Shown in pieces: positions 1 to 64,000 of a stretch of 64,000 bases of DNA. The translations under genes and the position numbers were made by a program. Each line of letters starts with the position of its first letter. Position 1 is the stretch's first letter. The stretch covers positions 6,392-70,391 of the forward strand of contig LCCV01000003.1 in assembly GCA_000998135.1 (NCBI GenBank), written 5' to 3'. Origin of the DNA: Parcubacteria group bacterium GW2011_GWA2_42_14. GTDB lineage: Bacteria > Patescibacteriota > Minisyncoccia > Sungbacterales > GWA2-42-14. The notes under the pieces are model-generated. The model saw only the letters and a program-made list of their open reading frames with translations. It did no database searches and was not told where the DNA came from.

Positions 1-1
1 G

Positions 2-259
2 ATCATTGAAGCAAGCGACCCAGAAAAAGCCGAGCAAGGAATCGCCAAGTTGGTTCTCACCTTGATAGAGTTGATCCGGCAACTTTTGGAAAGAGAGGCG
101 GTGAGAAGGGTCGATACCGGTACGCTTTCCGAGACGGAAATTCAGAAATTGGGACTAACCTTCAAGGCGTTGGAGAAAAAGATTCAAGAAATGAAAGCGG
201 TTTTCGGCATTAAAGAGGAACTGAATTTGGAGTTGGGGCCGCTGGGCAATCTCCTCTGA
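2..259 (+). CDS. gvpK: Gas vesicle protein GvpK (5' end truncated by the window edge)
   Basis: The reading frame is open from nt 2. The translation ...LVLTLIELIRQLLEREAVRRVDTG.LSE.E..KLGL......NLELGPLGNLL fits the GvpK family pattern as I recall it. Confidence 0.7.
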   Translation: MIEASDPEKAEQGIAKLVLTLIELIRQLLEREAVRRVDTGTLSETEIQKLGLTFKALEKKIQEMKAVFGIKEELNLELGPLGNLL

Positions 260-293
260 ATATTTGGGCGTTTATTAAAAATTTATTTTATCT

Positions 294-566
294 ATGACAA
301 ACGAACAAAAGAAAAAATTATCAGACCAAGAGATGACGAAGAAATCTCAGCAAGCGACCTTGCGTATGGCACAGGAATGGCAAAAGTCGGAAGACACAAT
401 CCACCACGCGCTCAAGTCGTATGAGGATGTGATTCAGGTTGACCCTGAAAGCGATGAGGCTGGTGAGGCGCGTGAGGCGCTCGTGAAAATTGCCGAGGAT
501 TGGGATAAAAAAGGTCGAAAATATGCCGCCGCGAAACTGTATAAGAAATTAATGGTCGGCAGATAA
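294..566 (+). CDS. hypothetical protein in the gvp cluster (helical, TPR-like pair)
   Basis: 90-aa ORF lying between gvpK and gvpA/J. No recognisable motif. Confidence 0.4.
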   Translation: MTNEQKKKLSDQEMTKKSQQATLRMAQEWQKSEDTIHHALKSYEDVIQVDPESDEAGEAREALVKIAEDWDKKGRKYAAAKLYKKLMVGR

Positions 567-583
567 GCACTTGATAAAAATTT

Positions 584-898
584 ATGGATAGACAAAAAGT
601 AGGAACAATGTCTCAGACAACCAACCTCGCCGACATTTTAGAGCGGGTTTTGGATAAGGGCATTGTCATTGCCGGCGACATCCGGGTGCAATTGGCGGAC
701 GTCGAGCTTTTGAATATCAAGATTCGACTTCTCATTGCCTCGGTAGAGAAAGCCAAAGAAATCGGAATCAGTTGGTGGGAGCATGACTCATATCTTTCGC
801 CAAAAGCAAAAGAGTTTGAATTGTCCAAAGAAAATACCAAACTGGTTAAGCGTATAGAATCTTTAGAGGACAAACTGAAGGTCAAGCGCGGGAAGTAA
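584..898 (+). CDS. gvpJ: Gas vesicle structural protein, GvpA/GvpJ family (GvpJ-like with a C-terminal coiled-coil extension)
   Basis: LADILERVLDKGIVIAGDIRVQLADVELLNIKIRLLIASVEKAKEIG matches the conserved GvpA core ([29 protein letters not shown]...IASVETY). The extra ~40 aa at the C-terminus is typical of GvpJ. Confidence 0.85.
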   Translation: MDRQKVGTMSQTTNLADILERVLDKGIVIAGDIRVQLADVELLNIKIRLLIASVEKAKEIGISWWEHDSYLSPKAKEFELSKENTKLVKRIESLEDKLKVKRGK

Positions 899-906
899 AC
901 TTATTT

Positions 907-1428
907 ATGCCAAGCACGATTGAACAAGTCAAAGAGGTAATTTTGAAGCGCGGAGGCAGGGCGTCTAAACATCAGATCGCGCGAGAGCTCAAAATAAGTT
1001 CGGATTACGCGGGCCTTGTTTTAGGCGAGTTGAAAAGAAAAGAAGAAGTTGCTTTTTCCGGCGGATTATATGTCTTGACTCCCGGCAAAAGGGGTGTTAA
1101 TCCAGAGAAAACAGAGGAAATCGTTACTGCGCCAGCCGAAAAACGACCTGCCCGTCGATCAAGGAGACCCAAGCGAACAAAGAAGGCCCCGAAGGAAAGC
1201 AAGCTTCCAACGGGGCAGGCAAAAATCCAGAAAGTTGAGAAAAACCAGCCTCAACCCCTTGTCGCCGCGTTAGGGATCAGCAAGTCATTGACAAGGACTC
1301 TGGAGAAAGCGGGATACGCCACGATAGAATCTATTGCGGAAGCCCCTATTAATAAATTGATGGCAGACGCAAAACTCAAACTTAGCGCCGCCGCTCGATT
1401 GATCAACCAAGCAAGAAAAACAAAGTGA
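907..1428 (+). CDS. winged-helix plus helix-hairpin-helix DNA-binding protein, hypothetical
   Basis: The N-terminus (HQIARELKISSDYAGLVLGELKRK) looks like a wHTH. A basic linker follows, then an HhH-like tail (LGISKSLTRTLEKAGYATIESIAEAP). Confidence 0.5.
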   Translation: MPSTIEQVKEVILKRGGRASKHQIARELKISSDYAGLVLGELKRKEEVAFSGGLYVLTPGKRGVNPEKTEEIVTAPAEKRPARRSRRPKRTKKAPKESKLPTGQAKIQKVEKNQPQPLVAALGISKSLTRTLEKAGYATIESIAEAPINKLMADAKLKLSAAARLINQARKTK

Positions 1429-1469
1429 TTTATGGCTACAGCGAGCATCGATATTAACAGAAGGTCCCC

Positions 1470-2588
1470 ATGACTGAAGAAAGAAAATACATATATTCAA
1501 TAATTAATAACCCGAAAGAGATGCGGGTCTCAGACGCCTCTCGTCTACCGGGAGATCTATTTGGCATTAACAATCGCGATATAACTTTTATCTCCTATAG
1601 AGATATATCAGCTGCGGTTAGCAATATCCATCTTATTAATTTTGACAAGTTTGATAAAAAAGAACTCCATCAATTAATTGCGGCGCATGATCAGGTAAAT
1701 GTTAGTCTTATGAAGAAACACGATATTATTCCAATGAGATTTGGAATGATCGCAGAAAGCGCGGAAGAAATTCGCAATATTTTAGCCAAAGCATATATAC
1801 AATTTAAAACCGCTCTCGAAAGAATTGCCGGGAAAGCCGAATTCATCGTTCAAGTATTTTGGAACGAAAAGAATATACTTGAAAAGATAGTTCAGGAAAA
1901 TATTGAAATCCAAAAGTTAAAAAAGGATGTAGAGTCAAAGGGCAAGATTTTAGGGTTTTCATCCAAAATAAAATTAGGTAAGCGCATATTTGAGGGATTA
2001 GAGTCATGCCGCAAAGAATATACGGAAGGCATTTTAAGTAACCTCGCAACCAGCTTTCCAAATTTTAGCGCCGGCAAACTTCTCGATGCAAACAAAGAAA
2101 GCGCTGCTAACGAGACAAAAAAAGAAATGATTATGAACTATTCGTTTTTGATAGGCGCGACAGAAGAATCAGCTCTATCATTTAGATTGAATCAATTAGC
2201 TGAAAAATATAAAGATGAGATTAAGTTTAAATATATCGGGCCTATGGCGCCTTACAGCTTCGCTATTATTAATCTCAGTTTGGGAAACTTTGATTTAGTT
2301 GATAATGCCAGAAGGACTTTTGGGCTCGGAGAATCGGCGGCATTTTCAGAAATAAAAAAGATTTACTATAAGTTGGCTGGACAGCATCACCCAGACAAAC
2401 AAGCTTTTACAAAAGATCGGGTTATATTAGAGGGAGCAGAAAAGAAGATGAAAGACATAATAACAGCCAATGAGGTTTTAACTATTTATTGCAAGCATTA
2501 TCTTTCGGCTCTCGCGCCTGAGAAAGAGCAGCTTTGCTCTTTTAGAAAAGAAGATGTAGAAGATTCAATTATTGTAAAAACAAAGTGA
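1470..2588 (+). CDS. gvpF: Gas vesicle protein GvpF/GvpL family with a C-terminal J-domain-like (HPD) extension
   Basis: YIYSIIN...IPMRFGMIAESAEEIRNIL...AEFIVQVFWNEK matches the GvpF/L pattern (YLYGI..LPLRFG..VKVFWD). The tail contains YYKLAGQHHPDK, an HPD-loop-like motif. Confidence 0.8.
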   Translation: MTEERKYIYSIINNPKEMRVSDASRLPGDLFGINNRDITFISYRDISAAVSNIHLINFDKFDKKELHQLIAAHDQVNVSLMKKHDIIPMRFGMIAESAEEIRNILAKAYIQFKTALERIAGKAEFIVQVFWNEKNILEKIVQENIEIQKLKKDVESKGKILGFSSKIKLGKRIFEGLESCRKEYTEGILSNLATSFPNFSAGKLLDANKESAANETKKEMIMNYSFLIGATEESALSFRLNQLAEKYKDEIKFKYIGPMAPYSFAIINLSLGNFDLVDNARRTFGLGESAAFSEIKKIYYKLAGQHHPDKQAFTKDRVILEGAEKKMKDIITANEVLTIYCKHYLSALAPEKEQLCSFRKEDVEDSIIVKTK

Positions 2589-2591
2589 TTT

Positions 2592-2750
2592 ATGGCAATG
2601 GCAAGCATAGATACAAGCGAGTTGGAATATTTTAAATCATGCAGAGATAAACTGCGGGATATTGGCGATATTTTGAAAGACAAGAACGATGAAAAAGAAT
2701 TATCGATTGAGGAAAAACTAAGAGAAATAAAAAAGATTCTTAAAGGATGA
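2592..2750 (+). CDS. small helical protein (52 aa), hypothetical
   Basis: ORF MAMASIDTSELEYFKSCRDKLRDIGDIL... Its start region duplicates the sequence at 1421-1458. Confidence 0.3.
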   Translation: MAMASIDTSELEYFKSCRDKLRDIGDILKDKNDEKELSIEEKLREIKKILKG

Positions 2751-2850
2751 TTATACTTCGTATAATCTTCGTTCGCTCGGAAATCATAAAATAAAATTTT
2801 TGATTTCGTTCGCTCACTTGATTATAAGCATGGAGGGATTATGAATTTAT

Positions 2851-4350
2851 ATGGCGACCCCTAAAAATATTATGCCGCAGGGCGGCAATCTACCTGAGTC
2901 CACATTTGGGGCCCGCATTAAAGTTGTCGGCGTAGGCGGTTCCGGCTCAAATGCGGTTGATCACATGATAAACTCTGGCGTGCGCGGGGTTGATTTTATT
3001 GTGGTTAATTGCGATACCCAGGATCTTCATCATAATAAGGCGGAGAAAAAAATACATATTGGCAAAAACTTGACCCGCGGACTTGGAGCCGGGATGAACC
3101 CCGAGGTCGGTAGGCGCGCGGCTGAGGAAACCAAAAACGAGCTTCAGGACGCGCTGAAGGGCGCGGATATGGTATTTATTACCTGCGGATTGGGCGGAGG
3201 AACCGGTACTGGCGCGTCCCCGATTATTGCCGAAATAGCGAGAACCCAAGGGGCTCTTACCCTCGCGGTGGTGACAAAACCTTTTTCTTTTGAGGGGGCT
3301 GAGCGATCAAGAATTGCCGAGGATGGTTTGAGAGAACTTATAGGGGTAGTTGACACCGTTATCGTCATTCCTAACGACCGACTTTTGGAAATCAGCGATA
3401 AAAAAACCACCCTTCAAAATGCTTTCGCGCTCTGCGATGATGTCTTGAAAAACGCGGTTCAGGGCATCTCCGAACTCATCGTAATGCCAGGCATTGTTAA
3501 TCTCGACTTTGCCGATGTAAAGACAATTATGGGAGACGCGGGCCCAGCCATCATGGGAATAGGATCGGCCCAGGGAGACGAACGCGCGGTTGAGGCGGCT
3601 CGAAAAGCAATCAGTTCTCCTTTGCTTGATATTTCCATTAACGGCGCAAGAGGGATTCTTTTTGCGGTCGCCGGCGGAGAAGATTTGACGCTTCATGAAA
3701 TCAACGAAGCCGCAAAGGTTATTACAGAATCAGCCGACCCGCAGGCCAAAATCATATTTGGAGCTTTTCGAGATGATGCTATTAATAAAGGTTCGATAAA
3801 GATTACCGTCATTGCGGCCGGCTTCGCCAATCCGGGCCCAAACATTATTGCCTCGCCGCGGCCAAGAATTTTTGAGAACCAGGAGACAGCGGAAGAAAAA
3901 GGAGATGATGACGATATGGATAAGCCCGCTTTTTTGCGTAGAGGAAAATCGCCGCCTTCATCTCCGCAGGAAGGAGCTCGCCACGAAGGACACAAAAGAA
4001 AAAACGAGAATCCTCACAGAATTTCTCTTAATGCTTCTGTGGCGGGAGATATCATAAGGAAACTCCCATCAAATAATTTTATAGAAAATTATGGAATCAA
4101 AGACGAGGCATCCCGCGGCATAGATCTGCGGGATTTTAATGATAATAAAGACCGCGCCTCAACTCCCGCAAACCGATATGAAAATTTTCGTATTAACGCG
4201 AAAAAGACGCTCATCGCAACTTTAGCTATTTTTAAAAAGGCAGGGGAAATTTTTCTTATGCTTATTTTTGGGATAATAACCATCGTAGCTCTTGGGTTTT
4301 ACAGAATTTACAGTTTAATTAAGAAGCGGTTTCAACGAACGATTTATTAA
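2851..4350 (+). CDS. ftsZ: Cell division GTPase FtsZ with an extra C-terminal extension ending in a transmembrane helix
   Basis: VVGVGGSGSNAV, the GGGTGTGASP tubulin signature and NLDFADVKTIM are present. The conserved C-terminal peptide DKPAFLRRGK is followed by ~130 aa ending in the hydrophobic segment LIATLAIFKKAGEIFLMLIFGIITIVALGFY. Confidence 0.95.
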   Translation: MATPKNIMPQGGNLPESTFGARIKVVGVGGSGSNAVDHMINSGVRGVDFIVVNCDTQDLHHNKAEKKIHIGKNLTRGLGAGMNPEVGRRAAEETKNELQDALKGADMVFITCGLGGGTGTGASPIIAEIARTQGALTLAVVTKPFSFEGAERSRIAEDGLRELIGVVDTVIVIPNDRLLEISDKKTTLQNAFALCDDVLKNAVQGISELIVMPGIVNLDFADVKTIMGDAGPAIMGIGSAQGDERAVEAARKAISSPLLDISINGARGILFAVAGGEDLTLHEINEAAKVITESADPQAKIIFGAFRDDAINKGSIKITVIAAGFANPGPNIIASPRPRIFENQETAEEKGDDDDMDKPAFLRRGKSPPSSPQEGARHEGHKRKNENPHRISLNASVAGDIIRKLPSNNFIENYGIKDEASRGIDLRDFNDNKDRASTPANRYENFRINAKKTLIATLAIFKKAGEIFLMLIFGIITIVALGFYRIYSLIKKRFQRTIY

Positions 4351-4534
4351 AAAGAAAGCAAAAAAGAAATCCAAAAAAATGATGCTTTGCGACTGCGGCT
4401 CCGACAAACCGGCAATGGAATGTTGTAAGGCAGAAAAGTAATGGCGATCGCGGCATTATTATTTTTGATACACACTAACGAATTATTCGAGGAGAGCCGC
4501 CTTTCGTTAAAAGATTTTTAGCATTACAATAATG

Positions 4535-4640
4535 ATTGCCATGTCCCATCTTCGGGTGGCATGGCACAACCCTGCTTTTACGAGCAGGGACGCGCCATCC
4601 GGGATGTTCCAACCCCGGGTGGCTTTGTTTAAAGAGAAAA
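4535..4640. ncRNA. unclassified structured RNA candidate (three consecutive strong hairpins)
   Basis: Hairpin stems gccatg...catggc, ccctgc-ttttacga-gcaggg and gccatccggg-atgttccaac-cccgggtggc (10 bp with one G-U). The region has no ORF. Confidence 0.25.
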
Positions 4641-5117
4641 GTCATCTAAAAAGAAAATAAAAAAGAAATTAAATAATTCTAAAGGCCATTATTGACCAGT
4701 GAGACGACTTGTTGTAATATAGAGAGACCCTGAAGTTATCCACTTCTGCCAGCTTGACTGGATTTTGTGGAAAACATAAGGGTTGTGCTGAAGGCAAGAT
4801 CGAAGCCTTCCGCACCTACAAAACGAAAGATATCGTCCGTCCCCCAAATGGGGAACGAATTCCGCGAAAGCGGATGGAGTTGGAACACGGACTTCGAATC
4901 CGTACCCCGTTTAAAAAAGGCGGGGTAAAGTATCTATAATGGAAGATTTTTTATGTTATTATAAAGTTATCCGTAATAAATAAGCGGAAGAAGGGTAAAG
5001 GCAATCATGCCTAAAACCGCAAAAACAGTTATAACTATCCAGATGGCGTTAATAAGTTTTTTCTGTTTTTTGAACATATCTAAAGTATAGTTAAAATAAG
5101 AGCTGAAGTCAATTTGG

Positions 5118-5270
5118 TTAGATGGCCCCAGCCCCAATTTTGCAGTTTATGCGTTTGGCGGCGCGCTTCGCGCTATGAGGGATTGGCTATTCGCCACCGT
5201 GCGCCGCAAATTATCAAAAATACTCCTCAAAAGAAAAAGTTTTAGAGGTGGCTTTGGGCAAAATTGGGGC
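5118..5270. ncRNA. unclassified structured element (long-range pairing plus a GC-rich internal helix)
   Basis: cccagccccaattttgca (5121-5140) is complementary to ggcaaaattggggcggggt (5249-5267). The nested helix ggcggcgcgc/gcgccgc is internal. No ORF. The element lies upstream of the ftsB-like gene. Confidence 0.2.
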
Positions 5271-5327
5271 GGGGTTCTCATGATTTCAGCTAAAAATTAT
5301 TCGCTCCACTCTAATTTTTAGGAAATC

Positions 5328-5705
5328 ATGGAAGAACAATCTTTTTTTCAAAAATTTCTTAGGTCCCCATTCACGCTTATCGGCGGCTTGATTTTGTTTT
5401 TAATGATTTTGCATAACATTTGGGGAATAACGGAGCGGCTTCTTTCTTTTTATTACGAAAAAAGGGGATTGGAAACAAAAATCGCCGAATTGCAAAAAAG
5501 GAACGAAGATATAAAAAAAGAAATTAATTATACGGAAACCGAAGGTTTTTTAGAAAGGGAGGGGAAAGCGCGTCTTAATTTAAAAAAACCCGGCGAAGAA
5601 GTGGCGGTAATAGTGGAAGAGGAAGAAGTGATGCGGGTCGAAGGAGTGGAACAGGATTTTTGGAATAAGATGTTTAGTTCAGTTCTTTCGCTTTTGAAGT
5701 TCTGA
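5328..5705 (+). CDS. Septum formation initiator family protein (FtsB/DivIC-like)
   Basis: An N-terminal TM segment is followed by a coiled coil (KIAELQKRNEDIKKEINY) and the ARLNLKKPGEEV motif typical of FtsB/DivIC. Confidence 0.6.
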   Translation: MEEQSFFQKFLRSPFTLIGGLILFLMILHNIWGITERLLSFYYEKRGLETKIAELQKRNEDIKKEINYTETEGFLEREGKARLNLKKPGEEVAVIVEEEEVMRVEGVEQDFWNKMFSSVLSLLKF

Positions 5706-5844
5706 GATTTCCTAAATATTATTTGGTAAAATATCTTTTTGAGTAGTGCTTCATTTTGACGTGTAAAGAAAATGAGGGTAAGTTGAATTTAATTTAGTAG
5801 TATGATACACTTCGAACAGTTCGTTCTTTTACTGGGGAAAAATA

Positions 5845-6087
5845 ATGTCGAGTGAGCCATCTGGCGTTGTGGTTATGTTTAAAGAAGGGGTTACCGAAGA
5901 GCAAGTGAAACAATTTGTTGTATCCTACGGCTTTGCGGGACACTGCCTTAATCCGTATGGAGAATGGAAAGGAAAGAATTTGTTGTTTTTTATAAAAGTT
6001 CCCGATAAGGAAGAAGTGAAGTGGGTTATTGAGTTTAAACAAAGACAGGATGTGGTAAAAGACGCGATTCTAAACACCCCGGTATAA
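5845..6087 (+). CDS. hypothetical protein
   Basis: 80-aa ORF with no motif. Confidence 0.35.
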   Translation: MSSEPSGVVVMFKEGVTEEQVKQFVVSYGFAGHCLNPYGEWKGKNLLFFIKVPDKEEVKWVIEFKQRQDVVKDAILNTPV

Positions 6088-6099
6088 ACCGGGGTAGTT

Positions 6100-7200
6100 T
6101 TATTGTATCAGGAACTCTTCTATTTTTTTATTAGCCATTGTTTCTCCGTTTTGTCCTGATGCGACCCAGTAAATATCTTTATTTCTTTTAAACCACGTCA
6201 TCTGTCTTTTGGCGTACTGATGGATGGCGTTTTTTAATTTTTCCTTCATTTCGGCTCGCGCAAGTTTTTTTTGTAAAAAAAGTGAAACAAAGCGATATTC
6301 AAGCCCTAAAGATTGGAGGCGTTTATGCGAAACGCCTTTTTTTAATAAATTTTTAACCTCCTGAAACATGCCTTGTTTTAAGTGTGATTTTAGGCGTTTA
6401 TCTATTTTTTTATGGAGTTCTTTTTGGGGCAGATTTATGCCTAAAATTAGCGAATTCCAAAGATTAGCCCTGTTTTCAATGCTAATCCTTGGAATTGGGG
6501 AAATCGGTCTCGAGGTGGCTTTTACTATTTCAATTGCCCGAATCAGCCGTCTGGGATTATGATGGTCAATTGTTTTTGCGCGTTTTGGGTCGAGTTTTTT
6601 GAGTATTTGAAATAGTTCCGCTATCGATTTTTTAGAAAGTATGGCGCGCAGTTTGGTATTTGGCGGCACATTAGGAATCGGCAGGTTATACAAAACCGTA
6701 TCAACATAAAAACCTGTTCCTCCGCAAAGTATGGGAACTTTTCCGCGCTCATAATTATCTTTTATTGCCGTCTCCGCGCATTTTTTAAAATCTGCAATCG
6801 TAAAAACTTTTTTCGGCGATACGAAATCAATGCAGTGGTGAGGAACGTTTTTGTATATAAATATTTTGGAAGCCCGGTCGTCCAAAAACTGAATTTCGTC
6901 ATTGCGAGCGACCGCGGGGAGCGAAGCAATTTCTTTATTTAAGCCAATTTTAGAGATTGCTTCCTCGTTTCGCTTTCGGCGGAACTCTTCGCAATGACAT
7001 TTTTGGACAGTCGGACTTTCCGATATTGTTTTCCAGTTTCCGGGTACTTTTCCCGTTCCAATATTCAACCCCTTATAAACCTGCCTTGAATCAGCCGAAA
7101 TTATCTCGCCCTTGAATCGGCGAGCGATTTTAACAGCCAATTCCGATTTTCCGGAAGCGGTCGGCCCGACAACGGCGATAATTTTAATCTTTCTTTGCAT
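6100..7200 (-). CDS. miaA: tRNA dimethylallyltransferase MiaA
   Basis: IIAVVGPTASGKSELAVKIARRFKGEIISADSRQVYKGLNIGTGK is a P-loop N-terminus matching MiaA. Confidence 0.9.
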   Translation of the reverse strand: MQRKIKIIAVVGPTASGKSELAVKIARRFKGEIISADSRQVYKGLNIGTGKVPGNWKTISESPTVQKCHCEEFRRKRNEEAISKIGLNKEIASLPAVARNDEIQFLDDRASKIFIYKNVPHHCIDFVSPKKVFTIADFKKCAETAIKDNYERGKVPILCGGTGFYVDTVLYNLPIPNVPPNTKLRAILSKKSIAELFQILKKLDPKRAKTIDHHNPRRLIRAIEIVKATSRPISPIPRISIENRANLWNSLILGINLPQKELHKKIDKRLKSHLKQGMFQEVKNLLKKGVSHKRLQSLGLEYRFVSLFLQKKLARAEMKEKLKNAIHQYAKRQMTWFKRNKDIYWVASGQNGETMANKKIEEFLIQ

Positions 7201-7212
7201 ATAGTTTGGTAT

Positions 7213-7235
7213 AATAAAAAAGCCCGAAGCGGGCT
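7213..7235 (-). terminator. rho-independent terminator (minus strand) after the 7234-7701 gene
   Basis: On the minus strand: agcccgcttcgggct followed by tttttatta. Confidence 0.7.
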
Positions 7236-7701
7236 ATTCCTGGATTAGCTTTTTTGTCCGGCCTTCCTTTTTTACGAAAACGCGGACCTCTTTTTCAAAA
7301 CCAAGTCCTTTTAGGATTAATAGTTTGCTTTTAACCGTATCCCAATGGTTTTTCATTTTTTCTATATTAACGTTAGGCGAACGAGAGGCGGTATCGCATT
7401 TAGTGAGTTCCGTTTTTATATCTTGAAAAATATAATCGAGGAGAGCTTGATTTTTTTGAATAAGCTCTTTACTCCATTGTATTTTCCTGAAAAACCAGTA
7501 TTTTTTGGCGTTTTGTAAACCGTAATTTTTGAAAGCGATTTCCTGCGATAGCGGGTCTTCTCTAAAATTCTGGAGGACGAATTGGAACAGAGCTTCGTTT
7601 TTCTGCGCTAATTCTTCGCAGATTTGCCTGAGATTTGAACCGCGGTTTTTAAATTGTCGTGCAATATGGTCAGTTGTCGGCGTTTCATTTCTCCAACCCA
7701 T
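7234..7701 (-). CDS. hypothetical protein
   Basis: 155-aa ORF with a terminator hairpin downstream. No motif. Confidence 0.4.
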   Translation of the reverse strand: MGWRNETPTTDHIARQFKNRGSNLRQICEELAQKNEALFQFVLQNFREDPLSQEIAFKNYGLQNAKKYWFFRKIQWSKELIQKNQALLDYIFQDIKTELTKCDTASRSPNVNIEKMKNHWDTVKSKLLILKGLGFEKEVRVFVKKEGRTKKLIQE

Positions 7702-7796
7702 CCCCGCCTCCTTAGTTAGGTTTTTTACCGCAAAAAAGCCAAATAAAAGAACTTCTATATATTATACTTAGGTAGAAGGTTTTGTCAAGGGTTTTA

Positions 7797-9632
7797 TTAT
7801 TTATCTGCGAGTTTTAAGAAATCTTCAAGAGCCATTTTGCCCAAATCTCCTTTTTTGTGTTGTCTTACGCTTATGGTTTTTGATTCCATTTCCCGGTCTC
7901 CAATTATGATAATATAGGGGATTTTTTGGAGTTCGGCCTCTCTGATTTTTTTGCCGATGGTTTCGTTGCGTTGGTCATAAGATACCCGAATTTCCTTATT
8001 TTTAAGTGTTTTTACGATTTCTTCAGCATAGGAGTTGGCCCGGTCGGTTACGGTTAAAACGGTTGTTTGAACTGGTGCCAGCCAAAATGGGAATTCTCCG
8101 GCGTAGTGCTCAATAAGAAAGGCGATGAATCGTTCATGCGAGCCCAAAGGCGCCCGGTGAATAACATATACCGGTTTTTCTTTCCCATCATTATCAGTAT
8201 AGGTAAGGTTGAATCTTTTTGTGGCAAGAAAATCCAGTTGGTTGGTGGAGGCAGTTTCTTCCCGGCCGATAACGCTTTTTATTTGGAAATCAACCTTGGG
8301 GCCATAGAAAGCCGCTTCTCCTTCAGCTTCAATAAACGGCAGTCCGGATTTTTTCATAGTGCTACGCAGTATTTCAACAGACTTTTCCCATCCCTCGGGG
8401 ATATTGGCAAATTTATCTTTATTTTTCGTCGGTAAAGACAGGCGCATATAAAAGTCAGTAATGCTGAATACGTTTTTGTACCAAAACTCATGAAGTTTCA
8501 TGACTTTTAAAAATTCTTCTTCTACCTGATCTTCCCGGCAATAAATATGGGCATCGTTTTGAGTAAATCCCCGGGTCCGAAGAAGTCCGGCGAGTGTTCC
8601 TGAAAGTTCATAACGATATACTGTTCCATATTCGGCGTATCGTATGGGCAGGTCGCGATAACTGCGCGGTTCTGATTTATAAATCATGTGAGTATGGGGG
8701 CAGTTCATTGCTTTAAGGTAATAGTTGCCGTCATCAAGTTTCATTGGCGGAAACATGCTTTCGGCATAATAAGGAATATGTCCAGACATTTTATATAATT
8801 CTTCTTTGGCGATATGCGGAGTGGCTACGCGTTCATATCCCCAGTCTTTTTCAACTTTTTTAGCACGATTTTCAATCTCTTCCCTTATAATTGTCCCTTT
8901 GGGTAGCCAAAGCGGCAGGCCGGGGCCGACTTTTTCCGCGAAGGTAAAGAGTTTCAGTTTTTCTCCTAAGATTCTATGGTCTCTTTTTAATGATTCTTCC
9001 TGTTGCCAGAGATATTTTTTCAGTTCTTCCTTGGTTTCAAAAGCAACTCCATAAATTCTTGTAAGTTGCGGATTTTTTTGCTCACCTTTCCAGTAGGCGC
9101 CCGAAATCTTTGTTAATTTAAAGGCGTCCGGATTGATTTCTGATGTATTGGAAACATGTCCGCCACGGCATAAGTCGAAGAAACATGCTACATGCGACAT
9201 GTGACATGTGACCGGGTTTTTAAATTCCTTGTCTATTGTATCTTTTCCCTTGTCACTAAAAGTATGATAGGCGGTTATTTCCTTTTTTTCTTTTGCAAAT
9301 TCTTTAATGAGGTCTAATTTGAAAGGTTGTTCTTTAAAAATTTTTTTTACTTTGGCCGTCGTTAATTTCTCTCTTTTGAAATCGAGATTTTGTTTGAGCA
9401 TACTTCGCATCTCTTTTTCAATATCCTTCAAATTTATTTCTACGGTCGTTCCTTGTCCCATGTCGCTTGTCCCTTGTCCCTTTAATAAAAAATCGTAGTA
9501 AAATCCATTTTCAATGACCGGCCCTACGCCCAGTTTGGCTTGTGGAAATTTTTTGAGCACGGCCATTGCCAAAATATGGGCAAGGGAATGCCTGATTGAT
9601 TCAATCTTGTCTGTTTTTAAAAGTTTTTTCAT
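7797..9632 (-). CDS. thrS: Threonine--tRNA ligase (lacks the N-terminal TGS domain)
   Basis: The sequence shows RHSLAHIL (HxxxH), DLCRGGH and GPVIENGFYYDF, and a class II core HRAPLGSHERFIAFLIEHYAGEFPFWLAPVQ. Confidence 0.9.
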   Translation of the reverse strand: MKKLLKTDKIESIRHSLAHILAMAVLKKFPQAKLGVGPVIENGFYYDFLLKGQGTSDMGQGTTVEINLKDIEKEMRSMLKQNLDFKREKLTTAKVKKIFKEQPFKLDLIKEFAKEKKEITAYHTFSDKGKDTIDKEFKNPVTCHMSHVACFFDLCRGGHVSNTSEINPDAFKLTKISGAYWKGEQKNPQLTRIYGVAFETKEELKKYLWQQEESLKRDHRILGEKLKLFTFAEKVGPGLPLWLPKGTIIREEIENRAKKVEKDWGYERVATPHIAKEELYKMSGHIPYYAESMFPPMKLDDGNYYLKAMNCPHTHMIYKSEPRSYRDLPIRYAEYGTVYRYELSGTLAGLLRTRGFTQNDAHIYCREDQVEEEFLKVMKLHEFWYKNVFSITDFYMRLSLPTKNKDKFANIPEGWEKSVEILRSTMKKSGLPFIEAEGEAAFYGPKVDFQIKSVIGREETASTNQLDFLATKRFNLTYTDNDGKEKPVYVIHRAPLGSHERFIAFLIEHYAGEFPFWLAPVQTTVLTVTDRANSYAEEIVKTLKNKEIRVSYDQRNETIGKKIREAELQKIPYIIIIGDREMESKTISVRQHKKGDLGKMALEDFLKLADK

Positions 9633-9709
9633 ATTTATGTTTGAATAAGGTTAAGAAGTTAAAATCGTGTCAGAGAGTAATAATGGGTCGCTAATCTTAA
9701 TTTAATCAA

Positions 9710-10636
9710 TCATTTAACCAAAACATCCCAGTGGCTTCCTTCGTCTGCGTAAACAGCTCCGGTCGGGCTTCTGTATTGTTTGGCGCCATCGCTACGGGTG
9801 CCGATAAAGCTGTAATTTGACGTAATGTATGAGTTCAGCGCCGGGTTTTTGCCAGCGTCAAATTTAAAACCTGCCGGATGGCTGAAAGGGCCGGTTGCGT
9901 GGCTGTTGATTTCAGAGCCGCCGGTAATGTTAATAGAGCAACCGCACTTTTGTTTAATGTTATATATTTCTTCAATTGTCGCGGGTCTAAGTCCGCCAAC
10001 ATTAGTACAGCCGCTTTGCGTTCCAGTATATGGATCGCATTTCGGATTATTTATGGTAATTCCTTTGCTTGTTAAGGAGGCGCGTATCGTAGCTTCATTG
10101 GCTTCTGCCGAAGGGCATATGGTAGATCCTTCTATGGGGCAGGAACCTACGGCCGTGCAAAGTCCAAATCCTGGTTTTGTTGATGAACAAAAACAAAGAC
10201 TTGTTCCGCAGTTCCAGGTGGTAAGGGGCGGAGGCGGTGGAGGAGGCGGAGGCGGTGGAGGAGGAGGCGGGGGCGGAGGCGGTGGAGGAGGAGGCGGAGG
10301 AGGAGGAGGCTCAACGACTTCAACCGGTACGCAATATGTTTCTATAAAATTCGGCAAGATTAATAGAACAGTTAAGATAAGAATAGTATAAAAAATAATT
10401 TTGCGGGTTTTGGTAATGGTGTTTGGATTTCCGCTGCCGGTAATATATAGAAAAGCGGCGGCCAGTATCATAATGACAGCGATTGCGGCTCCGATTATTC
10501 CCGATGCTTTTGCCAATATCAGGAGTAGTACGCATATTTGTGATGTGGTGAAAGGATTTTGGATTATTTGTCCGAGAACGGGCAATGGAAAAATTAACGT
10601 TGATATGCCGATGATAATTAGTGATGGATAGATCAT
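9710..10636 (-). CDS. Membrane protein: TrbC/VirB2-like pilin N-terminus, ~40-residue polyproline stalk and a Cys-rich C-terminal domain
   Basis: The hydrophobic N-terminus ...AKASGIIGAAIAVIMILAAAFLYITG resembles a VirB2 two-helix pilin. It is followed by P(x~40) and a domain with many Cys. Confidence 0.5.
   Translation of the reverse strand: MIYPSLIIIGISTLIFPLPVLGQIIQNPFTTSQICVLLLILAKASGIIGAAIAVIMILAAAFLYITGSGNPNTITKTRKIIFYTILILTVLLILPNFIETYCVPVEVVEPPPPPPPPPPPPPPPPPPPPPPPPPPPPLTTWNCGTSLCFCSSTKPGFGLCTAVGSCPIEGSTICPSAEANEATIRASLTSKGITINNPKCDPYTGTQSGCTNVGGLRPATIEEIYNIKQKCGCSINITGGSEINSHATGPFSHPAGFKFDAGKNPALNSYITSNYSFIGTRSDGAKQYRSPTGAVYADEGSHWDVLVK
10214..10310 (-). repeat. low-complexity (ggN)n / (ccN)n tract encoding polyproline
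   Basis: ggcggaggcggtggaggagg... run on the + strand. It encodes P-runs in the minus-strand protein. Confidence 0.9.
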
Positions 10637-10690
10637 AAGTTATTGATTCGCAATTTGCAGATTAGCATTATATTGCATTGGCGTAATTGT

Positions 10691-13600
10691 TTAAAGTATT
10701 TCCTCTGCCTCTTCGCACAATATTTTTATTGTATCATCCCTGCCCGCGTCGCTTATTCTGCCCTTTACAAGCAGAATTTTTTCTTCCTGCCAGATGGCGG
10801 GATTTTTTTCCAACACCCGGGGAAATACCAAAACCTCGGTTTTACCTGTCAGGTCCTCAATCGTTACAAAAAGCATGGGGGAACCGGCTTTGGTGATTAT
10901 TTTTTTTATTCCGGAAACGAGCCCGCCGATACTCAATAGCTTGTCTTTTGGCTGGTTTTTAAGTTCGTTTACGGCTATGACCCTATTTTGCAGTTTTTCT
11001 TTATATTCTTCAAGCGGATGTTCGGTTACGTAAAGCCCCAAAAGTTCTTTTTCCCAGGCGAGCATTTCGTTTTTTCCGGCAGACGGGAAAGATTTTAATT
11101 TTATTGATGAAACTTTAACTTCTGGGATTAAGGAGAAAAGGCTGGTTTGCCCCATGGATTCATTTTTTTGGTGGTCTCTGGCATATTCAAGAATGTTTTC
11201 AAGATTGCCCAGTAACGGGCCGCGTTCTCCCAATTCATCAAGCGCGCCGCATTTAATAAGTGATTCCAGGGATTTTTTGTTTAAATCTTTATGGCGGACT
11301 CTTTCTATAAAATCGGTAATGGATTGGAAGTGATTTCCTGATTCGCGCGCGTTGATTATTGCCTGAACAATATTGGCGCCGACGTTTTTAATTGATTCCA
11401 ATCCGAACCTTATTTTATCGTTTTCGTTGTTATTCTTAATAAGAGTAAATTTGGCAAAACTTTCATTGATGTTTGGCGGAAGGACAGGAATTTCCATTCT
11501 GGCGCATTCGGCAATTATTTCGGCAGCTTTTTCAATGTTGCCGGAATCAGCCGTAAGAACCGCGGTCATGTATTCACCCGGGAAATTAGCTTTCATATAT
11601 GAAGTTTGATAGGCGACTCTGCCGTAGCATGCCGCATGGGCTTTGTTGAAACCGTAACCTTGGAACGGTTCAAAAAGTTCCCATAGTCTTTCTGCTTCTT
11701 CGTGTTTCATTTTTCCGTGTTTAACACAGCCGTCCACAAATATAATATGCTGTTTTTTCATTTCTTCGGGAATTTTTTTACCTACGGCCTTTCTGAATTT
11801 ATCAACTTCACCCCAGCTATAGCCCGCGATCTCCATAGCTGTCATTAAAAGGTCGTCTTGGTAGACAAGCACGCCGTAGGTTCTGTCCAAATAACTTTTC
11901 ATTTTGGGATGAAGGTAGGTAAACTTTTTTAATCCATTTTTTCTTGCAATATATTCATCGATATTATTAATTGGGCCGGGCCGGTATAACGCAACCATAA
12001 CGTTTATATCGTGAATAGTGGTGGGCTTAAGTTCTTTTAAGTATTTCGTCATCCCAACTCCGTTTAATTGGAAAAGTCCAACGGTTTCACCTCTTTCCAA
12101 AAGCTCAAAAGTTTTTTTATCATCCAAAGGTATTTTTTCAATGTCTATTTCAATATCGCGGAATTTTTTTACGAGATGAACCGCGTCTTCAAGAATGGCA
12201 AGGTTTCTTATTCCTAAAAAATCGAATTTTAACAAACCCAAATCATCTACGGCATGCATGTCGTACTGGGTGATTATTTTTCCTCCTTTGGGGTCAAGCT
12301 GGAGCGGTACATATTCCCAAAGAGGTCTTGGCGTAATTACTACTCCTGCCGCGTGTACTGATATGTGGCGGGCGCATCCTTCTAATTTTTGCGCTTGAGT
12401 AATTACTGTTTTTACGTCCCTCTCTTTTTCTAATAAGTCTCTTAACTCCGGAGTAATTCTTAGCGCTTCTTTAATTGTCATGGGGAACCCCTGCGAGCCC
12501 AAAGGAATGAGTTTTGCTATTTTGTCTCCGATCGCATATGGATATCCGAGGGCTCTGGCAACATCGCGAACGGCGGCTCTGGCCATCATAGTTCCAAATG
12601 TGCCTATTTGCGCCACATGGTCTCGGCCATATTTTTCTTTGGCGTATTGGATTACTTCATCCCTTCTGTTATCGGCAAAATCCATGTCAATATCGGGTGC
12701 TGAAGGCCGTTCCGGGTTTAAAAATCTTTCAAAAGGCAGTTTATATTCAATAGGATTTACGTTGGTAATTCCTGTAAGATACGTAACAATGGAGCCGGCT
12801 ACGGAACCGCGAACCGTGGTAAAAATGTTTTTGGAATGAGCGTAGTTTATCAAGTCGGCCACCGCGAGAAAATACGGGGAAAATCCTTTGTCTTTTATTA
12901 TTTTTAATTCATATTCTACGCGCTCTTCCAGTTCTTTTGTTTTGTTAAGTCCTCGGTTTTTGATTCCGGCATAGGTTATTTTTTTCAGCTCGCTGTCATA
13001 GGTTTCTCCTTCCGGAATTTTGAGGTCTGGGAATGTCCAAGTCCCGAACGGTATTTCCAAATTTATTTTATTGGCTATCTCTTGGGTGTTTGCGATTGCC
13101 TCGGGCAGGTCCGGAAAAAGAGAAATCATTTCTTCCGTAGACCTCATTGATAAATTTGCTTCTTTCATGGTCAAGCGGTTTTCATCATCCATTTTGCTTC
13201 CGGTTTGCACCGATACCAGAATGTCCTGAGCTTCGGCATCAGTGGGCAGGGAATAGTGAGTATCGTTTGTGGCAACAAGTTTCGCCCCGGTTTTTTGCGA
13301 AAGCACCAGCAGTCCTTCATTTATGGTTTTTTGTTCAGGAAAATTAAAATGAGGCTGGATTTCCAGATAAAAATTTTCTTTGCCGAAAATATCCTGATAT
13401 TCGCGGGTTAATCTTTCGGCTATATCCATTTTTTTATTTTTTATTGCGTGTGGTATTTCGCCGTTGAAACATCCGGAAAGCGCGATTAGGCCGTTTGAGT
13501 ATTCGCGGAGAATTGTTTTGTCCACTCTGGGTTTATAATAGAATCCTTCCAGATGCGCCTTGGTTACGAGTTTAATGAGGTTATAGTATCCGGCAAGGTT

Positions 13601-13879
13601 TTGAGCGAGCACGGTCAAGTGGTAGCGTTTATTGTCAATATTGGGCCTTTTTTGATGAAAATTTTCATAAGCAATATACATTTCGCATCCGATAATGGGT
13701 TTAATTCCCGCTTTTTTCGCTTTTTTATAAAATTCAATGACTCCGTACATGGAGCCATGGTCGGTAATTGCCAAAGAATCCATTTTCAGTTCAACAGCGC
13801 GGTTGATTAATTGATCAATTTGCTGGAGACCGTCAAGAAGTGAGTAGTGGGTGTGGACATGGAGGTGGGTAAATTTCAT
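10691..13879 (-). CDS. dnaE: DNA polymerase III alpha subunit DnaE
   Basis: The PHP N-terminus MKFTHLHVHTHYSLLDGL is present. Length is 1062 aa. Confidence 0.95.
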   Translation of the reverse strand: MKFTHLHVHTHYSLLDGLQQIDQLINRAVELKMDSLAITDHGSMYGVIEFYKKAKKAGIKPIIGCEMYIAYENFHQKRPNIDNKRYHLTVLAQNLAGYYNLIKLVTKAHLEGFYYKPRVDKTILREYSNGLIALSGCFNGEIPHAIKNKKMDIAERLTREYQDIFGKENFYLEIQPHFNFPEQKTINEGLLVLSQKTGAKLVATNDTHYSLPTDAEAQDILVSVQTGSKMDDENRLTMKEANLSMRSTEEMISLFPDLPEAIANTQEIANKINLEIPFGTWTFPDLKIPEGETYDSELKKITYAGIKNRGLNKTKELEERVEYELKIIKDKGFSPYFLAVADLINYAHSKNIFTTVRGSVAGSIVTYLTGITNVNPIEYKLPFERFLNPERPSAPDIDMDFADNRRDEVIQYAKEKYGRDHVAQIGTFGTMMARAAVRDVARALGYPYAIGDKIAKLIPLGSQGFPMTIKEALRITPELRDLLEKERDVKTVITQAQKLEGCARHISVHAAGVVITPRPLWEYVPLQLDPKGGKIITQYDMHAVDDLGLLKFDFLGIRNLAILEDAVHLVKKFRDIEIDIEKIPLDDKKTFELLERGETVGLFQLNGVGMTKYLKELKPTTIHDINVMVALYRPGPINNIDEYIARKNGLKKFTYLHPKMKSYLDRTYGVLVYQDDLLMTAMEIAGYSWGEVDKFRKAVGKKIPEEMKKQHIIFVDGCVKHGKMKHEEAERLWELFEPFQGYGFNKAHAACYGRVAYQTSYMKANFPGEYMTAVLTADSGNIEKAAEIIAECARMEIPVLPPNINESFAKFTLIKNNNENDKIRFGLESIKNVGANIVQAIINARESGNHFQSITDFIERVRHKDLNKKSLESLIKCGALDELGERGPLLGNLENILEYARDHQKNESMGQTSLFSLIPEVKVSSIKLKSFPSAGKNEMLAWEKELLGLYVTEHPLEEYKEKLQNRVIAVNELKNQPKDKLLSIGGLVSGIKKIITKAGSPMLFVTIEDLTGKTEVLVFPRVLEKNPAIWQEEKILLVKGRISDAGRDDTIKILCEEAEEIL

Positions 13880-13941
13880 GAATCATGAATCATGCAACAT
13901 GTACCTCAAAACGGTTTATGTTTCAAGTTTCATGTTCCAAG
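13877..13941. repeat. CATG-core heptamer tandem repeats at the dnaE start/5' UTR
   Basis: catgaat catgaat catgcaa catgtac ... tttcaag tttcatg ttccaag. Confidence 0.8.
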
Positions 13942-14019
13942 ATTTACTCTTATTGTACACTTTTTCTTTTTTTAAACGCAATATGTGTATAATTTAAAAC
14001 CCTCGTTTGGAGACGAGGG

Positions 14020-14793
14020 TTATCCGCAGTTTTGTTTTATGGCATCAGCGCTTTTTGGGTCGTATTTTAATTCAGAAGTGATTTTACTGTGCATGATTGA
14101 TTCAATTTTTTCCGCGCCGGGAATAGTTTTATCATCGTCAATGTGAGTTGCGCCGCAGTTGTGGCCAAGTTCGTGCAACAGCACCTTCTTTATTACTTTG
14201 ATGTCGGAATTATATAAAATCGTGGATTCTTTGCTCTTTATGTAGTCAGACTCGTGCCTTTTTACATTAGCGTATCCGCTTTTTGATTCGCCTGTTATGC
14301 TTTTTATTTCTTTTCCGGTGACAAATACTATAAAATCAGTTGTTTGGGCAAGTTTTCCCAGCCAGTTAAGAATTTCAAAGCCAAAAACCGATTGTCCGTT
14401 AATTTCTTCGGCAGGTTGGATATTAAAAGTTACTTTTCCTATTTCAAGCCTTCTTCCGACCTGAGTAAGAAATATAGAAGAAGCCTGTTTGGCAACTTCT
14501 TTGATATTTTCTTCTATGTTTTCTTGGGGAATAGATTTTGTCAGTTCCGGGTCTATGATAAATTCGATTGTCAGCGGGGATTTTTCTTGTAAAGCGGAAA
14601 TTTTGAAAATATTTGTTTCTTTGTTTTCCAGAATATTCCGCGGTACGGCTCCGGTGGGGCGTGGGAATTTTAAATTATTCTTTGGCAGCTCGATATCCCG
14701 CGATAAGATTGAATTTATTGCGGTAGTAATTAACTGCGGGAGTAATATCGCGGATATCAGCAGAATAACCAAACCCGCCTTTTTCATTTTCAT
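14020..14793 (-). CDS. Secreted metzincin-type zinc metalloprotease
   Basis: A signal peptide is present, and HELGHNCGATH matches HExxHxxGxxH. Confidence 0.6.
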   Translation of the reverse strand: MKMKKAGLVILLISAILLPQLITTAINSILSRDIELPKNNLKFPRPTGAVPRNILENKETNIFKISALQEKSPLTIEFIIDPELTKSIPQENIEENIKEVAKQASSIFLTQVGRRLEIGKVTFNIQPAEEINGQSVFGFEILNWLGKLAQTTDFIVFVTGKEIKSITGESKSGYANVKRHESDYIKSKESTILYNSDIKVIKKVLLHELGHNCGATHIDDDKTIPGAEKIESIMHSKITSELKYDPKSADAIKQNCG

Positions 14794-15626
14794 TTCTCCG
14801 CGTTATTTTTCCAGATTTTCTGATTTCTCAAAGAAGGAAGGATTTTTTTAATGGGATTTATTGGGATGGCAAAACCGATTTGGTTTGCGTTTTGAATCAT
14901 GCTTTGGATAATGCCGATAACCTTATTGCTGAATACGTCAATCAGCGGACTTCCGGAATTTCCTGGATTGAGTGATGACTGAATTTGAATGAGGGGAATG
15001 GGATGGGAGTATATCGTTCTTTTCAAGCCGCTTATTGTTCCCGAAGACACTGTAAAATTGATGCCAAGCGGATGTCCGATTATCAGTATTTTATCGGATT
15101 CCATTATAACGTCCGAGTTGCCGAGGGTTAAGAATGGAAAATTGGATTTTTCGGTATTTATTTTTAACAGCGCCAGGTCATTGGGCTTGTCAATTCCCAC
15201 TACGTCAGCCTTGAACACATTGCCGTTGAAAAGCATTATAGAAATTTCTTTATGAGCGTCAATTACGTGATAGTTGGTTAGAATTTCCCCGTCCGGAGTA
15301 ATTATGAAGCCGGTGCCGACCAAGAAGGATTGAATTAATCCCAGTTCTTCATAAAGTATGGTTTCTTTATATAGCGGCGGTATGATTCGCGGCATGAATT
15401 TTTGGGCAGGATCGTTTTCTTGCTTGTCGTCATTTTTTTTTGCCGGATCTATTTCTGTTTTTATAAAAACAACTGCTTGCCTGTTTTTTTGCGTGATATC
15501 CCGATAATAATAGGTTTCGTTTCGGATATTATCCTCGGCACCATGGGCAAAGACAACGCGGTTGGCCTGGGGAACGGTGATAGTCGTAAAAAGCAATAAT
15601 GCTGAAATCAAGAATTTTGTGTTCAT
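14790..15626 (-). CDS. Trypsin-like serine protease (S1 family, no PDZ domain)
   Basis: The sequence shows TNYHVI (His), DLALLKI (Asp) and GNSGSPL (Ser). There is a 4-nt overlap with the downstream metzincin gene. Confidence 0.75.
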   Translation of the reverse strand: MNTKFLISALLLFTTITVPQANRVVFAHGAEDNIRNETYYYRDITQKNRQAVVFIKTEIDPAKKNDDKQENDPAQKFMPRIIPPLYKETILYEELGLIQSFLVGTGFIITPDGEILTNYHVIDAHKEISIMLFNGNVFKADVVGIDKPNDLALLKINTEKSNFPFLTLGNSDVIMESDKILIIGHPLGINFTVSSGTISGLKRTIYSHPIPLIQIQSSLNPGNSGSPLIDVFSNKVIGIIQSMIQNANQIGFAIPINPIKKILPSLRNQKIWKNNAEK

Positions 15627-15713
15627 TTTTGGCTGTTTTTCGCGCTTATCAAGGGTCTGATTTCATAGTAATATAAGATTTGAAATTAGCAATATTGAAT
15701 TGTTGGACTAATT

Positions 15714-16499
15714 ATGGCAAAAAAACCTTTTTATTTAATTGGAATAGATGAAGTTGGCCGCCCCAATGGGCGAGCCTCGCCTTATCAATATATTATTGGG
15801 ATAGACGAGGCGGGACGGGCCGCCAGATATGGCCAGCCTCGCCCAAACTTTATTATAGGAATAGATGAAGCTGGGCGGGGACCATTGGCCGGTCCTGTGG
15901 TTGTAGCCGGAGTGTTAATAGCGACAAGGGGCAAGAGGCATGTGGCAAGACAACTTTACGGTATTCGTGATTCAAAAAAACTTTCCGCCAAAAAACGCGA
16001 AGAGTGGTTTAGAAAACTTACGAGCAATTCTAAAATCGAATGGGCTGTGGCCAAAGTTTGGCCGAAAGTTATTGACAGGATTAATATTACTAACGCGACG
16101 AACCTTGGTGTAAGGAGGGTTTATAAAAAATTAAAGTTAAACAAAGTAGCTTCTCGACTCGGCTCGAAGAATAAAAATTTTATTGTTCGAGCTTGTCCCG
16201 TTAGAAATTCTATTTCTAACGGGGCTTGTCGAGAACATACCTTACTCGACGGCGGTTTAAAACTTCCATCCCATATTTCTTTTGAATCAATTATTAAGGG
16301 CGACGAAAAAATTCCTATTATTTCCGCCGCTTCAATTATTGCTAAAGTAATCCGCGACCGTCTGATGATTCGTCTTCACAAAAAATATCCAAAATACCGG
16401 TTTGACATACACAAGGGTTATGGCACAAAACTGCATAGAAAATTGCTCAAAAAATTCGGTAGAAGCGAGATACATAGAAAGTCCTTTCGATTTAGTTAA
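15714..16499 (+). CDS. rnhB: Ribonuclease HII with a triplicated N-terminal IIGIDEAGR segment
   Basis: GIDEAGRGPLAGPVVVAGV is the RNase HII catalytic N-terminus. Two degenerate upstream copies (LIGIDEVGRP..., IIGIDEAGRAARY...) precede it. Confidence 0.8.
   Translation: MAKKPFYLIGIDEVGRPNGRASPYQYIIGIDEAGRAARYGQPRPNFIIGIDEAGRGPLAGPVVVAGVLIATRGKRHVARQLYGIRDSKKLSAKKREEWFRKLTSNSKIEWAVAKVWPKVIDRINITNATNLGVRRVYKKLKLNKVASRLGSKNKNFIVRACPVRNSISNGACREHTLLDGGLKLPSHISFESIIKGDEKIPIISAASIIAKVIRDRLMIRLHKKYPKYRFDIHKGYGTKLHRKLLKKFGRSEIHRKSFRFS
15735..15900 (+). repeat. in-frame ~57-60 nt tandem triplication inside rnhB
   Basis: Three consecutive units starting att/tta-att-gg(a/g)-ata-ga(t/c)-ga(a/g)-g... Each unit contains a ggcgagcctcgcc or ggccagcctcgcc palindrome. 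Confidence 0.8.
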
Positions 16500-16589
16500 A
16501 GTTACTTAAGAAAGATGTGCGATTTGCATTTTTTAGTTCAAAATGGTAAAATTTTCTAGGCTCTTTTAGAGGGGGGGATAATACAGACT

Positions 16590-16808
16590 ATGGCTTATGA
16601 TATGGAACCAATTATTCATCCTCGTCATAATTTGGTTCGACAAATGCTGTGGGAAGAAGAAAGGAATAAGTGTCCGCATGATATGGGAAAATGCGGAGGC
16701 AACATTATCCTAACAGGAATTGCTGATGCTAAGAATTTGGTTTGTGATAAGATAGCTATTTTGGCGTGTACTAACGGTCATAAGTGGATGAGTCCGGTAA
16801 TTGATTAA
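16590..16808 (+). CDS. small Cys/His-rich hypothetical protein
   Basis: 72 aa with a CPHDMGKCGG...C...C..GH pattern. It may bind zinc. Confidence 0.3.
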   Translation: MAYDMEPIIHPRHNLVRQMLWEEERNKCPHDMGKCGGNIILTGIADAKNLVCDKIAILACTNGHKWMSPVID

Positions 16809-16891
16809 TTTATATTTGGGCAGAAATGCCCTTTTTATTCATTTGCCAAAAAGATAATTATTTGTTAGCATCTTTCTATATGGTAGTTCGC

Positions 16892-17164
16892 ATGAGACAT
16901 ACAAAAAGCAAGAGAAACCGCGTGAGGTCGCATCACGCTATTTTGGCTGCCAAATTTGTCCGGTGCGGACACTGCGGCGCGGAAAATTTGCCCCATACGG
17001 TATGTACCAATTGCGGTTATTATGCCGGCAGGGAAGTCGTTGATGTTTTGGCAAAACTTGATAAAAAAGATAGAAAGAAACGGGAAAAAGAACTACACGC
17101 TCATGAAAAAGAGCAGGCGGAGAAAGGAAGGGAATTGAACGCGGAAGAGTTATCGCATCATTAG
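16892..17164 (+). CDS. rpmF: 50S ribosomal protein L32 (bL32) with a Lys/Glu-rich C-terminal tail
   Basis: MRHTKSKRNRVRSHHAILAAKFVRCGHCGAENLPHTVCTNCGYYAGREVV matches the bL32 core. The ORF track's start at 16826 is an upstream over-extension. Confidence 0.8.
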   Translation: MRHTKSKRNRVRSHHAILAAKFVRCGHCGAENLPHTVCTNCGYYAGREVVDVLAKLDKKDRKKREKELHAHEKEQAEKGRELNAEELSHH

Positions 17165-17234
17165 AGACAAGTGACATGTGACAAGTGACAAGGTAGCATA
17201 AACCATGTCTCATGTCCCATGTTTCATGTCACAA
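17164..17234. repeat. heptamer tandem repeats (gacaagt / gacatgt ... catgtct catgtcc catgttt catgtca) between rpmF and nusB
   Basis: Clear 7-nt periodicity. It overlaps the annotated nusB start. Confidence 0.8.
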
Positions 17235-17795
17235 ATAGTGGCATCACGGCATTTAGCAAGGTCAATCGCTATGCAGTCCTTCTATGAATGGGATTTTAAT
17301 GGCAAGGACGATTCAAAATTAGAATCAATTGTTGAAAAAAATATTAAGGAATTCGGTCCTGGTCTTGAAGAAATTGATTTTATCAAACGGCTGGTCAGCG
17401 AAACCATTAAAAATTTACCGCAAATTGACAAAATTATTGAAAAAGCCGCGCCGGAATGGCCCATTAATCAGATTGCCATAGTTGACCGTAATATTCTAAG
17501 AATCGGCCTTTATGAGCTGTTGTTCGGAAATCATGAAGAAGTGCCGCCTAAAGTTGCTATAAACGAATCTATTGAAATCGCTAAAAATTTCGGAGGAGAA
17601 ACATCCGGAAAATTCGTAAACGGTGTTTTAGGCACGGTTTATCGTGAAATAGGAGAACCGGGAAAAGATTATCCGACCAGAGCGGAATTGGCAAAGAAAA
17701 GGGAGGAAGAGGAGGAAGTGAAGAAAGAAGAAGGAAAAACGGTTGATGGGTCTGAAGAAAAGAAGAAGAAAAAGAAAAATAAATTAGCAGATTAA
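17205..17795 (+). CDS. nusB: Transcription antitermination factor NusB (the annotated N-terminus probably over-extends into a heptamer repeat; likely start near 17271)
   Basis: The core ...SRHLARSIAMQSFYEWDF...DRNILRIGLYELLF is NusB. The first ~20 codons (MSHVPCFMSQ) are encoded by the catgtNN heptamer repeat. Confidence 0.8.
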   Translation: MSHVPCFMSQIVASRHLARSIAMQSFYEWDFNGKDDSKLESIVEKNIKEFGPGLEEIDFIKRLVSETIKNLPQIDKIIEKAAPEWPINQIAIVDRNILRIGLYELLFGNHEEVPPKVAINESIEIAKNFGGETSGKFVNGVLGTVYREIGEPGKDYPTRAELAKKREEEEEVKKEEGKTVDGSEEKKKKKKNKLAD

Positions 17796-17890
17796 GTGAA
17801 TTAAGCGAGTTAAGCAGGTTAAGCCCGTATGAACTATCGGCTTAATTTATTTAATTCACTTAACTCGCTTAATAAGCACAGTTAAGTGAG
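17790..17890. repeat. 9-nt-periodic (ttaagNNNN) palindrome forming a long hairpin between nusB and rnc
   Basis: ttaagtgaa ttaagcgag ttaagcagg ttaagcccg, an inner hairpin ttaagcc-(13 nt)-ggcttaa, then the complementary ttaactcgcttaa arm. Confidence 0.7.
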
Positions 17891-18581
17891 TAATCTATCA
17901 CTATTTGAAGAAAAATTTTCTATAAAATTTAATAGCACTGATTTACTTAAACAGGCACTGACGCATCGTTCATATTTGAACGAAAATCCTTCTTCGGTTT
18001 TGGGGCATAATGAGCGTTTGGAATTTTTGGGGGACGCGGTTTTGGAATTGGTGGTAACGGAGAATCTTTATCAAAAATTCCCGGAAAAGCCGGAAGGAGA
18101 ACTTACCAGTTTCCGGGCCGCTTTGGTTAATTCAAAAATGCTTGCCGATGTTGCGGTGGAAATAGATATCAATGATTTTTTGCTTCTTTCCAGGGGCGAA
18201 GCCAAAGACATGGGCAGAGCCAGACAATATATTTTAGCTAACGCTTTTGAGGCCCTGATAGGAGCGATTTATTTGGACCAGGGGTATGATACGGTCAAGA
18301 ATTTTATAAACAATGTTTTGATAACAAGATGGCTTGGAGATGTTCTTCAAAATAAGCTTTATAAAGACCCCAAGTCCCTTTTTCAAGAAGAAGCGCAGGA
18401 AAGAGTGGGGATTACTCCTACTTATAATGTTCTTCGCGAATGGGGGCCGGACCATGACAAGCATTTCGTCGTTGGCGTTTTTTTGGGCAGAGAATTGGTT
18501 GCCGAAGGCGAGGGTCCGTCAAAACAAGCGGGACAGGAAGAGGCGGCGAGATTGGGGCTCAAGGCCAAAGGATGGGGATAA
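17886..18581 (+). CDS. rnc: Ribonuclease III
   Basis: The signature HNERLEFLGDAVLELVV and a C-terminal dsRBD are present. The start codon is GTG. Confidence 0.9.
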   Translation: MSNLSLFEEKFSIKFNSTDLLKQALTHRSYLNENPSSVLGHNERLEFLGDAVLELVVTENLYQKFPEKPEGELTSFRAALVNSKMLADVAVEIDINDFLLLSRGEAKDMGRARQYILANAFEALIGAIYLDQGYDTVKNFINNVLITRWLGDVLQNKLYKDPKSLFQEEAQERVGITPTYNVLREWGPDHDKHFVVGVFLGRELVAEGEGPSKQAGQEEAARLGLKAKGWG

Positions 18582-18582
18582 T

Positions 18583-18659
18583 TTAACCAACAACTGACAA
18601 CTAATAACCGACAACGCGCTGTTGTGAGTTGTTAGTTGTAAGTTATAAGTAACCAACGG
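18583..18659. repeat. 7-nt-periodic palindromic element (ccaacaa ctgacaa ... ttgtgag ttgttag ttgtaag) downstream of rnc
   Basis: The two arms are inverted-complementary. A close paralog lies at 40191-40260, downstream of atpB. Confidence 0.8.
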
Positions 18660-18730
18660 AATGTGGGTTGCTTTTTTATTTATGGCGTGCTACTTCTTAA
18701 ATAAAGTTCATTGAAAATACGGAGGTTTTT

Positions 18731-20653
18731 GTGCCAGATAAGAACGGTGGCACTCGTCCTAAAACAAACATATTAATCTGGTTTATAATCGGTTTTTTGG
18801 CTTTTATGTTTTTTCAGATTATTAGCGGGGTAAAGGATACGTCTCCCCCCTTGCTTGATTATTCTTCGTTTAAGCGGGAGACGGAAAAAGGCAATGTCGC
18901 GATTGTGATTTTTTCCAGACACCGCGAGTCGCTTATTGTTGATTTAAAAACAGCGATTGAGATTGATAGCAGTATAAATCCTAATAAAAAAAAGAGCGAG
19001 AAACTGCCGTTTGTATCCCAGCGTTTTATTGTCCATATTTCCAAAGAGAATATTTCTCAGCTTGTTAAAGAATTGGAAGAAAAAAAGGTCAGGGTAATTT
19101 TTGATGAAGCGCCTAATCCGGATGATTCCTTTTGGAGCGGAATTATCAGCTCTTTAATTTGGATGGGTTTAATGCTTGCTATCTTTATTTGGGTTATGCG
19201 CAGAATGCGGGGTGGCGCCGGCGGAAGCAACAATCCTTTTTCATTCGGTAAGAATAAAGCCAAATTGGTTACGGAAGCTGATGCCAAAAAAGTTACTTTT
19301 AAGGATATTGCCGGTTGCGATGAGGCCAAAGAAGAACTTCGGGAAATTGTTGAATTTTTGAAAGACCCGCTTCGGTTTAATAAGCTCGGCGGGCATATTC
19401 CCAAGGGTGTTCTTCTTGTCGGTTCCCCCGGAACCGGGAAAACACTTCTTGCCAAAGCGGTTGCCGGAGAAGCTGGCGTTCCATTCTATACCATTTCCGG
19501 TTCTGACTTTGTGGAAATGTTTGTCGGCGTGGGCGCGTCCCGTGTCAGAGATCTTTTTGAGCAGGCAAAAAAACATGCTCCCTGTATTATTTTCATGGAT
19601 GAGATTGACGCGGTTGGCCGCCATCGCGGAGCAGGCATTGGCGGTGGGCATGATGAGCGGGAGCAGACATTAAACCAGCTTTTGGTTGAAATGGATGGAT
19701 TTGGTACGGATTCAAGCGTTATAATGGTGGCCGCGACCAACAGGCCTGATATTCTTGATCCCGCGCTTCTTCGTCCCGGAAGATTTGACAGGCAGGTTGT
19801 AGTTCCGCGCCCCGACCTTAGAGGACGTCTGGAAATTCTTAAGGTTCATATCAAGGGCAAGCCCATGGATGAATCGGTTGACTTAACAATGATTGCGCGC
19901 GGTACTCCGGGATTTTCGGGAGCCGACCTTGCCAATCTTTTGAATGAAGCCGCGCTTTTGGCATCCCGTCAAAATAAGGAAAAGATTGAACCGGTTGATC
20001 TTGATAAAGCGCTTGATAAAATCTTAATGGGTACGGAGCGGAAAAGCGCGATTATTCCCGAACATGAACGGCGAATTACGGCTTGGCATGAAGCCGGGCA
20101 CGCTGTTGTTGTTCACGAACTTTATTTGGAGGATACTTATAATTCAGACCCGCTTCATAAAGTAACCATTATTCCGAGAGGCGAGGCGGGCGGATTAACA
20201 CAGCAGCTTCCCCACGAGGACAGGCATTATTATTCAATGAAGTATTTAAAGAACCGGCTTGCTGTTCTTATGGGCGGCCGGGTAGCGGAAGAAATTAAAT
20301 TCAAGGATAAGTCAACGGGCGCCGGGAACGATATCGGGGTGGCGACGGAGCTTTCGAGAAAGATGGTTTGCGAATGGGGCATGAGCGATAAATTAGGACC
20401 GATAACTTTCGGCAAAAAACAGGAATTGGTCTTTTTAGGCAGAGAAGTGGGCCGGGAACAGAATTACAGCCATGAAGTCGCCAAAGCCATTGATGAAGAA
20501 ATAAAGTTTTTTATTACTGAAGCGTATCAGAGAGCCGGTAAAGTTATTTCTGAAAAATGGACCGAACTTGAACGTTTGGCCGCAAAGCTTTTGGAGGCGG
20601 AAACATTAACAGGAGAAGAAGTTAAAGCAATTTTAGAAAGCAACCCCGTATAA
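18731..20653 (+). CDS. ftsH: ATP-dependent zinc metalloprotease FtsH
   Basis: The sequence shows [27 protein letters not shown], an AAA domain, and the HEAGHAVV zinc site. Confidence 0.95.
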
Positions 20654-20672
20654 TTATGGGGTTTTTCTTTTT
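20643..20672 (+). terminator. rho-independent terminator after ftsH
   Basis: accccgtataattatggggt followed by ttttcttttt. Confidence 0.7.
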
Positions 20673-20730
20673 GATTACCGCTTGCCTGTGAGGGCGAAAA
20701 ATGATAGTTTTATTTAAGATACGTTTATAA

Positions 20731-20808
20731 AACATGAAACATGTAACATGGAACATAGCCTTTTTAGTCAATGATTCATGATTCATGATTCATGATTCAT
20801 GATTCATG
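20731..20808. repeat. heptamer tandem repeats (aacatga aacatgt aacatgg aacatag ... tgattca x5) upstream of smc
   Basis: The array ends exactly at the smc ATG. Confidence 0.85.
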
Positions 20809-23001
20809 AAGTTAAAGCGTTTAGAACTTTCTGGTTTCAAGTCGTTCGCCCGAACGACTGTTTTGGAATTTCCGGTTTCCACAACCGCCATTGTCGGTCC
20901 GAACGGCTCGGGAAAATCAAATGTGTCGGAAGGAATACGTTGGGTATTGGGAGAGCAGTCAATGAAGTCGCTTCGCGGAAAAAGGGGGGAAGATTTGATT
21001 TGGAACGGTTCTCCGACTCTTCCGCGTATGGGCAAGGGTCAGGTTACCCTTATTTTTGACAATAAGGATGGGAAAATTTCATTGGATTTTGATGAGGTTT
21101 CTATTGGACGAAAGATTTTTCGCGATGGAATTAACGAATATTATTTGAATGATTCGCAAGTGCGCCTTAAGGATGTTGTGGAACTGATCGCTCGCATGGG
21201 TCTTGGCGAAATAAAACATAATATGATCGGACAAGGCGAGGTTGACAGGATTTTGCTTTCCACGCCGCGAGAACGCCGGGAATTGATTGAAGAAGCAATC
21301 GGCCTTAAGGTTTACCAGATAAAAAAAGCGGAAGCAGAAAGAAAACTCGGCGCTTCCAAAGAAAATTTAAAGGATGTTGAATCGTTAATACGCGAATTGA
21401 CCCCGCATTTGAAATTTTTAAAAGAGCAGGCTAAAAAAGCTGAGTCGCGCCAGCTCGTTTCGCGGGAATTGAACGCGCTTCAGAAATATTATTTTCAGAA
21501 AGGTTTTGAGGAAATGAGCTCGCTTTTCAAGAAATTTGAAGCGGAGCGCTCTCCTTACGAGAAAAAAATAAAGGCGATTGAAGAAGAAATTCAGGAGATG
21601 TTCCAGAAAATACGCTCCCTTGAAGGAAAATCAAAAGATAACGAAGAAGTAAGGGAATTGCGTTCCAGAATTTCCCAATTGGAAAAGGAAGAGCGTGATT
21701 TATCGCGCGACCTCGGCCGGATCGAGGGCAGGATTGAAGCGGAAAAGGCCAAGCCCAAAACCGTAACTAGGATAATTGACCTTGGTTATGTGAAAGAAGC
21801 GGTTTTGCGTTTTATCGTCTTTTTGGAGGAATCGGAAAAAGATAATGAGCTGGAATCGCTTCGAAGAAGGGTGGCCAATCTTAAAGATAATATCGGCAGA
21901 TTTCTTAAGGATTTGGAAAAGGGTTCGGTTGAGGAGGAGCGGAAAATTGAAAGCGAGATTGAAGAATTGTCCGCACGTGAGCAAAAATTGCAGGGTGAAA
22001 TGGAAAAAATCAGCCAGGGTTTGCTCTCTGCCAAAGACGCGCTTTACGGCAAAGAAAGGGATTACGCGTCGCTCCAGCAGGAGTTAAGGCAGTCGGATAA
22101 GCTGATTCGCGACAAAGAAGAAGAAAAAACCATGCTTCGCGAGTCCTTAAACCGCACCGCCTTTGAGGAAGAAAAAGTCATGCTTAAACAGGAGGAGCTG
22201 GAAAAAGAACTCGTATTTCTAGGATTAACCCATGAGGATATTGGCGGAGAGCTCGACCCGGCCATAAGCTATGAAAATTTGCAGGAAGCGCGCCGTCGCA
22301 TTGAAAGATTGAGAGCGCGCCTTGAAGAAATCGGGGGAATTGACGAATCCGTTGTTAAGGAATATCAGGAAACCGAAGCGCGTTATACTTTTTTGCAGAA
22401 AGAAAATGAAGACATTAAAAAGGCCATTGATTCAACCGAAGAATTGCTTGAAACCCTTGAAAAAACATTGAAAGAAAATTTTCATGAAGGTTTTTCAAAA
22501 ATCAGGGATGAATTTCACAATTATTTCCGGGTCATCTTCGGAGGGGGCGGAGCAAAATTGAAATTGGTTGAATACGGAAGGAAGAAGTCCGCCGAAGAAT
22601 TGCAGGAGTTGGAAGAGCTGGGAGAAGAAATAGAAGAGCCGTATGAAGGAATTGATATTGAAGTTGATTTGCCCAAAAAACGAATTAAATCCCTGGCTAT
22701 GCTTTCGGGTGGCGAGCGCTCCCTTTGTTCCATCGCTTTTCTTTTTGCCGTAACCGCGGTAAATCCGCCGCCATTTTTATTTTTGGATGAAACGGACGCG
22801 GCTCTGGACGAAGCCAATTCCAAAAGATACGCCGAAATTTTAAGGGAATTGTCCAAAAAAACCCAGCTTATTATCGTTACTCATAACCGCGAAACCATGC
22901 GCGTGGCCGGGGTTTTGTACGGCATTACCATGGGAGATGACGCGGTATCTAAGCTCCTTTCACTCAAACTTGAAGAAGCCGAGGTTTATACAAATAGATA
23001 A
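20806..23001 (+). CDS. smc: SMC-family chromosome segregation ATPase (short form, 731 aa)
   Basis: The N-terminus FKSF...IVGPNGSGKSNV is a Walker A. A long coiled coil follows. The C-terminus has LSGGERSLCSIAFLFA and LDETDAALD. Confidence 0.7.
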   Translation: MKLKRLELSGFKSFARTTVLEFPVSTTAIVGPNGSGKSNVSEGIRWVLGEQSMKSLRGKRGEDLIWNGSPTLPRMGKGQVTLIFDNKDGKISLDFDEVSIGRKIFRDGINEYYLNDSQVRLKDVVELIARMGLGEIKHNMIGQGEVDRILLSTPRERRELIEEAIGLKVYQIKKAEAERKLGASKENLKDVESLIRELTPHLKFLKEQAKKAESRQLVSRELNALQKYYFQKGFEEMSSLFKKFEAERSPYEKKIKAIEEEIQEMFQKIRSLEGKSKDNEEVRELRSRISQLEKEERDLSRDLGRIEGRIEAEKAKPKTVTRIIDLGYVKEAVLRFIVFLEESEKDNELESLRRRVANLKDNIGRFLKDLEKGSVEEERKIESEIEELSAREQKLQGEMEKISQGLLSAKDALYGKERDYASLQQELRQSDKLIRDKEEEKTMLRESLNRTAFEEEKVMLKQEELEKELVFLGLTHEDIGGELDPAISYENLQEARRRIERLRARLEEIGGIDESVVKEYQETEARYTFLQKENEDIKKAIDSTEELLETLEKTLKENFHEGFSKIRDEFHNYFRVIFGGGGAKLKLVEYGRKKSAEELQELEELGEEIEEPYEGIDIEVDLPKKRIKSLAMLSGGERSLCSIAFLFAVTAVNPPPFLFLDETDAALDEANSKRYAEILRELSKKTQLIIVTHNRETMRVAGVLYGITMGDDAVSKLLSLKLEEAEVYTNR

Positions 23002-23060
23002 CATTTGACTAAATTATTAAAGTATGATATAATTAAAATAATAACTACCCGGCCTGAAAA

Positions 23061-23636
23061 ATGGCCAAAAAGGAGGACCTTGACATGCTTAAGAAGATTT
23101 TTGGAATTACTCTGTTCATCGTTTCAATGTTGTTTGTCAGTTTCCCCGCGTTTGTTGTTGCGGGGGCTCCCAAGGCAAAGTTTTTTGTTGTTCCGGTGAC
23201 TGGTGTGGAAGTTCCTTTCCTGGATGTTATGTCGGATCGTTCCTTTGTCGGCGAAGGCCACTTTGCGGCTAACGGGATGCCGGTTCTTTCTGTGGTTGAA
23301 GCGTATTTTGTCACGATTGACCTGTTGCTTCCGGGAAGAGAGCGTGTTGAAGATCCGGAAACGAAGAATTTACGGCCGCATCTGATTGAATTGCGGCTTG
23401 GCGGTCTTCCCGTCTTTACTCACCAACTGCCGATTTTGGCAATTGTGTGGGACGCGTCCGGCAAGGGGAACGCCGAGTATCTTGCCGTCGCCAAGTATTC
23501 CGAGGGTGAGGAACCGCGGTTTCTCGGATGGGCGACTTACGCCATCAAGGGAGTTAAAGGAGAAACGCTCCCGATGACGAAAGTCGGTTTTCGGGAAATC
23601 ATTTTTCTCGTACCGGTCGGTATCGAAGGAAGTTAG
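23061..23636 (+). CDS. hypothetical secreted protein (locally elevated GC)
   Basis: An N-terminal signal or TM segment is followed by a 191-aa ORF. A terminator hairpin lies downstream. Confidence 0.4.
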   Translation: MAKKEDLDMLKKIFGITLFIVSMLFVSFPAFVVAGAPKAKFFVVPVTGVEVPFLDVMSDRSFVGEGHFAANGMPVLSVVEAYFVTIDLLLPGRERVEDPETKNLRPHLIELRLGGLPVFTHQLPILAIVWDASGKGNAEYLAVAKYSEGEEPRFLGWATYAIKGVKGETLPMTKVGFREIIFLVPVGIEGS

Positions 23637-23668
23637 GCCGTTTAACTCCGTACCCAAACGGGTCGGAA

Positions 23669-23700
23669 GGGCGTCTCTTAACGGGACGCTCTTTACTTTT
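23669..23700 (+). terminator. terminator-like hairpin plus T-rich tract
   Basis: gcgtctcttaacgggacgc followed by tctttactttt. Confidence 0.5.
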
Positions 23701-23740
23701 TACGCGGAAGTTAAAATTTTTTATATTTTATACTTTCAAT

Positions 23741-23866
23741 TACGAAACTATCAGTATCAGCGTATTGTCGGCGTACTTTATCGGCGTTTTATCAGCTTCT
23801 ATGGAAAATAGAAGCAGATTTGACGCTGATTAGTACGCTGATACCTCGCTGAAACTGTATTTCGTA
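23741..23866. repeat. large palindromic element built on tacgctga / tcagcgta cores (MITE-like)
   Basis: Left arm tacgaaactatcagtatcagcgta. The right arm is its imperfect reverse complement, tacgctgatacctcgctgaaactgtatttcgta. An inner palindrome reads cttctat...atagaag. Confidence 0.7.
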
Positions 23867-23870
23867 TTCT

Positions 23871-24278
23871 TTGATAATCGCGGCGGTTTTGCTGGTTCCT
23901 GTTTTGGTTTTTGCGGCTGAACCGTCAGTTGATTCTCATCCGATTCTCAAGGAAACAAATTGGACATTGGTAAGCCGTTCCACAGACTTTCGAGATGATA
24001 TTGTTATGGAAGGATATGAAAATAAAGACAGAAGCTATCTGATGCTTGTTGATACTTATTTGGGAGAAGAAGTCATCAGGCGGTATTTTGTGAGAAAGGA
24101 TTCAAAGATGGTTCTAGCTATACAACAAGTAAAAATTCAAGATGAGTGGCGCATCATAACTAATGCCTACTTTGATTTTGAGAAAATACGTGATGAGTCC
24201 GGCAAGCTAAGTGCTATCGTCATTATCGTTAAAGATAATACGAGAGAATTTTTCCGGCGGGAAGTGAAGAGAAAATAA
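23871..24278 (+). CDS. small secreted protein, paralog family member 1 (DSHPIL...REVKRK family)
   Basis: Shares AEPSVDSHPILKE.NW...GEEVIR...REVKRK with the ORFs at 24901 and 34561. Confidence 0.45.
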   Translation: MIIAAVLLVPVLVFAAEPSVDSHPILKETNWTLVSRSTDFRDDIVMEGYENKDRSYLMLVDTYLGEEVIRRYFVRKDSKMVLAIQQVKIQDEWRIITNAYFDFEKIRDESGKLSAIVIIVKDNTREFFRREVKRK

Positions 24279-24286
24279 AAAATTGA

Positions 24287-24311
24287 AGCGCCGTATTACG
24301 GCGCTTTTTAG
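24287..24311. terminator. hairpin terminator, possibly bidirectional, between paralog 1 and the toxin gene
   Basis: agcgccgtattacggcgct followed by ttttt. The A-run upstream gives a T-run on the other strand. Confidence 0.6.
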
Positions 24312-24568
24312 TATCCTACCTGGCGGTGTTGGACATGAGTGATGAAAATGAAAGACGGTTTGCGGAAGATAAATTTTATTCTATAGTCGCCGACCCGCAG
24401 TCGGAATTCTTCGTATTCTTTTCCTCCGAGCTTAATGACTTTTTGGTGTTGCAGGGGGTGGCTAAACCGGCATAATTCTTGGAGCTTCTCAATAATACGC
24501 CCCTGCTCTTTCAGAGGAATGCGCGATAATTCTTTTTCAGCAGCGGGATGAAGAAAGTATTTAAGCAT
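24308..24568 (-). CDS. RelE/ParE-family toxin
   Basis: 86 aa ending ...RLRVGDYRIKFIFRK.SFIFITHVQHRQ, the RelE/ParE hallmark. It overlaps the upstream ORF by 8 nt. Confidence 0.6.
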   Translation of the reverse strand: MLKYFLHPAAEKELSRIPLKEQGRIIEKLQELCRFSHPLQHQKVIKLGGKEYEEFRLRVGDYRIKFIFRKPSFIFITHVQHRQVGY

Positions 24569-24887
24569 AAGGTTGTTTGGAAAGATTCAGCCGTTTTTTT
24601 AATCGTCGTTCAACTTCTTCTGCCGGTATCCAGGTTTTTTTTCGGTCCGAGTTTTTAACGCGTTTTTCCGTCTCTTTGGAAATTTCAGGATTGGAAAGTT
24701 CAATAAAATCAACAAGGTTTTCCAGCGTTTCTTTAGAAACGATTTCCGGCGGGGCGAGCACTCCGCGAAGATTTTTTTCGTCAATAATTGTAATTGTTGA
24801 TGATTTATCCATGATATAACTACGATAGCATGGCGAGCATATAATAGTCAATAATTTATTGGCAACCGTATTTTGAATATGATACAT
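24561..24887 (-). CDS. putative antitoxin (likely true start at the internal Met near 24812)
   Basis: Small acidic protein immediately upstream of, and overlapping, the RelE-like gene. Confidence 0.4.
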   Translation of the reverse strand: MYHIQNTVANKLLTIICSPCYRSYIMDKSSTITIIDEKNLRGVLAPPEIVSKETLENLVDFIELSNPEISKETEKRVKNSDRKKTWIPAEEVERRLKKRLNLSKQPYA

Positions 24888-24900
24888 ATTTTAACACAGC

Positions 24901-25380
24901 ATGAAGAAGGTGGGGAGCAAAATGAAAAAGCTTTGTTCTTTGATAATTGCCGCGGTTTTGCTGGTTCATGGCTTTGTTTGGGCGGGCGAGCCGGCTGTTG
25001 ATTCTCACCCGATTTTGAGCGAAAAGAATTGGATTTATTCTGATTCAGATATGTTTTATCTAGAAGACCTGAACGGCGATAAGGTTTTATTTTCTGAAGT
25101 CAAGTTTTATCGCGCTAATAACGGCAGTTATTTAAGTGGTGTTCATTATATTTTTGGAGAAGAGGTGATTAGAGGATATGGCGTTCGTGACACGAATGCT
25201 GATAAGTTGCTTGGGCATTGGGTTCAGGTTGAGAAAGACGGCCAATGGTATACATCTTCGGTTGAGGAAGTGAATTTGGAAGTTGTAGTTGATGCTTCCG
25301 GCAAAATTGTTGCCGCGGTTTTGGTCCTTCAGGACAAAAATGGCAACGAAATCGTCCGGCGGGAAGTAAAAAGAAAGTAA
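24901..25380 (+). CDS. small secreted protein, paralog family member 2
   Basis: Signal peptide MKKLCSLIIAAVLLVHGFVWAGEP, then AVDSHPILSEKNW ... VRREVKRK. A strong terminator follows. Confidence 0.5.
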   Translation: MKKVGSKMKKLCSLIIAAVLLVHGFVWAGEPAVDSHPILSEKNWIYSDSDMFYLEDLNGDKVLFSEVKFYRANNGSYLSGVHYIFGEEVIRGYGVRDTNADKLLGHWVQVEKDGQWYTSSVEEVNLEVVVDASGKIVAAVLVLQDKNGNEIVRREVKRK

Positions 25381-25390
25381 TATAAAGTAG

Positions 25391-25420
25391 GGCGCCGATT
25401 TTCGGCGCTTTTTGTTTTTT
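25391..25420 (+). terminator. rho-independent terminator
   Basis: ggcgccgattttcggcgc followed by tttttgtttttt. Confidence 0.8.
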
Positions 25421-25617
25421 AAGGTCATAGTGTATAATCAAAGTATATGAGAAAAAAAGTGTTTCCAATTTTTTCTATTGCCGCTATAATTTTGGTTTTT
25501 GTTTTAAATAGCGCGTCAGCTTATATTGCCAAAATTGGCAATCATTATGGCGAGGTTGGTGATTTGCAGTATTCTATTGAATAGCTTGAACCAAAAGGGA
25601 TAACGACTGCGGATAGT

Positions 25618-26061
25618 TTGGGCATTACATTCGATCCTTTTGATTTTGGTTGGTCTTTTTTGCCGACTGTTTTGCCGTCAAAGTATTTCGGCGACTACCC
25701 GCTTTATTTTACCGGTGAAACCATGAATTTTAAAGTCCATATAAAAAATACCGGAAAGCGTACTTTTAGGAATCTTAAAATTATTGCCATTCAGGAATTT
25801 TTAAATCCTGACGGCGGTAAAGGAGAAAATATCGGAAGCGGTAATATGCAGGACTGGTTTTTATCGTATCTCGGCCCGGGCGAAGAAGTTACGCTTGACG
25901 GCGTTTTTGAAATTCCCTTGGTCGGCGAATCTGGTCTTGACCAGACGCATTTGCAGATTTTGCATTATCCCGATGATGCTTTAGCCAGTGATAAGGGCGC
26001 TGGACAGATAATTGTTGATGATTTTCAGGCAGGAATTTGGTGTCCAGTTTCCGTGAATTAA
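25618..26061 (+). CDS. hypothetical protein
   Basis: 147-aa ORF. A separate 45-aa signal-peptide ORF lies just upstream at 25447-25584. Confidence 0.35.
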   Translation: MGITFDPFDFGWSFLPTVLPSKYFGDYPLYFTGETMNFKVHIKNTGKRTFRNLKIIAIQEFLNPDGGKGENIGSGNMQDWFLSYLGPGEEVTLDGVFEIPLVGESGLDQTHLQILHYPDDALASDKGAGQIIVDDFQAGIWCPVSVN

Positions 26062-26141
26062 GAATTATGATTATGTCGGTGGAAAAACCACCGATTTTTA
26101 TTCTTGACTTCTTGTAGACATTGGAGTAATCTTGGAAAAGT

Positions 26142-26450
26142 ATGCTAATGCTTAAATTTCAACGTGTTGGGCGGACTAATGACCCGGCTTTCAGGATTGT
26201 GGTTACGGAAAAGAAGTCAAAGCCGAAATCGGGAGAACATGAGATTCTAGGGTCATTTCATCCCAAAACCAAAGCAACGAACCTGAAAAAGGAAAGGATT
26301 TTGTATTGGCTTTCGGTTGGGGCAAAAGCTACCCCGAGAGTGCATAATCTTTTGGTTTCAAATAAAGTGGTTGAAGGGAAGAAAATACCGATAAAAATAA
26401 AATCCCAAATCCCAAATCCCAAATCCCAAACAAATCCCAAATCAGAATGA
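26142..26450 (+). CDS. rpsP: 30S ribosomal protein S16 (bS16) with a repeat-encoded C-terminal tail
   Basis: KFQRVGRTNDPAFRIVV...ILYWLSVGAKATPRV is the bS16 core. The tail IKSQIPNPKSQTNPKSE is read through the aaatccc repeat. Confidence 0.85.
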   Translation: MLMLKFQRVGRTNDPAFRIVVTEKKSKPKSGEHEILGSFHPKTKATNLKKERILYWLSVGAKATPRVHNLLVSNKVVEGKKIPIKIKSQIPNPKSQTNPKSE

Positions 26451-26535
26451 CCAAAATTCAAAACACGTGTTTTGGATTTTGAATTTGGAAATTTGATATT
26501 ATTTGGAATTTGGTGCTTGGTGCTTGGAATTTAGT
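26398..26535. repeat. aaatccc x5 array plus caaaacacgtgttttg palindrome plus ttggaat/ggtgcttgg repeats, between rpsP and the wzy-like gene
   Basis: The tandem aaatccc runs are followed by a perfect 16-nt palindrome. Confidence 0.8.
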
Positions 26536-28881
26536 TTTTTGTCTTACAGATTTTTACAAAGTGTATATATTTGGCTGATTCGCGTCGGCCTTTTTGTAAT
26601 TCCATTTTTATCCCTTTTCGTATCCTCCAGCATGCTTTTTCCCTATATTACCGGAAGAAATTTCAGTTTTCGGCTTATAATTGAGGCCGTGTTTTTGTTA
26701 TGGGTTGGCCTTGCGGTTTTGAATAAAGAATATCTGCCCAAACCATCCAAACTTTTATGGGCGGTTTTTGGTTTTGTGTTTATCGTTGGGTTTGCGGACG
26801 TCCTTGGAGCGAACCCCTATCGCAGTTTCTTTTCCAATTATGAGCGCATGGAAGGTTTTTTAATGATAAGCCACATGGCTTTATTTTTTTTGGTATTAAC
26901 CAGCGTTTTTAAGTCCAAAAAAGAATGGTATTGGTGGTTCAGCACGGTCATTGTTGCCAGCATCTTCGTTAGTTTTAACGCGCTTTTGCAAAAGCTCGGT
27001 GTTTACCAGTCACTGCAGGGTGGTACCCGCGTTGACGGAACAATCGGCAATCCTACGTATTTGGCCGCTTATTTGATGTTTTCCTTTTTTCTTTCGCTGT
27101 TTCTTTTTTCCGAATTCCGCAAATCCCTGTTTCGTTACGCGTATTTGGCAGTAGCGCTTTTTGAACTCGTAATAATTTATTTTACGGCTACCAGAGGCGC
27201 GTCATTGGCGCTTTTGGGCGGAGGTTTTTTGTTTATCGTTCTTTATTTAATTTTTGTAAAAGCCGAAAGCGGTAGAGAAAGATTATTCAAGAAAGCCGCG
27301 GCTTTAGGCATTGCGGTTTTAATCTTAGTTCCTCTGGCGCTATATCTTTTACGTGATTCTAACTTCGTAAGTAGAAGTAATACGCTTGGCCGTTTGACCC
27401 ACATTTCTTTGAATGACAAAACAACCAGGTCGCGTTTTATGATTTGGGGTATGGCATGGAAAGCGGTAAAAGAGCGGCCGATTTTGGGTTATGGTCAGGA
27501 AAATTTCGGCATAATTTTCAGCAAATTTTATAATCCGCAATTATTTGACCAGGAGCCCTGGTTTGACCGTTCTCATGACATTATTTTTGACTGGCTGGTA
27601 AATGCCGGTATTATCGGTCTTCTTTCATATCTCTCGCTTTTTATAATGTCTTTTGTGTTGTTGTGGCAGGGGGCAAGATACGGCGTGGTATTGCCGAAAG
27701 AATCAATAATTTTGTTTGTGGCTTTGATAAGTTATTTTGCGCAGAATATTTTTGTTTTTGACAATTTTAACACTTATTATGTTTTTTTCGGAATCATGGC
27801 GTATATAAATACTTATTCTTATTCTTTTCCTCCTCCGCCAGGGGCGGATGCGCCTCCGGCGCAAAAGGCAAACTCTGCGCTAAATCAACAAAAATTCCAA
27901 CCGCAAGACAAAAGAAAATCATTTAATACTTCAATTCTCGCCGTGCCAAAATCCCTTTCGGCCGTATGCGCTTTGGGAATTTTTATTCTTATATTTGCGT
28001 ATTTTTTAAGCATCAAGCCCTTGAAACAATCCCGCGCCCTGATTAATGCTCTTCGTTCGGGAGCTGAAGCAAAATCCGCCCTTGATGTTTTAAATTCATT
28101 TAAATACGCACTTTCTTACCGTTCTTTCGGGGACTCGGAAGTGCGGGAACAATTGGCGCAGTTCGCTCTTCAGACTTTTAATAATACAAATATTCCACAG
28201 GAGCAAAGAAATGAGATAGCGCGTTTTGCCGTTGAAGAATTGGAAAAGCAGGTCCGGCTCATTCCGGGAGACGTTAAATACAAGCTGTTTCTTGCCAATC
28301 TTTTTATGGTTTTTAGTTCGGCAGACCCAACCTACAGCCAAAAAACGGAATTAACTTTGCTGGAAGCATTGAAGCAAAGCCCGACCAAACAGCCGGTTTA
28401 TTTTACTTTGGCGCAATATTATTTTAATACCAATCAGGCGGAAAAAGCTCTTGAAATATCCTGGAAAGCCGCTGAACTTGCGCCTAATTACGTTGATGCC
28501 CAGGTTAATTTAGCAATGGTGGCCATATATCTTGGCAAAAAAGACATTGAGGAGAGAGTTACCGTTTGGATTGAGAAAATGTTTGAAACCGCGAATGATG
28601 GCCATAATCAATATCCTAAATTAATCAATGCTTATTCCGCCGTAAATAATTATTCTAAAGTTGTTGAATACTACGGGAAGCTTATAGATGTCAGAAAAAA
28701 AATAAATCAACCCGATAACGCTCAAGACCGTATTAATTTTGCCATAAGTTTAGCTAAAATTGGCCAAATTGATTTGGCCAAAGAACAGGTTAAGGAAGCG
28801 GTCAGGCTTGACCCGGATAAATACGGAAAAGAAGAAGAGGAGATAATAAAATATTTAGAAAGCGGGCAGGATTTGCCTTAG
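26503..28881 (+). CDS. O-antigen ligase/polymerase-like (Wzy_C) membrane protein fused to C-terminal TPR repeats
   Basis: ~12 TM segments carry the Wzy_C-type segment YLAAYLMFSFF...ATRGASLAL. The C-terminal ~300 aa form a TPR-like helical array (AEKALEISWKAAELAPNYVDAQVNLAM...). Confidence 0.65.
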   Translation: MEFGAWCLEFSFLSYRFLQSVYIWLIRVGLFVIPFLSLFVSSSMLFPYITGRNFSFRLIIEAVFLLWVGLAVLNKEYLPKPSKLLWAVFGFVFIVGFADVLGANPYRSFFSNYERMEGFLMISHMALFFLVLTSVFKSKKEWYWWFSTVIVASIFVSFNALLQKLGVYQSLQGGTRVDGTIGNPTYLAAYLMFSFFLSLFLFSEFRKSLFRYAYLAVALFELVIIYFTATRGASLALLGGGFLFIVLYLIFVKAESGRERLFKKAAALGIAVLILVPLALYLLRDSNFVSRSNTLGRLTHISLNDKTTRSRFMIWGMAWKAVKERPILGYGQENFGIIFSKFYNPQLFDQEPWFDRSHDIIFDWLVNAGIIGLLSYLSLFIMSFVLLWQGARYGVVLPKESIILFVALISYFAQNIFVFDNFNTYYVFFGIMAYINTYSYSFPPPPGADAPPAQKANSALNQQKFQPQDKRKSFNTSILAVPKSLSAVCALGIFILIFAYFLSIKPLKQSRALINALRSGAEAKSALDVLNSFKYALSYRSFGDSEVREQLAQFALQTFNNTNIPQEQRNEIARFAVEELEKQVRLIPGDVKYKLFLANLFMVFSSADPTYSQKTELTLLEALKQSPTKQPVYFTLAQYYFNTNQAEKALEISWKAAELAPNYVDAQVNLAMVAIYLGKKDIEERVTVWIEKMFETANDGHNQYPKLINAYSAVNNYSKVVEYYGKLIDVRKKINQPDNAQDRINFAISLAKIGQIDLAKEQVKEAVRLDPDKYGKEEEEIIKYLESGQDLP

Positions 28882-30222
28882 TTTGGCCTTGATTCGTACA
28901 GTCAGCGGAATTAGAAAATATTCAAGGCTTATCGCAAAAATAAAGAAGTGCAAAGGATATCTGTATCCCACTCTTCCCAGAGGTGAATGCAGAAAAGCAT
29001 ACCATAGTAAAAATATCAAGCACCAAAAAATAATTTTTTTTCTCTTTTTGTTTTCATCTTTTGCCGCTTTCCACCCCGCGACAATCAGCCCCGCCGTAAT
29101 TGTCAGCCAAATTATTTTTCCGGCAATATAAACGCTGAATGCCGGAGCGGTCAGGAGGATTTGCAGGTTGGCAAGAAATGATGAAAAATCACGTTGCATT
29201 AAAAAGGTATATAAATTAGGGGAAGCAGAGAGCAATGGTTTGGCAAAGAACATTTGCAGAAGGTCTACGTATCCGTCTTGTATGAATAAGCGCGGGGTAA
29301 GGGCCAATACAAAAAAAGCATATTCATAAAAATGTTTCATAATAAATTTTCTGGCTTTTAGTCCGGCTTCTTTCAGGACAAGAGTGTCATAAGGTTTTAC
29401 CAAAGGAGGTTCGGCTACTGCTTCGGGGTTATCTTGGAGATTATAAAATTTTCCAAAAAGATTCAGGTTGCCGAAATATAAATTGTGATTGGCAATAGAG
29501 GAAAATTGCCAAGTGCCTAAAGATATTTTGTTTCTTATAAGCCAGGGTGATGTTATGGCGGCAAAAATAACCAGCGCAATTATGGTTGTCTTTATAAATT
29601 TTTTGAACGAATCAGAAGAAAATGCCAAAGCCAGAATGAGCAATGGTGAAAGAGCCAAGGTAACCGGCTTGGTTAAAGCCGAGAGAGCTAACAAGGCCGC
29701 GGAAAAATAAAAATATCGCGTTTTTTCCGTTTTAATTCCCATAAGGGCAAAAAGGATTGATGGCAGAAGAAATAAGTAATTTAAATTTTGAGCGGTGATA
29801 AAATTTGTAGAAAATATGCTGTGCGGCTCTATCGCCGTAAAAATTACGGCCCAGCGCGCGGTTTTTTCTTCAAAAACAGTTCTTCCCATAAAATAGGCCA
29901 TGACCATTATTGCTCCAAAAATAATGATTTGCACGATTGCTGTTACAAAAAAAGGAATCTTAAAATAAATAAATGGAAGCAGGAAGAAAGGATAAATAGG
30001 GGTTCTGAAGTTATCCGGATAAGGAGGAGCCCCCGTATCAATGGAAAAAGTAAAGTTGTTGATAAGGTTTATGGCCGGTTGAATATAGGAAGAGCCGTCA
30101 CTGGCATCTAGATAACCCGGACCTAGCATCAACAAATAGGCCAAGGCAATGATTCTGGGTATAAATGCCAGAAGAAAAATAAACAGAATTATTTTTTTAT
30201 CCCGTAGTTCAAGCGGCTTCAT
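28855..30222 (-). CDS. PMT/ArnT-family (GT39/GT83-like) membrane glycosyltransferase
   Basis: Polytopic membrane protein with an ArnT-like N-terminal region (PRIIALAYLL...YP..F..P.Y). Confidence 0.5.
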   Translation of the reverse strand: MKPLELRDKKIILFIFLLAFIPRIIALAYLLMLGPGYLDASDGSSYIQPAINLINNFTFSIDTGAPPYPDNFRTPIYPFFLLPFIYFKIPFFVTAIVQIIIFGAIMVMAYFMGRTVFEEKTARWAVIFTAIEPHSIFSTNFITAQNLNYLFLLPSILFALMGIKTEKTRYFYFSAALLALSALTKPVTLALSPLLILALAFSSDSFKKFIKTTIIALVIFAAITSPWLIRNKISLGTWQFSSIANHNLYFGNLNLFGKFYNLQDNPEAVAEPPLVKPYDTLVLKEAGLKARKFIMKHFYEYAFFVLALTPRLFIQDGYVDLLQMFFAKPLLSASPNLYTFLMQRDFSSFLANLQILLTAPAFSVYIAGKIIWLTITAGLIVAGWKAAKDENKKRKKIIFWCLIFLLWYAFLHSPLGRVGYRYPLHFFIFAISLEYFLIPLTVRIKAKLRQILPAF

Positions 30223-30225
30223 TTT

Positions 30226-30993
30226 ATGACAGATTTAAATTATAAAAAAAATAAAGTTATAGGGTTTGTTTTGGCTTATAACGCAGCCCCTTTTCTCGAA
30301 GGTCTTTATAAGAGGATTCCTAAAGAAGAATTTGATGATATTATTCTTGTTGATGACAGCTCGCCGGACGATACTTTAAAAGAGGCCGGGCGTCTCGGAA
30401 TAAATTTTTTTACGCATGAACATCTTGGTTACGGCGGCAATACGAAATACGCGTTGAAAAAAGCTATGGAAATGGGCGCGGAGTTTATGGTGGAAATACA
30501 CGGCGATGGCCAATATGATCCGGCGGTTATTCCCGCGGCCCTCAAGAAAATGCGGGAAGGATATGGCCTTATTCTCGGCTCTCGTTTTACCGATTGGCGC
30601 CAGCCCTTGCGTGACCGCATGCCTATTTCTAAATATCTTGCTAATGTTGGTCTAAGTTTTATTGACCGGACTATACTCGGCGTTCCGTTGACTGAATTTC
30701 ACACCGGGTTTCGAGTATATTCGCGCCGTCTCTTGAATGAAATTGACGTAACCCATACGTCAGACGACTTTCTTTTTAGTTTTGAGGTGATTGTACAGGC
30801 GCGGTTTTGCGGACTGAAAATAGGCGAAGTTCCTATTCGCTGTGATTATGCAAATGAGCATAGTTCCATTAGCTTTAAAAAATCAGTACTGTATGCGTTT
30901 CAGACCCTTCGTGTTTTATTTTGGTACTTATTAGCCCGTCTCGGCTTTAAACATCCTCTTTTTTTGTGTAGTTCGGCAAAAAAATACTCTTAA
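30226..30993 (+). CDS. Family 2 glycosyltransferase (dolichyl/polyprenyl-phosphate sugar synthase-like)
   Basis: VIGFVLAYNAAPFLEGL...DIILVDDSSPDDT...GSRF match the GT2 DxD region. Confidence 0.8.
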   Translation: MTDLNYKKNKVIGFVLAYNAAPFLEGLYKRIPKEEFDDIILVDDSSPDDTLKEAGRLGINFFTHEHLGYGGNTKYALKKAMEMGAEFMVEIHGDGQYDPAVIPAALKKMREGYGLILGSRFTDWRQPLRDRMPISKYLANVGLSFIDRTILGVPLTEFHTGFRVYSRRLLNEIDVTHTSDDFLFSFEVIVQARFCGLKIGEVPIRCDYANEHSSISFKKSVLYAFQTLRVLFWYLLARLGFKHPLFLCSSAKKYS

Positions 30994-31844
30994 TGTTTTA
31001 TATGTTTTATTAAGTAATTTATGTATTCGCGCATGGCCTCTTGCCACGGCCTTAGCGATATTTTTTTTGATTTCATTCCTTCCATTTTTCCTCGTTTAAG
31101 TTTTGTTGAAGCATGGTTGAGTATTTTGATGGCCCGTATTTTTGCGCTAAATTTCCCTGATTTTAGCATAAAACGCGCGATATCAAAATAGGACGCAGTA
31201 CCGCTGTTTACTAGATGGATTGTTCCTGTTAGGCGGCTTCTCATGAGCTTGGTTATCCCTTGAACAAGGTCAAGCACATACGTTGGAGAGCCATAGCGGT
31301 TCTGAATCGCGAAAATAGTTTCCCCTTTTTGCATCATCTTGAAAAACTTGAGGGCGAATTTTTTGTCCCCCTTTTTTCCTCCGCCAAAAAGCCACCCCGT
31401 CCTAAGAATCAGGTGATTTTTAACCAGATCTTTTATGATGATTTCTCCGATGTATTTGGTGCGGCCATATACATTAAGAGGTGAGGCAGAATCTGTTTCC
31501 ATATACGGCGTTTTTTTTCTTCCATTGAATACCGCTCCGGTAGAGAGAAATACCAGTCGTATATTTTTTTCTCCGCAGATTTTAGCAATATTATAGGTCC
31601 CGAGAACATTTGTTTCGTAAGCTAGTTCCGGGCTGTTCTCACATATTTGCATGTCTACTAAAGCCGCAAGATGGAGTATAGCAGACGGCCTGTATTTTTT
31701 GACAGCGTTTTGAATGCTTTTTTCATCAAGAATGTTTAGAACCGAGCGTGGCGGCTTTTTACCGAAATCGATTTGCGACCCAACCATCCCACTGCCTCCT
31801 GTTATCAAAATTGATTGATTTTGAAATGAAATATTTTTTGACAT
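30990..31844 (-). CDS. rmlD: dTDP-4-dehydrorhamnose reductase (RmlD-like)
   Basis: ILITGGSGMVGSQI...SPELAYETNVLGTYNIA...FLSTGAVFNG...PYMETDSASPLNVYGRTKYIGE...RTGWLFG...YGSPTY. Confidence 0.7.
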   Translation of the reverse strand: MSKNISFQNQSILITGGSGMVGSQIDFGKKPPRSVLNILDEKSIQNAVKKYRPSAILHLAALVDMQICENSPELAYETNVLGTYNIAKICGEKNIRLVFLSTGAVFNGRKKTPYMETDSASPLNVYGRTKYIGEIIIKDLVKNHLILRTGWLFGGGKKGDKKFALKFFKMMQKGETIFAIQNRYGSPTYVLDLVQGITKLMRSRLTGTIHLVNSGTASYFDIARFMLKSGKFSAKIRAIKILNHASTKLKRGKMEGMKSKKISLRPWQEAMREYINYLIKHIKH

Positions 31845-31892
31845 ATTTATTGTTAGCGAACCCTATTACAATCCGGTCTAAAGACGGAGTTT

Positions 31893-33245
31893 TTATTTAG
31901 TTTTTTTAGAACTTTTCTTTTTTCTTTGGCCTGAATGTCGGAGTTTCCGGGTTGTAACGGGGTGAATAGCGGGTTTTGGAACAGGAATAATGAATTTTCC
32001 TCCTTGTTTAGAAAACCACTCCTCTTTTTGTATGATTGCGTCGGCATAATTCCACGCGAGCAATAGGATATAATCCGGAGTGGATTTTTTTAGCATGCTC
32101 GGGTGTACTATGGGAATATGGGTTCCTGGGGTAAATTTATTCTGTTTGACCGGGGTGGTATCAATGATATAATCTATTAGGCCAGGGCCGATGGAACAAT
32201 ATTGAAGAAGCGTATTTCCTTTGGCCGGGGCGCCGTATCCGGCAATTTTTTTACCGTGTTTTTTTAGAGTTTGAAGAAGCTGATTGAGCATATGTTTTAC
32301 AAGCGGAGGGCGTTTGGCGAATTTGCGGTATGTAGCAAGGCGATCCATGCCTTTTTTATGTTCTAATAGGCGAAGTAAAGATAATGATTTTTTAACGGGA
32401 AATCGCAAAGGAGAGTGTGAAGCAAAAACTCTTATGGAGCCGCCTTGGGTGTCAACGCGCTTCACGTCAAAAATCTCCAAACCGTGTTTTTTCAAGAGAT
32501 ATGTTAATGGAAATAGCGAGAAATAGCAGATGTGTTCGTGATACGTGTTGTCAAATTCATTGGAATCAAGAAGGTCAATTGCGTATTGCACTTCAAATAC
32601 AAAGACCCCTTTTTCGTCAAGAAGTTCTTTAACGCCCGCGATAATATCATGAAGCGTATCGGTGTGGGCAAGGACATTGTTGGCTACGATAAGGCCCGCT
32701 TTGCCGTATTTTCTCAATATTTTACGCGCTAATTTCGCGCTGAAAAAATCGGCAATGGTTGGAATTCCTTTTCTTCTTGCAATCTGAACTACGTTTCGCG
32801 CCGGGTCCACTCCCAAAACACGCGCCCCTCTTTCCTTCAGCGGTTTTAGAAGAATGCCATCATTGGAAGCAATTTCAACTGTCAGTTTTTTTGCTTGAGC
32901 CGGAAAACGTTTGAGAAGTTCTTCAGCGTAATTTTGAAAGTGTCGCAAAAGCGGTGTGGACGCGGAACAAAAATACGCGTATTTTTCAAATAATAATTTT
33001 CTGTCAACAATATCAAGGAGTTGAATAAGGTGGCAGGCGTGGCAGTAATAGACGGTAAGGGGTACTTTGAGTTCGCGTTTAAGAAGGTCTCTTTTGGTAA
33101 GAAAAGAATTCGCAACGGCGGTTTTACCCAAAAATAAAAACGGCGTAAGTTTTTTATCTCCGCAAACCATGCATGTGGCGCGTTTTTTCACGAAACGGGG
33201 CGCTATATGCCGTAATGGTGAATTAAGGTCATTTTGTGAACGCAT
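31893..33245 (-). CDS. SAM-dependent C-methyltransferase (NDP-hexose C-methyltransferase-like) with an N-terminal Zn-ribbon
   Basis: C..C...YYCHAC, then a methyltransferase fold (VEIASNDGILLKPLKERGARVLGVDPA) and a C-terminal C-methyltransferase-type domain. Confidence 0.6.
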   Translation of the reverse strand: MRSQNDLNSPLRHIAPRFVKKRATCMVCGDKKLTPFLFLGKTAVANSFLTKRDLLKRELKVPLTVYYCHACHLIQLLDIVDRKLLFEKYAYFCSASTPLLRHFQNYAEELLKRFPAQAKKLTVEIASNDGILLKPLKERGARVLGVDPARNVVQIARRKGIPTIADFFSAKLARKILRKYGKAGLIVANNVLAHTDTLHDIIAGVKELLDEKGVFVFEVQYAIDLLDSNEFDNTYHEHICYFSLFPLTYLLKKHGLEIFDVKRVDTQGGSIRVFASHSPLRFPVKKSLSLLRLLEHKKGMDRLATYRKFAKRPPLVKHMLNQLLQTLKKHGKKIAGYGAPAKGNTLLQYCSIGPGLIDYIIDTTPVKQNKFTPGTHIPIVHPSMLKKSTPDYILLLAWNYADAIIQKEEWFSKQGGKFIIPVPKPAIHPVTTRKLRHSGQRKKKSSKKTK

Positions 33246-33521
33246 GGGATGGTATTCTTACGCGTGTTCCGTTTTTCTAAACACCCGCTATGCCAGTAAC
33301 AAGATATCCAGTGGGGGCGTCATAAAGCGAGAAGGCGCGCGAAAAATTATACTCGGTCATTATAGCAAGCAGTTTTTGATTAAGCAAATTTTATTGCCAA
33401 GCAGGCATTATTTATGGTATATAGAATAAGGCATTATAAATAATAATTTTCTTAGAAGCCGAAGCGCCAATTGGAAAGCGGGTTTTTGCTTTCAATTCTG
33501 GGGTTTGGCGGTTAATTTCTT

Positions 33522-34343
33522 ATGAAAATAGGAATCATAGGTTTAGGATTTTTGGGCGGTTCCATGGACCGTTATTTTACCGAGAAAGGAGTAAAAACAT
33601 ATCGTTATGATAAAAAGGGCATCGGCTCTCCCGAAGAAGTTAATGAGGCGGATGCGGTTTTTGTATGCGTGAATACTCCTTATGACGGCGTTAAAAAAGA
33701 TATTGATTTATCGTATGTTGATTCGGCGGTGAAATTGCTTAATGGTTCAAAAACCGTTGTCTTGCGCTCAACCATGCCGCCGGGAACCACTGATAATTTT
33801 CAAAAAAATTATCCTCAACACAAGTTTCTTTTTAACCCGGAATTTTTAAGAGCAAAATTCGCTTATGTTGATTTTATTAATCCGCCAAGGCAGTTAATCG
33901 GATATACTGAAAAAAGTAAAGATGTTGCGCGTGAGGTTTTAGCCATGCTTCCGGAAGCTCCGCCGGATTATACCAAAATACTTCCGGCGCGTTCAGCCGA
34001 ATTAGTAAAATACGCCGCCAACACCATGCTCGCGGTTAAGGTTGCCTTAGCTAATAAGATGTATGATTTTTCGCAAGCGATTGGAGCGGATTATGACGAA
34101 ATAAAACATCTTCTTGGGGCTGACGCGAGAATAGGGCATTGGGGGCTTGACGTGATGTATGAAAATTTCAGGGGATATAACGGCACGTGTTTTCCGAAAG
34201 ATGTTCGAACATTGGTTGCTCGCGGCAAAGCGTTAGGGGTTGATGTAAAATGGCTTGAAGCATTGGATGATGAAAATTTGGCCTTACTTGCCAAACAAGG
34301 CATGGAGGCGGATTATGGGCATCCGAAGATTCAGAAAACCTAA
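33522..34343 (+). CDS. Nucleotide-sugar (UDP-glucose/GDP-mannose) dehydrogenase family protein, short (273 aa)
   Basis: MKIGIIGLGFLGG is a Rossmann N-terminus. DAVFVCVNTP...LSYV and GTCFPKDVRTL carry the catalytic Cys region. The usual C-terminal domain appears absent. Confidence 0.6.
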   Translation: MKIGIIGLGFLGGSMDRYFTEKGVKTYRYDKKGIGSPEEVNEADAVFVCVNTPYDGVKKDIDLSYVDSAVKLLNGSKTVVLRSTMPPGTTDNFQKNYPQHKFLFNPEFLRAKFAYVDFINPPRQLIGYTEKSKDVAREVLAMLPEAPPDYTKILPARSAELVKYAANTMLAVKVALANKMYDFSQAIGADYDEIKHLLGADARIGHWGLDVMYENFRGYNGTCFPKDVRTLVARGKALGVDVKWLEALDDENLALLAKQGMEADYGHPKIQKT

Positions 34344-34560
34344 AGGAATTTTTTCAACGCCTTTATTTTGGTTATTACGTTTTTTGATTCCACTGTCCCT
34401 TTGCTTCTCGCAAAAGCCCTGGGTTTGCCCTCGGCAAACCCGTCGCTTGCGACCCCGATTGAAAAAATTCCTTTAGGTTTTCTTCATAAAAAAGTCATAT
34501 TGTGTTTTTTTGGACGGTGTGATACATTTTTAATGCTCCACAAACCAAAGGAGTGGGCGA

Positions 34561-35025
34561 ATGAAAAAGATTTGTTCTTTGATAATTATGTTAAGTTTTT
34601 TGTTTATTCCATCAGTGTTTGCGGGTGTACTTGATAACCCCTCGCATCCCATTTTTAGCCAGGAAAATTGGGTTTTTGATGGTAGTAAGGAATATGCTGA
34701 TTTTGATCCTGACGGTACTAAGGTGATTTATACAACATTTAATCTTTATCGTAATCCGGACCACAGTAGTTATTCTTTGGAAGAAAGTATAGTTTTTGGG
34801 GAGACGGTTGTGAAAGTATATTATCTTGAGGACAAGGAAAAAGGTTTATATGAAAACGCTTTTCGGTTAGAAAAGGATGGGGTATGGCATGATGGTGGCG
34901 TTGTTTTATGGCCGCGTTTGATTAGAGATTCTTCAGGGAAAATTTTAAGAGCCTTGTTAATTATGATTGAAGTCGTTGACGGTAAGTTTAAGACAGTGAT
35001 GACTCGAGAAGTGGAGAGGAAATAA
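34561..35025 (+). CDS. small secreted protein, paralog family member 3
   Basis: Signal peptide MKKICSLIIMLSFLFIPSVFAG, then ...SHPIFSQENW...GETVVK...TREVERK. A terminator follows. Confidence 0.5.
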   Translation: MKKICSLIIMLSFLFIPSVFAGVLDNPSHPIFSQENWVFDGSKEYADFDPDGTKVIYTTFNLYRNPDHSSYSLEESIVFGETVVKVYYLEDKEKGLYENAFRLEKDGVWHDGGVVLWPRLIRDSSGKILRALLIMIEVVDGKFKTVMTREVERK

Positions 35026-35035
35026 TAAAATATTG

Positions 35036-35058
35036 CACCGCGCTTGCGGTGTTTTTAT
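35036..35058 (+). terminator. rho-independent terminator
   Basis: caccgcgcttgcggtg followed by ttttta. Confidence 0.75.
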
Positions 35059-35082
35059 ATCCGCGTTTATCCGCTTCTACAG

Positions 35083-36459
35083 TTATCTTCCGCTTCGGGA
35101 GAGTATGGTTAAAATTGTTTTTAGAATGATGTTTAAGTCCAAGAGAAACGACTGGTTTTTGATATAAAAAAGGTCATACTGCATTTTTTCCGGGGCGTCT
35201 TCAACCGAGGCGTCATCTTCCATGTTTGTTTGCGCCCAGCCGGTAATGCCCGGAGTTACCAATAGCCGCATCTCGTAAAACGGGATGTTTTTTTTAAGGT
35301 CAGACACGTATTCCGGTCTTTCCGGCCTCGGCCCCACAAAAGACATTTCTCCTTTTAAAATATTCCATATTTGAGGCAATTCATCCAAATAACTTTTTCG
35401 TAAAAACAGGCCTATTTTAGTATAACGGAAATCCTGCTCGCCAGTTTTTTTAAATCCACTCATTTTATCCGCGTCTTTTATCATGGAGCGGAATTTTAAT
35501 AGCCAAAACTCTTTTCCATGGTATCCGACCCTTGTTTGGCGGTAAAAAACCGGCCCTTCTCCCGATAACTTTATTAAAAGTGCAACAAATGGGGTTATAG
35601 CCAGCGTTGGAATAAGAAGCAGAATGGATATGGCAATATCGTTTATTCTTTTAAAAAGTTCAAAGACCCGTTTTTTGCCTCCCACCAAGTGTTCAAGAAA
35701 CCAGACCTCCTGTATTAAAGAAATGGGTATTTTTCCGGTGATGCTTTCATAAAATTCCGGAAAATCAATTATGGCCGCGCCCAAAGGAATAATTTCAAAA
35801 AACATTTTCACGAAAGTTTTGTTTTCTTTGATATTTTCTGAAACAATAATGGTATCGCTGGCAGTATCGCTGATAACATGCTTCAAGCTTTGGTCAAACG
35901 CAAAAACCTTATAAGGAAGGGGGTTAAGATATTCTTCTTTTTCCGCAAGCATCATGGCTGTTGTTTCGTACCCCAGTTGCGGATTGTATTTTAAGTAATC
36001 GGCCATGGCGATTACCTCCGGGGTCATTCCAAAAAAAAGTACGCGGTTTTTAACGGCCGCGGAAAGGAAGCTGTTGAAAATAAGCCTCCAGCCAAAAATT
36101 AAAATTGTAGATAGAATAAGCGTTAAAAAAAGATTTGTTTTGGGAGTAATACGAAAAGAAGGAATAAGGTAAAAAACAAGTATGGCAAAAAGAGCGTTAA
36201 AGATTATAGTGCGGATAAGTTTTTCCAGAAATTTTGATTCGTTCTTGATTATGCGGAGGTCATAAAGCCCGGCAATTATAAAAACAATAAGCCATATTCC
36301 GAAAGCTATAGAAAAAGGGTAAAGATGCTGTTGCCATATAATAGTTTCGGGAAATTCAAGATTGCGAATAGTGAGAGCTAAATATAGCGAAAGATACAAT
36401 ATGGCCGTATCTCCGCCGAAAAGAACAGTCAATTTTAATTTTTTGCCAAAACCGTTCAT
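35083..36459 (-). CDS. Polyprenyl-phosphate sugar phosphotransferase (Bac_transf / WbaP-like initiating transferase)
   Basis: C-terminal RVGYHGKEFWLLKFRSM...DELPQIWNILKGEMSFVGPRPERPEY. The N-terminus is multi-TM. Confidence 0.8.
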   Translation of the reverse strand: MNGFGKKLKLTVLFGGDTAILYLSLYLALTIRNLEFPETIIWQQHLYPFSIAFGIWLIVFIIAGLYDLRIIKNESKFLEKLIRTIIFNALFAILVFYLIPSFRITPKTNLFLTLILSTILIFGWRLIFNSFLSAAVKNRVLFFGMTPEVIAMADYLKYNPQLGYETTAMMLAEKEEYLNPLPYKVFAFDQSLKHVISDTASDTIIVSENIKENKTFVKMFFEIIPLGAAIIDFPEFYESITGKIPISLIQEVWFLEHLVGGKKRVFELFKRINDIAISILLLIPTLAITPFVALLIKLSGEGPVFYRQTRVGYHGKEFWLLKFRSMIKDADKMSGFKKTGEQDFRYTKIGLFLRKSYLDELPQIWNILKGEMSFVGPRPERPEYVSDLKKNIPFYEMRLLVTPGITGWAQTNMEDDASVEDAPEKMQYDLFYIKNQSFLLDLNIILKTILTILSRSGR

Positions 36460-36510
36460 GCGTTTTATATTATCATAAAATAGCGGGATTTTGAAGGGAT
36501 TCCTTCTCGC

Positions 36511-37470
36511 TTGTCTAAATTACGCCTTTTATATATGATACGCTTGATGACTGATAAAAGTTCAAAAATAATAGTAACTGGCGGTGCAGGTTTTATCGGC
36601 TCTAATCTCGTTGATGGGTTAGTTAACGAGGGGTATTCAAACATTCATGTTATTGATAATCTTGTCGCGGGAAAAGAGGAGTATGTAAATCCTTCAGCTC
36701 AACTTCATAAACTTGATATCAGGGATTTTGACGCGATTGTTCCTATTTTTCAAGGCGCCCGTTTTGTGTTTCATCTTGCTGCTCTTCCGCGGGTTCAGCC
36801 GTCCATTCTTGACCCGCGCACAACACACGACGTTAATGTTACCGGAACGCTTAATGTCTTTCTTGCCGCCCGCGATGGCGGAGTAAGGCGCGTTATATAT
36901 TCGGCATCTTCTTCGGCCTACGGCGACCAGAAAACATTGCCTCTTAAAGAAGAAATGGAGGCCTGTCCTCAAAGCCCCTATGGACTTCAGAAGTATGAAG
37001 GAGAGCTTCTTGCCCGTCTTTTTTCGGAGTTATACGGCCTTGAGACAGTGTCGCTTAGGTATTTTAACGTGTATGGTCCTCGCGCCGCCTCAGACGGGGC
37101 GTATGCATTAGTAATCGCCATATTTCTTAATCAGCGAAAAAAAGGCGAACCAATGACTATTGTTCCTGATGGAACACAGTCGCGCGATTATACGCATGTC
37201 AGCGATGTTGTCCGCGCTAATATTCTTGCGGCAACATCTTCCAATGTCGGCAAGGGAGAAGTTATTAATATCGGGGGAGGACATAATCGTACGGTGTTGG
37301 AAGTAGCCAAGTTTATCGGTGGCCCTACGGTTTTTATTGAACATAGGATTGAGCCTAAACATACGTTTGCGGACATTTCCCTCGCTAAAAATCTTTTGGG
37401 CTGGGAGCCGCAAGTAAAATTTGAAGAGGGGATTCAAGAGTTGAAAAAGATGTATGATTTGACGGATTAA
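36511..37470 (+). CDS. NAD-dependent epimerase/dehydratase (UDP-sugar 4-epimerase-like)
   Basis: IIVTGGAGFIGSNLV... SDR-type Rossmann fold with YxxxK context. The true start is probably the internal Met near 36550. Confidence 0.85.
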   Translation: MSKLRLLYMIRLMTDKSSKIIVTGGAGFIGSNLVDGLVNEGYSNIHVIDNLVAGKEEYVNPSAQLHKLDIRDFDAIVPIFQGARFVFHLAALPRVQPSILDPRTTHDVNVTGTLNVFLAARDGGVRRVIYSASSSAYGDQKTLPLKEEMEACPQSPYGLQKYEGELLARLFSELYGLETVSLRYFNVYGPRAASDGAYALVIAIFLNQRKKGEPMTIVPDGTQSRDYTHVSDVVRANILAATSSNVGKGEVINIGGGHNRTVLEVAKFIGGPTVFIEHRIEPKHTFADISLAKNLLGWEPQVKFEEGIQELKKMYDLTD

Positions 37471-37511
37471 TATTTTTTTACCACACTCGCTCGCTAGTTA
37501 GGATTTTTCTA

Positions 37512-37565
37512 AAATTTATCTAAATTTACATTGAACGATCGGTCAATAGTGATTTAGATAAAAAA
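37512..37565. promoter_or_regulatory. palindromic operator-like element (tttatctaaat...TTGAACGatcgGTCAA...atttagataaa), left copy
   Basis: Near-perfect inverted repeats. A second copy lies at 38153-38210, on the other side of the regulator gene. Confidence 0.5.
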
Positions 37566-37566
37566 T

Positions 37567-38103
37567 ATGGAATTAAAACATCTTATACTTCAAAAAATTG
37601 CTGAATTGGGCGAGGTGATGCTTAACGGTTTTTTCCCGTCCAAATACCCGGAAGCAAGATTATGGCGTAATCTGCTCGGAGCCGAGTCCTCCTATAAATT
37701 TTCCAAACCGACTTTTTCCGCGATACTGACTCAATTACGGGAGGAGGGATTTGTTAAGCGGAAGAACACAAGAAAGAAATCTGAGTGGCATATTACGTCC
37801 AAGGGTTTAAAGCATCTTCAGTTTAAAAAGGCGTTCAATGCCAATGCGATAATGGTAAAAAAAGACGGTATTGCGCGCATTGTGTGTTTTGATATCCCGG
37901 AGCGGGAAAGGAAGAAACGGCGCTGGATTCGGGAAGAGTTATTAAGTTTGGGGTACCAGCCGCTTCAAAAAAGCGTCTGGCTGGGATTTTCTCCAATATC
38001 GGAAGATTTTTTTAAAGATCTGGAGTTGCTTTCATTGCGAAGTTATATCCATATTTTTAGCGTGGATAAAAAAGGCACTATTGAAAAGACGTGGCAGGGG
38101 TAG
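37567..38103 (+). CDS. wHTH plus Cas2/VapD-like-fold regulator (PaaX-family-like)
   Basis: N-terminal wHTH (SAILTQLREEGFVKRK). The C-terminal RIVCFDIPERERKKRRWIREELLSLGYQPLQKSVWL resembles the PaaX_C / Cas2-like core. Confidence 0.4.
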   Translation: MELKHLILQKIAELGEVMLNGFFPSKYPEARLWRNLLGAESSYKFSKPTFSAILTQLREEGFVKRKNTRKKSEWHITSKGLKHLQFKKAFNANAIMVKKDGIARIVCFDIPERERKKRRWIREELLSLGYQPLQKSVWLGFSPISEDFFKDLELLSLRSYIHIFSVDKKGTIEKTWQG

Positions 38104-38152
38104 TAGACGTGAAAGTAAAAAATTCCCTTTTTATGCTTCTTTCCTTGTTTAG

Positions 38153-38210
38153 AAAATTTATCTAAATTGCTATTGAACGACCGTTCAAGGTAAATTTAGA
38201 TAAATTTTTT
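38153..38210. promoter_or_regulatory. palindromic operator-like element, right copy (TTGAACGacCGTTCAA core flanked by tttatctaaat / atttagataaa)
   Basis: Perfect 7+7 inverted repeat with a 2-nt spacer, embedded in a larger AT-rich palindrome. Confidence 0.5.
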
Positions 38211-38395
38211 ACCAGTTTTTCCTGGATAATAATCGATACCGGAATCATTGTGTTAGTTTCTTGAAGTCGCCCCGTCGGGTTTGCATTTTAAGCTGGTTTT
38301 TGTTATAAAGGTTATGCCGTTGGCTGGGGTCAGCTTGACGGGTGAGTTCTTTGACGGTGTGTCCCTCCCTGTAGAATTGAGGGGCAAAACAAATC

Positions 38396-39394
38396 TTGTC
38401 CGCCAGGGCGGACATGACAGCCTGCCCGGCTGTAGAAAGAGGCAAAATGTCCGGCACGAACGACCTTATGCGCATTTCGGCTATTGTCCAGGATGTTTTT
38501 GAACCGCTTCATACTGGCATAAGTTTGGTTTTCACCATCGCGCCAAATGGCAAAGTGTGGGGGAAACGGCTTGATGTAAAAAGCACAAGCAGAGATGTTG
38601 AGCTTGAAATTTTTTCCGGCACCGATGACGGGTATGTGCTTTGGAAATTAGACGGGGGCAACCGGGTCCGGCGTTACCCCAATGTTTTGACTATCGAACA
38701 AAGGCGTAAGGTTGATATGATAATGTTTGAGGAGCGAACGATAACTCATCTTTTGAGCACGATCGTTGTGCTGGCCCCTATAAATCTTCCCGACAATTAT
38801 TTGCCGTCAATGCGGCCATATTTACTTTTTCGGGGTCTGCATGAGCAACCTGCCTTACGGCGAAATATTTTTGCGCATGTTGTTGATTGTTCAGATGATT
38901 CTTCTCCGTTGGCGGGGAGTAAGGGCGGCTTATGGTCAATTCAATATTGTGATAAAAGATTTTCTTTCGTCTTTTTCGATCCCAGAGAACAAGATGAATA
39001 CTTGCAAGGAAGAAAGTTAGAGAGGAATGAATATTCTATTGCTAATGTATGTTTGCATCAGCGCGCGGAGAATAATAAGACAATTTTTCCACGGCATGAA
39101 TTTTATGCAGTACAAGCGCAAAATGGCGAATTCGACCTTTTTCGTTCCGGCGCGTTTCAGAGACAGAAGCTCTTTTTACGGCCCGTTGTGCGCGTAACAT
39201 ATGGCGGGCATGATTTCTTTGATTATTTCAAGGTGGATGACGTTTTGCTGCTTCTTGAAGAATTCAGGACAACAGAAACGGATTCGGAGTTTACGTGGAC
39301 TATCGCGGTTGCTCAAAATAAGTTTATACGGAACATATTGCGTTTGCACTCAAATAGCAAAACTCTTTTTCAGGCGTTAAAAATTCAAAAATAA
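38396..39394 (+). CDS. hypothetical protein (332 aa; GC-rich 5' region)
   Basis: Long ORF with no recognisable motif. It lies immediately downstream of the right operator-like palindrome. Confidence 0.4.
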   Translation: MSARADMTACPAVERGKMSGTNDLMRISAIVQDVFEPLHTGISLVFTIAPNGKVWGKRLDVKSTSRDVELEIFSGTDDGYVLWKLDGGNRVRRYPNVLTIEQRRKVDMIMFEERTITHLLSTIVVLAPINLPDNYLPSMRPYLLFRGLHEQPALRRNIFAHVVDCSDDSSPLAGSKGGLWSIQYCDKRFSFVFFDPREQDEYLQGRKLERNEYSIANVCLHQRAENNKTIFPRHEFYAVQAQNGEFDLFRSGAFQRQKLFLRPVVRVTYGGHDFFDYFKVDDVLLLLEEFRTTETDSEFTWTIAVAQNKFIRNILRLHSNSKTLFQALKIQK

Positions 39395-39448
39395 GTGGCT
39401 TTTATGCCGCTTTATTTTTTTTAAAAAATCTATATACTAAGTAATGGT

Positions 39449-40189
39449 ATGTTAGAAATATCAATTGGGGCGGAAAAAATATTTGAAGTGGCAGGGTTTC
39501 CTATTACTAATACGCTTTTGACGACCTGGATGGTGGTCGGTTTTTTTGTTGTCGTAAGCCAGTTATTGGTTAGGCGGCTTCAGTTGGTTCCGGCCGGCAT
39601 CCAAAGTGTTTTTGAAGCGGTCATTGAAGGGGTGCTCGGCATGATGGACGGTGTTTTGGGAGAGCGGAAAAGGTCAGAAAAATATTTTCCCTTGATCGCA
39701 ACAATCTTTCTTTTTGTCATATCTTCCAATTGGTTCGGTATTTTTCCCGGGTTCGGGTCAATCGGTTTTAATGAAATTTATGAAGGAAATGAAGTGTTTA
39801 TCCCATTTTTTCGGTCCGGGGCGGCAGATCTTAATTTTACTCTTGCTCTTGCCATCATTTCCGTTATTTCGGTGCAGTTTTTGGGAATCGCGGCGATAGG
39901 GTTTTTCAAGCATGCAAAGAAGTATTTCACCTTTAAAAACCCCATTGAAACCTTTGTTGGGCTACTTGAATTTATCTCCGAAATTGCTAAAATGATTTCG
40001 TTCTCGTTTCGGCTGTTTGGGAACGTTTTTGCCGGGGAGGTTCTTCTTATTATAATGGGGTTTTTGGTGCCGTATTTCGTTCCTGTTCCATTCTTGTTTC
40101 TTGAGTTATTTGTCGGTTTTATCCAGGCGCTGGTGTTTGCCATGCTGACGCTTGTGTTTCTCGGCATGGCGGTATCGGAGCATCATTAA
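39449..40189 (+). CDS. atpB: F0F1 ATP synthase subunit a
   Basis: ...RLFGNVFAGEVLL...LELFVGFIQALVFAMLTLVFLG is the C-terminal signature of subunit a. Confidence 0.9.
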   Translation: MLEISIGAEKIFEVAGFPITNTLLTTWMVVGFFVVVSQLLVRRLQLVPAGIQSVFEAVIEGVLGMMDGVLGERKRSEKYFPLIATIFLFVISSNWFGIFPGFGSIGFNEIYEGNEVFIPFFRSGAADLNFTLALAIISVISVQFLGIAAIGFFKHAKKYFTFKNPIETFVGLLEFISEIAKMISFSFRLFGNVFAGEVLLIIMGFLVPYFVPVPFLFLELFVGFIQALVFAMLTLVFLGMAVSEHH

Positions 40190-40190
40190 G

Positions 40191-40260
40191 TTAACCAACA
40201 ACCGATAACCAACAACTCACAACAGGACTGTTGTAAGTTGTAAGTTATAAGTTGTAAGTC
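40191..40260. repeat. 7-nt-periodic palindromic element (acaaccg ataacca acaactc ... gtaagtt gtaagtt ataagtt), paralog of 18583-18659
   Basis: Shares ttaaccaacaac...ctgttgt.agttgt.agttgtaagtt ataagt with the rnc-downstream copy. Confidence 0.8.
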
Positions 40261-40266
40261 AATAAT

Positions 40267-40494
40267 ATGGAGTCAGAATCAATGAAACTTTTGGCAACGG
40301 CCATTGTTATGGCGGTTGGGACCGTCGGTCCGGCGCTTGCCATCGGCATGCTTGCCTCAAAAGGCCTTCAGGCAATAGGTCGGAATCCGGAAGCATCGGG
40401 AAAAATTCAGACGGCGATGATTTTAGCAATTGCTTTTGCCGAGGCCATTGCGATATACGCGCTGGTAGTGGCCCTTATTATAAAGTTTGTGTAG
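40267..40494 (+). CDS. atpE: F0F1 ATP synthase subunit c
   Basis: A two-helix proteolipid: LAIGMLASKGLQAIGRNPEASGKIQTAMILAIAFAEAIAIYALVVALII. Confidence 0.9.
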   Translation: MESESMKLLATAIVMAVGTVGPALAIGMLASKGLQAIGRNPEASGKIQTAMILAIAFAEAIAIYALVVALIIKFV

Positions 40495-41062
40495 AGACAA
40501 GAGACATGAGACAAGAGACATGGAAGTTGAAACATGTCGCATGTCGCATGTCGCATGTCGCATGTCAGAATTAATTCACCAATTTGGCATTGAATGGAAA
40601 ATTCTGGTCGCCCAGATAGTTAATTTTTTTATTTTGCTTGTTATTCTGAAGAAATTCGCGTATGGCCCGATTTTAAATATTTTAAAGGAGCGAAGGAAAA
40701 AAATTGAAGAAGGGCTTTTGGCCGCGGAAGAATCGCAAAAAAAGCTTGGTGAGGCCGAGAAAGAAAAAGAGGGGATTTTGACAGATGCCAGAAAAGAATC
40801 GATCGGTATCATCCAAAAATCGGAAGTAACGGCCAGAGAAAAAGAAAGCCAAATTTTAACCGAGGCAGGCAAAAAAGCCGAAGGAATTTTCGTTGAAGAA
40901 AAAGCAAAAATTCACGAGGAAAAGCTAAAAATGAAAGAAGACATATACAAAGAATTTTCGGTATTTTTGAAAGAAGCATTAGCAAAAATTGTTGAAAAGT
41001 CGCCGCAAGATTTGGACGATAATTTAATACAAGAAACTTTGCGGGAATTGAAGGAAATGTAA
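40487..41062 (+). CDS. atpF: F0F1 ATP synthase subunit b (the annotated N-terminus over-extends through a heptamer repeat; likely start near 40565, MSELIHQF...)
   Basis: A TM helix (ILVAQIVNFFILLVIL) is followed by a long charged coiled coil. The first ~26 codons are encoded by gagacaa / catgtcg repeats. Confidence 0.7.
   Translation: MCRDKRHETRDMEVETCRMSHVACRMSELIHQFGIEWKILVAQIVNFFILLVILKKFAYGPILNILKERRKKIEEGLLAAEESQKKLGEAEKEKEGILTDARKESIGIIQKSEVTAREKESQILTEAGKKAEGIFVEEKAKIHEEKLKMKEDIYKEFSVFLKEALAKIVEKSPQDLDDNLIQETLRELKEM
40494..40567. repeat. heptamer tandem repeats (gagacaa gagacat x2; catgtcg x4) between atpE and atpF
   Basis: 7-nt periodicity. It generates an artefactual N-terminal extension on the atpF ORF. 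Confidence 0.85.
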
Positions 41063-41313
41063 AAAGTGTCATGGAAAATGAAAAACCCGCCAGACGTCTT
41101 AAGGACTTGGCGGGGGCAGAAAGTTGCCAGCTGTTTTCAAGAAGCGACAGAGATATCACGGGAAGTGATATCTCGCAATCCTGCCTGTTCCGAGCAGTGC
41201 CGGGGGAAGCGAGATTGAGGGATAAAAAGTGTTATATGAACAGCAATTCGTGAAGAGCCATACGGTTGGGAAAATTTGTTGGAGCTTTTGTCCGATTCAA
41301 TTAGAATAATGTT

Positions 41314-41802
41314 ATGCATAAAAAGGAGAATAATTTCGCTTTTATAGATAATACCAATGTGCATAAGGGCATCCAGATGCTCGGGTGGAAATTAGATTTA
41401 GCGAAATTTAGGAAACTGCTTATGGAGCGATACGGTGTTACCCGTGCATATATGTTTATAGGGTATCTTGCCGGTAATCAAGACATGTATCGGGATTTTC
41501 AGAATATGGGATATACGTTGATTTTCAAACCGACGCTCCTTAACAAAAACGGTGAAGTAAAAGGCAATTGTGATGCGGAGTTAGTGTTGCAAGTCATGAT
41601 TGACCTTAGTGAATATGGGAAAGCCGTGATTGTTACGGGTGACGGCGATTTTCAATGCCTCGTGAAGCATTTGAGAAAAATCGGCAAATTGGGCTATGTC
41701 GTTAGCCCAAACATAAAATGGTGCTCAATTTTGTTAAAACGCGAGGCGAGAAGTAACCACGTATTTATTGAAGAAATGAGGTCTAGGTTGGAGTTGAAAT
41801 GA
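41314..41802 (+). CDS. NYN-domain (LabA-like) protein inserted in the ATP synthase operon
   Basis: FIDNTNV...AVIVTGDGDF is the NYN/LabA signature. Confidence 0.7.
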   Translation: MHKKENNFAFIDNTNVHKGIQMLGWKLDLAKFRKLLMERYGVTRAYMFIGYLAGNQDMYRDFQNMGYTLIFKPTLLNKNGEVKGNCDAELVLQVMIDLSEYGKAVIVTGDGDFQCLVKHLRKIGKLGYVVSPNIKWCSILLKREARSNHVFIEEMRSRLELK

Positions 41803-41936
41803 AAAGGGCCCCTGATGGGACGAACCTATTAAGGGACCTTTTCGTATTGATACCACTAGTATAGCAAATGGAGGACTATTGTCAAGCGGGTGGGGATAAC
41901 TAGATTTCTCATTCGCATAGCACATCAAAAAGTGTT

Positions 41937-42360
41937 ATGGAAAGCAATAATGAGAAAAAAGAGAAATTCTACGCTGGCGGATTTCTGTATAACCCCCAAA
42001 TAAAATCGGTGCTTTTGCATCACCGCGATGATAAAACACCAATTCACCCGAATCAGTGGGGATTTTTTGGGGGTCAGAACGAAGGTAGCGAATCGCCAAA
42101 AGAATGTTTTATACGGGAATTGAAAGAAGAGCTCGGCGTTGAAGTGTGGGAAAGTGAAGTGAAGGTATTGTGCGATTATTTGAATAAAAATCGCGGAACT
42201 TGGCGTTCTATTCTATGTTCAAAGTAAACTAGATAAATCGCAAATGACACTTGGGGAAGGGGCGGGTTTTGACTGGATACCGCTTGCAAAAGTATTTGAG
42301 TATGATTTAACTGAGAAAACGGCCCACGATTTAAAAACATTCCTGCGGTTAAAGGAGTAA
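41937..42360 (+). pseudogene. NUDIX hydrolase, apparently frameshifted near 42215-42230
   Basis: The Nudix box GGQNEGSESPKECFIRELKEELGV lies in frame 0, which ends at 42227. The C-terminal-like remainder (LGEGAGFDWIPL...) continues in the +1 frame up to 42360. Confidence 0.45.
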
Positions 42361-42415
42361 ATATAAGAGGAGTTAGGGTAATAAATAAAGAAATTTAAAA
42401 AAGTCAGGTCATTTT

Positions 42416-42784
42416 ATGAAATACCAGTCCAAAATTTATGCCCGAGCTTTTTTGGGGGCGTATGAAAAAAAATCCGCGCCGGAAACGGTCAGGAGGTTTT
42501 TAGGCCTTGTCAGAAAAAACGGCGATTTTTCAAAATTGCCGAAAATTTTGTACGATTTTAAAAAACTTTATAATAAAAATCATGGAATTAAGGAGGTAAA
42601 AGTGGAAATAGCGCGAGAGGATAAAAGCATAATCAATCAAGTTAAAGAAATTTTAAAATTAAAACAGGAGCCGGAAGTTGAAATCAAAAAAGAAATTTTA
42701 GGAGGTGTTATTGTTTCTATTGATGATGAAGTTATTGTTGATGGAAGTATTAAGTCAAGAATTGATAATATGTTTAGGAATTAG
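42416..42784 (+). CDS. atpH: F0F1 ATP synthase subunit delta (short form)
   Basis: By its position in the operon and its C-terminus ...ILGGVIVSIDDEVIVDGSIKSRIDNM, which resembles the delta C-terminus. Confidence 0.7.
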   Translation: MKYQSKIYARAFLGAYEKKSAPETVRRFLGLVRKNGDFSKLPKILYDFKKLYNKNHGIKEVKVEIAREDKSIINQVKEILKLKQEPEVEIKKEILGGVIVSIDDEVIVDGSIKSRIDNMFRN

Positions 42785-42830
42785 AAACGGAATTACGCTG
42801 ATTGAGTACGCTGAAATACGCTGAAAAAAC

Positions 42831-43247
42831 ATGAACAAAGTTAAAGATTTTTTATATGAAAGAGAATCGTATGAAATTCGTGGCGCCATTTTTGAAGTTT
42901 GGAAAAACTTTAGGGGAGTTTTTAAGGAAAAGATAATTGAGAATGCCCTGAAGAAAGAATTGAGGTATAGAGGATTTATTGTAGAATCACAGAAGAAAAT
43001 AGACATTTACTATAAAGGCGAGAAGGTTGACAATTATACTCCAGATATTATTGTTAATAATTCCATTCTTATGGAATTAAAATCGAAGTCATTTTTAACC
43101 AAAGAAGACGAAAGGCAATTTTGGTATTATTTACGAGGAAGCCAGTACATATTAGGATTTTTAGTTAACTTCGGTTCAAAAGAAATAGAAATAAGGAGGA
43201 GAATTTATGATAAGGCCAGAGAGCAATATAAAGAAATTAGCGTTTAA
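42831..43247 (+). CDS. GxxExxY / PD-(D/E)XK (PDDEXK_3-like) family protein inserted between atpH and atpA
   Basis: ESYEIRGAIFEVWKNFRGVFKEKIIENAL...IYYKGEKVDNYTPDIIVNNSILMELKSK...LGFLVNFG matches this family as I recall it. It is flanked by tacgctga / tcagcgta repeats. Confidence 0.7.
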   Translation: MNKVKDFLYERESYEIRGAIFEVWKNFRGVFKEKIIENALKKELRYRGFIVESQKKIDIYYKGEKVDNYTPDIIVNNSILMELKSKSFLTKEDERQFWYYLRGSQYILGFLVNFGSKEIEIRRRIYDKAREQYKEISV

Positions 43248-43287
43248 TCAGCGTACTCATCCGTAATATCAGCTTCTACACACATTA

Positions 43288-44907
43288 ATGCAAGAAATAA
43301 TTAATAAGTTAAAAAAAGAAATTGAGGGTTTTAAATCCGAAATCAAGGCCGAAAAAATCGGGCGGGTTTTTGAAGTGGGCGACGGGGTATGCAGAATTTG
43401 GGGGTTATCGGATGCCATGGCGCAGGAGTTGTTGGAAATAGAAACTGATTCGGGCGCGGTAAACGCCATTGCCTTGAATTTAGAGGAAGATTCTATTGGG
43501 GCAGTAATTCTCGGCGATTTTTTGAAAGTGAAAGAAGGAAATGTGGTAAAGGGAACCGGCCGCGTTCTTTCTTTGCGCGTTGGAGATGAACTGGTTGGCA
43601 GAGTTGTAAATGCCTTGGGTGACCCAATTGACGGTAGGGGACCTGTATTTGATACCGTAGACAGTCGCGGACAGGACGCAGTCAAAGCGCGGACAAACGC
43701 AGACCATACGCAGACTGACGCAGAAAGTCCGCGACTGTCCGCGTTAAGTCCGCGTGAGTCCGCGCCTGGATATTACCCGGTAGAAAAGATAGCCCCCGGT
43801 GTAATTACCCGTGAATCCGTAAATACCCCGCTTCATACCGGAATTAAAGCGATTGATGCCATGATTCCCATTGGCAGGGGGCAACGCGAACTTATTATCG
43901 GCGACAGGCAGACCGGAAAAACAGCAATAGTTATTGATGCCATTATTAATCAACAGCAGGATACTTCGCGAAGAACGCCGATTTGCATTTATGTTGCTGT
44001 GGGCCAGAGAGAGTCAAAAGTCGCCAAAATTGTTGCTGAATTGAAAAAGAAAGGAGCGATGAAATATACGATTGTGGTTTCCGCATCCGCATCCGAGCCC
44101 GCGCCCTTGCAATATTTAGCGCCATTTGCCGGATGCGCCATAGGCGAGTACTTCATGGACAAGGGTCAGGACGCATTGGTGATTTATGATGATTTAACCA
44201 AGCATGCTTCAGCTTATCGCCAGGTTTCTCTTTTATTGCGCCGTCCTCCGGGGCGAGAAGCATTTCCCGGAGATATTTTTTATCTTCATTCGCGCTTGCT
44301 TGAAAGAGCCGCGAAACTCAATAAAGATTACGGAGGCGGTTCTTTAACTGCGTTGCCGATTATTGAAACCCAACTTGGCGATGTTTCCGCGTATATTCCA
44401 ACCAATGTCATTTCAATTACCGATGGCCAGATTTATCTTGAGCCGGATTTGTTTTATCAAGGGATAAGGCCCGCTGTAAACGTTGGGTTGTCGGTTTCGC
44501 GCGTGGGTTCGGCCGCTCAAACCAAGGCCATGAAAAAAGTCGCCGGCCGGCTTCGTTTGGATTTAGCGCAATTCCGGGAATTACAGGCATTTGTGCAGTT
44601 TGCTACTGATTTGGACGAATCAACAAAAAAGAGAATTGTCCGCGGACAGGTTTTAACCGAAATTTTAAAGCAGAATGATTTGGAGCCGATGCTGTTTGAA
44701 AAACAGGTAGCGGTTTTATACGCGGGAGTAAACGGATATTTAGATACTATTGATATTGCGGAAATTAAAAATTTTGAAAAGAAGTTTTTGGAATACATTG
44801 AAAAAATGAATGACGACATTTTAGAAAAAATAAAAACCTCCGGAGAATTATCACAGGAGATTGAAGATAGATTAAAGAAAATCATAGAAGATTTCAAAAA
44901 AATGTAG
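43288..44907 (+). CDS. atpA: F0F1 ATP synthase subunit alpha (with a ~38-aa in-frame GC-rich repeat insertion)
   Basis: [17 protein letters not shown] is the Walker A. The insertion [40 protein letters not shown] sits before the conserved PGVITRESV. Confidence 0.95.
43672..43776 (+). repeat. cgcggac / gtccgcg palindromic repeat cluster inserted in-frame in atpA
   Basis: agtcgcggaca, gcgcggaca, then agtccgcgact, gtccgcgtta, agtccgcgtga, gtccgcgcc. GC is much higher than the flanking coding sequence. Confidence 0.75.
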
Positions 44908-44918
44908 CAGGGTGTCAT

Positions 44919-45365
44919 CCTGAGGCCACAGCCGAAGGATCTTATAAGATTCTTCGCTCCGCTCGGCTCCGCTCAGAATGACGAAGGCTAAGTTTTGTTT
45001 TTCTCTTTATCCCAAGTGAAGTGATAGCTAAGCGAAGAATCTTTCTTTATGAAAAATTATTATGTATACATTGCAACAAATTGGAAAAATACCGTATTTT
45101 ACACCGGAGTAACAAACAATTTAGCGAGACGCATGCGCGAACATAAAAATAAATTATTCGAAGGATTCACCAAAAAATATAATGTAAATAAATTAGTTTT
45201 TTATGAAGTGTTTAAAAATCCCATTGAGGCAATAGGCGCTGAAAAGAAAATTAAGGGTTGGTTGCGGAGAAAAAAGATTGATTTAATAAAAAGCAAAAAT
45301 CAAGAGTTTAAAGATTTGTCTGACGAATTATTTTGAGATCCTTCGGGTGCGCCCTCAGGATGACG
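44919..45365 (+). mobile_element. GIY-YIG gene cassette bounded by ~28-bp imperfect terminal inverted repeats, inserted between atpA and atpG
   Basis: Left TIR gtcatcctgaggccacagccgaaggatc (44919-44946). The right TIR (45338-45365), reverse-complemented, reads gtcatcctgagggcgcacccgaaggatc. Confidence 0.5.
45049..45336 (+). CDS. GIY-YIG domain nuclease (small, UPF0213-like)
   Basis: YVYIATN...VFYTGVTNNLARRMREH...KLVFYEVF...AIGAEKKIKGW is the canonical GIY-YIG layout. Confidence 0.8.
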   Translation: MKNYYVYIATNWKNTVFYTGVTNNLARRMREHKNKLFEGFTKKYNVNKLVFYEVFKNPIEAIGAEKKIKGWLRRKKIDLIKSKNQEFKDLSDELF

Positions 45366-45373
45366 AAAAAAGT

Positions 45374-46381
45374 ATGCCTTCAGTAAAATCAATAAAACAG
45401 CGAATAAAATCAGTAAAAAATACCCGCCAGATTACCAAGGCGATGGAAGTTGTTTCTGCAACGAAAATGCGAAAATCGCAGCAATTTGCTATTGAAGGCA
45501 GGCCTTATGCCCTTGCCGCCATGGAGATGCTGGGAAATGTTTTGGCAAGAACAAGGTACAGACCGCCGCTTTTACGAAAACGAGAAATTAAACAGGCGGC
45601 GTTAGTTGTGGTAACTTCTGATAAGGGCCTTGCTGGCGCATTTAATTCCAATGTTTTGCGAAAAGCCGAAAAATGGATTTTAGAAAATAAACAAAATTAT
45701 CCTGTGGATTTAGTAACGGTAGGCAGGAAATCGCGTGATTATTTCCAAAACAGAAAAGAAAATGTTGTAAAGGAATTTATTGGTTTCGGCGATTTTATTG
45801 AGCCGAATCAGACAAAGCCGTTATCTGATTTTCTTACGCGCGGATTTTTAAAAAAGCAATGGGATTTAGTTGAAATAATTTATACTAATTTTCGCTCCAC
45901 TTTAAAACAAGAAGTAAAAATGGTTCAGCTTTTTCCGGTTGATTTGGAAAAAATAAAAGATACAATTGTGGGTATAACCCCAGAATATGGAAGATTTGCA
46001 GTTAATAGTGAAAATCCCAAATCCCAAAATTCGCCCCCTCGGCGAATTCCAGGGCTTCGCCCGTCGGAAGCAAATACTTTTGCTTCCGACCCAAATTCCA
46101 AACAAATTCAAAATTATCTTTATGAGTATAAGTTTGAGCCGTCGCCAAAAGCTATTCTAAATTCACTCATTCCTCATTTGCTCGAAATGCAAATTTTTCA
46201 TATGATACTTGAGTCAAATGCTTCGGAACATTCAGCTCGGATGGTGGCCATGAAAAACGCTTCGGAAAACGCAGCAGACATTATTCAGGAGTTGACTTTG
46301 CAATATAACAAGTCAAGGCAGGCGGGAATTACGCGTGAATTAACGGAAATAACTGCTGGTAAAGAGGCATTGGAGGTGTAA
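45374..46381 (+). CDS. atpG: F0F1 ATP synthase subunit gamma (with a ~35-aa in-frame repeat-element insertion). The ORF track starts at 45347, inside the right TIR
   Basis: The N-terminus MPSVKSIKQRIKSVKNTRQITKAMEVVSATKMRK and the C-terminus ...MQIFHMILESNASEHSARMVAMKNASENAADIIQELTLQYNKSRQAGITRELTEI match gamma. The insertion ENPKSQNSPPRRIPGLRPSEANTFASDPNSKQIQN is an inserted element. Confidence 0.85.
   Translation: MPSVKSIKQRIKSVKNTRQITKAMEVVSATKMRKSQQFAIEGRPYALAAMEMLGNVLARTRYRPPLLRKREIKQAALVVVTSDKGLAGAFNSNVLRKAEKWILENKQNYPVDLVTVGRKSRDYFQNRKENVVKEFIGFGDFIEPNQTKPLSDFLTRGFLKKQWDLVEIIYTNFRSTLKQEVKMVQLFPVDLEKIKDTIVGITPEYGRFAVNSENPKSQNSPPRRIPGLRPSEANTFASDPNSKQIQNYLYEYKFEPSPKAILNSLIPHLLEMQIFHMILESNASEHSARMVAMKNASENAADIIQELTLQYNKSRQAGITRELTEITAGKEALEV
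46011..46112 (+). repeat. composite hairpin repeat element (aaatccc repeats plus aattcgcc-ccctc-ggcgaatt plus ggaagc...gcttcc) inside atpG; a second copy lies at ~58540-58640
   Basis: The same element, reverse-complemented, occurs intergenically at 58540-58640. The encoded peptides are similar (RRIPGLRPSEANTFASDPN vs RQIPGLRPSEAKLFASDPN). Confidence 0.8.
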
Positions 46382-46438
46382 TCATGCGAATGTTTTTGCA
46401 AATGTCTCCGAATAATATGCTAGTTAAAATATAATTTT

Positions 46439-48146
<1,708 letters not shown>

Positions 48147-48191
48147 TTTTCAATTTTCAATTTTCAAATACGAAATGACGGCGCGACTTGC

Positions 48192-48222
48192 GAAAAAATA
48201 AAAAGCTGTCACATAGACAGCT
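48192..48222 (-). terminator. rho-independent terminator (minus strand), possibly bidirectional after atpD
   Basis: On the minus strand: agctgtctatgtgacagct followed by ttttatttttt. Confidence 0.7.
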
Positions 48223-48264
48223 ATTAAGCCTCTCGCTTATTTCACCTTTTTTATATTAAATTCC

Positions 48265-48501
48265 TTACGGCCATATCTCGCTGAATTTCCGGCAGTTACC
48301 GCAATAATAACAGCAAGCAGGTTTAGTGAGAAGATAAATTGAAGTTATTGGTTTCATGTTTCCAAGTGTGTTGCATTTAGGACATGAATGCGATGATGGC
48401 TGTGAACGAGAGAGCATTTCCGATATACATGCTATAAGCGTTATAAGCAGCGGACTCGCAATGGCAAAAGTTACAAGAAGAGCGCGAATGAGAACATCCA
48501 T
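48265..48501 (-). CDS. small hydrophobic or Cys-rich hypothetical protein
   Basis: 78-aa ORF with an N-terminal TM segment and a terminator hairpin downstream. Weak. Confidence 0.3.
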   Translation of the reverse strand: MDVLIRALLVTFAIASPLLITLIACISEMLSRSQPSSHSCPKCNTLGNMKPITSIYLLTKPACCYYCGNCRKFSEIWP

Positions 48502-48556
48502 GTTTTACCACTCGGTTAATTAGATATAGGAACTATTAGTAACAATATCTTCTTTT

Positions 48557-48802
48557 ATGAAATTGTCAATTTATAGTTTGCAAAAAACTCTTTTTGAGGG
48601 CGAGGTTGAAAAAATAATCGCCCGCACAACCACGGGCGAAATTACGGTTTTAGACGGGCATATTCCTTTGATTTCTTCTTTAAGGGGGCCGGGTTTAGAA
48701 CTTATTGACAAAAAAGGAAAAAAGGATATAATTAAGATTGACTCTGGTTTTTTGGAAATACGGCCAGAAAGCGAGGTAGTTATACTTGCCGATACCGCAT
48801 AA
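48557..48802 (+). CDS. atpC: F0F1 ATP synthase subunit epsilon (beta-sandwich domain only)
   Basis: MKLSIYSLQKTLFEGEVEKIIARTTTGEITVLDGHIPLISSLRGPGLELI. Confidence 0.8.
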   Translation: MKLSIYSLQKTLFEGEVEKIIARTTTGEITVLDGHIPLISSLRGPGLELIDKKGKKDIIKIDSGFLEIRPESEVVILADTA

Positions 48803-48833
48803 CCAAAATCCGAACCGATCTTTTAAATACTTA

Positions 48834-49280
48834 ATGAAACGGATATACCTTTTTAAGCAAAAAATAACTCTTGATCACTACGTTGCGGAAGCGTATACGG
48901 TGCGTTGCGTGGATGATCGTTTTTGGAAAACATTTAAAAATTTTTTGCGGGAGCAAAACATTACTCATGTTGATCCTAAAAGCCCTGCCGGCGGAGTAAA
49001 AGTATTTGCGTCTCCAAATCGCGAGAGTGACCGGGAATATAATCTGGATGAACTTGCAATTTCTATCAAGCTTCATCATGTGAAAAAAGTTATGCTTTTC
49101 AGCCATAGCGACTGCGGAGCTTATGGCGGGCTTAAGAAATTCAACGGCAATAAAGATAAGGAATTGAGGTTTCATTTGAAAGAGCATGAAAAAGCCAAAG
49201 AGGTCGTGGGTAAACGTTTCCCCGGGTTAAAAATTGAAACTTACTTTATTGACGAAGAGGGCGTAATAAAAACCTCCTAA
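48834..49280 (+). CDS. beta-class carbonic anhydrase-like protein (short)
   Basis: VRCVDDRF (CxDxR) and HVKKVMLFSHSDCGAYGG (HxxCG) sit ~60 residues apart, as in beta-CA. The protein is shorter than typical beta-CAs. Confidence 0.4.
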   Translation: MKRIYLFKQKITLDHYVAEAYTVRCVDDRFWKTFKNFLREQNITHVDPKSPAGGVKVFASPNRESDREYNLDELAISIKLHHVKKVMLFSHSDCGAYGGLKKFNGNKDKELRFHLKEHEKAKEVVGKRFPGLKIETYFIDEEGVIKTS

Positions 49281-49293
49281 GGAATTTAAAAGA

Positions 49294-49318
49294 ACCGGCA
49301 GAAGAGCCGGTATTTTTA
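49294..49318 (+). terminator. rho-independent terminator
   Basis: accggcagaagagccggt followed by attttt. Confidence 0.7.
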
Positions 49319-49462
49319 AATTTGATTATTTCCAGATCGTCCTAAAACGCCAAAAAGTTACTCCCTGAGCTTGTCGAAGGGCAACTTTTTGGCTTATTTA
49401 TGTAATCCTTCGACAAGCTTAGGCAGTAAAAATATAGTTTTTGGACGGTCCGGGAGGTTCAT

Positions 49463-50710
49463 TCATTTTTTAATAATTAGGTTTTCGGAGCTACCGACGG
49501 TAAACCTTCTATTCATAACCGCGAGTTTTAGAAGCAGATAAAATATTATTGAACCGCCAATGACTAAAATTGCCACCGCGAATGAATCATATTTTATGAT
49601 AAACCATTCTTTATCCCACGGGAAAGCGATATTCATTCCGAAGAATCCGGTCAGGGCCGCCGCAAAGGTGGTCATTTTAATTACGGCAAGTTCCCGCTGG
49701 GTGTTTTCCTCATAGAGAGTGTGTAGAAGCGTTATGGTACCCTCCAGATACTCCCGGGTCATTTCCCATAAATGTTTTGTGTAGGCACCCGCTGAATCCA
49801 GCGGTTCAAAACGGCGGAGTCCGTATTTTTTAAGGAAATCCGATTCGTCTTTGGCGATAGTATGAAATCGTTCTTTTAAAATATCCTGCATTTGAAGGAG
49901 TCGAGCTTCCACATAAGTAATGGTTCGGCGTATTTCCAGAAGCCGCCGCCTTATTTCCGGAAAATCTTTGTAGCGAAGCGAGCGGGAATCCCGGATTTTT
50001 GATATTTCATCCCAAAAAGCCCTATGTCGTCCAAGATAATCTTCCAGCTGGAATTCAAATTCACGGAAAAAAATATCGTGTTTGACGAATGATTCCAGTT
50101 TAATCATGTCTGGTAGTGTGTTTTTGAAGCGAAGTATGGTAAGGGAAGGAGAGCGGTGTATTTCCATTTCCGGCCCCTTTACCACAGAGGTCGGTCTTTC
50201 TTGTATTGAGGAATAAATTTCGTTTATATTTTCATCGCCGGCTTCTGAAATTACGGCAATGAAGGGTAAAACGGTTTTAATATCGCGAATGTCCCGGGGA
50301 ATGGGCGCTCCTAAACTGAAAAGATAATTTATTGCAGGGCCGAGTTTTTGAGTATAAAATTCCAAAAGAAAAGTTCTGGCCTTGGAAAATTCGTGGTCAT
50401 GGGATTCAATAATATTTGCTGTTTTTATAAGCAAAATTCCGTCCTCGGTAATTATAAATTCTCCGTTTTGGAACGAGGCATTAAGAAAATCAGCGTCAAA
50501 TTCTTCATGAAGTTTGAAATCGGTTAAGCCAAGCGTGTCATGAAGTTTTTTGAGCTTTTTAGGGTCCAGGCCCTTAATACCTTCCCTCTCATTTAAAAAA
50601 TTAAAAACCTCCTTCAAATGGATTGAAGTTCGGGGAAACCATGTGCCGAGATAGAGTCGGTGGATGATCATTATGATTATAATATTATACCTCATAAGAT
50701 TTTTGGACAA
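49463..50710 (-). CDS. corA: CorA-family Mg2+/Co2+ transporter
   Basis: The C-terminus ...ALTGFFGMNIAFPW is followed by two TM helices, with the GMN motif. Confidence 0.8.
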   Translation of the reverse strand: MSKNLMRYNIIIIMIIHRLYLGTWFPRTSIHLKEVFNFLNEREGIKGLDPKKLKKLHDTLGLTDFKLHEEFDADFLNASFQNGEFIITEDGILLIKTANIIESHDHEFSKARTFLLEFYTQKLGPAINYLFSLGAPIPRDIRDIKTVLPFIAVISEAGDENINEIYSSIQERPTSVVKGPEMEIHRSPSLTILRFKNTLPDMIKLESFVKHDIFFREFEFQLEDYLGRHRAFWDEISKIRDSRSLRYKDFPEIRRRLLEIRRTITYVEARLLQMQDILKERFHTIAKDESDFLKKYGLRRFEPLDSAGAYTKHLWEMTREYLEGTITLLHTLYEENTQRELAVIKMTTFAAALTGFFGMNIAFPWDKEWFIIKYDSFAVAILVIGGSIIFYLLLKLAVMNRRFTVGSSENLIIKK

Positions 50711-50759
50711 TTGTGCATAACTTTCAATTTTGTCGGAAATCTGTTATATTTTATTGGTA

Positions 50760-52111
50760 TGAAGGAAATATATTTAGATCACGCCGCTACAACTTATTTA
50801 GACCCGCGGGTAAAAGAAGCGATGGATCCGTATTGGGAATTGGAATATGGAAATCCATCCAGTTTATATCGGGTTGGCCGTAGGGCAAAAGATGTTCTTG
50901 ATGGAGCGCGTGTTTCGGTTGCAAAAATTTTAAACTGCCGTTCAGATGAAATTATTTTTACCGGCGGAGGAACCGAAGCGATTAATTTAGCGATTTTTGG
51001 TGCGGCAAGGTATTACGGCCAGCCGCAAGATACAAGATACAAGATACAAGATACAAGTTTTCGCGGTCATATTATTACTTCCAAAATTGAACATCACGCG
51101 GTTTTGCATTCAATGGAGGCGCTGGAAAAAGAAGGGTTTGAAGTAACTTATCTTGATGTTGATGAATACGGGTTGGTTAGTCCGGAAGATGTTAGAAAAG
51201 CGTTGCGGCCGGATACTATCTTGGTTTCAATTATGTATGCCAACAATGAGATTGGAACGATTGAGCCCATCGCGGAAATTTCTAAAATTATCAAAAATTT
51301 TCGCGAGGAATTAAGAATTAAGAATCAGGAATTAGGAAAAAGTCCCGAAACCATAATTCATAATTCATCATTCATACTTCCCGTATTCATGACCGACGCC
51401 TGTCAGGCCTCCGGTTCACTGGACATGGATGTTCAAAAATTGGGCGTTGATTTACTCGCCTTCAATGGCTCCAAAATTTACGGCCCGAAAGGAGTTGGGG
51501 CGCTTTATAAAAAAGCATCGGTGCGTTTGAAGCCCTTGATTTACGGCGGGGGACAGGAAAATCAGATGCGTTCCGGTACGGAAAATGTGCCGGGGATTGT
51601 TGGATTAGCTAAAGCGTTTGAATTGGCGCAAGCGGAAAAAGAAAAAGAAAATATCCGTTTAATTGAACTTCGTGATTACTTCACAAGGCGGCTTTTAACG
51701 GAAATTCCAAAAGTCGTTTTGAACGGGCATCCGGCAAAGCGTTTGCCGAATAATATAAATGTTTCAGTTTTGGATATTGAAGGGGAAGCGGTTATTTTGT
51801 ATCTTGACTCAAAAGGAATTTATATTTCTACCGGTTCTGCTTGCACTTCAACCACCCTTGACCCATCGCATGTTATTTTGGCGTTAGGCAAGCCATATGA
51901 ATACGCCCATGGTTCATTAAGATTTACTTTGGGTAAGCGAACAACCAAAGAGGAGCTGGATTATATTATGGAAGTTTTTCCCGGTATTGTTAAAAAACTA
52001 CGCGCAATTTCTCCGGTTCGGATGGAAGTCGGACAAACAAATGTCAGTCATCCCGAGGCCTTTGCCGGACAAGGTTCGAAGATAAAAGTAGGTGGTAAAA
52101 ATTATAAATAA
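50760..52111 (+). CDS. iscS: Cysteine desulfurase (IscS/NifS) carrying in-frame heptamer-repeat insertions
   Basis: IYLDHAATTYLDPRV, SKIYGPKGVGALY and SGTENVPGIVG are present. The annotated start at 50660 is an over-extension; MKEIYLDHAAT begins at 50760. Confidence 0.9.
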
Positions 52112-52130
52112 AAAAAGGGCTTTATGCCCC

Positions 52131-52367
52131 TTAAATATTTGGTCCATTTTCAACTTCGCCTTTTTCACTTATTGTAAATACAAAACCCTTGTTTTTCAAA
52201 AGTTCAGAGATATCGGTTTCGGAATGAACAATGAATGTTTGAGGATTTCGCACAAAGGCCTTTCCCCTGATACCATGAACCGAGGAAAGCGTTTCCCGCA
52301 GCTGTTCAATGCTGGTATTGCCGTGTCCGAGATCTATAATGTAGATGTAAAGAAACTGTTTGTCCAT
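52131..52367 (-). CDS. hypothetical protein
   Basis: 78-aa ORF. Confidence 0.3.
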   Translation of the reverse strand: MDKQFLYIYIIDLGHGNTSIEQLRETLSSVHGIRGKAFVRNPQTFIVHSETDISELLKNKGFVFTISEKGEVENGPNI

Positions 52368-52483
52368 TTTTTCGTTTCGCGTACTTTAATGGTCCGGAAA
52401 GAATTATTTTTAAGCATAATAGGATTATAGAGAAAACGCAACAAGTAAAAAAGCCGCACGGGTTAGGTGTGGCGGTACGGGTT

Positions 52484-52834
52484 CTAATCGGAATAAGAAG
52501 AACGCGCAAGAGATAGGGTGACATATTCTTCTACTGAAAGTGGTTCCCATACCCTAATGATGTTTATTAGTTCGTATCCCGGAAGGGGGTTTTCGCGACA
52601 GTATAAGGAAACTGTTTTCTCCGGCCAATCAAACTCGGTCTTCATGCGGCTTTTTACTTTACTGGCAATCGTCTTGATTTCATTGTCCGTAAGTTCGTAT
52701 TTTTCTAATTTGTAGCTGGTTGTACTGATAAGACGTTCGGGGTCAGGCGTAATAATATACGGGAAACGTTGAGAAAGATACAATTCCGGGGGCAATGAGT
52801 TTAATGCTTTGTAGAGCGCGAGAAACCTTGCCAT
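52484..52834 (-). CDS. hypothetical protein
   Basis: 116-aa ORF. Confidence 0.35.
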   Translation of the reverse strand: MARFLALYKALNSLPPELYLSQRFPYIITPDPERLISTTSYKLEKYELTDNEIKTIASKVKSRMKTEFDWPEKTVSLYCRENPLPGYELINIIRVWEPLSVEEYVTLSLARSSYSD

Positions 52835-52903
52835 TATTAGTCCCTTTTTGAGTTAAAGAACAGTATATAAATTATAAGTTATTTAATTTAAAAAGTCAAA
52901 TAT

Positions 52904-53569
52904 ATGGATGTAAATCCCAAAATAAACATCAACGCAGATGTTGTGAATCAGTACACCGGCGAGAAGTGGTATTATTCCGATATCGTTAAGGAGCATTTTT
53001 TCAATCCCCGGAATTTAATGCTGGATGAGCCGGATGAGTCGCAATATGACGCGGTTGGGATGGTCGGGAGTCCGGCGTGTGGAGACATGATGAAGATGTG
53101 GCTGAAAATTGAACAGGATTCAGAGCGTGTGAAAGAAATGAAATGGCGTACTTTTGGGTGTGGTTCCGCAATTGCCGCAACTTCTATGTTCAGCGTTATG
53201 GTTACGGAAAATGGGGGACTGCCCATAGGCGAGGCATTAAAAATAAAGCCCCAGCATATAATGGAGCGATTGGGCGGCCTGCCCAATAGGAAAATTCATT
53301 GTTCGGTTTTGGCAGATAAGGCGTTTCGAAAAGCGGCTAATGAGTATTTCCGCAAGACAGGACAAAATCTTCGTGTTATGATAGAAGGAGCGTGCGTGAT
53401 TGATTCAAAATTGAATATTACCGATAAGGATATTGAAGAAGCTGTTTTGGAAGGCGCGACGGATTTGGAATCGGTTCAGAAAAAATTAAAGGTCGGTGTC
53501 GGCTCTCCGGAAATTATTACTGAGGTAGAACAATTAATTAGATTTTATAAAGAAAAATATTATGGTTAG
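52904..53569 (+). CDS. Fe-S cluster scaffold, IscU/NifU N-terminal-domain protein with a C-terminal extension
   Basis: GSPACGDMMKMWLKI...RTFGCGSAIAATS...KIHCSVLADKA carries the three conserved Cys of the IscU/NifU scaffold. Confidence 0.8.
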   Translation: MDVNPKININADVVNQYTGEKWYYSDIVKEHFFNPRNLMLDEPDESQYDAVGMVGSPACGDMMKMWLKIEQDSERVKEMKWRTFGCGSAIAATSMFSVMVTENGGLPIGEALKIKPQHIMERLGGLPNRKIHCSVLADKAFRKAANEYFRKTGQNLRVMIEGACVIDSKLNITDKDIEEAVLEGATDLESVQKKLKVGVGSPEIITEVEQLIRFYKEKYYG

Positions 53570-53786
53570 ATTTAAATTTAATCCGGAAAAGGGCGGTGTT
53601 GAAAAAATTATTGATCCCGATGAAAAAAAGCTGGAAAGAATGCGTGAAGAGGTACTGTTGTTGGAGTCCGAAAAAAAGAAAAGGATATTGTCTCCAGAAG
53701 AAGAAACCCGCCTTTGGAATTTTAAAAAGAGAATCGGAGTTATAGATATTCCCGATTCCGAAATTCATACCGGGCAGTATTTATAA
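53562..53786 (+). CDS. hypothetical protein
   Basis: 74-aa charged ORF overlapping the previous gene by 8 nt. Confidence 0.3.
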   Translation: MVRFKFNPEKGGVEKIIDPDEKKLERMREEVLLLESEKKKRILSPEEETRLWNFKKRIGVIDIPDSEIHTGQYL

Positions 53787-53820
53787 AAAATAGCCCAATA
53801 AGGACTTGGGCTTGAATTTG

Positions 53821-54084
53821 TCAGCGGAAGTTTTTTTGTCGGTTTTCCAAGCGCGAAAGAATATTTTCTATTTCTCGTTCATCTTGCTTTTTAACGGCTT
53901 TTTCCATTTCGTCGAGGTTATACATCATTTCAATCGGGTCATAACCGTAAGTTTGTATAATGCGCCTTGCAAAATTGTCAAGATTTCTGTTCATGAATGC
54001 CTGAATTATTTTTCCAAGTCGCATAGCTTTTGGATTGTCAACAATTGGCATGTTCGTTTTACGCCCTCTTATTCCAAAGAACAT
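53821..54084 (-). CDS. hypothetical protein
   Basis: 87-aa ORF. Confidence 0.3.
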   Translation of the reverse strand: MFFGIRGRKTNMPIVDNPKAMRLGKIIQAFMNRNLDNFARRIIQTYGYDPIEMMYNLDEMEKAVKKQDEREIENILSRLENRQKNFR

Positions 54085-54333
54085 TATTAATGTATTATAA
54101 TCTAATATTATGGAAGGTCAAGTTCCTCAAAATAACTTAACACCGCAATCCCCCGAAGTTAAAAAACCTGTAAAAATCGGTAAAATTATGGCCTGCCCCG
54201 CACCAATTCTGGTTACGATGCTTTACTTGTTTTAAGTGTGAGCCGAAGGCGATTCCGCGAAACAATGTGCCGCTTTTTCTAAAAATATTTTCGGAATTTG
54301 GTGCGGGGTTAACCGGAATCTTTCAAAATAATT

Positions 54334-54600
54334 ATGGATGAACAAAATCAACAAAATAGCCAATCGCAAGAGAAGAAGCCCCTGAAAATAGGGAAGATAG
54401 TTGTTGATAGAAATCTTTGTATTGGCGCGGCCTCCTGCATTGCCGTAGCGCCGGGTGTTTTTGAGCTTGATTCGGAAAATAAGGCCGTGATATATAATGA
54501 TAAGGGGGCGGATGACGAAACGATTCTTTTGGCCGCTAAATCATGCCCTACACAAGCAATATTGGTTTTTGATGAAGAAGGAAATCAGATTTATCCGTAA
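54334..54600 (+). CDS. Ferredoxin (single-cluster, CxxAxxC...CP type, likely 3Fe-4S)
   Basis: IVVDRNLCIGAASCIAVAPGVFELD...AAKSCPTQAI. Confidence 0.75.
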   Translation: MDEQNQQNSQSQEKKPLKIGKIVVDRNLCIGAASCIAVAPGVFELDSENKAVIYNDKGADDETILLAAKSCPTQAILVFDEEGNQIYP

Positions 54601-54710
54601 ACGTGAAGCGTTTAGCGGTTAGTGTATAGCGCGGTTCAGAGTCCTTACGACCCCCTATCGAGAGGGGTTATAAATCAGAATTGTGAAAAAGTCTAAGGTG
54701 TTGAATAATT

Positions 54711-55385
54711 ATGGATTTATCTAATCAATATAATAAAATTGCAAAAGAATTTTCTCGCGTTCATGATATTGGCGAGAATAGCAATCGAGAAAACCGGAAA
54801 GTTTTTTATAGCAACCTTGACTTTATAAAGCCGGGGATAAAGTTGCTTGACCTCGCTTGTGGTGATGGTCTTGATTTGGCCTACTATAAGAGTTTAGGCG
54901 CGGAGATATATGGTTTGGATGCTTCGGAAGAGTTTGTCGCCAGCGCTAAAGAGAAATTACCGAAATCAGATATACGAGTCGGTCTTTTTAAAAACCTTCC
55001 GTTTGAGAATAATTTTTTTGATGTCGTTTTAAGTAAATATGCAATACAGACATCACATGATTTGAATCCGGTATTTTCAGAGATTCATCGCGTTCTCAAG
55101 TCCGGCGGGATTATGATGTATCTTGTTACTCATCCTTTTCGCCAGTATTTTGAAAAAAGAGACGTAAAAGCCGATTATTTTGAGCAAAAAGTTGTTGAGC
55201 CGAGGATTCTTAATAACTCAATTATTGTTCAGGAGCCAACCCACACAATGAACGAATATTTGAATGAATTTCTTTTTAAGAATTTTGATATCCAATTTTT
55301 TCAAGAATACTGGGATACTGCCGCTGAACAGATTGATGGTAGAAAGTATCCAGGGTATTTTATTCTTAAAGCGAAAAAGCGCTAA
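54711..55385 (+). CDS. Class I SAM-dependent methyltransferase
   Basis: LLDLACGDGLDLAYYKSLGAEIYGLDASEEFV is motif I, followed by post-I motifs. Confidence 0.75.
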   Translation: MDLSNQYNKIAKEFSRVHDIGENSNRENRKVFYSNLDFIKPGIKLLDLACGDGLDLAYYKSLGAEIYGLDASEEFVASAKEKLPKSDIRVGLFKNLPFENNFFDVVLSKYAIQTSHDLNPVFSEIHRVLKSGGIMMYLVTHPFRQYFEKRDVKADYFEQKVVEPRILNNSIIVQEPTHTMNEYLNEFLFKNFDIQFFQEYWDTAAEQIDGRKYPGYFILKAKKR

Positions 55386-55421
55386 ACGAGAAAGCTGGTT
55401 AATAAATTAAAATCATAAATT

Positions 55422-55997
55422 ATGTACGAACCAAAAAACTTTGACCACCTTTTAGGAACCGCTGGTTTTAGCGACACGCTTCTTAAAAATCACTTCACTC
55501 TTTATCAAGGATACGTTACCAACACAAATAAACTTGCTGATGCTTTATCACAAATGATAGAAACGGAAAAAATCGGAACACCGGAGTATGCGGAACTGAA
55601 GCGAAGATTCGGTTGGGAATTTAACGGAATGCGGCTTCACGAACTTTACTTTAGTAATATGAAAAAAGGCGGAGTGGCGCTTGATACAAATTCGGAACTC
55701 TATAAAAAAATTATTGCAGATTTCGGAAATTATGAAAACTGGGAGAAGGATTTCAAAGCTACGGGAGCAATGCGGGGAATCGGGTGGACAATTCTTTATT
55801 ACGACCCAGAAGTAAAACGCGTGTTCAATGTTTGGATTAATGAGCATGATTTTGGGCATTTGGCCGGATGTAAGCCGCTTTTGGTGCTTGATGTTTTTGA
55901 ACACGCTTACATGCTTGATTACGGACTTAAACGCGCCGATTATATTGAAGCGTTTTTTAAAGCCATAGATTGGGAAGTGGTTGCTTCGCGTTTTTAA
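55422..55997 (+). CDS. Fe/Mn superoxide dismutase
   Basis: DVFEHAYMLDY...ADYIEAFFKAIDWEVVASRF matches DVWEHAYYLDY...YI.AFW..VNW..V..R. The N-terminal His ligands are partly degenerate. Confidence 0.8.
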   Translation: MYEPKNFDHLLGTAGFSDTLLKNHFTLYQGYVTNTNKLADALSQMIETEKIGTPEYAELKRRFGWEFNGMRLHELYFSNMKKGGVALDTNSELYKKIIADFGNYENWEKDFKATGAMRGIGWTILYYDPEVKRVFNVWINEHDFGHLAGCKPLLVLDVFEHAYMLDYGLKRADYIEAFFKAIDWEVVASRF

Positions 55998-56024
55998 TTT
56001 TATCCGCAACTATTTTTAACAACC

Positions 56025-57452
56025 ATGAAAGAGAAAGAAAAATATACTTCTGAACAAATCGAAAAATTTGAAACGTCAAGAACAATTTCTGACGCGGAGC
56101 TATTAAAATCCGGCGCGCGTTACGAAATTGACGGACAAACAGGGGAAAAACGGCTAATTGCGTCAGTGGAACAAACAGAACGTATTCATCAAGCGGTGGA
56201 AGATTTGCTTGCCAAGAACATTCTTAGTAAAAAAGAATTGAAAGATGTTGATTTTGATTTAACGTTTGAGGGGGAGGAGGGCGGAACCGGTTTTGAATTT
56301 GAGGTTGAAGAAGAGCAGAGGATACTGGTATCGCCTGAAAATATTGAGATTAAGGAGTGGAAGAATCATATTATTGACGTATATGATCAGTCCGGTAGGT
56401 GCCGCATCAGGGTGAAAAACGGAGAACCGCGGCTTTCCTTAAAGGTGCCGCTTTTATCGCGGGATACGGAACGCGCGAAATGCTGTGTAAGGATTGAAAT
56501 AAAGCCGCGAACTAAGGGGAAGGCGGCTATTTTTGAAAAAATGCGTGAGTTGATACTTCATGAACCGGGAACAGAAGTCCATGAAAAATGGGGAACCCCT
56601 ATTAAGACCAGGGACGGTAAGAAGATTTGGATTAATAAGGATGACCAGGGAAATTACTGGATAGAAACGGACGAGGGTGTGTCTGTGGAGGAATTATTGC
56701 CCGAAGGTGTCAGATATATAGGCCACGAAAAAAGTAAAATATCAATAGACAGGAACAGAGCCGTTGCGTCTCCTATAGAAAAATTGTCTAAGCTTAACAT
56801 AGTTCGTGGCAATGCTGAAAATTTTGAAACTTTTAAAAAGTTATTTCATGAAAATTTGGAATCAACCAGCCGGACCGCCAAGGGTTTAGTGGATGCATCC
56901 GTGAGTTCAAAAAAAGAAAAGCCGTCTATGGGAAAAGAAAAAATTACCGAATTTATGAAACAAAACGAAGAAGAAGTTATACAGTATATTTGGAATAGTC
57001 GCGATAGAGCTTATAATACTTCCGAGGAGATAAAACAATTGCTTAACGATATTATCGGAATAATAAACAAAAATATAGCATCGGAACCTTATAAATTAAG
57101 GGAATGGCCATGGCGGGATTTGCCCGCGGAAAGAATACGCGAGGAAGTGGAGCAATTTACATATGATTTATTTTCTAAGTTAGCCGGCATTGAAAGGGGC
57201 GCGGAAAAACCTTATGAAGTAGCATGCTGGGCGGAGCTTGAATATGACAGGAGAATCCACCCGCTTGTTGACGGATGCGGAAGGGTTTCAAAAGCGATTT
57301 CGGCATTTATATTATTACGCTATAAACATCCACTTCCGGACTACGGGTCGCGTGATGAGTATTATAAGGCAATGAATGATGATGAGGACTGTTTTAAAAA
57401 TTATTATCAGGGAGCGCTTCTTCGTTCAATAAACAAGGATTATCTAAAGTAA
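56025..57452 (+). CDS. Large hypothetical protein with a C-terminal Fic/Doc (Fido)-like motif (HPLVDGCGRVSK)
   Basis: ...EYDRRIHPLVDGCGRVSKAISAFILLRYKHPLP resembles the Fic core HPFx(D/E)GNGRxxR, with a Cys replacing the Asn and the trailing Arg lost. Confidence 0.45.
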   Translation: MKEKEKYTSEQIEKFETSRTISDAELLKSGARYEIDGQTGEKRLIASVEQTERIHQAVEDLLAKNILSKKELKDVDFDLTFEGEEGGTGFEFEVEEEQRILVSPENIEIKEWKNHIIDVYDQSGRCRIRVKNGEPRLSLKVPLLSRDTERAKCCVRIEIKPRTKGKAAIFEKMRELILHEPGTEVHEKWGTPIKTRDGKKIWINKDDQGNYWIETDEGVSVEELLPEGVRYIGHEKSKISIDRNRAVASPIEKLSKLNIVRGNAENFETFKKLFHENLESTSRTAKGLVDASVSSKKEKPSMGKEKITEFMKQNEEEVIQYIWNSRDRAYNTSEEIKQLLNDIIGIINKNIASEPYKLREWPWRDLPAERIREEVEQFTYDLFSKLAGIERGAEKPYEVACWAELEYDRRIHPLVDGCGRVSKAISAFILLRYKHPLPDYGSRDEYYKAMNDDEDCFKNYYQGALLRSINKDYLK

Positions 57453-58027
57453 TGAGAAAGTCCGTTAAAAAAGATTTACAATTTATAAAAAAATGTTTTG
57501 GACAGAAAAAAGACGCGTCTGGCCGGTATGTTTGGCGCCATGCGCATGATGCCGCGTTATATCTTGAAAAAATAGCCCGGAAATATAAAGAGACAGATCC
57601 TGCTATGATTGATAAACTTTATCTTGCTGTCTTGGGTCATGACCTTTTGGAAGACACCAAAGCTACTAAAAACGAAATACAAAAAAAGTGGGGTAAGGAT
57701 GTATTGAAGTATATTGAGGCCTTAACAAACAAAAAAGGCGATACCGATTTTAGCGGTTATATAAAACAATTGCGAGACGCGCGAGAGGAGGTATTACTCG
57801 TGAAATTCGCGGATATATTCAGTAATGTATCAAATTCTGTTAGATTCTTCGGTTCATTTGATTCGCATTGGATTAAGACATTCTGGCTGCCGTTACTTAA
57901 GGATTATAACCAAAATTTATTTGGCAGAAAATTCTTATTATATCCCCGGACGGCATCGGCCATGATAAAAGATATTCAGAGAGAAATTCGCAACCTTTTA
58001 AAAAATGCGATAAAAAATAAAAATTAG
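57452..58027 (+). CDS. HD-domain phosphohydrolase (SpoT/Mesh1-like small alarmone hydrolase family)
   Basis: RHAHDAALYL...LAVLGHDLLEDT...FG match the HD motif pattern of the RelA/SpoT hydrolase domain. Start and stop overlap the upstream gene (TAATG). Confidence 0.6.
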   Translation: MRKSVKKDLQFIKKCFGQKKDASGRYVWRHAHDAALYLEKIARKYKETDPAMIDKLYLAVLGHDLLEDTKATKNEIQKKWGKDVLKYIEALTNKKGDTDFSGYIKQLRDAREEVLLVKFADIFSNVSNSVRFFGSFDSHWIKTFWLPLLKDYNQNLFGRKFLLYPRTASAMIKDIQREIRNLLKNAIKNKN

Positions 58028-58241
58028 CTTTTTATAAATTAATATGTTATAATATAAATATGGAACCAGAACGCAATTATTTTAATATTAAAGGCCCTGA
58101 AGAAATTAATCGAGAAATGGTTGATGAGCTTATGGCCGGTGGTATGACTAAGGAAGAGGCCGAAAAAGAGGCGGCAAGGCGGATGGATTTGAGAAAGAGG
58201 GGAATGCGCGAAGAAGCTGATAAAAATCTATAATCAAAGAT

Positions 58242-58460
58242 ATGAAAGAACGGGTGGAAAAAGCCCTGGATGAAATTCGTCCTCTATTGGCTCGGCATCT
58301 TGGCAATGTTGAATTTGTCAATTTTGAAAATGGTGTTGTATATGTTCGCATGCTTGGTACTTGCAATGGTTGTCCGTTGTCGCGGTTAACTTTAAGGGCG
58401 GGGATTGAAGGATTACTGAAAGAAAAAGTTGAAGGAGTGGAGAGGGTAGAAGCTATATAA
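58242..58460 (+). CDS. NifU-like C-terminal domain (Nfu-type Fe-S carrier)
   Basis: IRPLLARHLGNVEFVNFENGVVYVRMLGTCNGCPLSRLTLRAGIEGLL carries the CxxC motif. Confidence 0.7.
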   Translation: MKERVEKALDEIRPLLARHLGNVEFVNFENGVVYVRMLGTCNGCPLSRLTLRAGIEGLLKEKVEGVERVEAI

Positions 58461-58640
58461 ATTCAAAATTCAAAGCATTAAATCCTAAATAATATAAAAA
58501 TTCAAAACATAAAAAGTAGGTGGTTTTGGATTTTGGCATTTGAATTTATTTGGGTCGGAAGCAAACAGTTTTGCTTCCGACGGGCGAAGTCCGGGAATTT
58601 GCCGAGAGGGCAAATTTTGTGATTTTGAAATTGGGATTTT
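58440..58640. repeat. intergenic copy (reverse orientation) of the hairpin element found inside atpG, preceded by aaattcaaa-type AT repeats
   Basis: ggaagcaaaacagttttgcttcc, cgggcgaagtccgg and aatttgccgagagggcaaatt hairpins match 46030-46095 after reverse complementing. Confidence 0.8.
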
Positions 58641-59921
58641 ATGTTTTTTGATATTGAAAAACAAAATAATATAGATAATAAAGAATACCACAATTTGAAC
58701 CAGCGTCAGGTTATTATTTTGACCATTGTTTTAACTTTTATAATTTCCGTTGCCACCACTCTGGCAACGGTTTATTATCTTTCGGATGTTTTGAAAATTA
58801 CCATTACCCCCAACATTTATCAGAATACTCTTCCGGTTCAGGAAAAAATCACTAAGGAGATTAACGAAAAAGTTTTGCGCCAGGATGAGTTGGTTGTATC
58901 AGTAGTAAAAGAAGTTTCGTCGGCGGTGGTAAGCATTATTGCCGCTAAAGATGTTCCGCTGGTTGAGCAGTATTTTATAAATCCGTTCGGTGGCGACCAG
59001 TTTTTTGATGAATTTTTCAGGCAGTTCCAGATTCCGCAGTATCGCCAAAAAGGTACGCAAAAACAGCAGGTTTCAGCGGGCACAGGTTTTATCGTTTCTT
59101 CAGACGGCCTTATTATTACCAATAAACATGTTGTTTCCGATACTTCCGCCGAATATACCGTTTTTTTCAATGACGGTTCCAATACTTCGGCAAAAGTTTT
59201 GGCTTTAGACCCATTTCAAGATTTAGCTATTTTAAAAGTTGACAAATCAAATTTGAAAATTGCTGTCTTGGGCGATTCTTCAAAAATTGATATAGGTCAG
59301 TCGGTTATAGCAATTGGAAACGCGCTGGGCGAATTTAGAAACACTGTAAGTGTTGGTATTGTTTCCGGACTTGGCAGGTCAATCATCGCTTTCGGTTCCG
59401 GTATAGGCGGGGAAGAATTGCAGGAGTTGATTCAGATTGATGCCGCGATTAATCCCGGGAATTCAGGGGGTCCCTTGTTAAATTTACGTGGAGAAGTTAT
59501 CGGTATAAACGTTGCTATGGCCCAGGGCGCGGAAAACATCGGTTTTGCCATTCCGATAAATAAAGCCAGACGTGATTTGGAAAGCGTTAAATTAAAAGGA
59601 AAAATTATTTATCCTTTTATCGGCATTCGTTACCTGACAATCAATAAAACTATCCAGGAAGATAGAAAATTATCGGTTGATTACGGGGCATTGTTGGTTG
59701 AAACCGATGATGGTCCGGCAATCGTGGCCGGAAGTCCGGCTGAAAAGGCAGGATTGAAAAACGGCGATATTATACTTTCAATAAATGGTGAGAAAATTGA
59801 GCAGGAAAAACCGCTTTCGGAAATTCTGCAAAAATATTCGGTGGGAGACGGCATAACTTTAAAAGTGTTGAGAGAAGGAAAAGAGTTTGAGGCATCACTT
59901 ATGCTTGTAGAGAGAAAGTAG
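58641..59921 (+). CDS. htrA: HtrA/DegP-family serine protease with a PDZ domain
   Basis: An N-terminal TM segment is followed by GTGFIVSSDGLIITNKHVV, DLAILKV and GNSGGPLLN, with a C-terminal PDZ. Confidence 0.9.
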   Translation: MFFDIEKQNNIDNKEYHNLNQRQVIILTIVLTFIISVATTLATVYYLSDVLKITITPNIYQNTLPVQEKITKEINEKVLRQDELVVSVVKEVSSAVVSIIAAKDVPLVEQYFINPFGGDQFFDEFFRQFQIPQYRQKGTQKQQVSAGTGFIVSSDGLIITNKHVVSDTSAEYTVFFNDGSNTSAKVLALDPFQDLAILKVDKSNLKIAVLGDSSKIDIGQSVIAIGNALGEFRNTVSVGIVSGLGRSIIAFGSGIGGEELQELIQIDAAINPGNSGGPLLNLRGEVIGINVAMAQGAENIGFAIPINKARRDLESVKLKGKIIYPFIGIRYLTINKTIQEDRKLSVDYGALLVETDDGPAIVAGSPAEKAGLKNGDIILSINGEKIEQEKPLSEILQKYSVGDGITLKVLREGKEFEASLMLVERK

Positions 59922-60070
59922 TTTAATAATTTTTAATTTTCCAATTTCCAATTTTCAATAAATTATCCAATTTCTAAATTTCCAAACACGGCGCTTCATA
60001 ATTGAAAATTAAATCATTGAAAATTGATTGAAAATTTATAATTGATAATTGAAAATTCATAAGACTGTTT
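59922..60070. repeat. AT-rich aattttc-caa / ttgaaaatt inverted and tandem repeat array between htrA and rpoB
   Basis: ttttaattttccaatttccaattttcaa ... attgaaaattaaatcattgaaaattgattgaaaattt. A similar aattttcaattttcaattttcaa array lies at 48150-48172. Confidence 0.7.
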
Positions 60071-60344
60071 ATGGGACTTATCCACAGCTATTATTACCGA
60101 CCTCTTGACAAGTTTTTAAGACCTGCTATACTTAACTCTTAGCCTTTTAAATATAAAGGAGGGCTCCCTGGCCGCTCGCAGTAATGGGTGGGCTAGGCAA
60201 AATTAGCTTGTTTTATTTGCGATTTTTAAAGAATTTCGCTCCTCTCGGGGGTTTAAAGTACTCTCAAAAAGGGCGATAATATTCGCAAAACTTAATAAAC
60301 CCTATACCACAGGGCCTATTTATTTTTTTGTGTGTCAAAATCCT

Positions 60345-60425
60345 ACAAATTACGAATTTTGCCGAATTACGAATTTGATGATTTTTCTCCATTCGTAATT
60401 CGATTTTATTCGTAATTCGTAGGGG
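60345..60425. repeat. aattacgaatt / attcgtaatt palindromic repeats upstream of rpoB
   Basis: aaattacgaattttgccgaattacgaattt ... cattcgtaattcgattttattcgtaattcgtagg. Confidence 0.7.
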
Positions 60426-60430
60426 AACAT

Positions 60431-63400
60431 TTGAAGAAGTATTTTTCCAATTATAAAATGCCTCCGTTGAACCTGCCCAACCTTTCGGCTATCCAGCTGG
60501 ATTCTTATCAGTGGTTTTTGGATAAGGGCCTGCGGGAATTGTTTGACGAAGTTTCTCCGATCAAAGGGTTTGCCGGCAAAGAATTGGCTCTGGAGCTTTC
60601 ATTAGGAGATTATTACATTGACCAGCCTAAATTTACCGAGGTTCACGCCAAAGAACATAATTTGTCATATGAAGCGCCTCTTCGCGTTAAGGTCCGTCTT
60701 GTTAACAAGAAAACTGATGAAATAAAAGAGCAGGAAATTTATTTGGGAGATTTTCCTTTAATGACGGATAGAGGAACTTTTATTGTAAACGGGGTGGAGC
60801 GTGTTATAGTTTCCCAACTTATCCGTTCTTCGGGCGTATATTTTATTCTTAATCAGATACGCGGCAAAAAATATTTCGGAGCAAAAATCATTCCTAACAG
60901 GGGCGCTTGGTTTGAATTTGAAACTGATTTTGACGGTTCCATAAACGTAAGAATTGACCGAAAAAGAAAAATTTCCGCAACCTCCATTCTTCGCATATTT
61001 GGCATGGAGAAAAACGAACAGATAATGGACGCGTTCCGAAACATAGATAACGGAGAATTCTCTTTTATAAAGAAAACGCTTGAGCGCGATTCTTCCAAAA
61101 GCAGGGATGAAGCATTTATTGAAATTTATAAGCGCATTCGTCCGGGAGAGCTTGCCGCCGTTGATAACGCGCGTTCGCTGATTGAAGCTATGTTAAGTTT
61201 TGATAGATATGATTTGGCCGGCTGGGGACGGTTTAAATTCAATCAGCGGCTGGGACTTAAGAAAAATCCCCAAAAAGAAGAAAACAGGATATTGGATCTT
61301 CAGGATATGATTGCGGTAATTTCGGAAATTATCCGTATGAATAATTTGCAGGATGTGGTTCCGGACGATATTGATCACCTGGGAAATCGCAGGGTGCGCG
61401 GCGTGGGAGAGCTTTTGCAAAACAAGCTTCGCGTGGGCATGTCCCGTCTCATAAGAATTGTAAGGGATCGCATGTCAACCATTGATGTTTATACTATGAC
61501 TCCGGCCCAGCTTATCAATGCCAGACCTTTTATCGCGTCGGTCAAAGAATTTTTTACGTCATCCCAGCTTTCACAATTCATGGACCAGGTTAACCCTTTG
61601 GCCGAACTTGAACACAGAAGGCGGCTTTCGGCTATGGGGCCAGGCGGACTTACTCGCGAAAGAGCGGGTTTTGAAGTCAGAGACGTTCATCCTTCACACT
61701 ACGGAAGAATTTGTCCTATTCAGACGCCGGAAGGACAGAATATCGGTTTGGTTGGCCATCTTGCCGGATTCGCCCGCATTAATGAATTGGGACTGATTGA
61801 AACTCCGTATAGAAAAGTAAAAAACGGAAAAATTACCGGAGAAATAGAATATTTTGACGCATCATCCGAAATTCATTTCAGCATTGCTCATGCAGGAATT
61901 AAGTATGACGAACAAGGTATGATTATTGATGAAAAAGTTGAAGCTAGAATACACGGCAGTCCCGGATTGGTTAACCGCGAAAAAATCAATTATATTGATA
62001 TTTCGCCGCAGCAATTTATAAGTGTGGCTACATCATTGATTCCGTTTCTTGAGCATGATGATGCCAACAGGGCCATGATGGGTTCAAACATGCAACGTCA
62101 GGCCGTTCCTTGCGTAAGAGCCGAAGCTCCGTTGGTTGGAACTGGTGTTGAAGAAAGGGCCGCCTGGGATTCGGGCAGAGTCATTCTTGCTGATGACGAC
62201 GGGGTCATTACTGGTGCGGATGCTTGTTCTATAACCTTGAAATCAAAAAAGGGGAAAGAATATGTTCATATTCTTAATTCTTTTTTACGAACGAACCAGT
62301 TTACCGCTATCAGCCAGAAGCCGCTGGTTAAAAAAGGAGATAATGTTAAAAAGGGCCAGGTTTTGGCCGACGGTTCGTCAACCGATAAAGGAGAGTTGGC
62401 GCTTGGAAAAAATTTGCTGGTTGCTTTTGTTTCCTGGCGGGGAGCAAATTATGAAGATGCCATAATTATTTCCGAAAAACTCGTTGAAAAAGATATTTTT
62501 ACCTCAATTCATATTGAAGACCATGCTATTGACGTCAGGGATACGAAACTCGGACCCGAGGAAACATCCCCTGATATACCCAATGTATCTGAGGAAAAAT
62601 TAAAGAATCTTGATGAAGAAGGAATCATAAGAATAGGCGCGGAAGTCCGTTCCAACGATATTTTGGTGGGAAAAATTTCTCCCAAGGGCGAATCGGATTT
62701 GACTCCTGAAGAAAAATTGCTTCGCGCTATTTTCGGCGAGAAGGCTCGTGACGTCAAAGATACTTCTTTAACTCTTTCTCACGGTAAAAGAGGACGCATT
62801 GTGGGTATAAAGATATTTTCGCGTGACAGAGGCGATAAACTGGAGTCCGGAGTCATAAAAAGAGTGCAGGTTGAAGTGGCCCAACTTAGAAAGATTATGG
62901 TAGGCGATAAGCTTGCCGGAAGACACGGAAATAAAGGCGTTATTTCAAAAATATTGCCGCCGGAAGATATGCCGTGTCTTGCCGACGGAACGCCGGTAGA
63001 TGTCATTTTAAATCCTTTGGGTGTTGCTTCGCGCATGAATATAGGACAAATTTTGGAAACCCATCTTGGATGGGCCGCTCAAAAATTGGGATATCGGGCT
63101 GTAACGCCCGCTTTTATCGGTGTTACCGAGCAGGAAATAAAAGATGAGCTTATAAAGGCGGGGCTCCCCGAAGACGGCAAAGTTGATTTGTATGACGGTT
63201 TAACCGGAGAAAAATTCCATCAAAAAGTTACGGTGGGAATGATTTATATAATGAAGCTGATTCATTTAGTTGAGGATAAGATTCACATGCGTTCCATCGG
63301 CCCTTATTCCTTGATTACCCAGCAGCCGCTTGGAGGAAAAGCGCAGTTCGGGGGCCAGCGGTTTGGAGAAATGGAGGTGTGGGCCTTGGAAGGTTACGGT

Positions 63401-63664
63401 TCCGCGCACACTTTGCAGGAAATGCTTACTATAAAATCGGATGATGTGCTTGGGAGGTCCGCAACCTATGAAGCGATAATTTCGGGAGAGAAAATCAAAA
63501 AGCCGAATTTGCCGGCATCTTTTCACGTTTTGGTAAATGAATTAAAGGGTTTGGCCTTGAATGTGCAGTTGAAAGGAATGCAGGGGGAAGGAGCCGGAAC
63601 AGGGCAGGCAAAAGAGGTGGCGGATAGAAAGGAATCAAGGGAAAGAGTGAGAATGAGAGGATAG
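60431..63664 (+). CDS. rpoB: DNA-directed RNA polymerase subunit beta
   Basis: The N- and C-terminal signatures are canonical RpoB. Length is 1077 aa. Confidence 0.97.
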
Positions 63665-63886
63665 AAAGAAGATGAGGGAAAGAATGAAAACTGGATAGAT
63701 AGAAGGAAACCTTGTGCCTTTTTTCACTGCCTCCATTGTATATACGGTTTTTTGATCCTACCGCCAGTCCGAGTGAAAAAAATTCCGCAAGATTTTCTTA
63801 GAAGAAGGCATCTTGCCCGGGAAAAGGGAAAACAGGCGTTTTACATGGCGTAACCGTTGGCGTATAAATTGGCTTCTACATTATTT

Positions 63887-64000
63887 ATGGAAACTCAACG
63901 TATTCAGGATTTTGAATCAATTTCTTTAAAACTCGCCTCCCCCGAGGATATTTTGAATTGGTCGCATGGGGAAATTACGAAGCCGGAAACAATCAATTAC
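63887..64000 (+). CDS. rpoC: DNA-directed RNA polymerase subunit beta' (5' end only)
   Basis: [38 protein letters not shown] is a canonical beta' N-terminus. The gene runs off the window. Confidence 0.85.

What the first reader, a model, noticed from the sequence alone, without database searches (positions are those of the whole stretch)
44919..45365. GIY-YIG gene bounded by 28-bp terminal inverted repeats: a compact mobile cassette between atpA and atpG
gtcatcctgaggccacagccgaaggatc (44919-44946) and gatccttcgggtgcgccctcaggatgac (45338-45365) are reverse complements with a 6-nt mismatch in the middle. Between them are a GIY-YIG ORF (YVYIATN...FYTGVTNNLARRMREH) and an internal aagattcttcgc/gcgaagaatctt hairpin. 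The right TIR overlaps the annotated atpG start.
Basis: seen in the sequence. Interest (0 to 1): 0.6.

Follow-up and report, generated by a model that had tools for sequence, protein, structure and literature searches.

The report
Ssn nuclease gene with hairpin repeats
A 95-residue GIY-YIG nuclease gene sits between two ATP synthase genes of a candidate-phyla-radiation bacterium and is flanked by hairpin-forming repeats; it is a new example of the Ssn single-stranded-DNA nuclease and its recognition repeats (described in 2025), not a new kind of transposon.

Summary
A 28-nt inverted pair (44914-44941 and 45337-45364, 25/28 matching) flanks a 95-aa GIY-YIG ORF (45049-45336) between atpA and atpG of a Candidatus Sungbacteria genome. 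Each "TIR" is a self-contained hairpin: (C/T)GTC tag, 5-bp stem, tandem G·A, top stem and loop, 3' C. The same unit flanks homologous genes in 71 of 80 loci from many phyla, is 24-fold enriched next to the gene, and shows compensatory changes in 6 of 7 stem pairs. This matches the Ssn/SRM system (Chenal et al. 2025, PMC11893778): about 94-aa single-domain GIY-YIG enzymes that bind hairpin repeats as single-stranded DNA only and cut just upstream. The window protein is 41% identical, without gaps, to the Neisseria SsnA orthologue, and the three residues mutated in that study are conserved. The hairpins here are a G·A-bulged subclass that the published SRM search pattern misses (0 of 275 units). 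The cassette is absent from the atpA-atpG spacer of related Sungbacteria, so it was acquired. Identical proteins always occupy one genomic context, with no target-site duplication and no transposase, so active transposition is unsupported. Verdict: new member of a known kind, modest interest.

The parts
44914..44941 (+).
   Evidence: folds as (((((..(((....)))..))))) as ssDNA
44948..44982 (-). Hairpin unit U2 (T/A type, 15-nt loop region), tag CGTC. With U1 it forms a tail-to-tail doublet across a 6-nt spacer (TTATAA).
   Evidence: (I5, D5). An analogous doublet lies upstream of the homologue in L108
45016..45041 (+). Decayed unit U4. The 3' half CGAAGAATC is intact (45033-45041) and the 5' half is mutated (GTGAAGTGATAG). 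It aligns with the intact unit found directly upstream of the start codon in other lineages.
   Evidence: (I2)
45049..45336 (+). ssn-like gene: 95-aa single-domain GIY-YIG nuclease (stop codon included).
   Evidence: PF01541 E=5.9e-17. 41% identity to N. gonorrhoeae SsnA orthologue over 85 residues without gaps, E=3e-23. Y7, Y18, R28, H32, E65, N84 invariant in 25 homologues
45337..45364 (-). Hairpin unit U3 (C/G type), tag CGTC (C at 45365 on the minus strand). It starts directly after the ssn stop codon.
43288..44907 (+). atpA (F1 alpha), left neighbour. Its stop codon ends 6 nt before U1.
45374..46381 (+). atpG (F1 gamma), right neighbour. True start is ATG 45374, 9 nt after U3.
6898..6998 (-). 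Second-class hairpin doublet (GTCATTGCGA..GAAGCAAT type; units 6955-6998 on the minus strand and 6898-6930 on the plus strand, 24-nt spacer), in frame inside miaA. No cognate nuclease gene is in the window.
   Evidence: class defined

Best explanation
The locus is an Ssn-family gene (a single-domain GIY-YIG endonuclease specific for single-stranded DNA) together with its cognate Ssn-related motif (SRM) hairpin repeats. Each repeat unit folds on one DNA strand into a hairpin: an unpaired (C/T)GTC tag, a 5-bp stem beginning with AT, a tandem G·A internal loop, a short G-C top stem usually capped by a C-GNA-G loop, and an unpaired C. By analogy with Neisseria SsnA, the protein binds this hairpin only when the DNA is single-stranded (during replication, repair, or DNA uptake) and nicks a few nucleotides 5' of the tag. 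Here the tags of U1 and U3 face outward. The inferred nick sites would therefore lie just outside the cassette on opposite strands: right after the atpA stop codon and right before the atpG start. The cassette was acquired in this Sungbacteria lineage, is now single-copy and fixed, and is probably co-transcribed with the atp operon. Shown here: homology, catalytic residues, hairpin covariation, the cross-phylum gene-repeat association, and lineage-specific presence. Inferred: ssDNA binding and cleavage, the cut positions, and co-transcription. The cellular role in this organism is unknown; candidates are ssDNA restriction or modulation of recombination as in Neisseria, or selfish persistence.
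For: (1) Protein. It has PF01541. BLASTP against the N. gonorrhoeae SsnA orthologue gives 41% identity, no gaps, E=3e-23. That orthologue is 94 aa with Y6/Y17/E64 exactly as in the paper, and 16 NTS repeats lie within 3.3 kb of it. The window protein scores 72 bits against SsnA but only 29.8 bits against the UPF0213 protein 1ZG2. (2) Repeat. The features that the paper found critical for SsnA are conserved in 197 distinct units: GTC upstream of the palindrome (needed for cutting) in 182, and C after the palindrome (needed for binding) in 155 (paper read). (3) Hairpin. 93.6% of cells are paired, 6 of 7 pairs have compensatory changes, and 0 of 500 shuffles reach the observed covariation. Sliding the partner by 1-3 columns drops pairing to 20-50%. 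(4) Association. 71 of 80 homologue loci from many phyla carry units, which are 24-fold denser within 300 nt of the gene than elsewhere. The commonest geometry is forward unit upstream and reverse unit downstream. (5) Hairpin class tracks protein similarity (permutation 0/1000) and no locus mixes classes near the gene. (6) Loops are mostly C-GNA-G (CGAAG, CGCAG, CGTAG). From my own knowledge, these are very stable DNA triloop hairpins, which fits a single-stranded DNA ligand. (7) Related Sungbacteria lack the cassette between atpA and atpG.
Against: No biochemistry exists for this protein or for this hairpin subclass. The published degenerate SRM pattern matches none of the window's units and 0 of 275 units collected here, although it finds 9 in the Neisseria control. 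Identity to the characterised enzyme is only 41%. In the 64-kb window, class-1 units occur only next to the gene, so dispersed targets are not demonstrated in this genome. The tags face outward here but inward around Neisseria ssnA, so the geometry differs from the characterised case. The correlation between hairpin class and protein similarity is confounded with taxonomy.
Confidence: 0.85

Rival explanations
1. An autonomous, currently active IS-like transposon in which the GIY-YIG protein acts as the transposase on 28-bp terminal inverted repeats.
For: The repeat-gene-repeat architecture resembles an IS; Chenal et al. also note this. Cassettes in unrelated contexts share similarity only between the outer repeats. 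The closest homologues (76-80% identity) sit in unrelated neighbourhoods and phyla. The cassette is missing from relatives' atpA-atpG spacers. The outward-facing tags would place inferred nicks at both element ends.
Against: GIY-YIG enzymes hydrolyse DNA and are not known to perform strand transfer (established knowledge of the superfamily). There is no target-site duplication: the flanks are GTAGCAGGGT and GAAAAAAGTA. The window has one copy. In three of three lineages, every contig read that carries the identical protein (up to 24 per lineage) shows the same context. Every contig shown with the identical atpA carries the cassette, and all 10 loci are 100% identical. The repeats are independent hairpins that also occur singly, in doublets and in arrays. 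There are no matches in phage genomes, and plasmid matches are almost all on non-mobilizable megaplasmids or chromids.
Confidence: 0.1
2. A free-standing GIY-YIG homing endonuclease (Seg or I-TevI type) that cut the atpA-atpG junction of a naive allele and was copied in by repair. On this reading the repeats are incidental.
For: It has a GIY-YIG catalytic domain. There are weak PHROG and TIGR01453 similarities to homing or intron endonucleases over the first ~40 residues. It was inserted between conserved genes.
Against: At 95 aa it has no DNA-binding domain. The TIGR01453 score of 19.6 is far below the cut-off of 56. Homologues sit in many unrelated contexts, not at a cognate homing site. There is no phage or intron context. 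The flanking hairpins are conserved with the gene across phyla, which a site-specific homing model does not predict.
Confidence: 0.03
3. The inverted repeats are RNA-level elements of the atp operon (terminator, attenuator or mRNA stabiliser) and the nuclease gene is a bystander.
For: The hairpins lie in intercistronic spacers of a co-oriented operon. REP-type hairpins are known to stabilise mRNA in other bacteria (established knowledge). AGGA within U3 lies 13 nt upstream of the atpG ATG.
Against: No U-run follows either hairpin, and no terminator-like site overlaps them. No Rfam family matches. The left and right units are on opposite strands, so only one would carry the conserved G·A form in the mRNA. 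The units follow the nuclease gene, not atp genes, across phyla, and relatives' atp spacers lack them. SsnA does not bind RNA.
Confidence: 0.02

Closest known systems
Ssn / SRM (NTS-ssnA-NTS) system, Chenal et al., Nat Commun 2025 (PMC11893778)
   Same: Single-domain GIY-YIG protein of 94-95 aa. 41% gapless identity to the Neisseria orthologue, with the mutated catalytic residues (Y6, Y17, E64) conserved. The gene is flanked on both sides by 25-35-nt hairpin repeats in inverted orientation. Repeat architecture is the same: (C/T)GTC tag, stem beginning AT, variable loop, C directly after the palindrome. Distribution spans many phyla.
   Different: The stem carries a tandem G·A internal loop (5 bp + G·A/G·A + 2-3 bp) instead of a continuous 8-9-bp stem. 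The published degenerate SRM pattern does not match any unit (0/275). Tags face outward here but inward around Neisseria ssnA. The host is a CPR (Patescibacteria) bacterium and the site lies inside the ATP synthase operon. No dispersed class-1 copies are seen in the 64-kb window. No biochemical data exist.
CGTC-tagged REP superfamily, Di Nocera et al., BMC Genomics 2013 (PMC3733652)
   Same: An unpaired CGTC (often TGTC) tag at one end, a stem that begins with A-T and T-A pairs, a 4-5-nt loop, a short tail, frequent dimers, and occasional in-frame insertion into genes. Neisseria dRS3/NTS is CGTC-1 in that scheme. That paper found no dedicated enzyme; Ssn now fills that gap for at least part of the superfamily.
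   Different: The described families have fully complementary 8-9-bp stems and a CCA-like tail. They were catalogued mainly in Alphaproteobacteria. The G·A-bulged form and the CPR hosts are not in the text I could read (the figures are not held).
REP/REPIN-RAYT systems (REPtrons)
   Same: A single-copy nuclease gene flanked by inverted hairpin repeats that also occur as doublets elsewhere. The hairpin is recognised in single-stranded DNA with a conserved unpaired 5' tag. The arrangement is vertically stable and domesticated-looking.
   Different: RAYTs are HUH/Y1 transposases that form covalent intermediates and recognise GTAG-tagged REPs. The enzyme here is an unrelated hydrolytic GIY-YIG nuclease with a GTC tag.
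Rickettsia palindromic elements (RPE)
   Same: Short palindromic repeats that can sit in frame inside essential genes, as the class-2 doublet does in miaA here. Per Di Nocera et al., RPE-4 and RPE-6 are CGTC-type.
   Different: RPEs are longer (about 100-150 nt) and are specific to Rickettsia.

Membership tests
[quoted passage not shown] | Single-domain GIY-YIG protein of about 94 aa, homologous to N. meningitidis SsnA | tested here: met
   95 aa with PF01541 only. BLASTP to the N. gonorrhoeae orthologue: 41% identity over 85 aa, no gaps, E=3e-23. It is closer to SsnA (72 bits) than to UPF0213 protein 1ZG2 (29.8 bits).
[quoted passage not shown] | Catalytic residues shown to be needed for cutting (Y6, Y17, E64 in SsnA) | tested here: met
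   Y7, Y18 and E65 align with them and are invariant in 25 homologues, together with R28, H32 and N84.
[quoted passage not shown] | Assignment to CDD model cd10448 / placement in the Ssn clade of the GIY-YIG tree | not testable with these tools
   No CDD library is available. NCBIfam has no model that passes its cut-off.
[quoted passage not shown] | Gene flanked by hairpin repeats (SRM) on both sides | tested here: met
   U1/U2/U4 lie upstream and U3 downstream. The same holds at 71 of 80 homologue loci, with 24-fold enrichment near the gene.
[quoted passage not shown] | Repeat matches the published SRM search pattern HGTCWYN(0-2)YYVSBRHN(0-5)WNVSBRGN(0-2)RNCYNB | tested here: not met
   0 matches in the window and 0 of 275 units; 9 matches in the 3.3-kb Neisseria control. 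The tag, the AT-start stem and the 3' C are present; the tandem G·A breaks the pattern.
[quoted passage not shown] | Binds and cuts the hairpin only as single-stranded DNA, a few nt upstream; no activity on dsDNA or RNA | not testable with these tools
   This needs purified protein and oligonucleotides. Indirect support comes from stem covariation and DNA-type C-GNA-G loops.
CGTC-tagged REP superfamily | Unpaired CGTC/TGTC tag, with a stem starting with complementary A-T, T-A | tested here: met
   U2 and U3 have CGTC; U1 has TGTC; stems start with AT.
CGTC-tagged REP superfamily | Fully complementary 8-9-bp stem with a 4-5-nt loop | tested here: not met
   The stem is 5 bp + tandem G·A + 2-3 bp. 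Loop regions range from 5 to 15 nt or more.
Insertion sequence / TIR transposon | Encodes a transposase (DDE, HUH, serine or tyrosine recombinase) | tested here: not met
   The only ORF is a 95-aa GIY-YIG domain.
Insertion sequence / TIR transposon | Target-site duplication, and several identical copies in different contexts | tested here: not met
   No direct repeat at the flanks. One copy in the window. Identical proteins occur in a single context in three of three lineages.
REP-RAYT (REPtron) | HUH/Y1 tyrosine transposase flanked by GTAG-tagged REPs | tested here: not met
   The protein is GIY-YIG and the tag is GTC, not GTAG. Only the architecture is shared.
GIY-YIG homing endonucleases (I-TevI / Seg) | GIY-YIG domain joined to a DNA-binding domain; intron or phage context | tested here: not met
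   95 aa, with no second domain. TIGR01453 scores 19.6 bits against a cut-off of 56. No phage matches, and only 4 loci in 2.9 million viral contigs.

The most novel reading that the evidence does not exclude
The repeat-ssn-repeat unit may be, or may recently have been, a self-propagating element. On this reading the outward-facing hairpins let the nuclease nick both element ends in single-stranded DNA, and host repair or replication copies the unit or its hairpin doublets into new sites. This would make it a hydrolytic, GIY-YIG-based counterpart of REPIN/RAYT systems. It would explain the cassette inside an essential operon, the hairpin doublet in frame inside miaA, and the near-identical repeat architecture across phyla. 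The G·A-bulged hairpin would be a separate specificity class that current SRM searches miss.
Probability: 0.2. Interest if true: 0.6.

Novelty: new member of a known kind. Interest (0 to 1): 0.3.

Why it matters
The result extends the newly described Ssn/SRM system to a CPR (Patescibacteria) genome. It also shows that a large, cross-phylum set of ssn homologues uses a G·A-bulged hairpin that the published SRM search pattern does not detect, so the reported 71% gene-repeat association is probably an underestimate. Because Ssn enzymes are being proposed as programmable ssDNA tools, a distinct hairpin class with a clear consensus (TGTC-ATYCT-GA-G[loop]C-GA-AGRAT-C) offers concrete new enzyme/site pairs to test. 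It also shows how such cassettes and their repeats can settle inside essential operons and genes of a very small genome without disrupting them.

Tried and rejected
- **Rfam.** Gathering thresholds on the whole window and E-value mode on 44850-45420 gave nothing meaningful. There are no tRNAs in the window.
- **Literature by sequence or name.** Searches with sequence strings, COG2827, UPF0213/YhbQ and REP + GIY-YIG found nothing relevant. The key papers came from 'RAYT/REPIN' and 'CGTC' + 'GIY-YIG'.
- **Clean empty site.** The nearest relative (84% atpG identity) has a different 86-aa ORF in the spacer. Others have two ORFs, 152 nt or 320 nt. No sequences of intermediate relatedness exist in the database, and every contig shown with the identical atpA carries the cassette. 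Exact insertion boundaries therefore could not be defined from an empty allele.
- **Multiple contexts for identical proteins.** None were found.
- **Phage or defence links.** No phage hits, 4 IMG/VR loci, no PADLOC match.
- **Supplementary data.** The supplements of Chenal et al. are not held, so I could not check whether their curated SRM set already contains the G·A-bulged form.
- **Hammerhead-like core.** I considered reading CUGA...GAA as a hammerhead-like core and rejected it. The motif lacks the CUGAUGA/GAAA core and no Rfam ribozyme matched.
- **Possible target-site remnant.** The similarity between AAAAAAATGTAG (end of atpA) and GAAAAAAGTATG (before atpG) is low-complexity sequence and I do not treat it as a duplication.

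Full report
**Source and layout.** The window comes from Candidatus Sungbacteria bacterium RIFCSPLOWO2_12_FULL_41 (GCA_001820775.1, contig MHQY01000007), a candidate-phyla-radiation (CPR) bacterium. atpA ends at 44907. A 95-aa ORF spans 45049-45336. atpG follows.

**Checking the observation.**
- The inverted repeat is real, but its arms are at 44914-44941 and 45337-45364.
- The arms agree at 25 of 28 positions. With the six central positions left free, the pattern occurs exactly twice in 64 kb and never in 100 dinucleotide-preserving shuffles.
- The ORF is a GIY-YIG domain (PF01541, E=5.9e-17) and is the only such gene in the window.
- The right arm overlaps only a GTG-extended ORF call. All seven homologues aligned begin MPSVKSIKQRIK, which is encoded from ATG 45374, 9 nt after the repeat.

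**What the repeats are.** Each arm is a complete hairpin unit, not half of a long duplex.
- I scanned the flanks of 80 homologous genes (54-70% identity) fetched from species-representative genomes of many phyla: Patescibacteria, Cyanobacteria, Elusimicrobia, Ignavibacteria, Chloroflexi, Firmicutes, Gamma- and Deltaproteobacteria, Omnitrophota, Planctomycetota and Nitrospirota.
- The same unit recurs: GTCAT-N-CTGAG, a variable loop, then CGAAG-N'-ATC.
- N and N' covary (T-A 74, C-G 52, G-C 13), and so do other stem positions.
- On 51 distinct units with 5-nt loops, the structure of 5 bp + tandem G·A + 2 bp + triloop is 93.6% paired. Six of seven pairs have compensatory changes and 0 of 500 shuffles reach the observed covariation. 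Sliding the partner by 1-3 columns drops pairing to 20-50%.
- A second class, GTCATTGCGAG[loop]CGAAGCAATC, flanks the gene in cyanobacterial, Nitrospirota, Omnitrophota and other loci.
- With both classes counted, 71 of 80 loci carry units, and they are 24-fold denser within 300 nt of the gene than elsewhere. The commonest geometry is a forward unit upstream and a reverse unit downstream (24 loci).
- The window holds four units:
  - U1 (+, 44914-44941).
  - U2 (-, 44948-44982).
  - U4 (+, 45016-45041), decayed.
  - U3 (-, 45337-45364).
- Alignment with cassettes from other lineages shows that the canonical left unit is the decayed U4, directly upstream of the start codon.
- U1 and U2 form an extra tail-to-tail doublet, as also seen upstream of the homologue in L108.
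- Similarity between cassettes stops at the outer units.

**Identification.** The literature search led to two papers.
- Di Nocera et al. 2013 (PMC3733652) defined a 'CGTC-tagged' REP superfamily. Its features are an unpaired CGTC or TGTC tag, a stem beginning AT and a 4-5-nt loop. It includes Neisseria dRS3, and they found no dedicated enzyme for it.
- Chenal et al. 2025 (PMC11893778) showed that N. meningitidis SsnA, a 94-aa single-domain GIY-YIG protein (cd10448), binds the NTS repeat (CGTCATTCCCGCGMAVGCGGGAATCYRG) only as single-stranded DNA and cuts a few nucleotides upstream.
  - The three nucleotides before the palindrome matter most for cutting, and the C after it matters most for binding.
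  - Homologues in many phyla are flanked by 'Ssn-related motifs' (SRM): 71% have at least one and 42% have them on both sides.
  - SsnA lowers transformation by NTS-bearing DNA.
  - The NTS-ssnA-NTS layout resembles an IS and may be a domesticated element.

**Membership test.**
- A N. gonorrhoeae chromosome mislabelled as a plasmid in PLSDB supplied the orthologue. It is 94 aa, has Y6/Y17/E64 as in the paper, and has 16 NTS copies within 3.3 kb.
- The window protein aligns to it without gaps over 85 residues at 41% identity, E=3e-23. Y7, Y18 and E65 are in register. These residues, with R28, H32 and N84, are invariant in 25 homologues.
- The window protein scores 72 bits against SsnA but only 29.8 bits against the UPF0213 protein 1ZG2.
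- The repeat keeps the features that matter for SsnA: GTC in 182 of 197 distinct units and the 3' C in 155 of 197.
- It fails the published degenerate SRM pattern. That pattern gives 9 matches in the Neisseria control, none in the window, and none among 275 units. The tandem G·A interrupts the stem.
- The locus is therefore an Ssn/SRM member with a hairpin subclass that the published search would not count.
- The loops are mostly C-GNA-G. From my own knowledge of DNA mini-hairpins such as d(GCGAAGC), these are very stable as DNA, which fits a single-stranded DNA ligand.
- Hairpin class tracks protein similarity (permutation 0/1000) and no locus mixes classes near the gene. Taxonomy confounds this result.

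**Is it mobile?**
- For past movement:
  - Relatives with 63-84% atpG identity have other small ORFs, or only 152-320 nt, in the atpA-atpG spacer, and no units.
  - The closest ssn homologues (76-80% identity) lie in unrelated contexts: DoxX-ssn-recG in one lineage, and rubredoxin-ssn-flavodiiron in an Elusimicrobia genome.
- Against current transposition:
  - There is no transposase and no target-site duplication, and only one copy in the window.
  - Identical proteins occur in a single context in three of three lineages, with up to 24 contigs read for each.
  - The ten fetched contigs that carry this protein are 100% identical across the region, and every contig shown that carries the identical atpA also carries the cassette.
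  - There are no phage matches, only four loci in IMG/VR, and the plasmid matches are almost all on non-mobilizable megaplasmids or chromids.
- No promoter or terminator consensus stands out around the cassette. Co-transcription with the atp operon is therefore likely, but it is inferred.

**Mechanism.** By analogy, the protein recognises the hairpin extruded on one strand and nicks a few nucleotides 5' of the tag. The tags of U1 and U3 face outward here, whereas they face inward around Neisseria ssnA. The inferred nicks would therefore fall just after the atpA stop codon (top strand) and just before the atpG start (bottom strand). This is inference only.

**Verdict.** The 'mobile cassette with TIRs' reading is partly supported. 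The best explanation is an Ssn-family ssDNA nuclease gene with its cognate hairpin repeats, a system already described. This instance is a new member in a new host group, with a hairpin subclass that current searches miss.

Noticed in passing
window 6898-6998 (minus strand), inside ORF 6100-7200: A doublet of class-2 hairpin units (GTCATTGCGAAG...GAAGCAATC, a 24-nt spacer, then the inverted unit) lies in frame inside miaA (PF01715), in an inserted stretch between the N-terminal P-loop part and the rest of the domain. It encodes ...CHCEEFRRKRNEEAIS...EIASLPAVARNDE.... No class-2-type nuclease gene is in the window.
   Followed up: partly
window 43682-43770, inside atpA: An in-frame palindromic insert (43-nt arms, 72% complementary, built from GTCCGCG/ACGCAGAC-type subrepeats) encodes ~[27 protein letters not shown]. 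atpA is 539 aa here and 507-512 aa in relatives. A similar peptide (…INADTISINPRIDLRESA) sits in the atpG of relative P0122, so this is a second, different family of in-frame palindromic repeats.
   Followed up: partly
window 46063-46090, inside atpG: A perfect 12-nt palindrome (GTCGGAAGCAAA tact TTTGCTTCCGAC) lies within a lineage-specific insert of atpG. Relatives have different inserts, or none, at the same position of the alignment.
   Followed up: partly
window 41314-41802, 41937-42227, 42831-43247, 46439-46759: [quoted passage not shown] Relatives hold different small ORFs, often on the opposite strand, in the same spacers, so these spacers turn over quickly.
   Followed up: partly
window 42817-42830 and 43242-43255: A 14-nt inverted repeat (86% complementary) brackets the PDDEXK_3 gene exactly. 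It could be chance.
   Followed up: no
window 45347 vs 45374: Some public gene calls start atpG at GTG 45347 (344 aa), inside the right hairpin. Homologues show the true start is ATG 45374 (335 aa).
   Followed up: yes
L098 (NZ_CP119140.1, PLSDB): A 2.17-Mb Neisseria gonorrhoeae chromosome is filed as a plasmid in PLSDB. Its ssnA region has 16 NTS repeats in 3.3 kb, with tags facing the gene.
   Followed up: partly
L107/L108 2501-2785: One ssn homologue (P0086) lies directly downstream of VirB4/TraG-like and T4SS-pilin-like genes. This may be a conjugative element and so a possible vehicle for horizontal spread.
   Followed up: no

Follow-up and report, generated by a model that had tools for sequence, protein, structure and literature searches.

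The locus raised the question whether two overlapping genes of the Parcubacteria group bacterium GW2011_GWA2_42_14, preliminarily described as coding for a Fic-like protein and an HD-domain alarmone hydrolase, belong together as a module and what such a module might do. The analysed stretch of 64,000 nucleotides is called the window, and all positions refer to it.

Domain composition of the gene pair

The reading frames, their overlap and the sequence strings of the preliminary description were all found in the sequence (Table 1). ORF A contained ...RRIHPLVDGCGRVSKAISAFILLRYKHPLP, and ORF B contained RHAHDAALYL and LGHDLLEDT. The two genes shared one base, as the last A of the stop codon TAA (57450-57452) was also the first base of the ATG (57452-57454). 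An AAGGA at 57435-57439, 12 nt 5' of the ATG of ORF B, is a plausible Shine-Dalgarno site. ORF A was identical to NCBI 'hypothetical protein A3G49_06495' of Candidatus Sungbacteria. Its full-length homologues formed 24 clusters with 32-52% identity, in which H412, P413, D416, G417, C418 and G419 were invariant. Since ORF A and ORF B each had their own homologues with invariant key residues, both are judged to be real genes and not chance ORFs. No family was assigned to ORF A in Pfam or NCBIfam scans, no PADLOC model matched, and PHROGs gave nothing but weak matches of unknown function. Promoter and terminator counts were no higher than in shuffled sequence, so that the operon boundary cannot be called. 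The pair was situated in a same-strand housekeeping stretch of the window, after genes for a methyltransferase and a superoxide dismutase.

Table 1. Features of the gene pair, with positions in the window. ORF A is arranged as N-terminal helical region, CYTH-like barrel and Fic domain.
Feature	Position	Strand	Description or evidence
ORF A	56025..57452	+	ATG start, 475 aa
CYTH/triphosphate-tunnel-like beta-barrel (predicted)	56280..56738	+	Residues ~86-238; AF2 domain model, Foldseek, motifs
Fic (Fido) domain	56808..57449	+	Residues ~262-475 (~210 residues); profile, hhalign, Foldseek
Clade motif S282-R-T-x-x-G287-x-x-D-x-S-x-S-x-x-K297	56868..56915	+	Conservation in 116 members
Fic active-site motif H412-P-L-V-D416-G-C418-G-R420-V-S-K423	57258..57293	+	Canonical form HxFx[D/E]GNGRxxR
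Junction	57435..57454	+	AAGGA, then TAATG stop/start overlap; sequence reading
ORF B	57452..58027	+	ATG start, 191 aa; HD hydrolase with a single domain, RelA/SpoT-hydrolase (small alarmone hydrolase/Mesh1) type
H63-D64-L-L-E67-D68	57638..57655	+	Metal-binding HD pair and ED diad characteristic of (p)ppGpp hydrolases
K118-F-A-D121-I-F-S-N125	57803..57826	+	KxADxxxN motif of RSH hydrolases

A Fic domain was confirmed in the C-terminal part of ORF A. The preliminary description had placed it in the last 150 residues; it was located there but extended further towards the N-terminus. In a profile search against the PDB, FICD was matched with E=1.2e-17, and hhalign against an FICD sequence gave 98.5%. 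Foldseek retrieved FICD, BT_2513 (3cuc) and C. elegans Fic-1, all with a probability of 1.0 and an E value of 3e-5. The AF2 model of ORF A had a pLDDT of 83 overall and above 90 across most of the Fic domain. Model and Foldseek matches agreed on the Fido helical fold, and a hairpin was predicted at about residues 358-366. The C-terminus of ORF A is thus a genuine Fic/Fido domain, and its non-canonical motif was likewise borne out. Instead of the canonical active-site motif, ORF A carried HPLVDGCGRVSK, in which the His, the Asp, both Gly and the first Arg were retained.

Comparison with related proteins identified the motif HxFxDG[C/V]G[R/K]xxK as diagnostic of a large uncharacterised Fic clade, which comprised at least 517 sequence clusters at E<=1e-10. 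Within at least 116 divergent members, the His, the Asp, both Gly and the Arg/Lys were invariant or nearly so. The canonical Asn was replaced by Cys in 99 of 116 members and by Val in 13, and the last Arg of the motif by Lys in 79. By sequence, ORF A is assigned to this divergent clade and not to the canonical AMPylators. A role of Cys418 as the catalytic nucleophile is unlikely because of the 13 members with Val at this position. A further motif, SRTxxG, was invariant in the clade and located about 130 residues N-terminal of the catalytic His. In class II Fic proteins, the inhibitory helix carries [S/T]xxxE[G/N]; ORF A had S282xxxK286G287, with the spacing to the catalytic His that is expected of this motif. 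The fifth position of the corresponding SxxxxG stretch was K, Q, N, R, S, H or G, with E in none of the 116 members. Provided that SRTxxG is the equivalent of the inhibitory motif, which is deduced from its spacing, the clade would lack the auto-inhibitory Glu. Attempts to place SRTxxG on the inhibitory helix of FICD by hhalign and global alignment matched the core only.

The N-terminal domain of ORF A was modelled with a pLDDT of 91. Its best Foldseek matches in the PDB were the CYTH proteins 2een and 3tvl, with probabilities of 0.96-0.97, E values of 0.02-0.03 and a TM-score of ~0.4. Conserved residues were E93xE95xE97 followed by R99, R127xR129xK131, R136, K140, K152xC154xR156xE158xK160, K188 and E214xD216. 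This pattern fits the CYTH scheme of ExExK, Arg/Lys residues and C-terminal acidic residues, but Pfam CYTH gave no match at E<=10 among 14 members with this domain. No CYTH protein was found at sequence level in the PDB profile search. Based on structure prediction and motifs, the region looks like a CYTH/triphosphate-tunnel domain that likely binds triphosphates. CYTH domains are known to bind triphosphates, and triphosphate-tunnel enzymes include the RNA triphosphatases of capping systems.

The downstream gene had been described as a small alarmone hydrolase (SAH) of the Mesh1 type, and this assignment held. The ORF B profile matched PaSAH (6yvc, 1.9e-12), Mesh1 (3nqw, 1.3e-10), HDDC3 (3.7e-8) and T. 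thermophilus Rel (5e-8). Matches to Pfam HD and HD_4 were weak, the latter reaching 20.3 bits and thus falling below the cut-off, and TIGR00691 gave a weak local match. The motif set H..HD..ED..KxAD..N was intact, and H30, H63, D64, E67, D68, K118, D121 and N125 were invariant in 16 sequences. With homologues of 180-218 aa, the protein is of the size of a single-domain SAH (about 180-200 aa) and contains neither synthetase nor regulatory domains. ORF B is accordingly classified by sequence as an HD enzyme of the RSH-hydrolase group with all catalytic residues present. RSH-type hydrolases cleave (pyro)phosphate esters at the ribose 3'- or 2'-hydroxyl, as in (p)ppGpp and (p)ppApp. Their further substrates are NADPH in the case of Mesh1 and pyrophosphorylated tRNA in the case of toxSAS antitoxins. 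To our knowledge, no RSH-type hydrolase removes Fic-type protein modifications.

Conservation and genomic context

The association of the two genes was not confined to the window. An HD gene was adjacent in 13 of the 14 long-form loci with room for it, the window included; in the remaining locus, L012, none was present in the 2.6 kb downstream. At least 17 distinct Fic-only (short-form) loci also had an HD neighbour, located downstream, upstream or divergently. At L001, L013, L016, L017, L053 and L072, start and stop codons overlapped or were a few nucleotides apart. Two independent reciprocal look-ups, starting from the HD homologues P0027 and P0030, retrieved a Fic gene immediately upstream, and the homologue P0031 adjoined the long-form Fic gene on the L002 contig. 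The divergences of Fic and HD proteins tracked each other, with a Mantel r=0.82 and none of 2000 permutations as high. The adjacency of Fic and SAH genes is conserved, co-evolving and tightly coupled across many Patescibacteria lineages. A missing Fido fold or a pair without recurrence elsewhere had been named as grounds against the preliminary description; both were checked, the fold was predicted and the pair recurred. Of the Fic-only loci sampled from metagenomes, most (about 35 of 53) had no HD neighbour. The HD protein is therefore not an obligate partner of the Fic clade.

The module was rare and patchy, with occurrences in Sung-, Falkow-, Woese- and Paceibacteria, Saccharibacteria, Doudna- and Giovannonibacteria. 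Its flanks differed from genome to genome. Superoxide dismutase and NifU genes were found in the window, a ribosomal protein/dnaK region at L071 and thyA, tmk and tdk at L072; the pair was located beside tmk, tdk, thyA, pyrB and glyA at L069/L070 and L072. Different flanks in every genome, together with the rare and patchy distribution, argue for a mobile, accessory character. Annotated phage and plasmid collections gave no match, and a scan of IMG/VR gave a single locus, the phage polyvalent protein described below.

Relatives within the Fic clade adjoined AAA-Csx3, ParB-like proteins, P-loop kinases, Nudix proteins, RelA/SpoT synthetase-SLOG proteins, TCAD9/STAND and a phage polyvalent protein of the architecture Portal_Mu-Fic-Zeta. 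A RelA_SpoT synthetase-SLOG-RyR protein and a Nudix protein were located beside clade members at L023, L049 and L066. Short-form loci carried AAA-Csx3, AAA_28/AAA_18 and Clp1-like P-loop proteins. Csx3 works on RNA and cyclic tetra-adenylate. With these recurrent nucleotide-related partners, more mechanisms come into consideration than that of a simple two-component toxin-antitoxin pair. A search of the window for Csx3, ParB-like, RSH-synthetase and TCAD9 partners gave none. A weak Nudix-like match at 41904-42224 of the window was unrelated to the pair.

Relation to known systems

Known activities of Fic enzymes are protein AMPylation, kinase activity and phosphocholine transfer, and small alarmone hydrolases are known as partners of RelA/SpoT-type synthetases. 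By profile and fold, ORF A best matched class II Fic AMPylases such as FICD/HYPE, BT_2513 and C. elegans Fic-1. Helical core, HxFxDG.GR loop and flap hairpin are common to all of them, as is a conserved motif some 130 residues before the His. Unlike in FICD-type proteins, the Asn of the active-site motif is replaced by Cys (or Val) and its second Arg by Lys, and the upstream motif is SRTxxG without Glu. ORF A has neither TPR nor membrane anchor but a CYTH-like fusion and a dedicated HD partner. In toxSAS-SAH pairs (FaRel/ATfaRel, PhRel2, CapRel-type), an SAH gene with the same HD signature also adjoins, and often overlaps, the gene of a nucleotide-using transferase. The toxin there is a RelA/SpoT synthetase, whereas ORF A consists of CYTH-like and Fic domains; neither the domain scan nor Foldseek detected a RelA_SpoT domain in it.

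In the class I Fic toxin-antitoxin pairs VbhT-VbhA and FicT-FicA, as well as in Doc-Phd, a small gene closely linked to that of the Fic-fold enzyme likewise codes for a partner, which there restrains the enzyme. This partner is a peptide without enzymatic activity and acts by inserting the inhibitory Glu or blocking the site, whereas the partner here is a predicted enzyme. Unlike in the class I pairs, an inhibitory Glu was not conserved. The proposed logic of a nucleotidyl or phospho transferase and a hydrolase that reverses its mark is shared with GlnD, which combines a uridylyltransferase with an HD uridylyl-removing domain, and with AnkX/Lem3, where a Fic-type writer has a separate eraser. 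Folds and targets of these systems are different, and GlnD holds both activities in one protein. The predicted barrel appears to share the N-terminal ExEx(E/K) strand, strands with alternating Arg/Lys and the C-terminal acidic pair with CYTH/triphosphate tunnel metalloenzymes (ThTPase, CyaB, Cet1-type). It differs from them by the lack of sequence-level similarity and a TM-score of ~0.4, and a fusion with Fic is undescribed. Full-text literature searches returned nothing on Fic with SAH, Fic with Csx3, Fic with CYTH or Fic in Patescibacteria, and Fic is absent from a 2020 eLife paper on ternary conflict systems. This agrees with the earlier impression that the composition was new; a Fic-SAH pairing in a candidate-phylum bacterium is apparently undescribed.

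Proposed function and alternatives

The domain identities and coupling put forward in the preliminary description stood and the pair recurred, whereas a role as writer and eraser or toxin and antitoxin continues as a prediction. The favoured reading, with a probability of about 0.45, is a self-contained, horizontally mobile module whose two enzymes would act antagonistically on phosphate chemistry; antagonism, substrate class and toxicity are what we infer. The pair is probably a writer and an eraser, or a toxin and an antidote, acting on nucleotides or RNA. ORF A would be an active Fic-type transferase with the catalytic His, the metal-binding Asp and the first Arg retained and the inhibitory Glu absent. 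Due to the replacements of Asn by Cys and of the second Arg by Lys, its donor or donor orientation is probably unlike that of classical AMPylators. The fused CYTH-like domain may bind or process a triphosphate. With an NTP as donor, the Fic domain would transfer NMP, phosphate or pyrophosphate as the phosphoryl-containing group to a hydroxyl acceptor, most likely the ribose 2'/3'-OH of a nucleotide or RNA end, otherwise a protein. The overlap of the genes would provide ORF B in fixed proportion to ORF A. ORF B may restrain ORF A as an eraser that hydrolyses the ribose-linked (pyro)phosphate or nucleotidyl product, or as an antidote that destroys a nucleotide needed or made by ORF A. The conflict-type contexts of the clade (Portal_Mu-Fic-Zeta, TCAD9/STAND, RelA_SpoT-SLOG-RyR with Nudix, AAA-Csx3) count in favour of this module.

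The same RSH-hydrolase type of the HD protein would also suit a non-toxic second-messenger circuit, in which the CYTH-Fic protein makes, or obeys, an alarmone-like (3'-phosphorylated or nucleotidylated) nucleotide and the HD protein is the off-switch. Such a circuit would take the functional place of an RSH synthetase/hydrolase pair in reduced-genome lineages. The RelA_SpoT synthetase-SLOG-RyR and Nudix neighbours at L023, L049 and L066 point in this direction, CYTH domains are triphosphate binders, and the conserved additional basic residues R283, K297 and K423 could hold extra phosphates. However, Fic enzymes are not known as makers of free nucleotide messengers, a rare and patchy module is unlike a core stress circuit, and a separate HD_4 protein was encoded near the module in L073. 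This explanation is considered unlikely. It is still less likely that the pair processes, caps or repairs RNA ends, with the CYTH-like domain as RNA 5'-triphosphatase, Fic as NMP transferase on the RNA end and HD as phosphoesterase or decapping enzyme. At short-form loci, polynucleotide-kinase-like P-loop proteins and Csx3 would then stand in for the CYTH domain. The order of triphosphatase and nucleotidyl transferase mirrors capping enzymes, whose RNA triphosphatases can be triphosphate-tunnel enzymes, and short-form loci had AAA-Csx3, AAA_28/AAA_18 and Clp1-like proteins, Csx3 being known to act on RNA. Yet the CYTH assignment comes from structure and is weak (E 0.02), an RNA-modifying Fic enzyme is not known, and the pair had no conserved partner for repair or capping, such as a ligase or methyltransferase.

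Nucleotide-metabolism neighbours at some loci would also fit a metabolic role. Ordinary salvage or housekeeping enzymes travelling together, for example a Doc-like metabolite kinase and an HD nucleotidase, would account for tmk, tdk, thyA, pyrB and glyA at L069/L070 and L072 and for the housekeeping surroundings on the same strand in the window. Very few genomes had the pair, with different flanks everywhere, the HDxxED signature is that of alarmone hydrolases and not of nucleotidases, and the wider Fic clade included conflict-type architectures, all of which render a salvage function improbable. The departures from the canonical motif, Asn to Cys and second Arg to Lys, might alternatively indicate that Fic is a non-catalytic binding or regulatory module, with HD, and perhaps CYTH, alone being enzymatic. 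This is very improbable, as His, Asp, both Gly and Arg/Lys are fully or nearly invariant in at least 116 divergent members, a degree of conservation characteristic of active sites.

A conserved, co-evolving Fic-SAH pair would link the Fic and alarmone fields. Neighbours of the clade such as RelA/SpoT synthetase-SLOG, Nudix, Csx3 and kinase proteins would strengthen this link. The analysis predicts a Fic-fold enzyme for which alarmone-like nucleotides or ribose-linked phosphates are the substrate or the means of action. A bolder and rather doubtful proposal is that the HxFxDGCG clade represents an unrecognised enzyme class that marks ribose hydroxyls or the ends of RNA or nucleotides with phosphate-containing groups, with the SAH-type HD protein as dedicated eraser. 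Pyrophosphorylation or NMPylation of nucleotides or tRNA, or CYTH-aided capping of 5'-triphosphate RNA, is one possibility within this proposal. If true, Patescibacteria would possess a conflict or stress signalling system that is built on Fic and parallels the RelA/SpoT synthetase/hydrolase system. As an accessory enzymatic module, the pair offers an experimental handle on these bacteria, whose biology is little known experimentally. The CYTH-like domain, the recognition of HxFxDGCG as the signature of a large clade and not a one-off variant, and the other nucleotide-related partners went beyond the preliminary description.

Structure of the overlapping gene pair

The contig was derived from Candidatus Sungbacteria (Patescibacteria/CPR). 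ORF A and ORF B overlapped in the sequence TAATG at 57450-57454, where the TAA stop of A and the ATG start of B had one base in common. An AAGGA sequence was located 12 nt 5' of the ATG. The preliminary description had reported this overlap of a Fic-like and an HD gene, and every sequence string quoted there was found in A and B. Protein A was identical to an NCBI 'hypothetical protein' from bin RIFCSPLOWO2_12_FULL_41. It had 24 homologue clusters with 32-52% identity across the full length, and protein B had a separate homologue set of its own. Because each has homologues, both were considered real genes.

Direct scans of protein A with Pfam and NCBIfam matched no family, and its assignment relied on predicted structures and on profiles. 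With the family alignment as input, AlphaFold2 gave a model with a mean pLDDT of 83. In Foldseek, the helical domain of this model matched FICD/HYPE, BT_2513 and, likewise with a probability of 1.0, C. elegans Fic-1, and a 40-sequence profile of the C-terminal domain matched FICD with E=1.2e-17 (hhalign 98.5%). By predicted fold and profile, the C-terminal domain is a Fic domain, as had been proposed. The active-site loop, H412-P-L-V-D-G-C-G-R-V-S-K, retained His, Asp, both Gly and the first Arg (Arg or Lys clade-wide). It departed from canonical Fic with Cys for Asn and Lys for the second Arg, confirming the non-canonical motif noted before.

When 1.84 billion representatives were searched exhaustively by HMM, 980 clusters matched at E<=1e-3, and 517 of these also at E<=1e-10. 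The loop consensus across 116 sampled members of the clade was HxFxDG[C 99 / V 13]G[R/K]xx[K 79 / R 16]. Judging from these sequences, the unusual loop of A is the signature of a clade rather than a one-off variant. Near-invariant were also the motif S282-R-T-x-x-G-x-x-D-T-S-x-S-x-x-K297, N314, R359 and E404. The SRTxxG motif sits 130 residues ahead of the catalytic His, about the same distance as the alpha-inh motif TxxxEG of FICD; alignment tools gave no confirmation that the two are equivalent. The position that would carry the inhibitory Glu was never Glu in the sampled members, and we infer a 'Glu-less class-II-like Fic' clade. A was rejected as a classical AMPylator, since it failed the tests for the canonical Fic motif and the inhibitory Glu.

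Residues ~86-238 of A formed a separate, mobile domain overlooked in the preliminary description, which also occurred in other proteins, alone and as tandem pairs. Modelled by itself, it reached pLDDT 91. The best PDB matches were the CYTH/triphosphate-tunnel proteins PH1819 (2een) and human thiamine triphosphatase (3tvl), with probabilities of 0.96-0.97, yet E values of 0.02-0.03 and TM ~0.4. Invariant residues were E93xE95xE97..R99, R127xR129xK131, R136, K140, K152..R156xE158xK160, K188 and E214xD216, an alternating pattern as would be expected for a triphosphate tunnel. The domain is classified as CYTH-like with moderate confidence. Four proteins of ~325 aa (P0056, P0067, P0078, P0086) consisted of two tandem CYTH-like copies without a Fic domain.

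Protein B showed only weak Pfam matches to HD and HD_4. A 16-sequence profile matched the Pseudomonas small alarmone hydrolase (SAH) PA0431 (1.9e-12), Drosophila Mesh1 (1.3e-10), human HDDC3 (3.7e-8) and the Rel hydrolase domain (5e-8). H30, H63, D64, E67, D68, K118, D121 and N125 were invariant in the family and make up the H..HD..ED..KxAD..N signature of RelA/SpoT-type hydrolases. Because of these matches and the invariant signature, B is classed as a single-domain SAH/Mesh1-type enzyme, very probably an active one, in agreement with the SpoT/Mesh1-like hydrolase first suggested.

Features of the gene pair, its surroundings and related loci
Locus	Feature	Position	Remarks
Window	CorA-like protein		motif GMN; first in 49463-63664
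Window	Cysteine desulfurase-like ORF	50660-52111	
Window	NifU/IscU-like	52904-53569	
Window	Ferredoxin-like ORF	54334-54600	
Window	SAM methyltransferase	54711-55385	
Window	Fe/Mn superoxide dismutase	55422-55997	
Window	ORF A	56025-57452	+; 475 aa
Window	ORF B	57452-58027	+; 191 aa
Window	NifU-domain protein	58242-58460	
Window	HtrA-type protease	58641-59921	
Window	rpoB	60431-63664	
Protein A	Helical N-terminus	residues 1-85	AlphaFold2, weakly predicted
Protein A	Beta-rich domain	residues ~88-235	AlphaFold2
Protein A	Helical domain	residues ~265-475	AlphaFold2
L007; L010	AAA-Csx3 beside short-form Fic	2766-3937; 4778-5344	
L021, L025, L027, L029, L032, L034, L035, L037, L040-L042, L045, L053	AAA-Csx3 beside short-form Fic		
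L019	AAA-Csx3, fused	3054-5612	
L009; L030; L048	DGxHR protein	6672-7346; 4584-5255; 3614-4285	
L060; L069; L071	DGxHR protein	5667-6344; 7106-7801; 5703-6380	
L049; L023; L066	Fic, then or fused Nudix hydrolase, then RelA_SpoT-TPR-SLOG-RyR	2339-5406; 3772-6569; 266-3327	

Conservation and genomic context

HD adjoined the Fic gene in 9/10 true relatives on one-genome-per-species contigs. The survey covered 56 loci from metagenomes plus several contigs reached through protein look-ups, and was split into long forms (CYTH-like and Fic) and short forms (Fic only). Among long-form loci with room on the contig, 13/14 had an adjoining HD, the window included; a fifteenth, L020, was left out of this count, its contig stopping 148 nt past the gene. 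The co-occurrence in other genomes, named as a check beforehand, was thus found. The exception was L012. Just 3' of its long-form gene (L012 1083-2534), the translation resembled tRNA genes (…GVAGSSPARS…), which may mark a rearrangement or insertion site. L075, found from the HD side, held a truncated long-form gene and HD, and look-ups with the HD proteins P0027 and P0030 revealed a Fic gene directly upstream. Junctions often overlapped (L001, L013, L017, L072) or were a few nucleotides apart. For the short form, HD was located downstream, upstream or divergently in 15/53 metagenome and genome loci, and likewise in L069, L071 and L073. L073 also encoded a second RelA/SpoT-type HD_4 protein (1-725), distinct from the Fic-linked HD subfamily and ~2.5 kb upstream of the pair; therefore, at least some hosts own another SAH/SpoT-like hydrolase.

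Pairwise divergences of Fic domains and HDs from 25 distinct pairs correlated with a Mantel r of 0.82, which 0/2000 permutations reached, and mean divergences were equal (0.68 and 0.67). This shows that the genes are inherited as a unit, with shared phylogeny contributing to the figure. The pair was rare and patchy (Sung-, Falkow-, Woese-, Pacei-, Sacchari-, Doudna- and Giovannonibacteria), a distribution typical of accessory cassettes. A long-form pair with 44% GC (L005) lay in a bin labelled Pseudomonadales. As all other named genome contigs with the pair were Patescibacteria, this label may be a binning error.

Flanking genes varied between genomes: in the window, a SAM-methyltransferase and superoxide dismutase preceded the pair and NifU-like, HtrA and rpoB followed it; other genomes had an r-protein/dnaK region or tmk/tdk/thyA/pyrB/glyA. 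The surrounding 49463-63664 was a housekeeping stretch with many Fe-S and oxidative-stress genes and no defence genes nearby. A candidate 57-aa ORF, MEPERNYFNIKGPEEINREMVDELMAGGMTKEEAEKEAARRMDLRKRGMREEADKNL, below the size of entries in the ORF list, was present at 58060-58233 (+), where an AT-rich gap separates the HD and NifU-like genes.

Proposed function and alternatives

The best-supported reading, with a probability of roughly 0.45, is a putatively toxic module of an active Fic transferase antagonised by B. A would act without auto-inhibition and, because of its unusual loop, its donor or acceptor probably differs from those of classical AMPylators. The CYTH-like domain would provide triphosphate binding or processing. 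With its gene overlapping that of A, B would be produced at a fixed ratio and would either strip a (pyro)phosphate or nucleotidyl mark from ribose or degrade a nucleotide used or made by A. Domain identities, intact catalytic residues, coupling and co-inheritance are established; antagonism, substrate class and toxicity are inferred. A non-toxic messenger circuit appears unlikely. The CYTH-like domain could also be an RNA triphosphatase in an RNA-end capping or repair-like pathway, which is judged less likely still, and ordinary nucleotide salvage is improbable. A non-catalytic Fic domain is considered the most improbable.

By sequence and fold, FICD-type class II Fic enzymes were closest to A and PaSAH/Mesh1 to B. 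Closest in logic were toxSAS-SAH toxin-antitoxin modules, class I Fic-antitoxin pairs and writer/eraser pairs like GlnD. The module does not fall under toxSAS because the defining RelA/SpoT homologue (RSH) synthetase is absent. The Fic fold assignment itself is not new, as 'Fic family protein' is already the automated annotation of a few members of the short form. In the literature searched, no paper described the clade signature, the CYTH-like fusion, a dedicated SAH-type partner or the clade's repeated occurrence in contexts with Csx3, ParB, Nudix and RSH synthetase.

Wider partners of the Fic clade

Additional partners, including Csx3, ParB-like, Nudix, RSH-synthetase and TCAD9 proteins, were found in other loci of the clade and none within the window. 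What these partners share is a chemistry of nucleotides or RNA ends within architectures of the conflict type, and the clade is tied to both RelA/SpoT halves, the hydrolase in CPR and the synthetase elsewhere. A P-loop-Csx3 protein (Pfam Cas_csx3 4e-19; PADLOC 'Csx3-AAA') was frequent in short-form loci on Patescibacteria-like contigs (~17 loci). The Fic/AAA-Csx3 loci showed no cas genes; from other settings, Csx3 is known as an accessory ring nuclease of type III CRISPR systems. At least seven short-form loci contained a ParB/Srx-like DGxHR protein with a weak Pfam match to Parb-CE. This ParB/sulfiredoxin-like protein of 220-230 aa had a conserved C-terminus, ...FRDLKY(L/V)GIDG, and lay repeatedly beside the Fic-HD pair. 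Some short-form loci also held AAA_28/AAA_18-type small-molecule kinases.

A higher-GC subclade with the loop HPFYDGCGRI[AS]R adjoined or was fused with Nudix, and also adjoined an 890-aa RelA_SpoT synthetase-TPR-SLOG (LSDAT_prok)-RyR protein in three loci, a set that looks like a nucleotide-signal conflict system. Elsewhere, its neighbours were a STAND-TPR NTPase and TCAD9/APH-kinase giants, of which one contained an HD domain. In L036 (2171-8960), L044, L046, L051 and L058, the Fic gene overlapped the end of a 930-990-aa TCAD9/APH-kinase-like protein; that of L044 carried the HD domain, and in L036 the Fic gene was followed by a DUF4145-STAND-TPR NTPase. Giant proteins joined the Fic domain of the clade with Zeta-toxin/AAA_33 kinases. 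One of 1449 aa on an IMG/VR viral contig (L028/L068, 1593-5942) had the architecture of a phage 'polyvalent' protein, with a Mu-type portal domain, a Zeta-toxin kinase and a Fic domain of the HxFxDGCG type.
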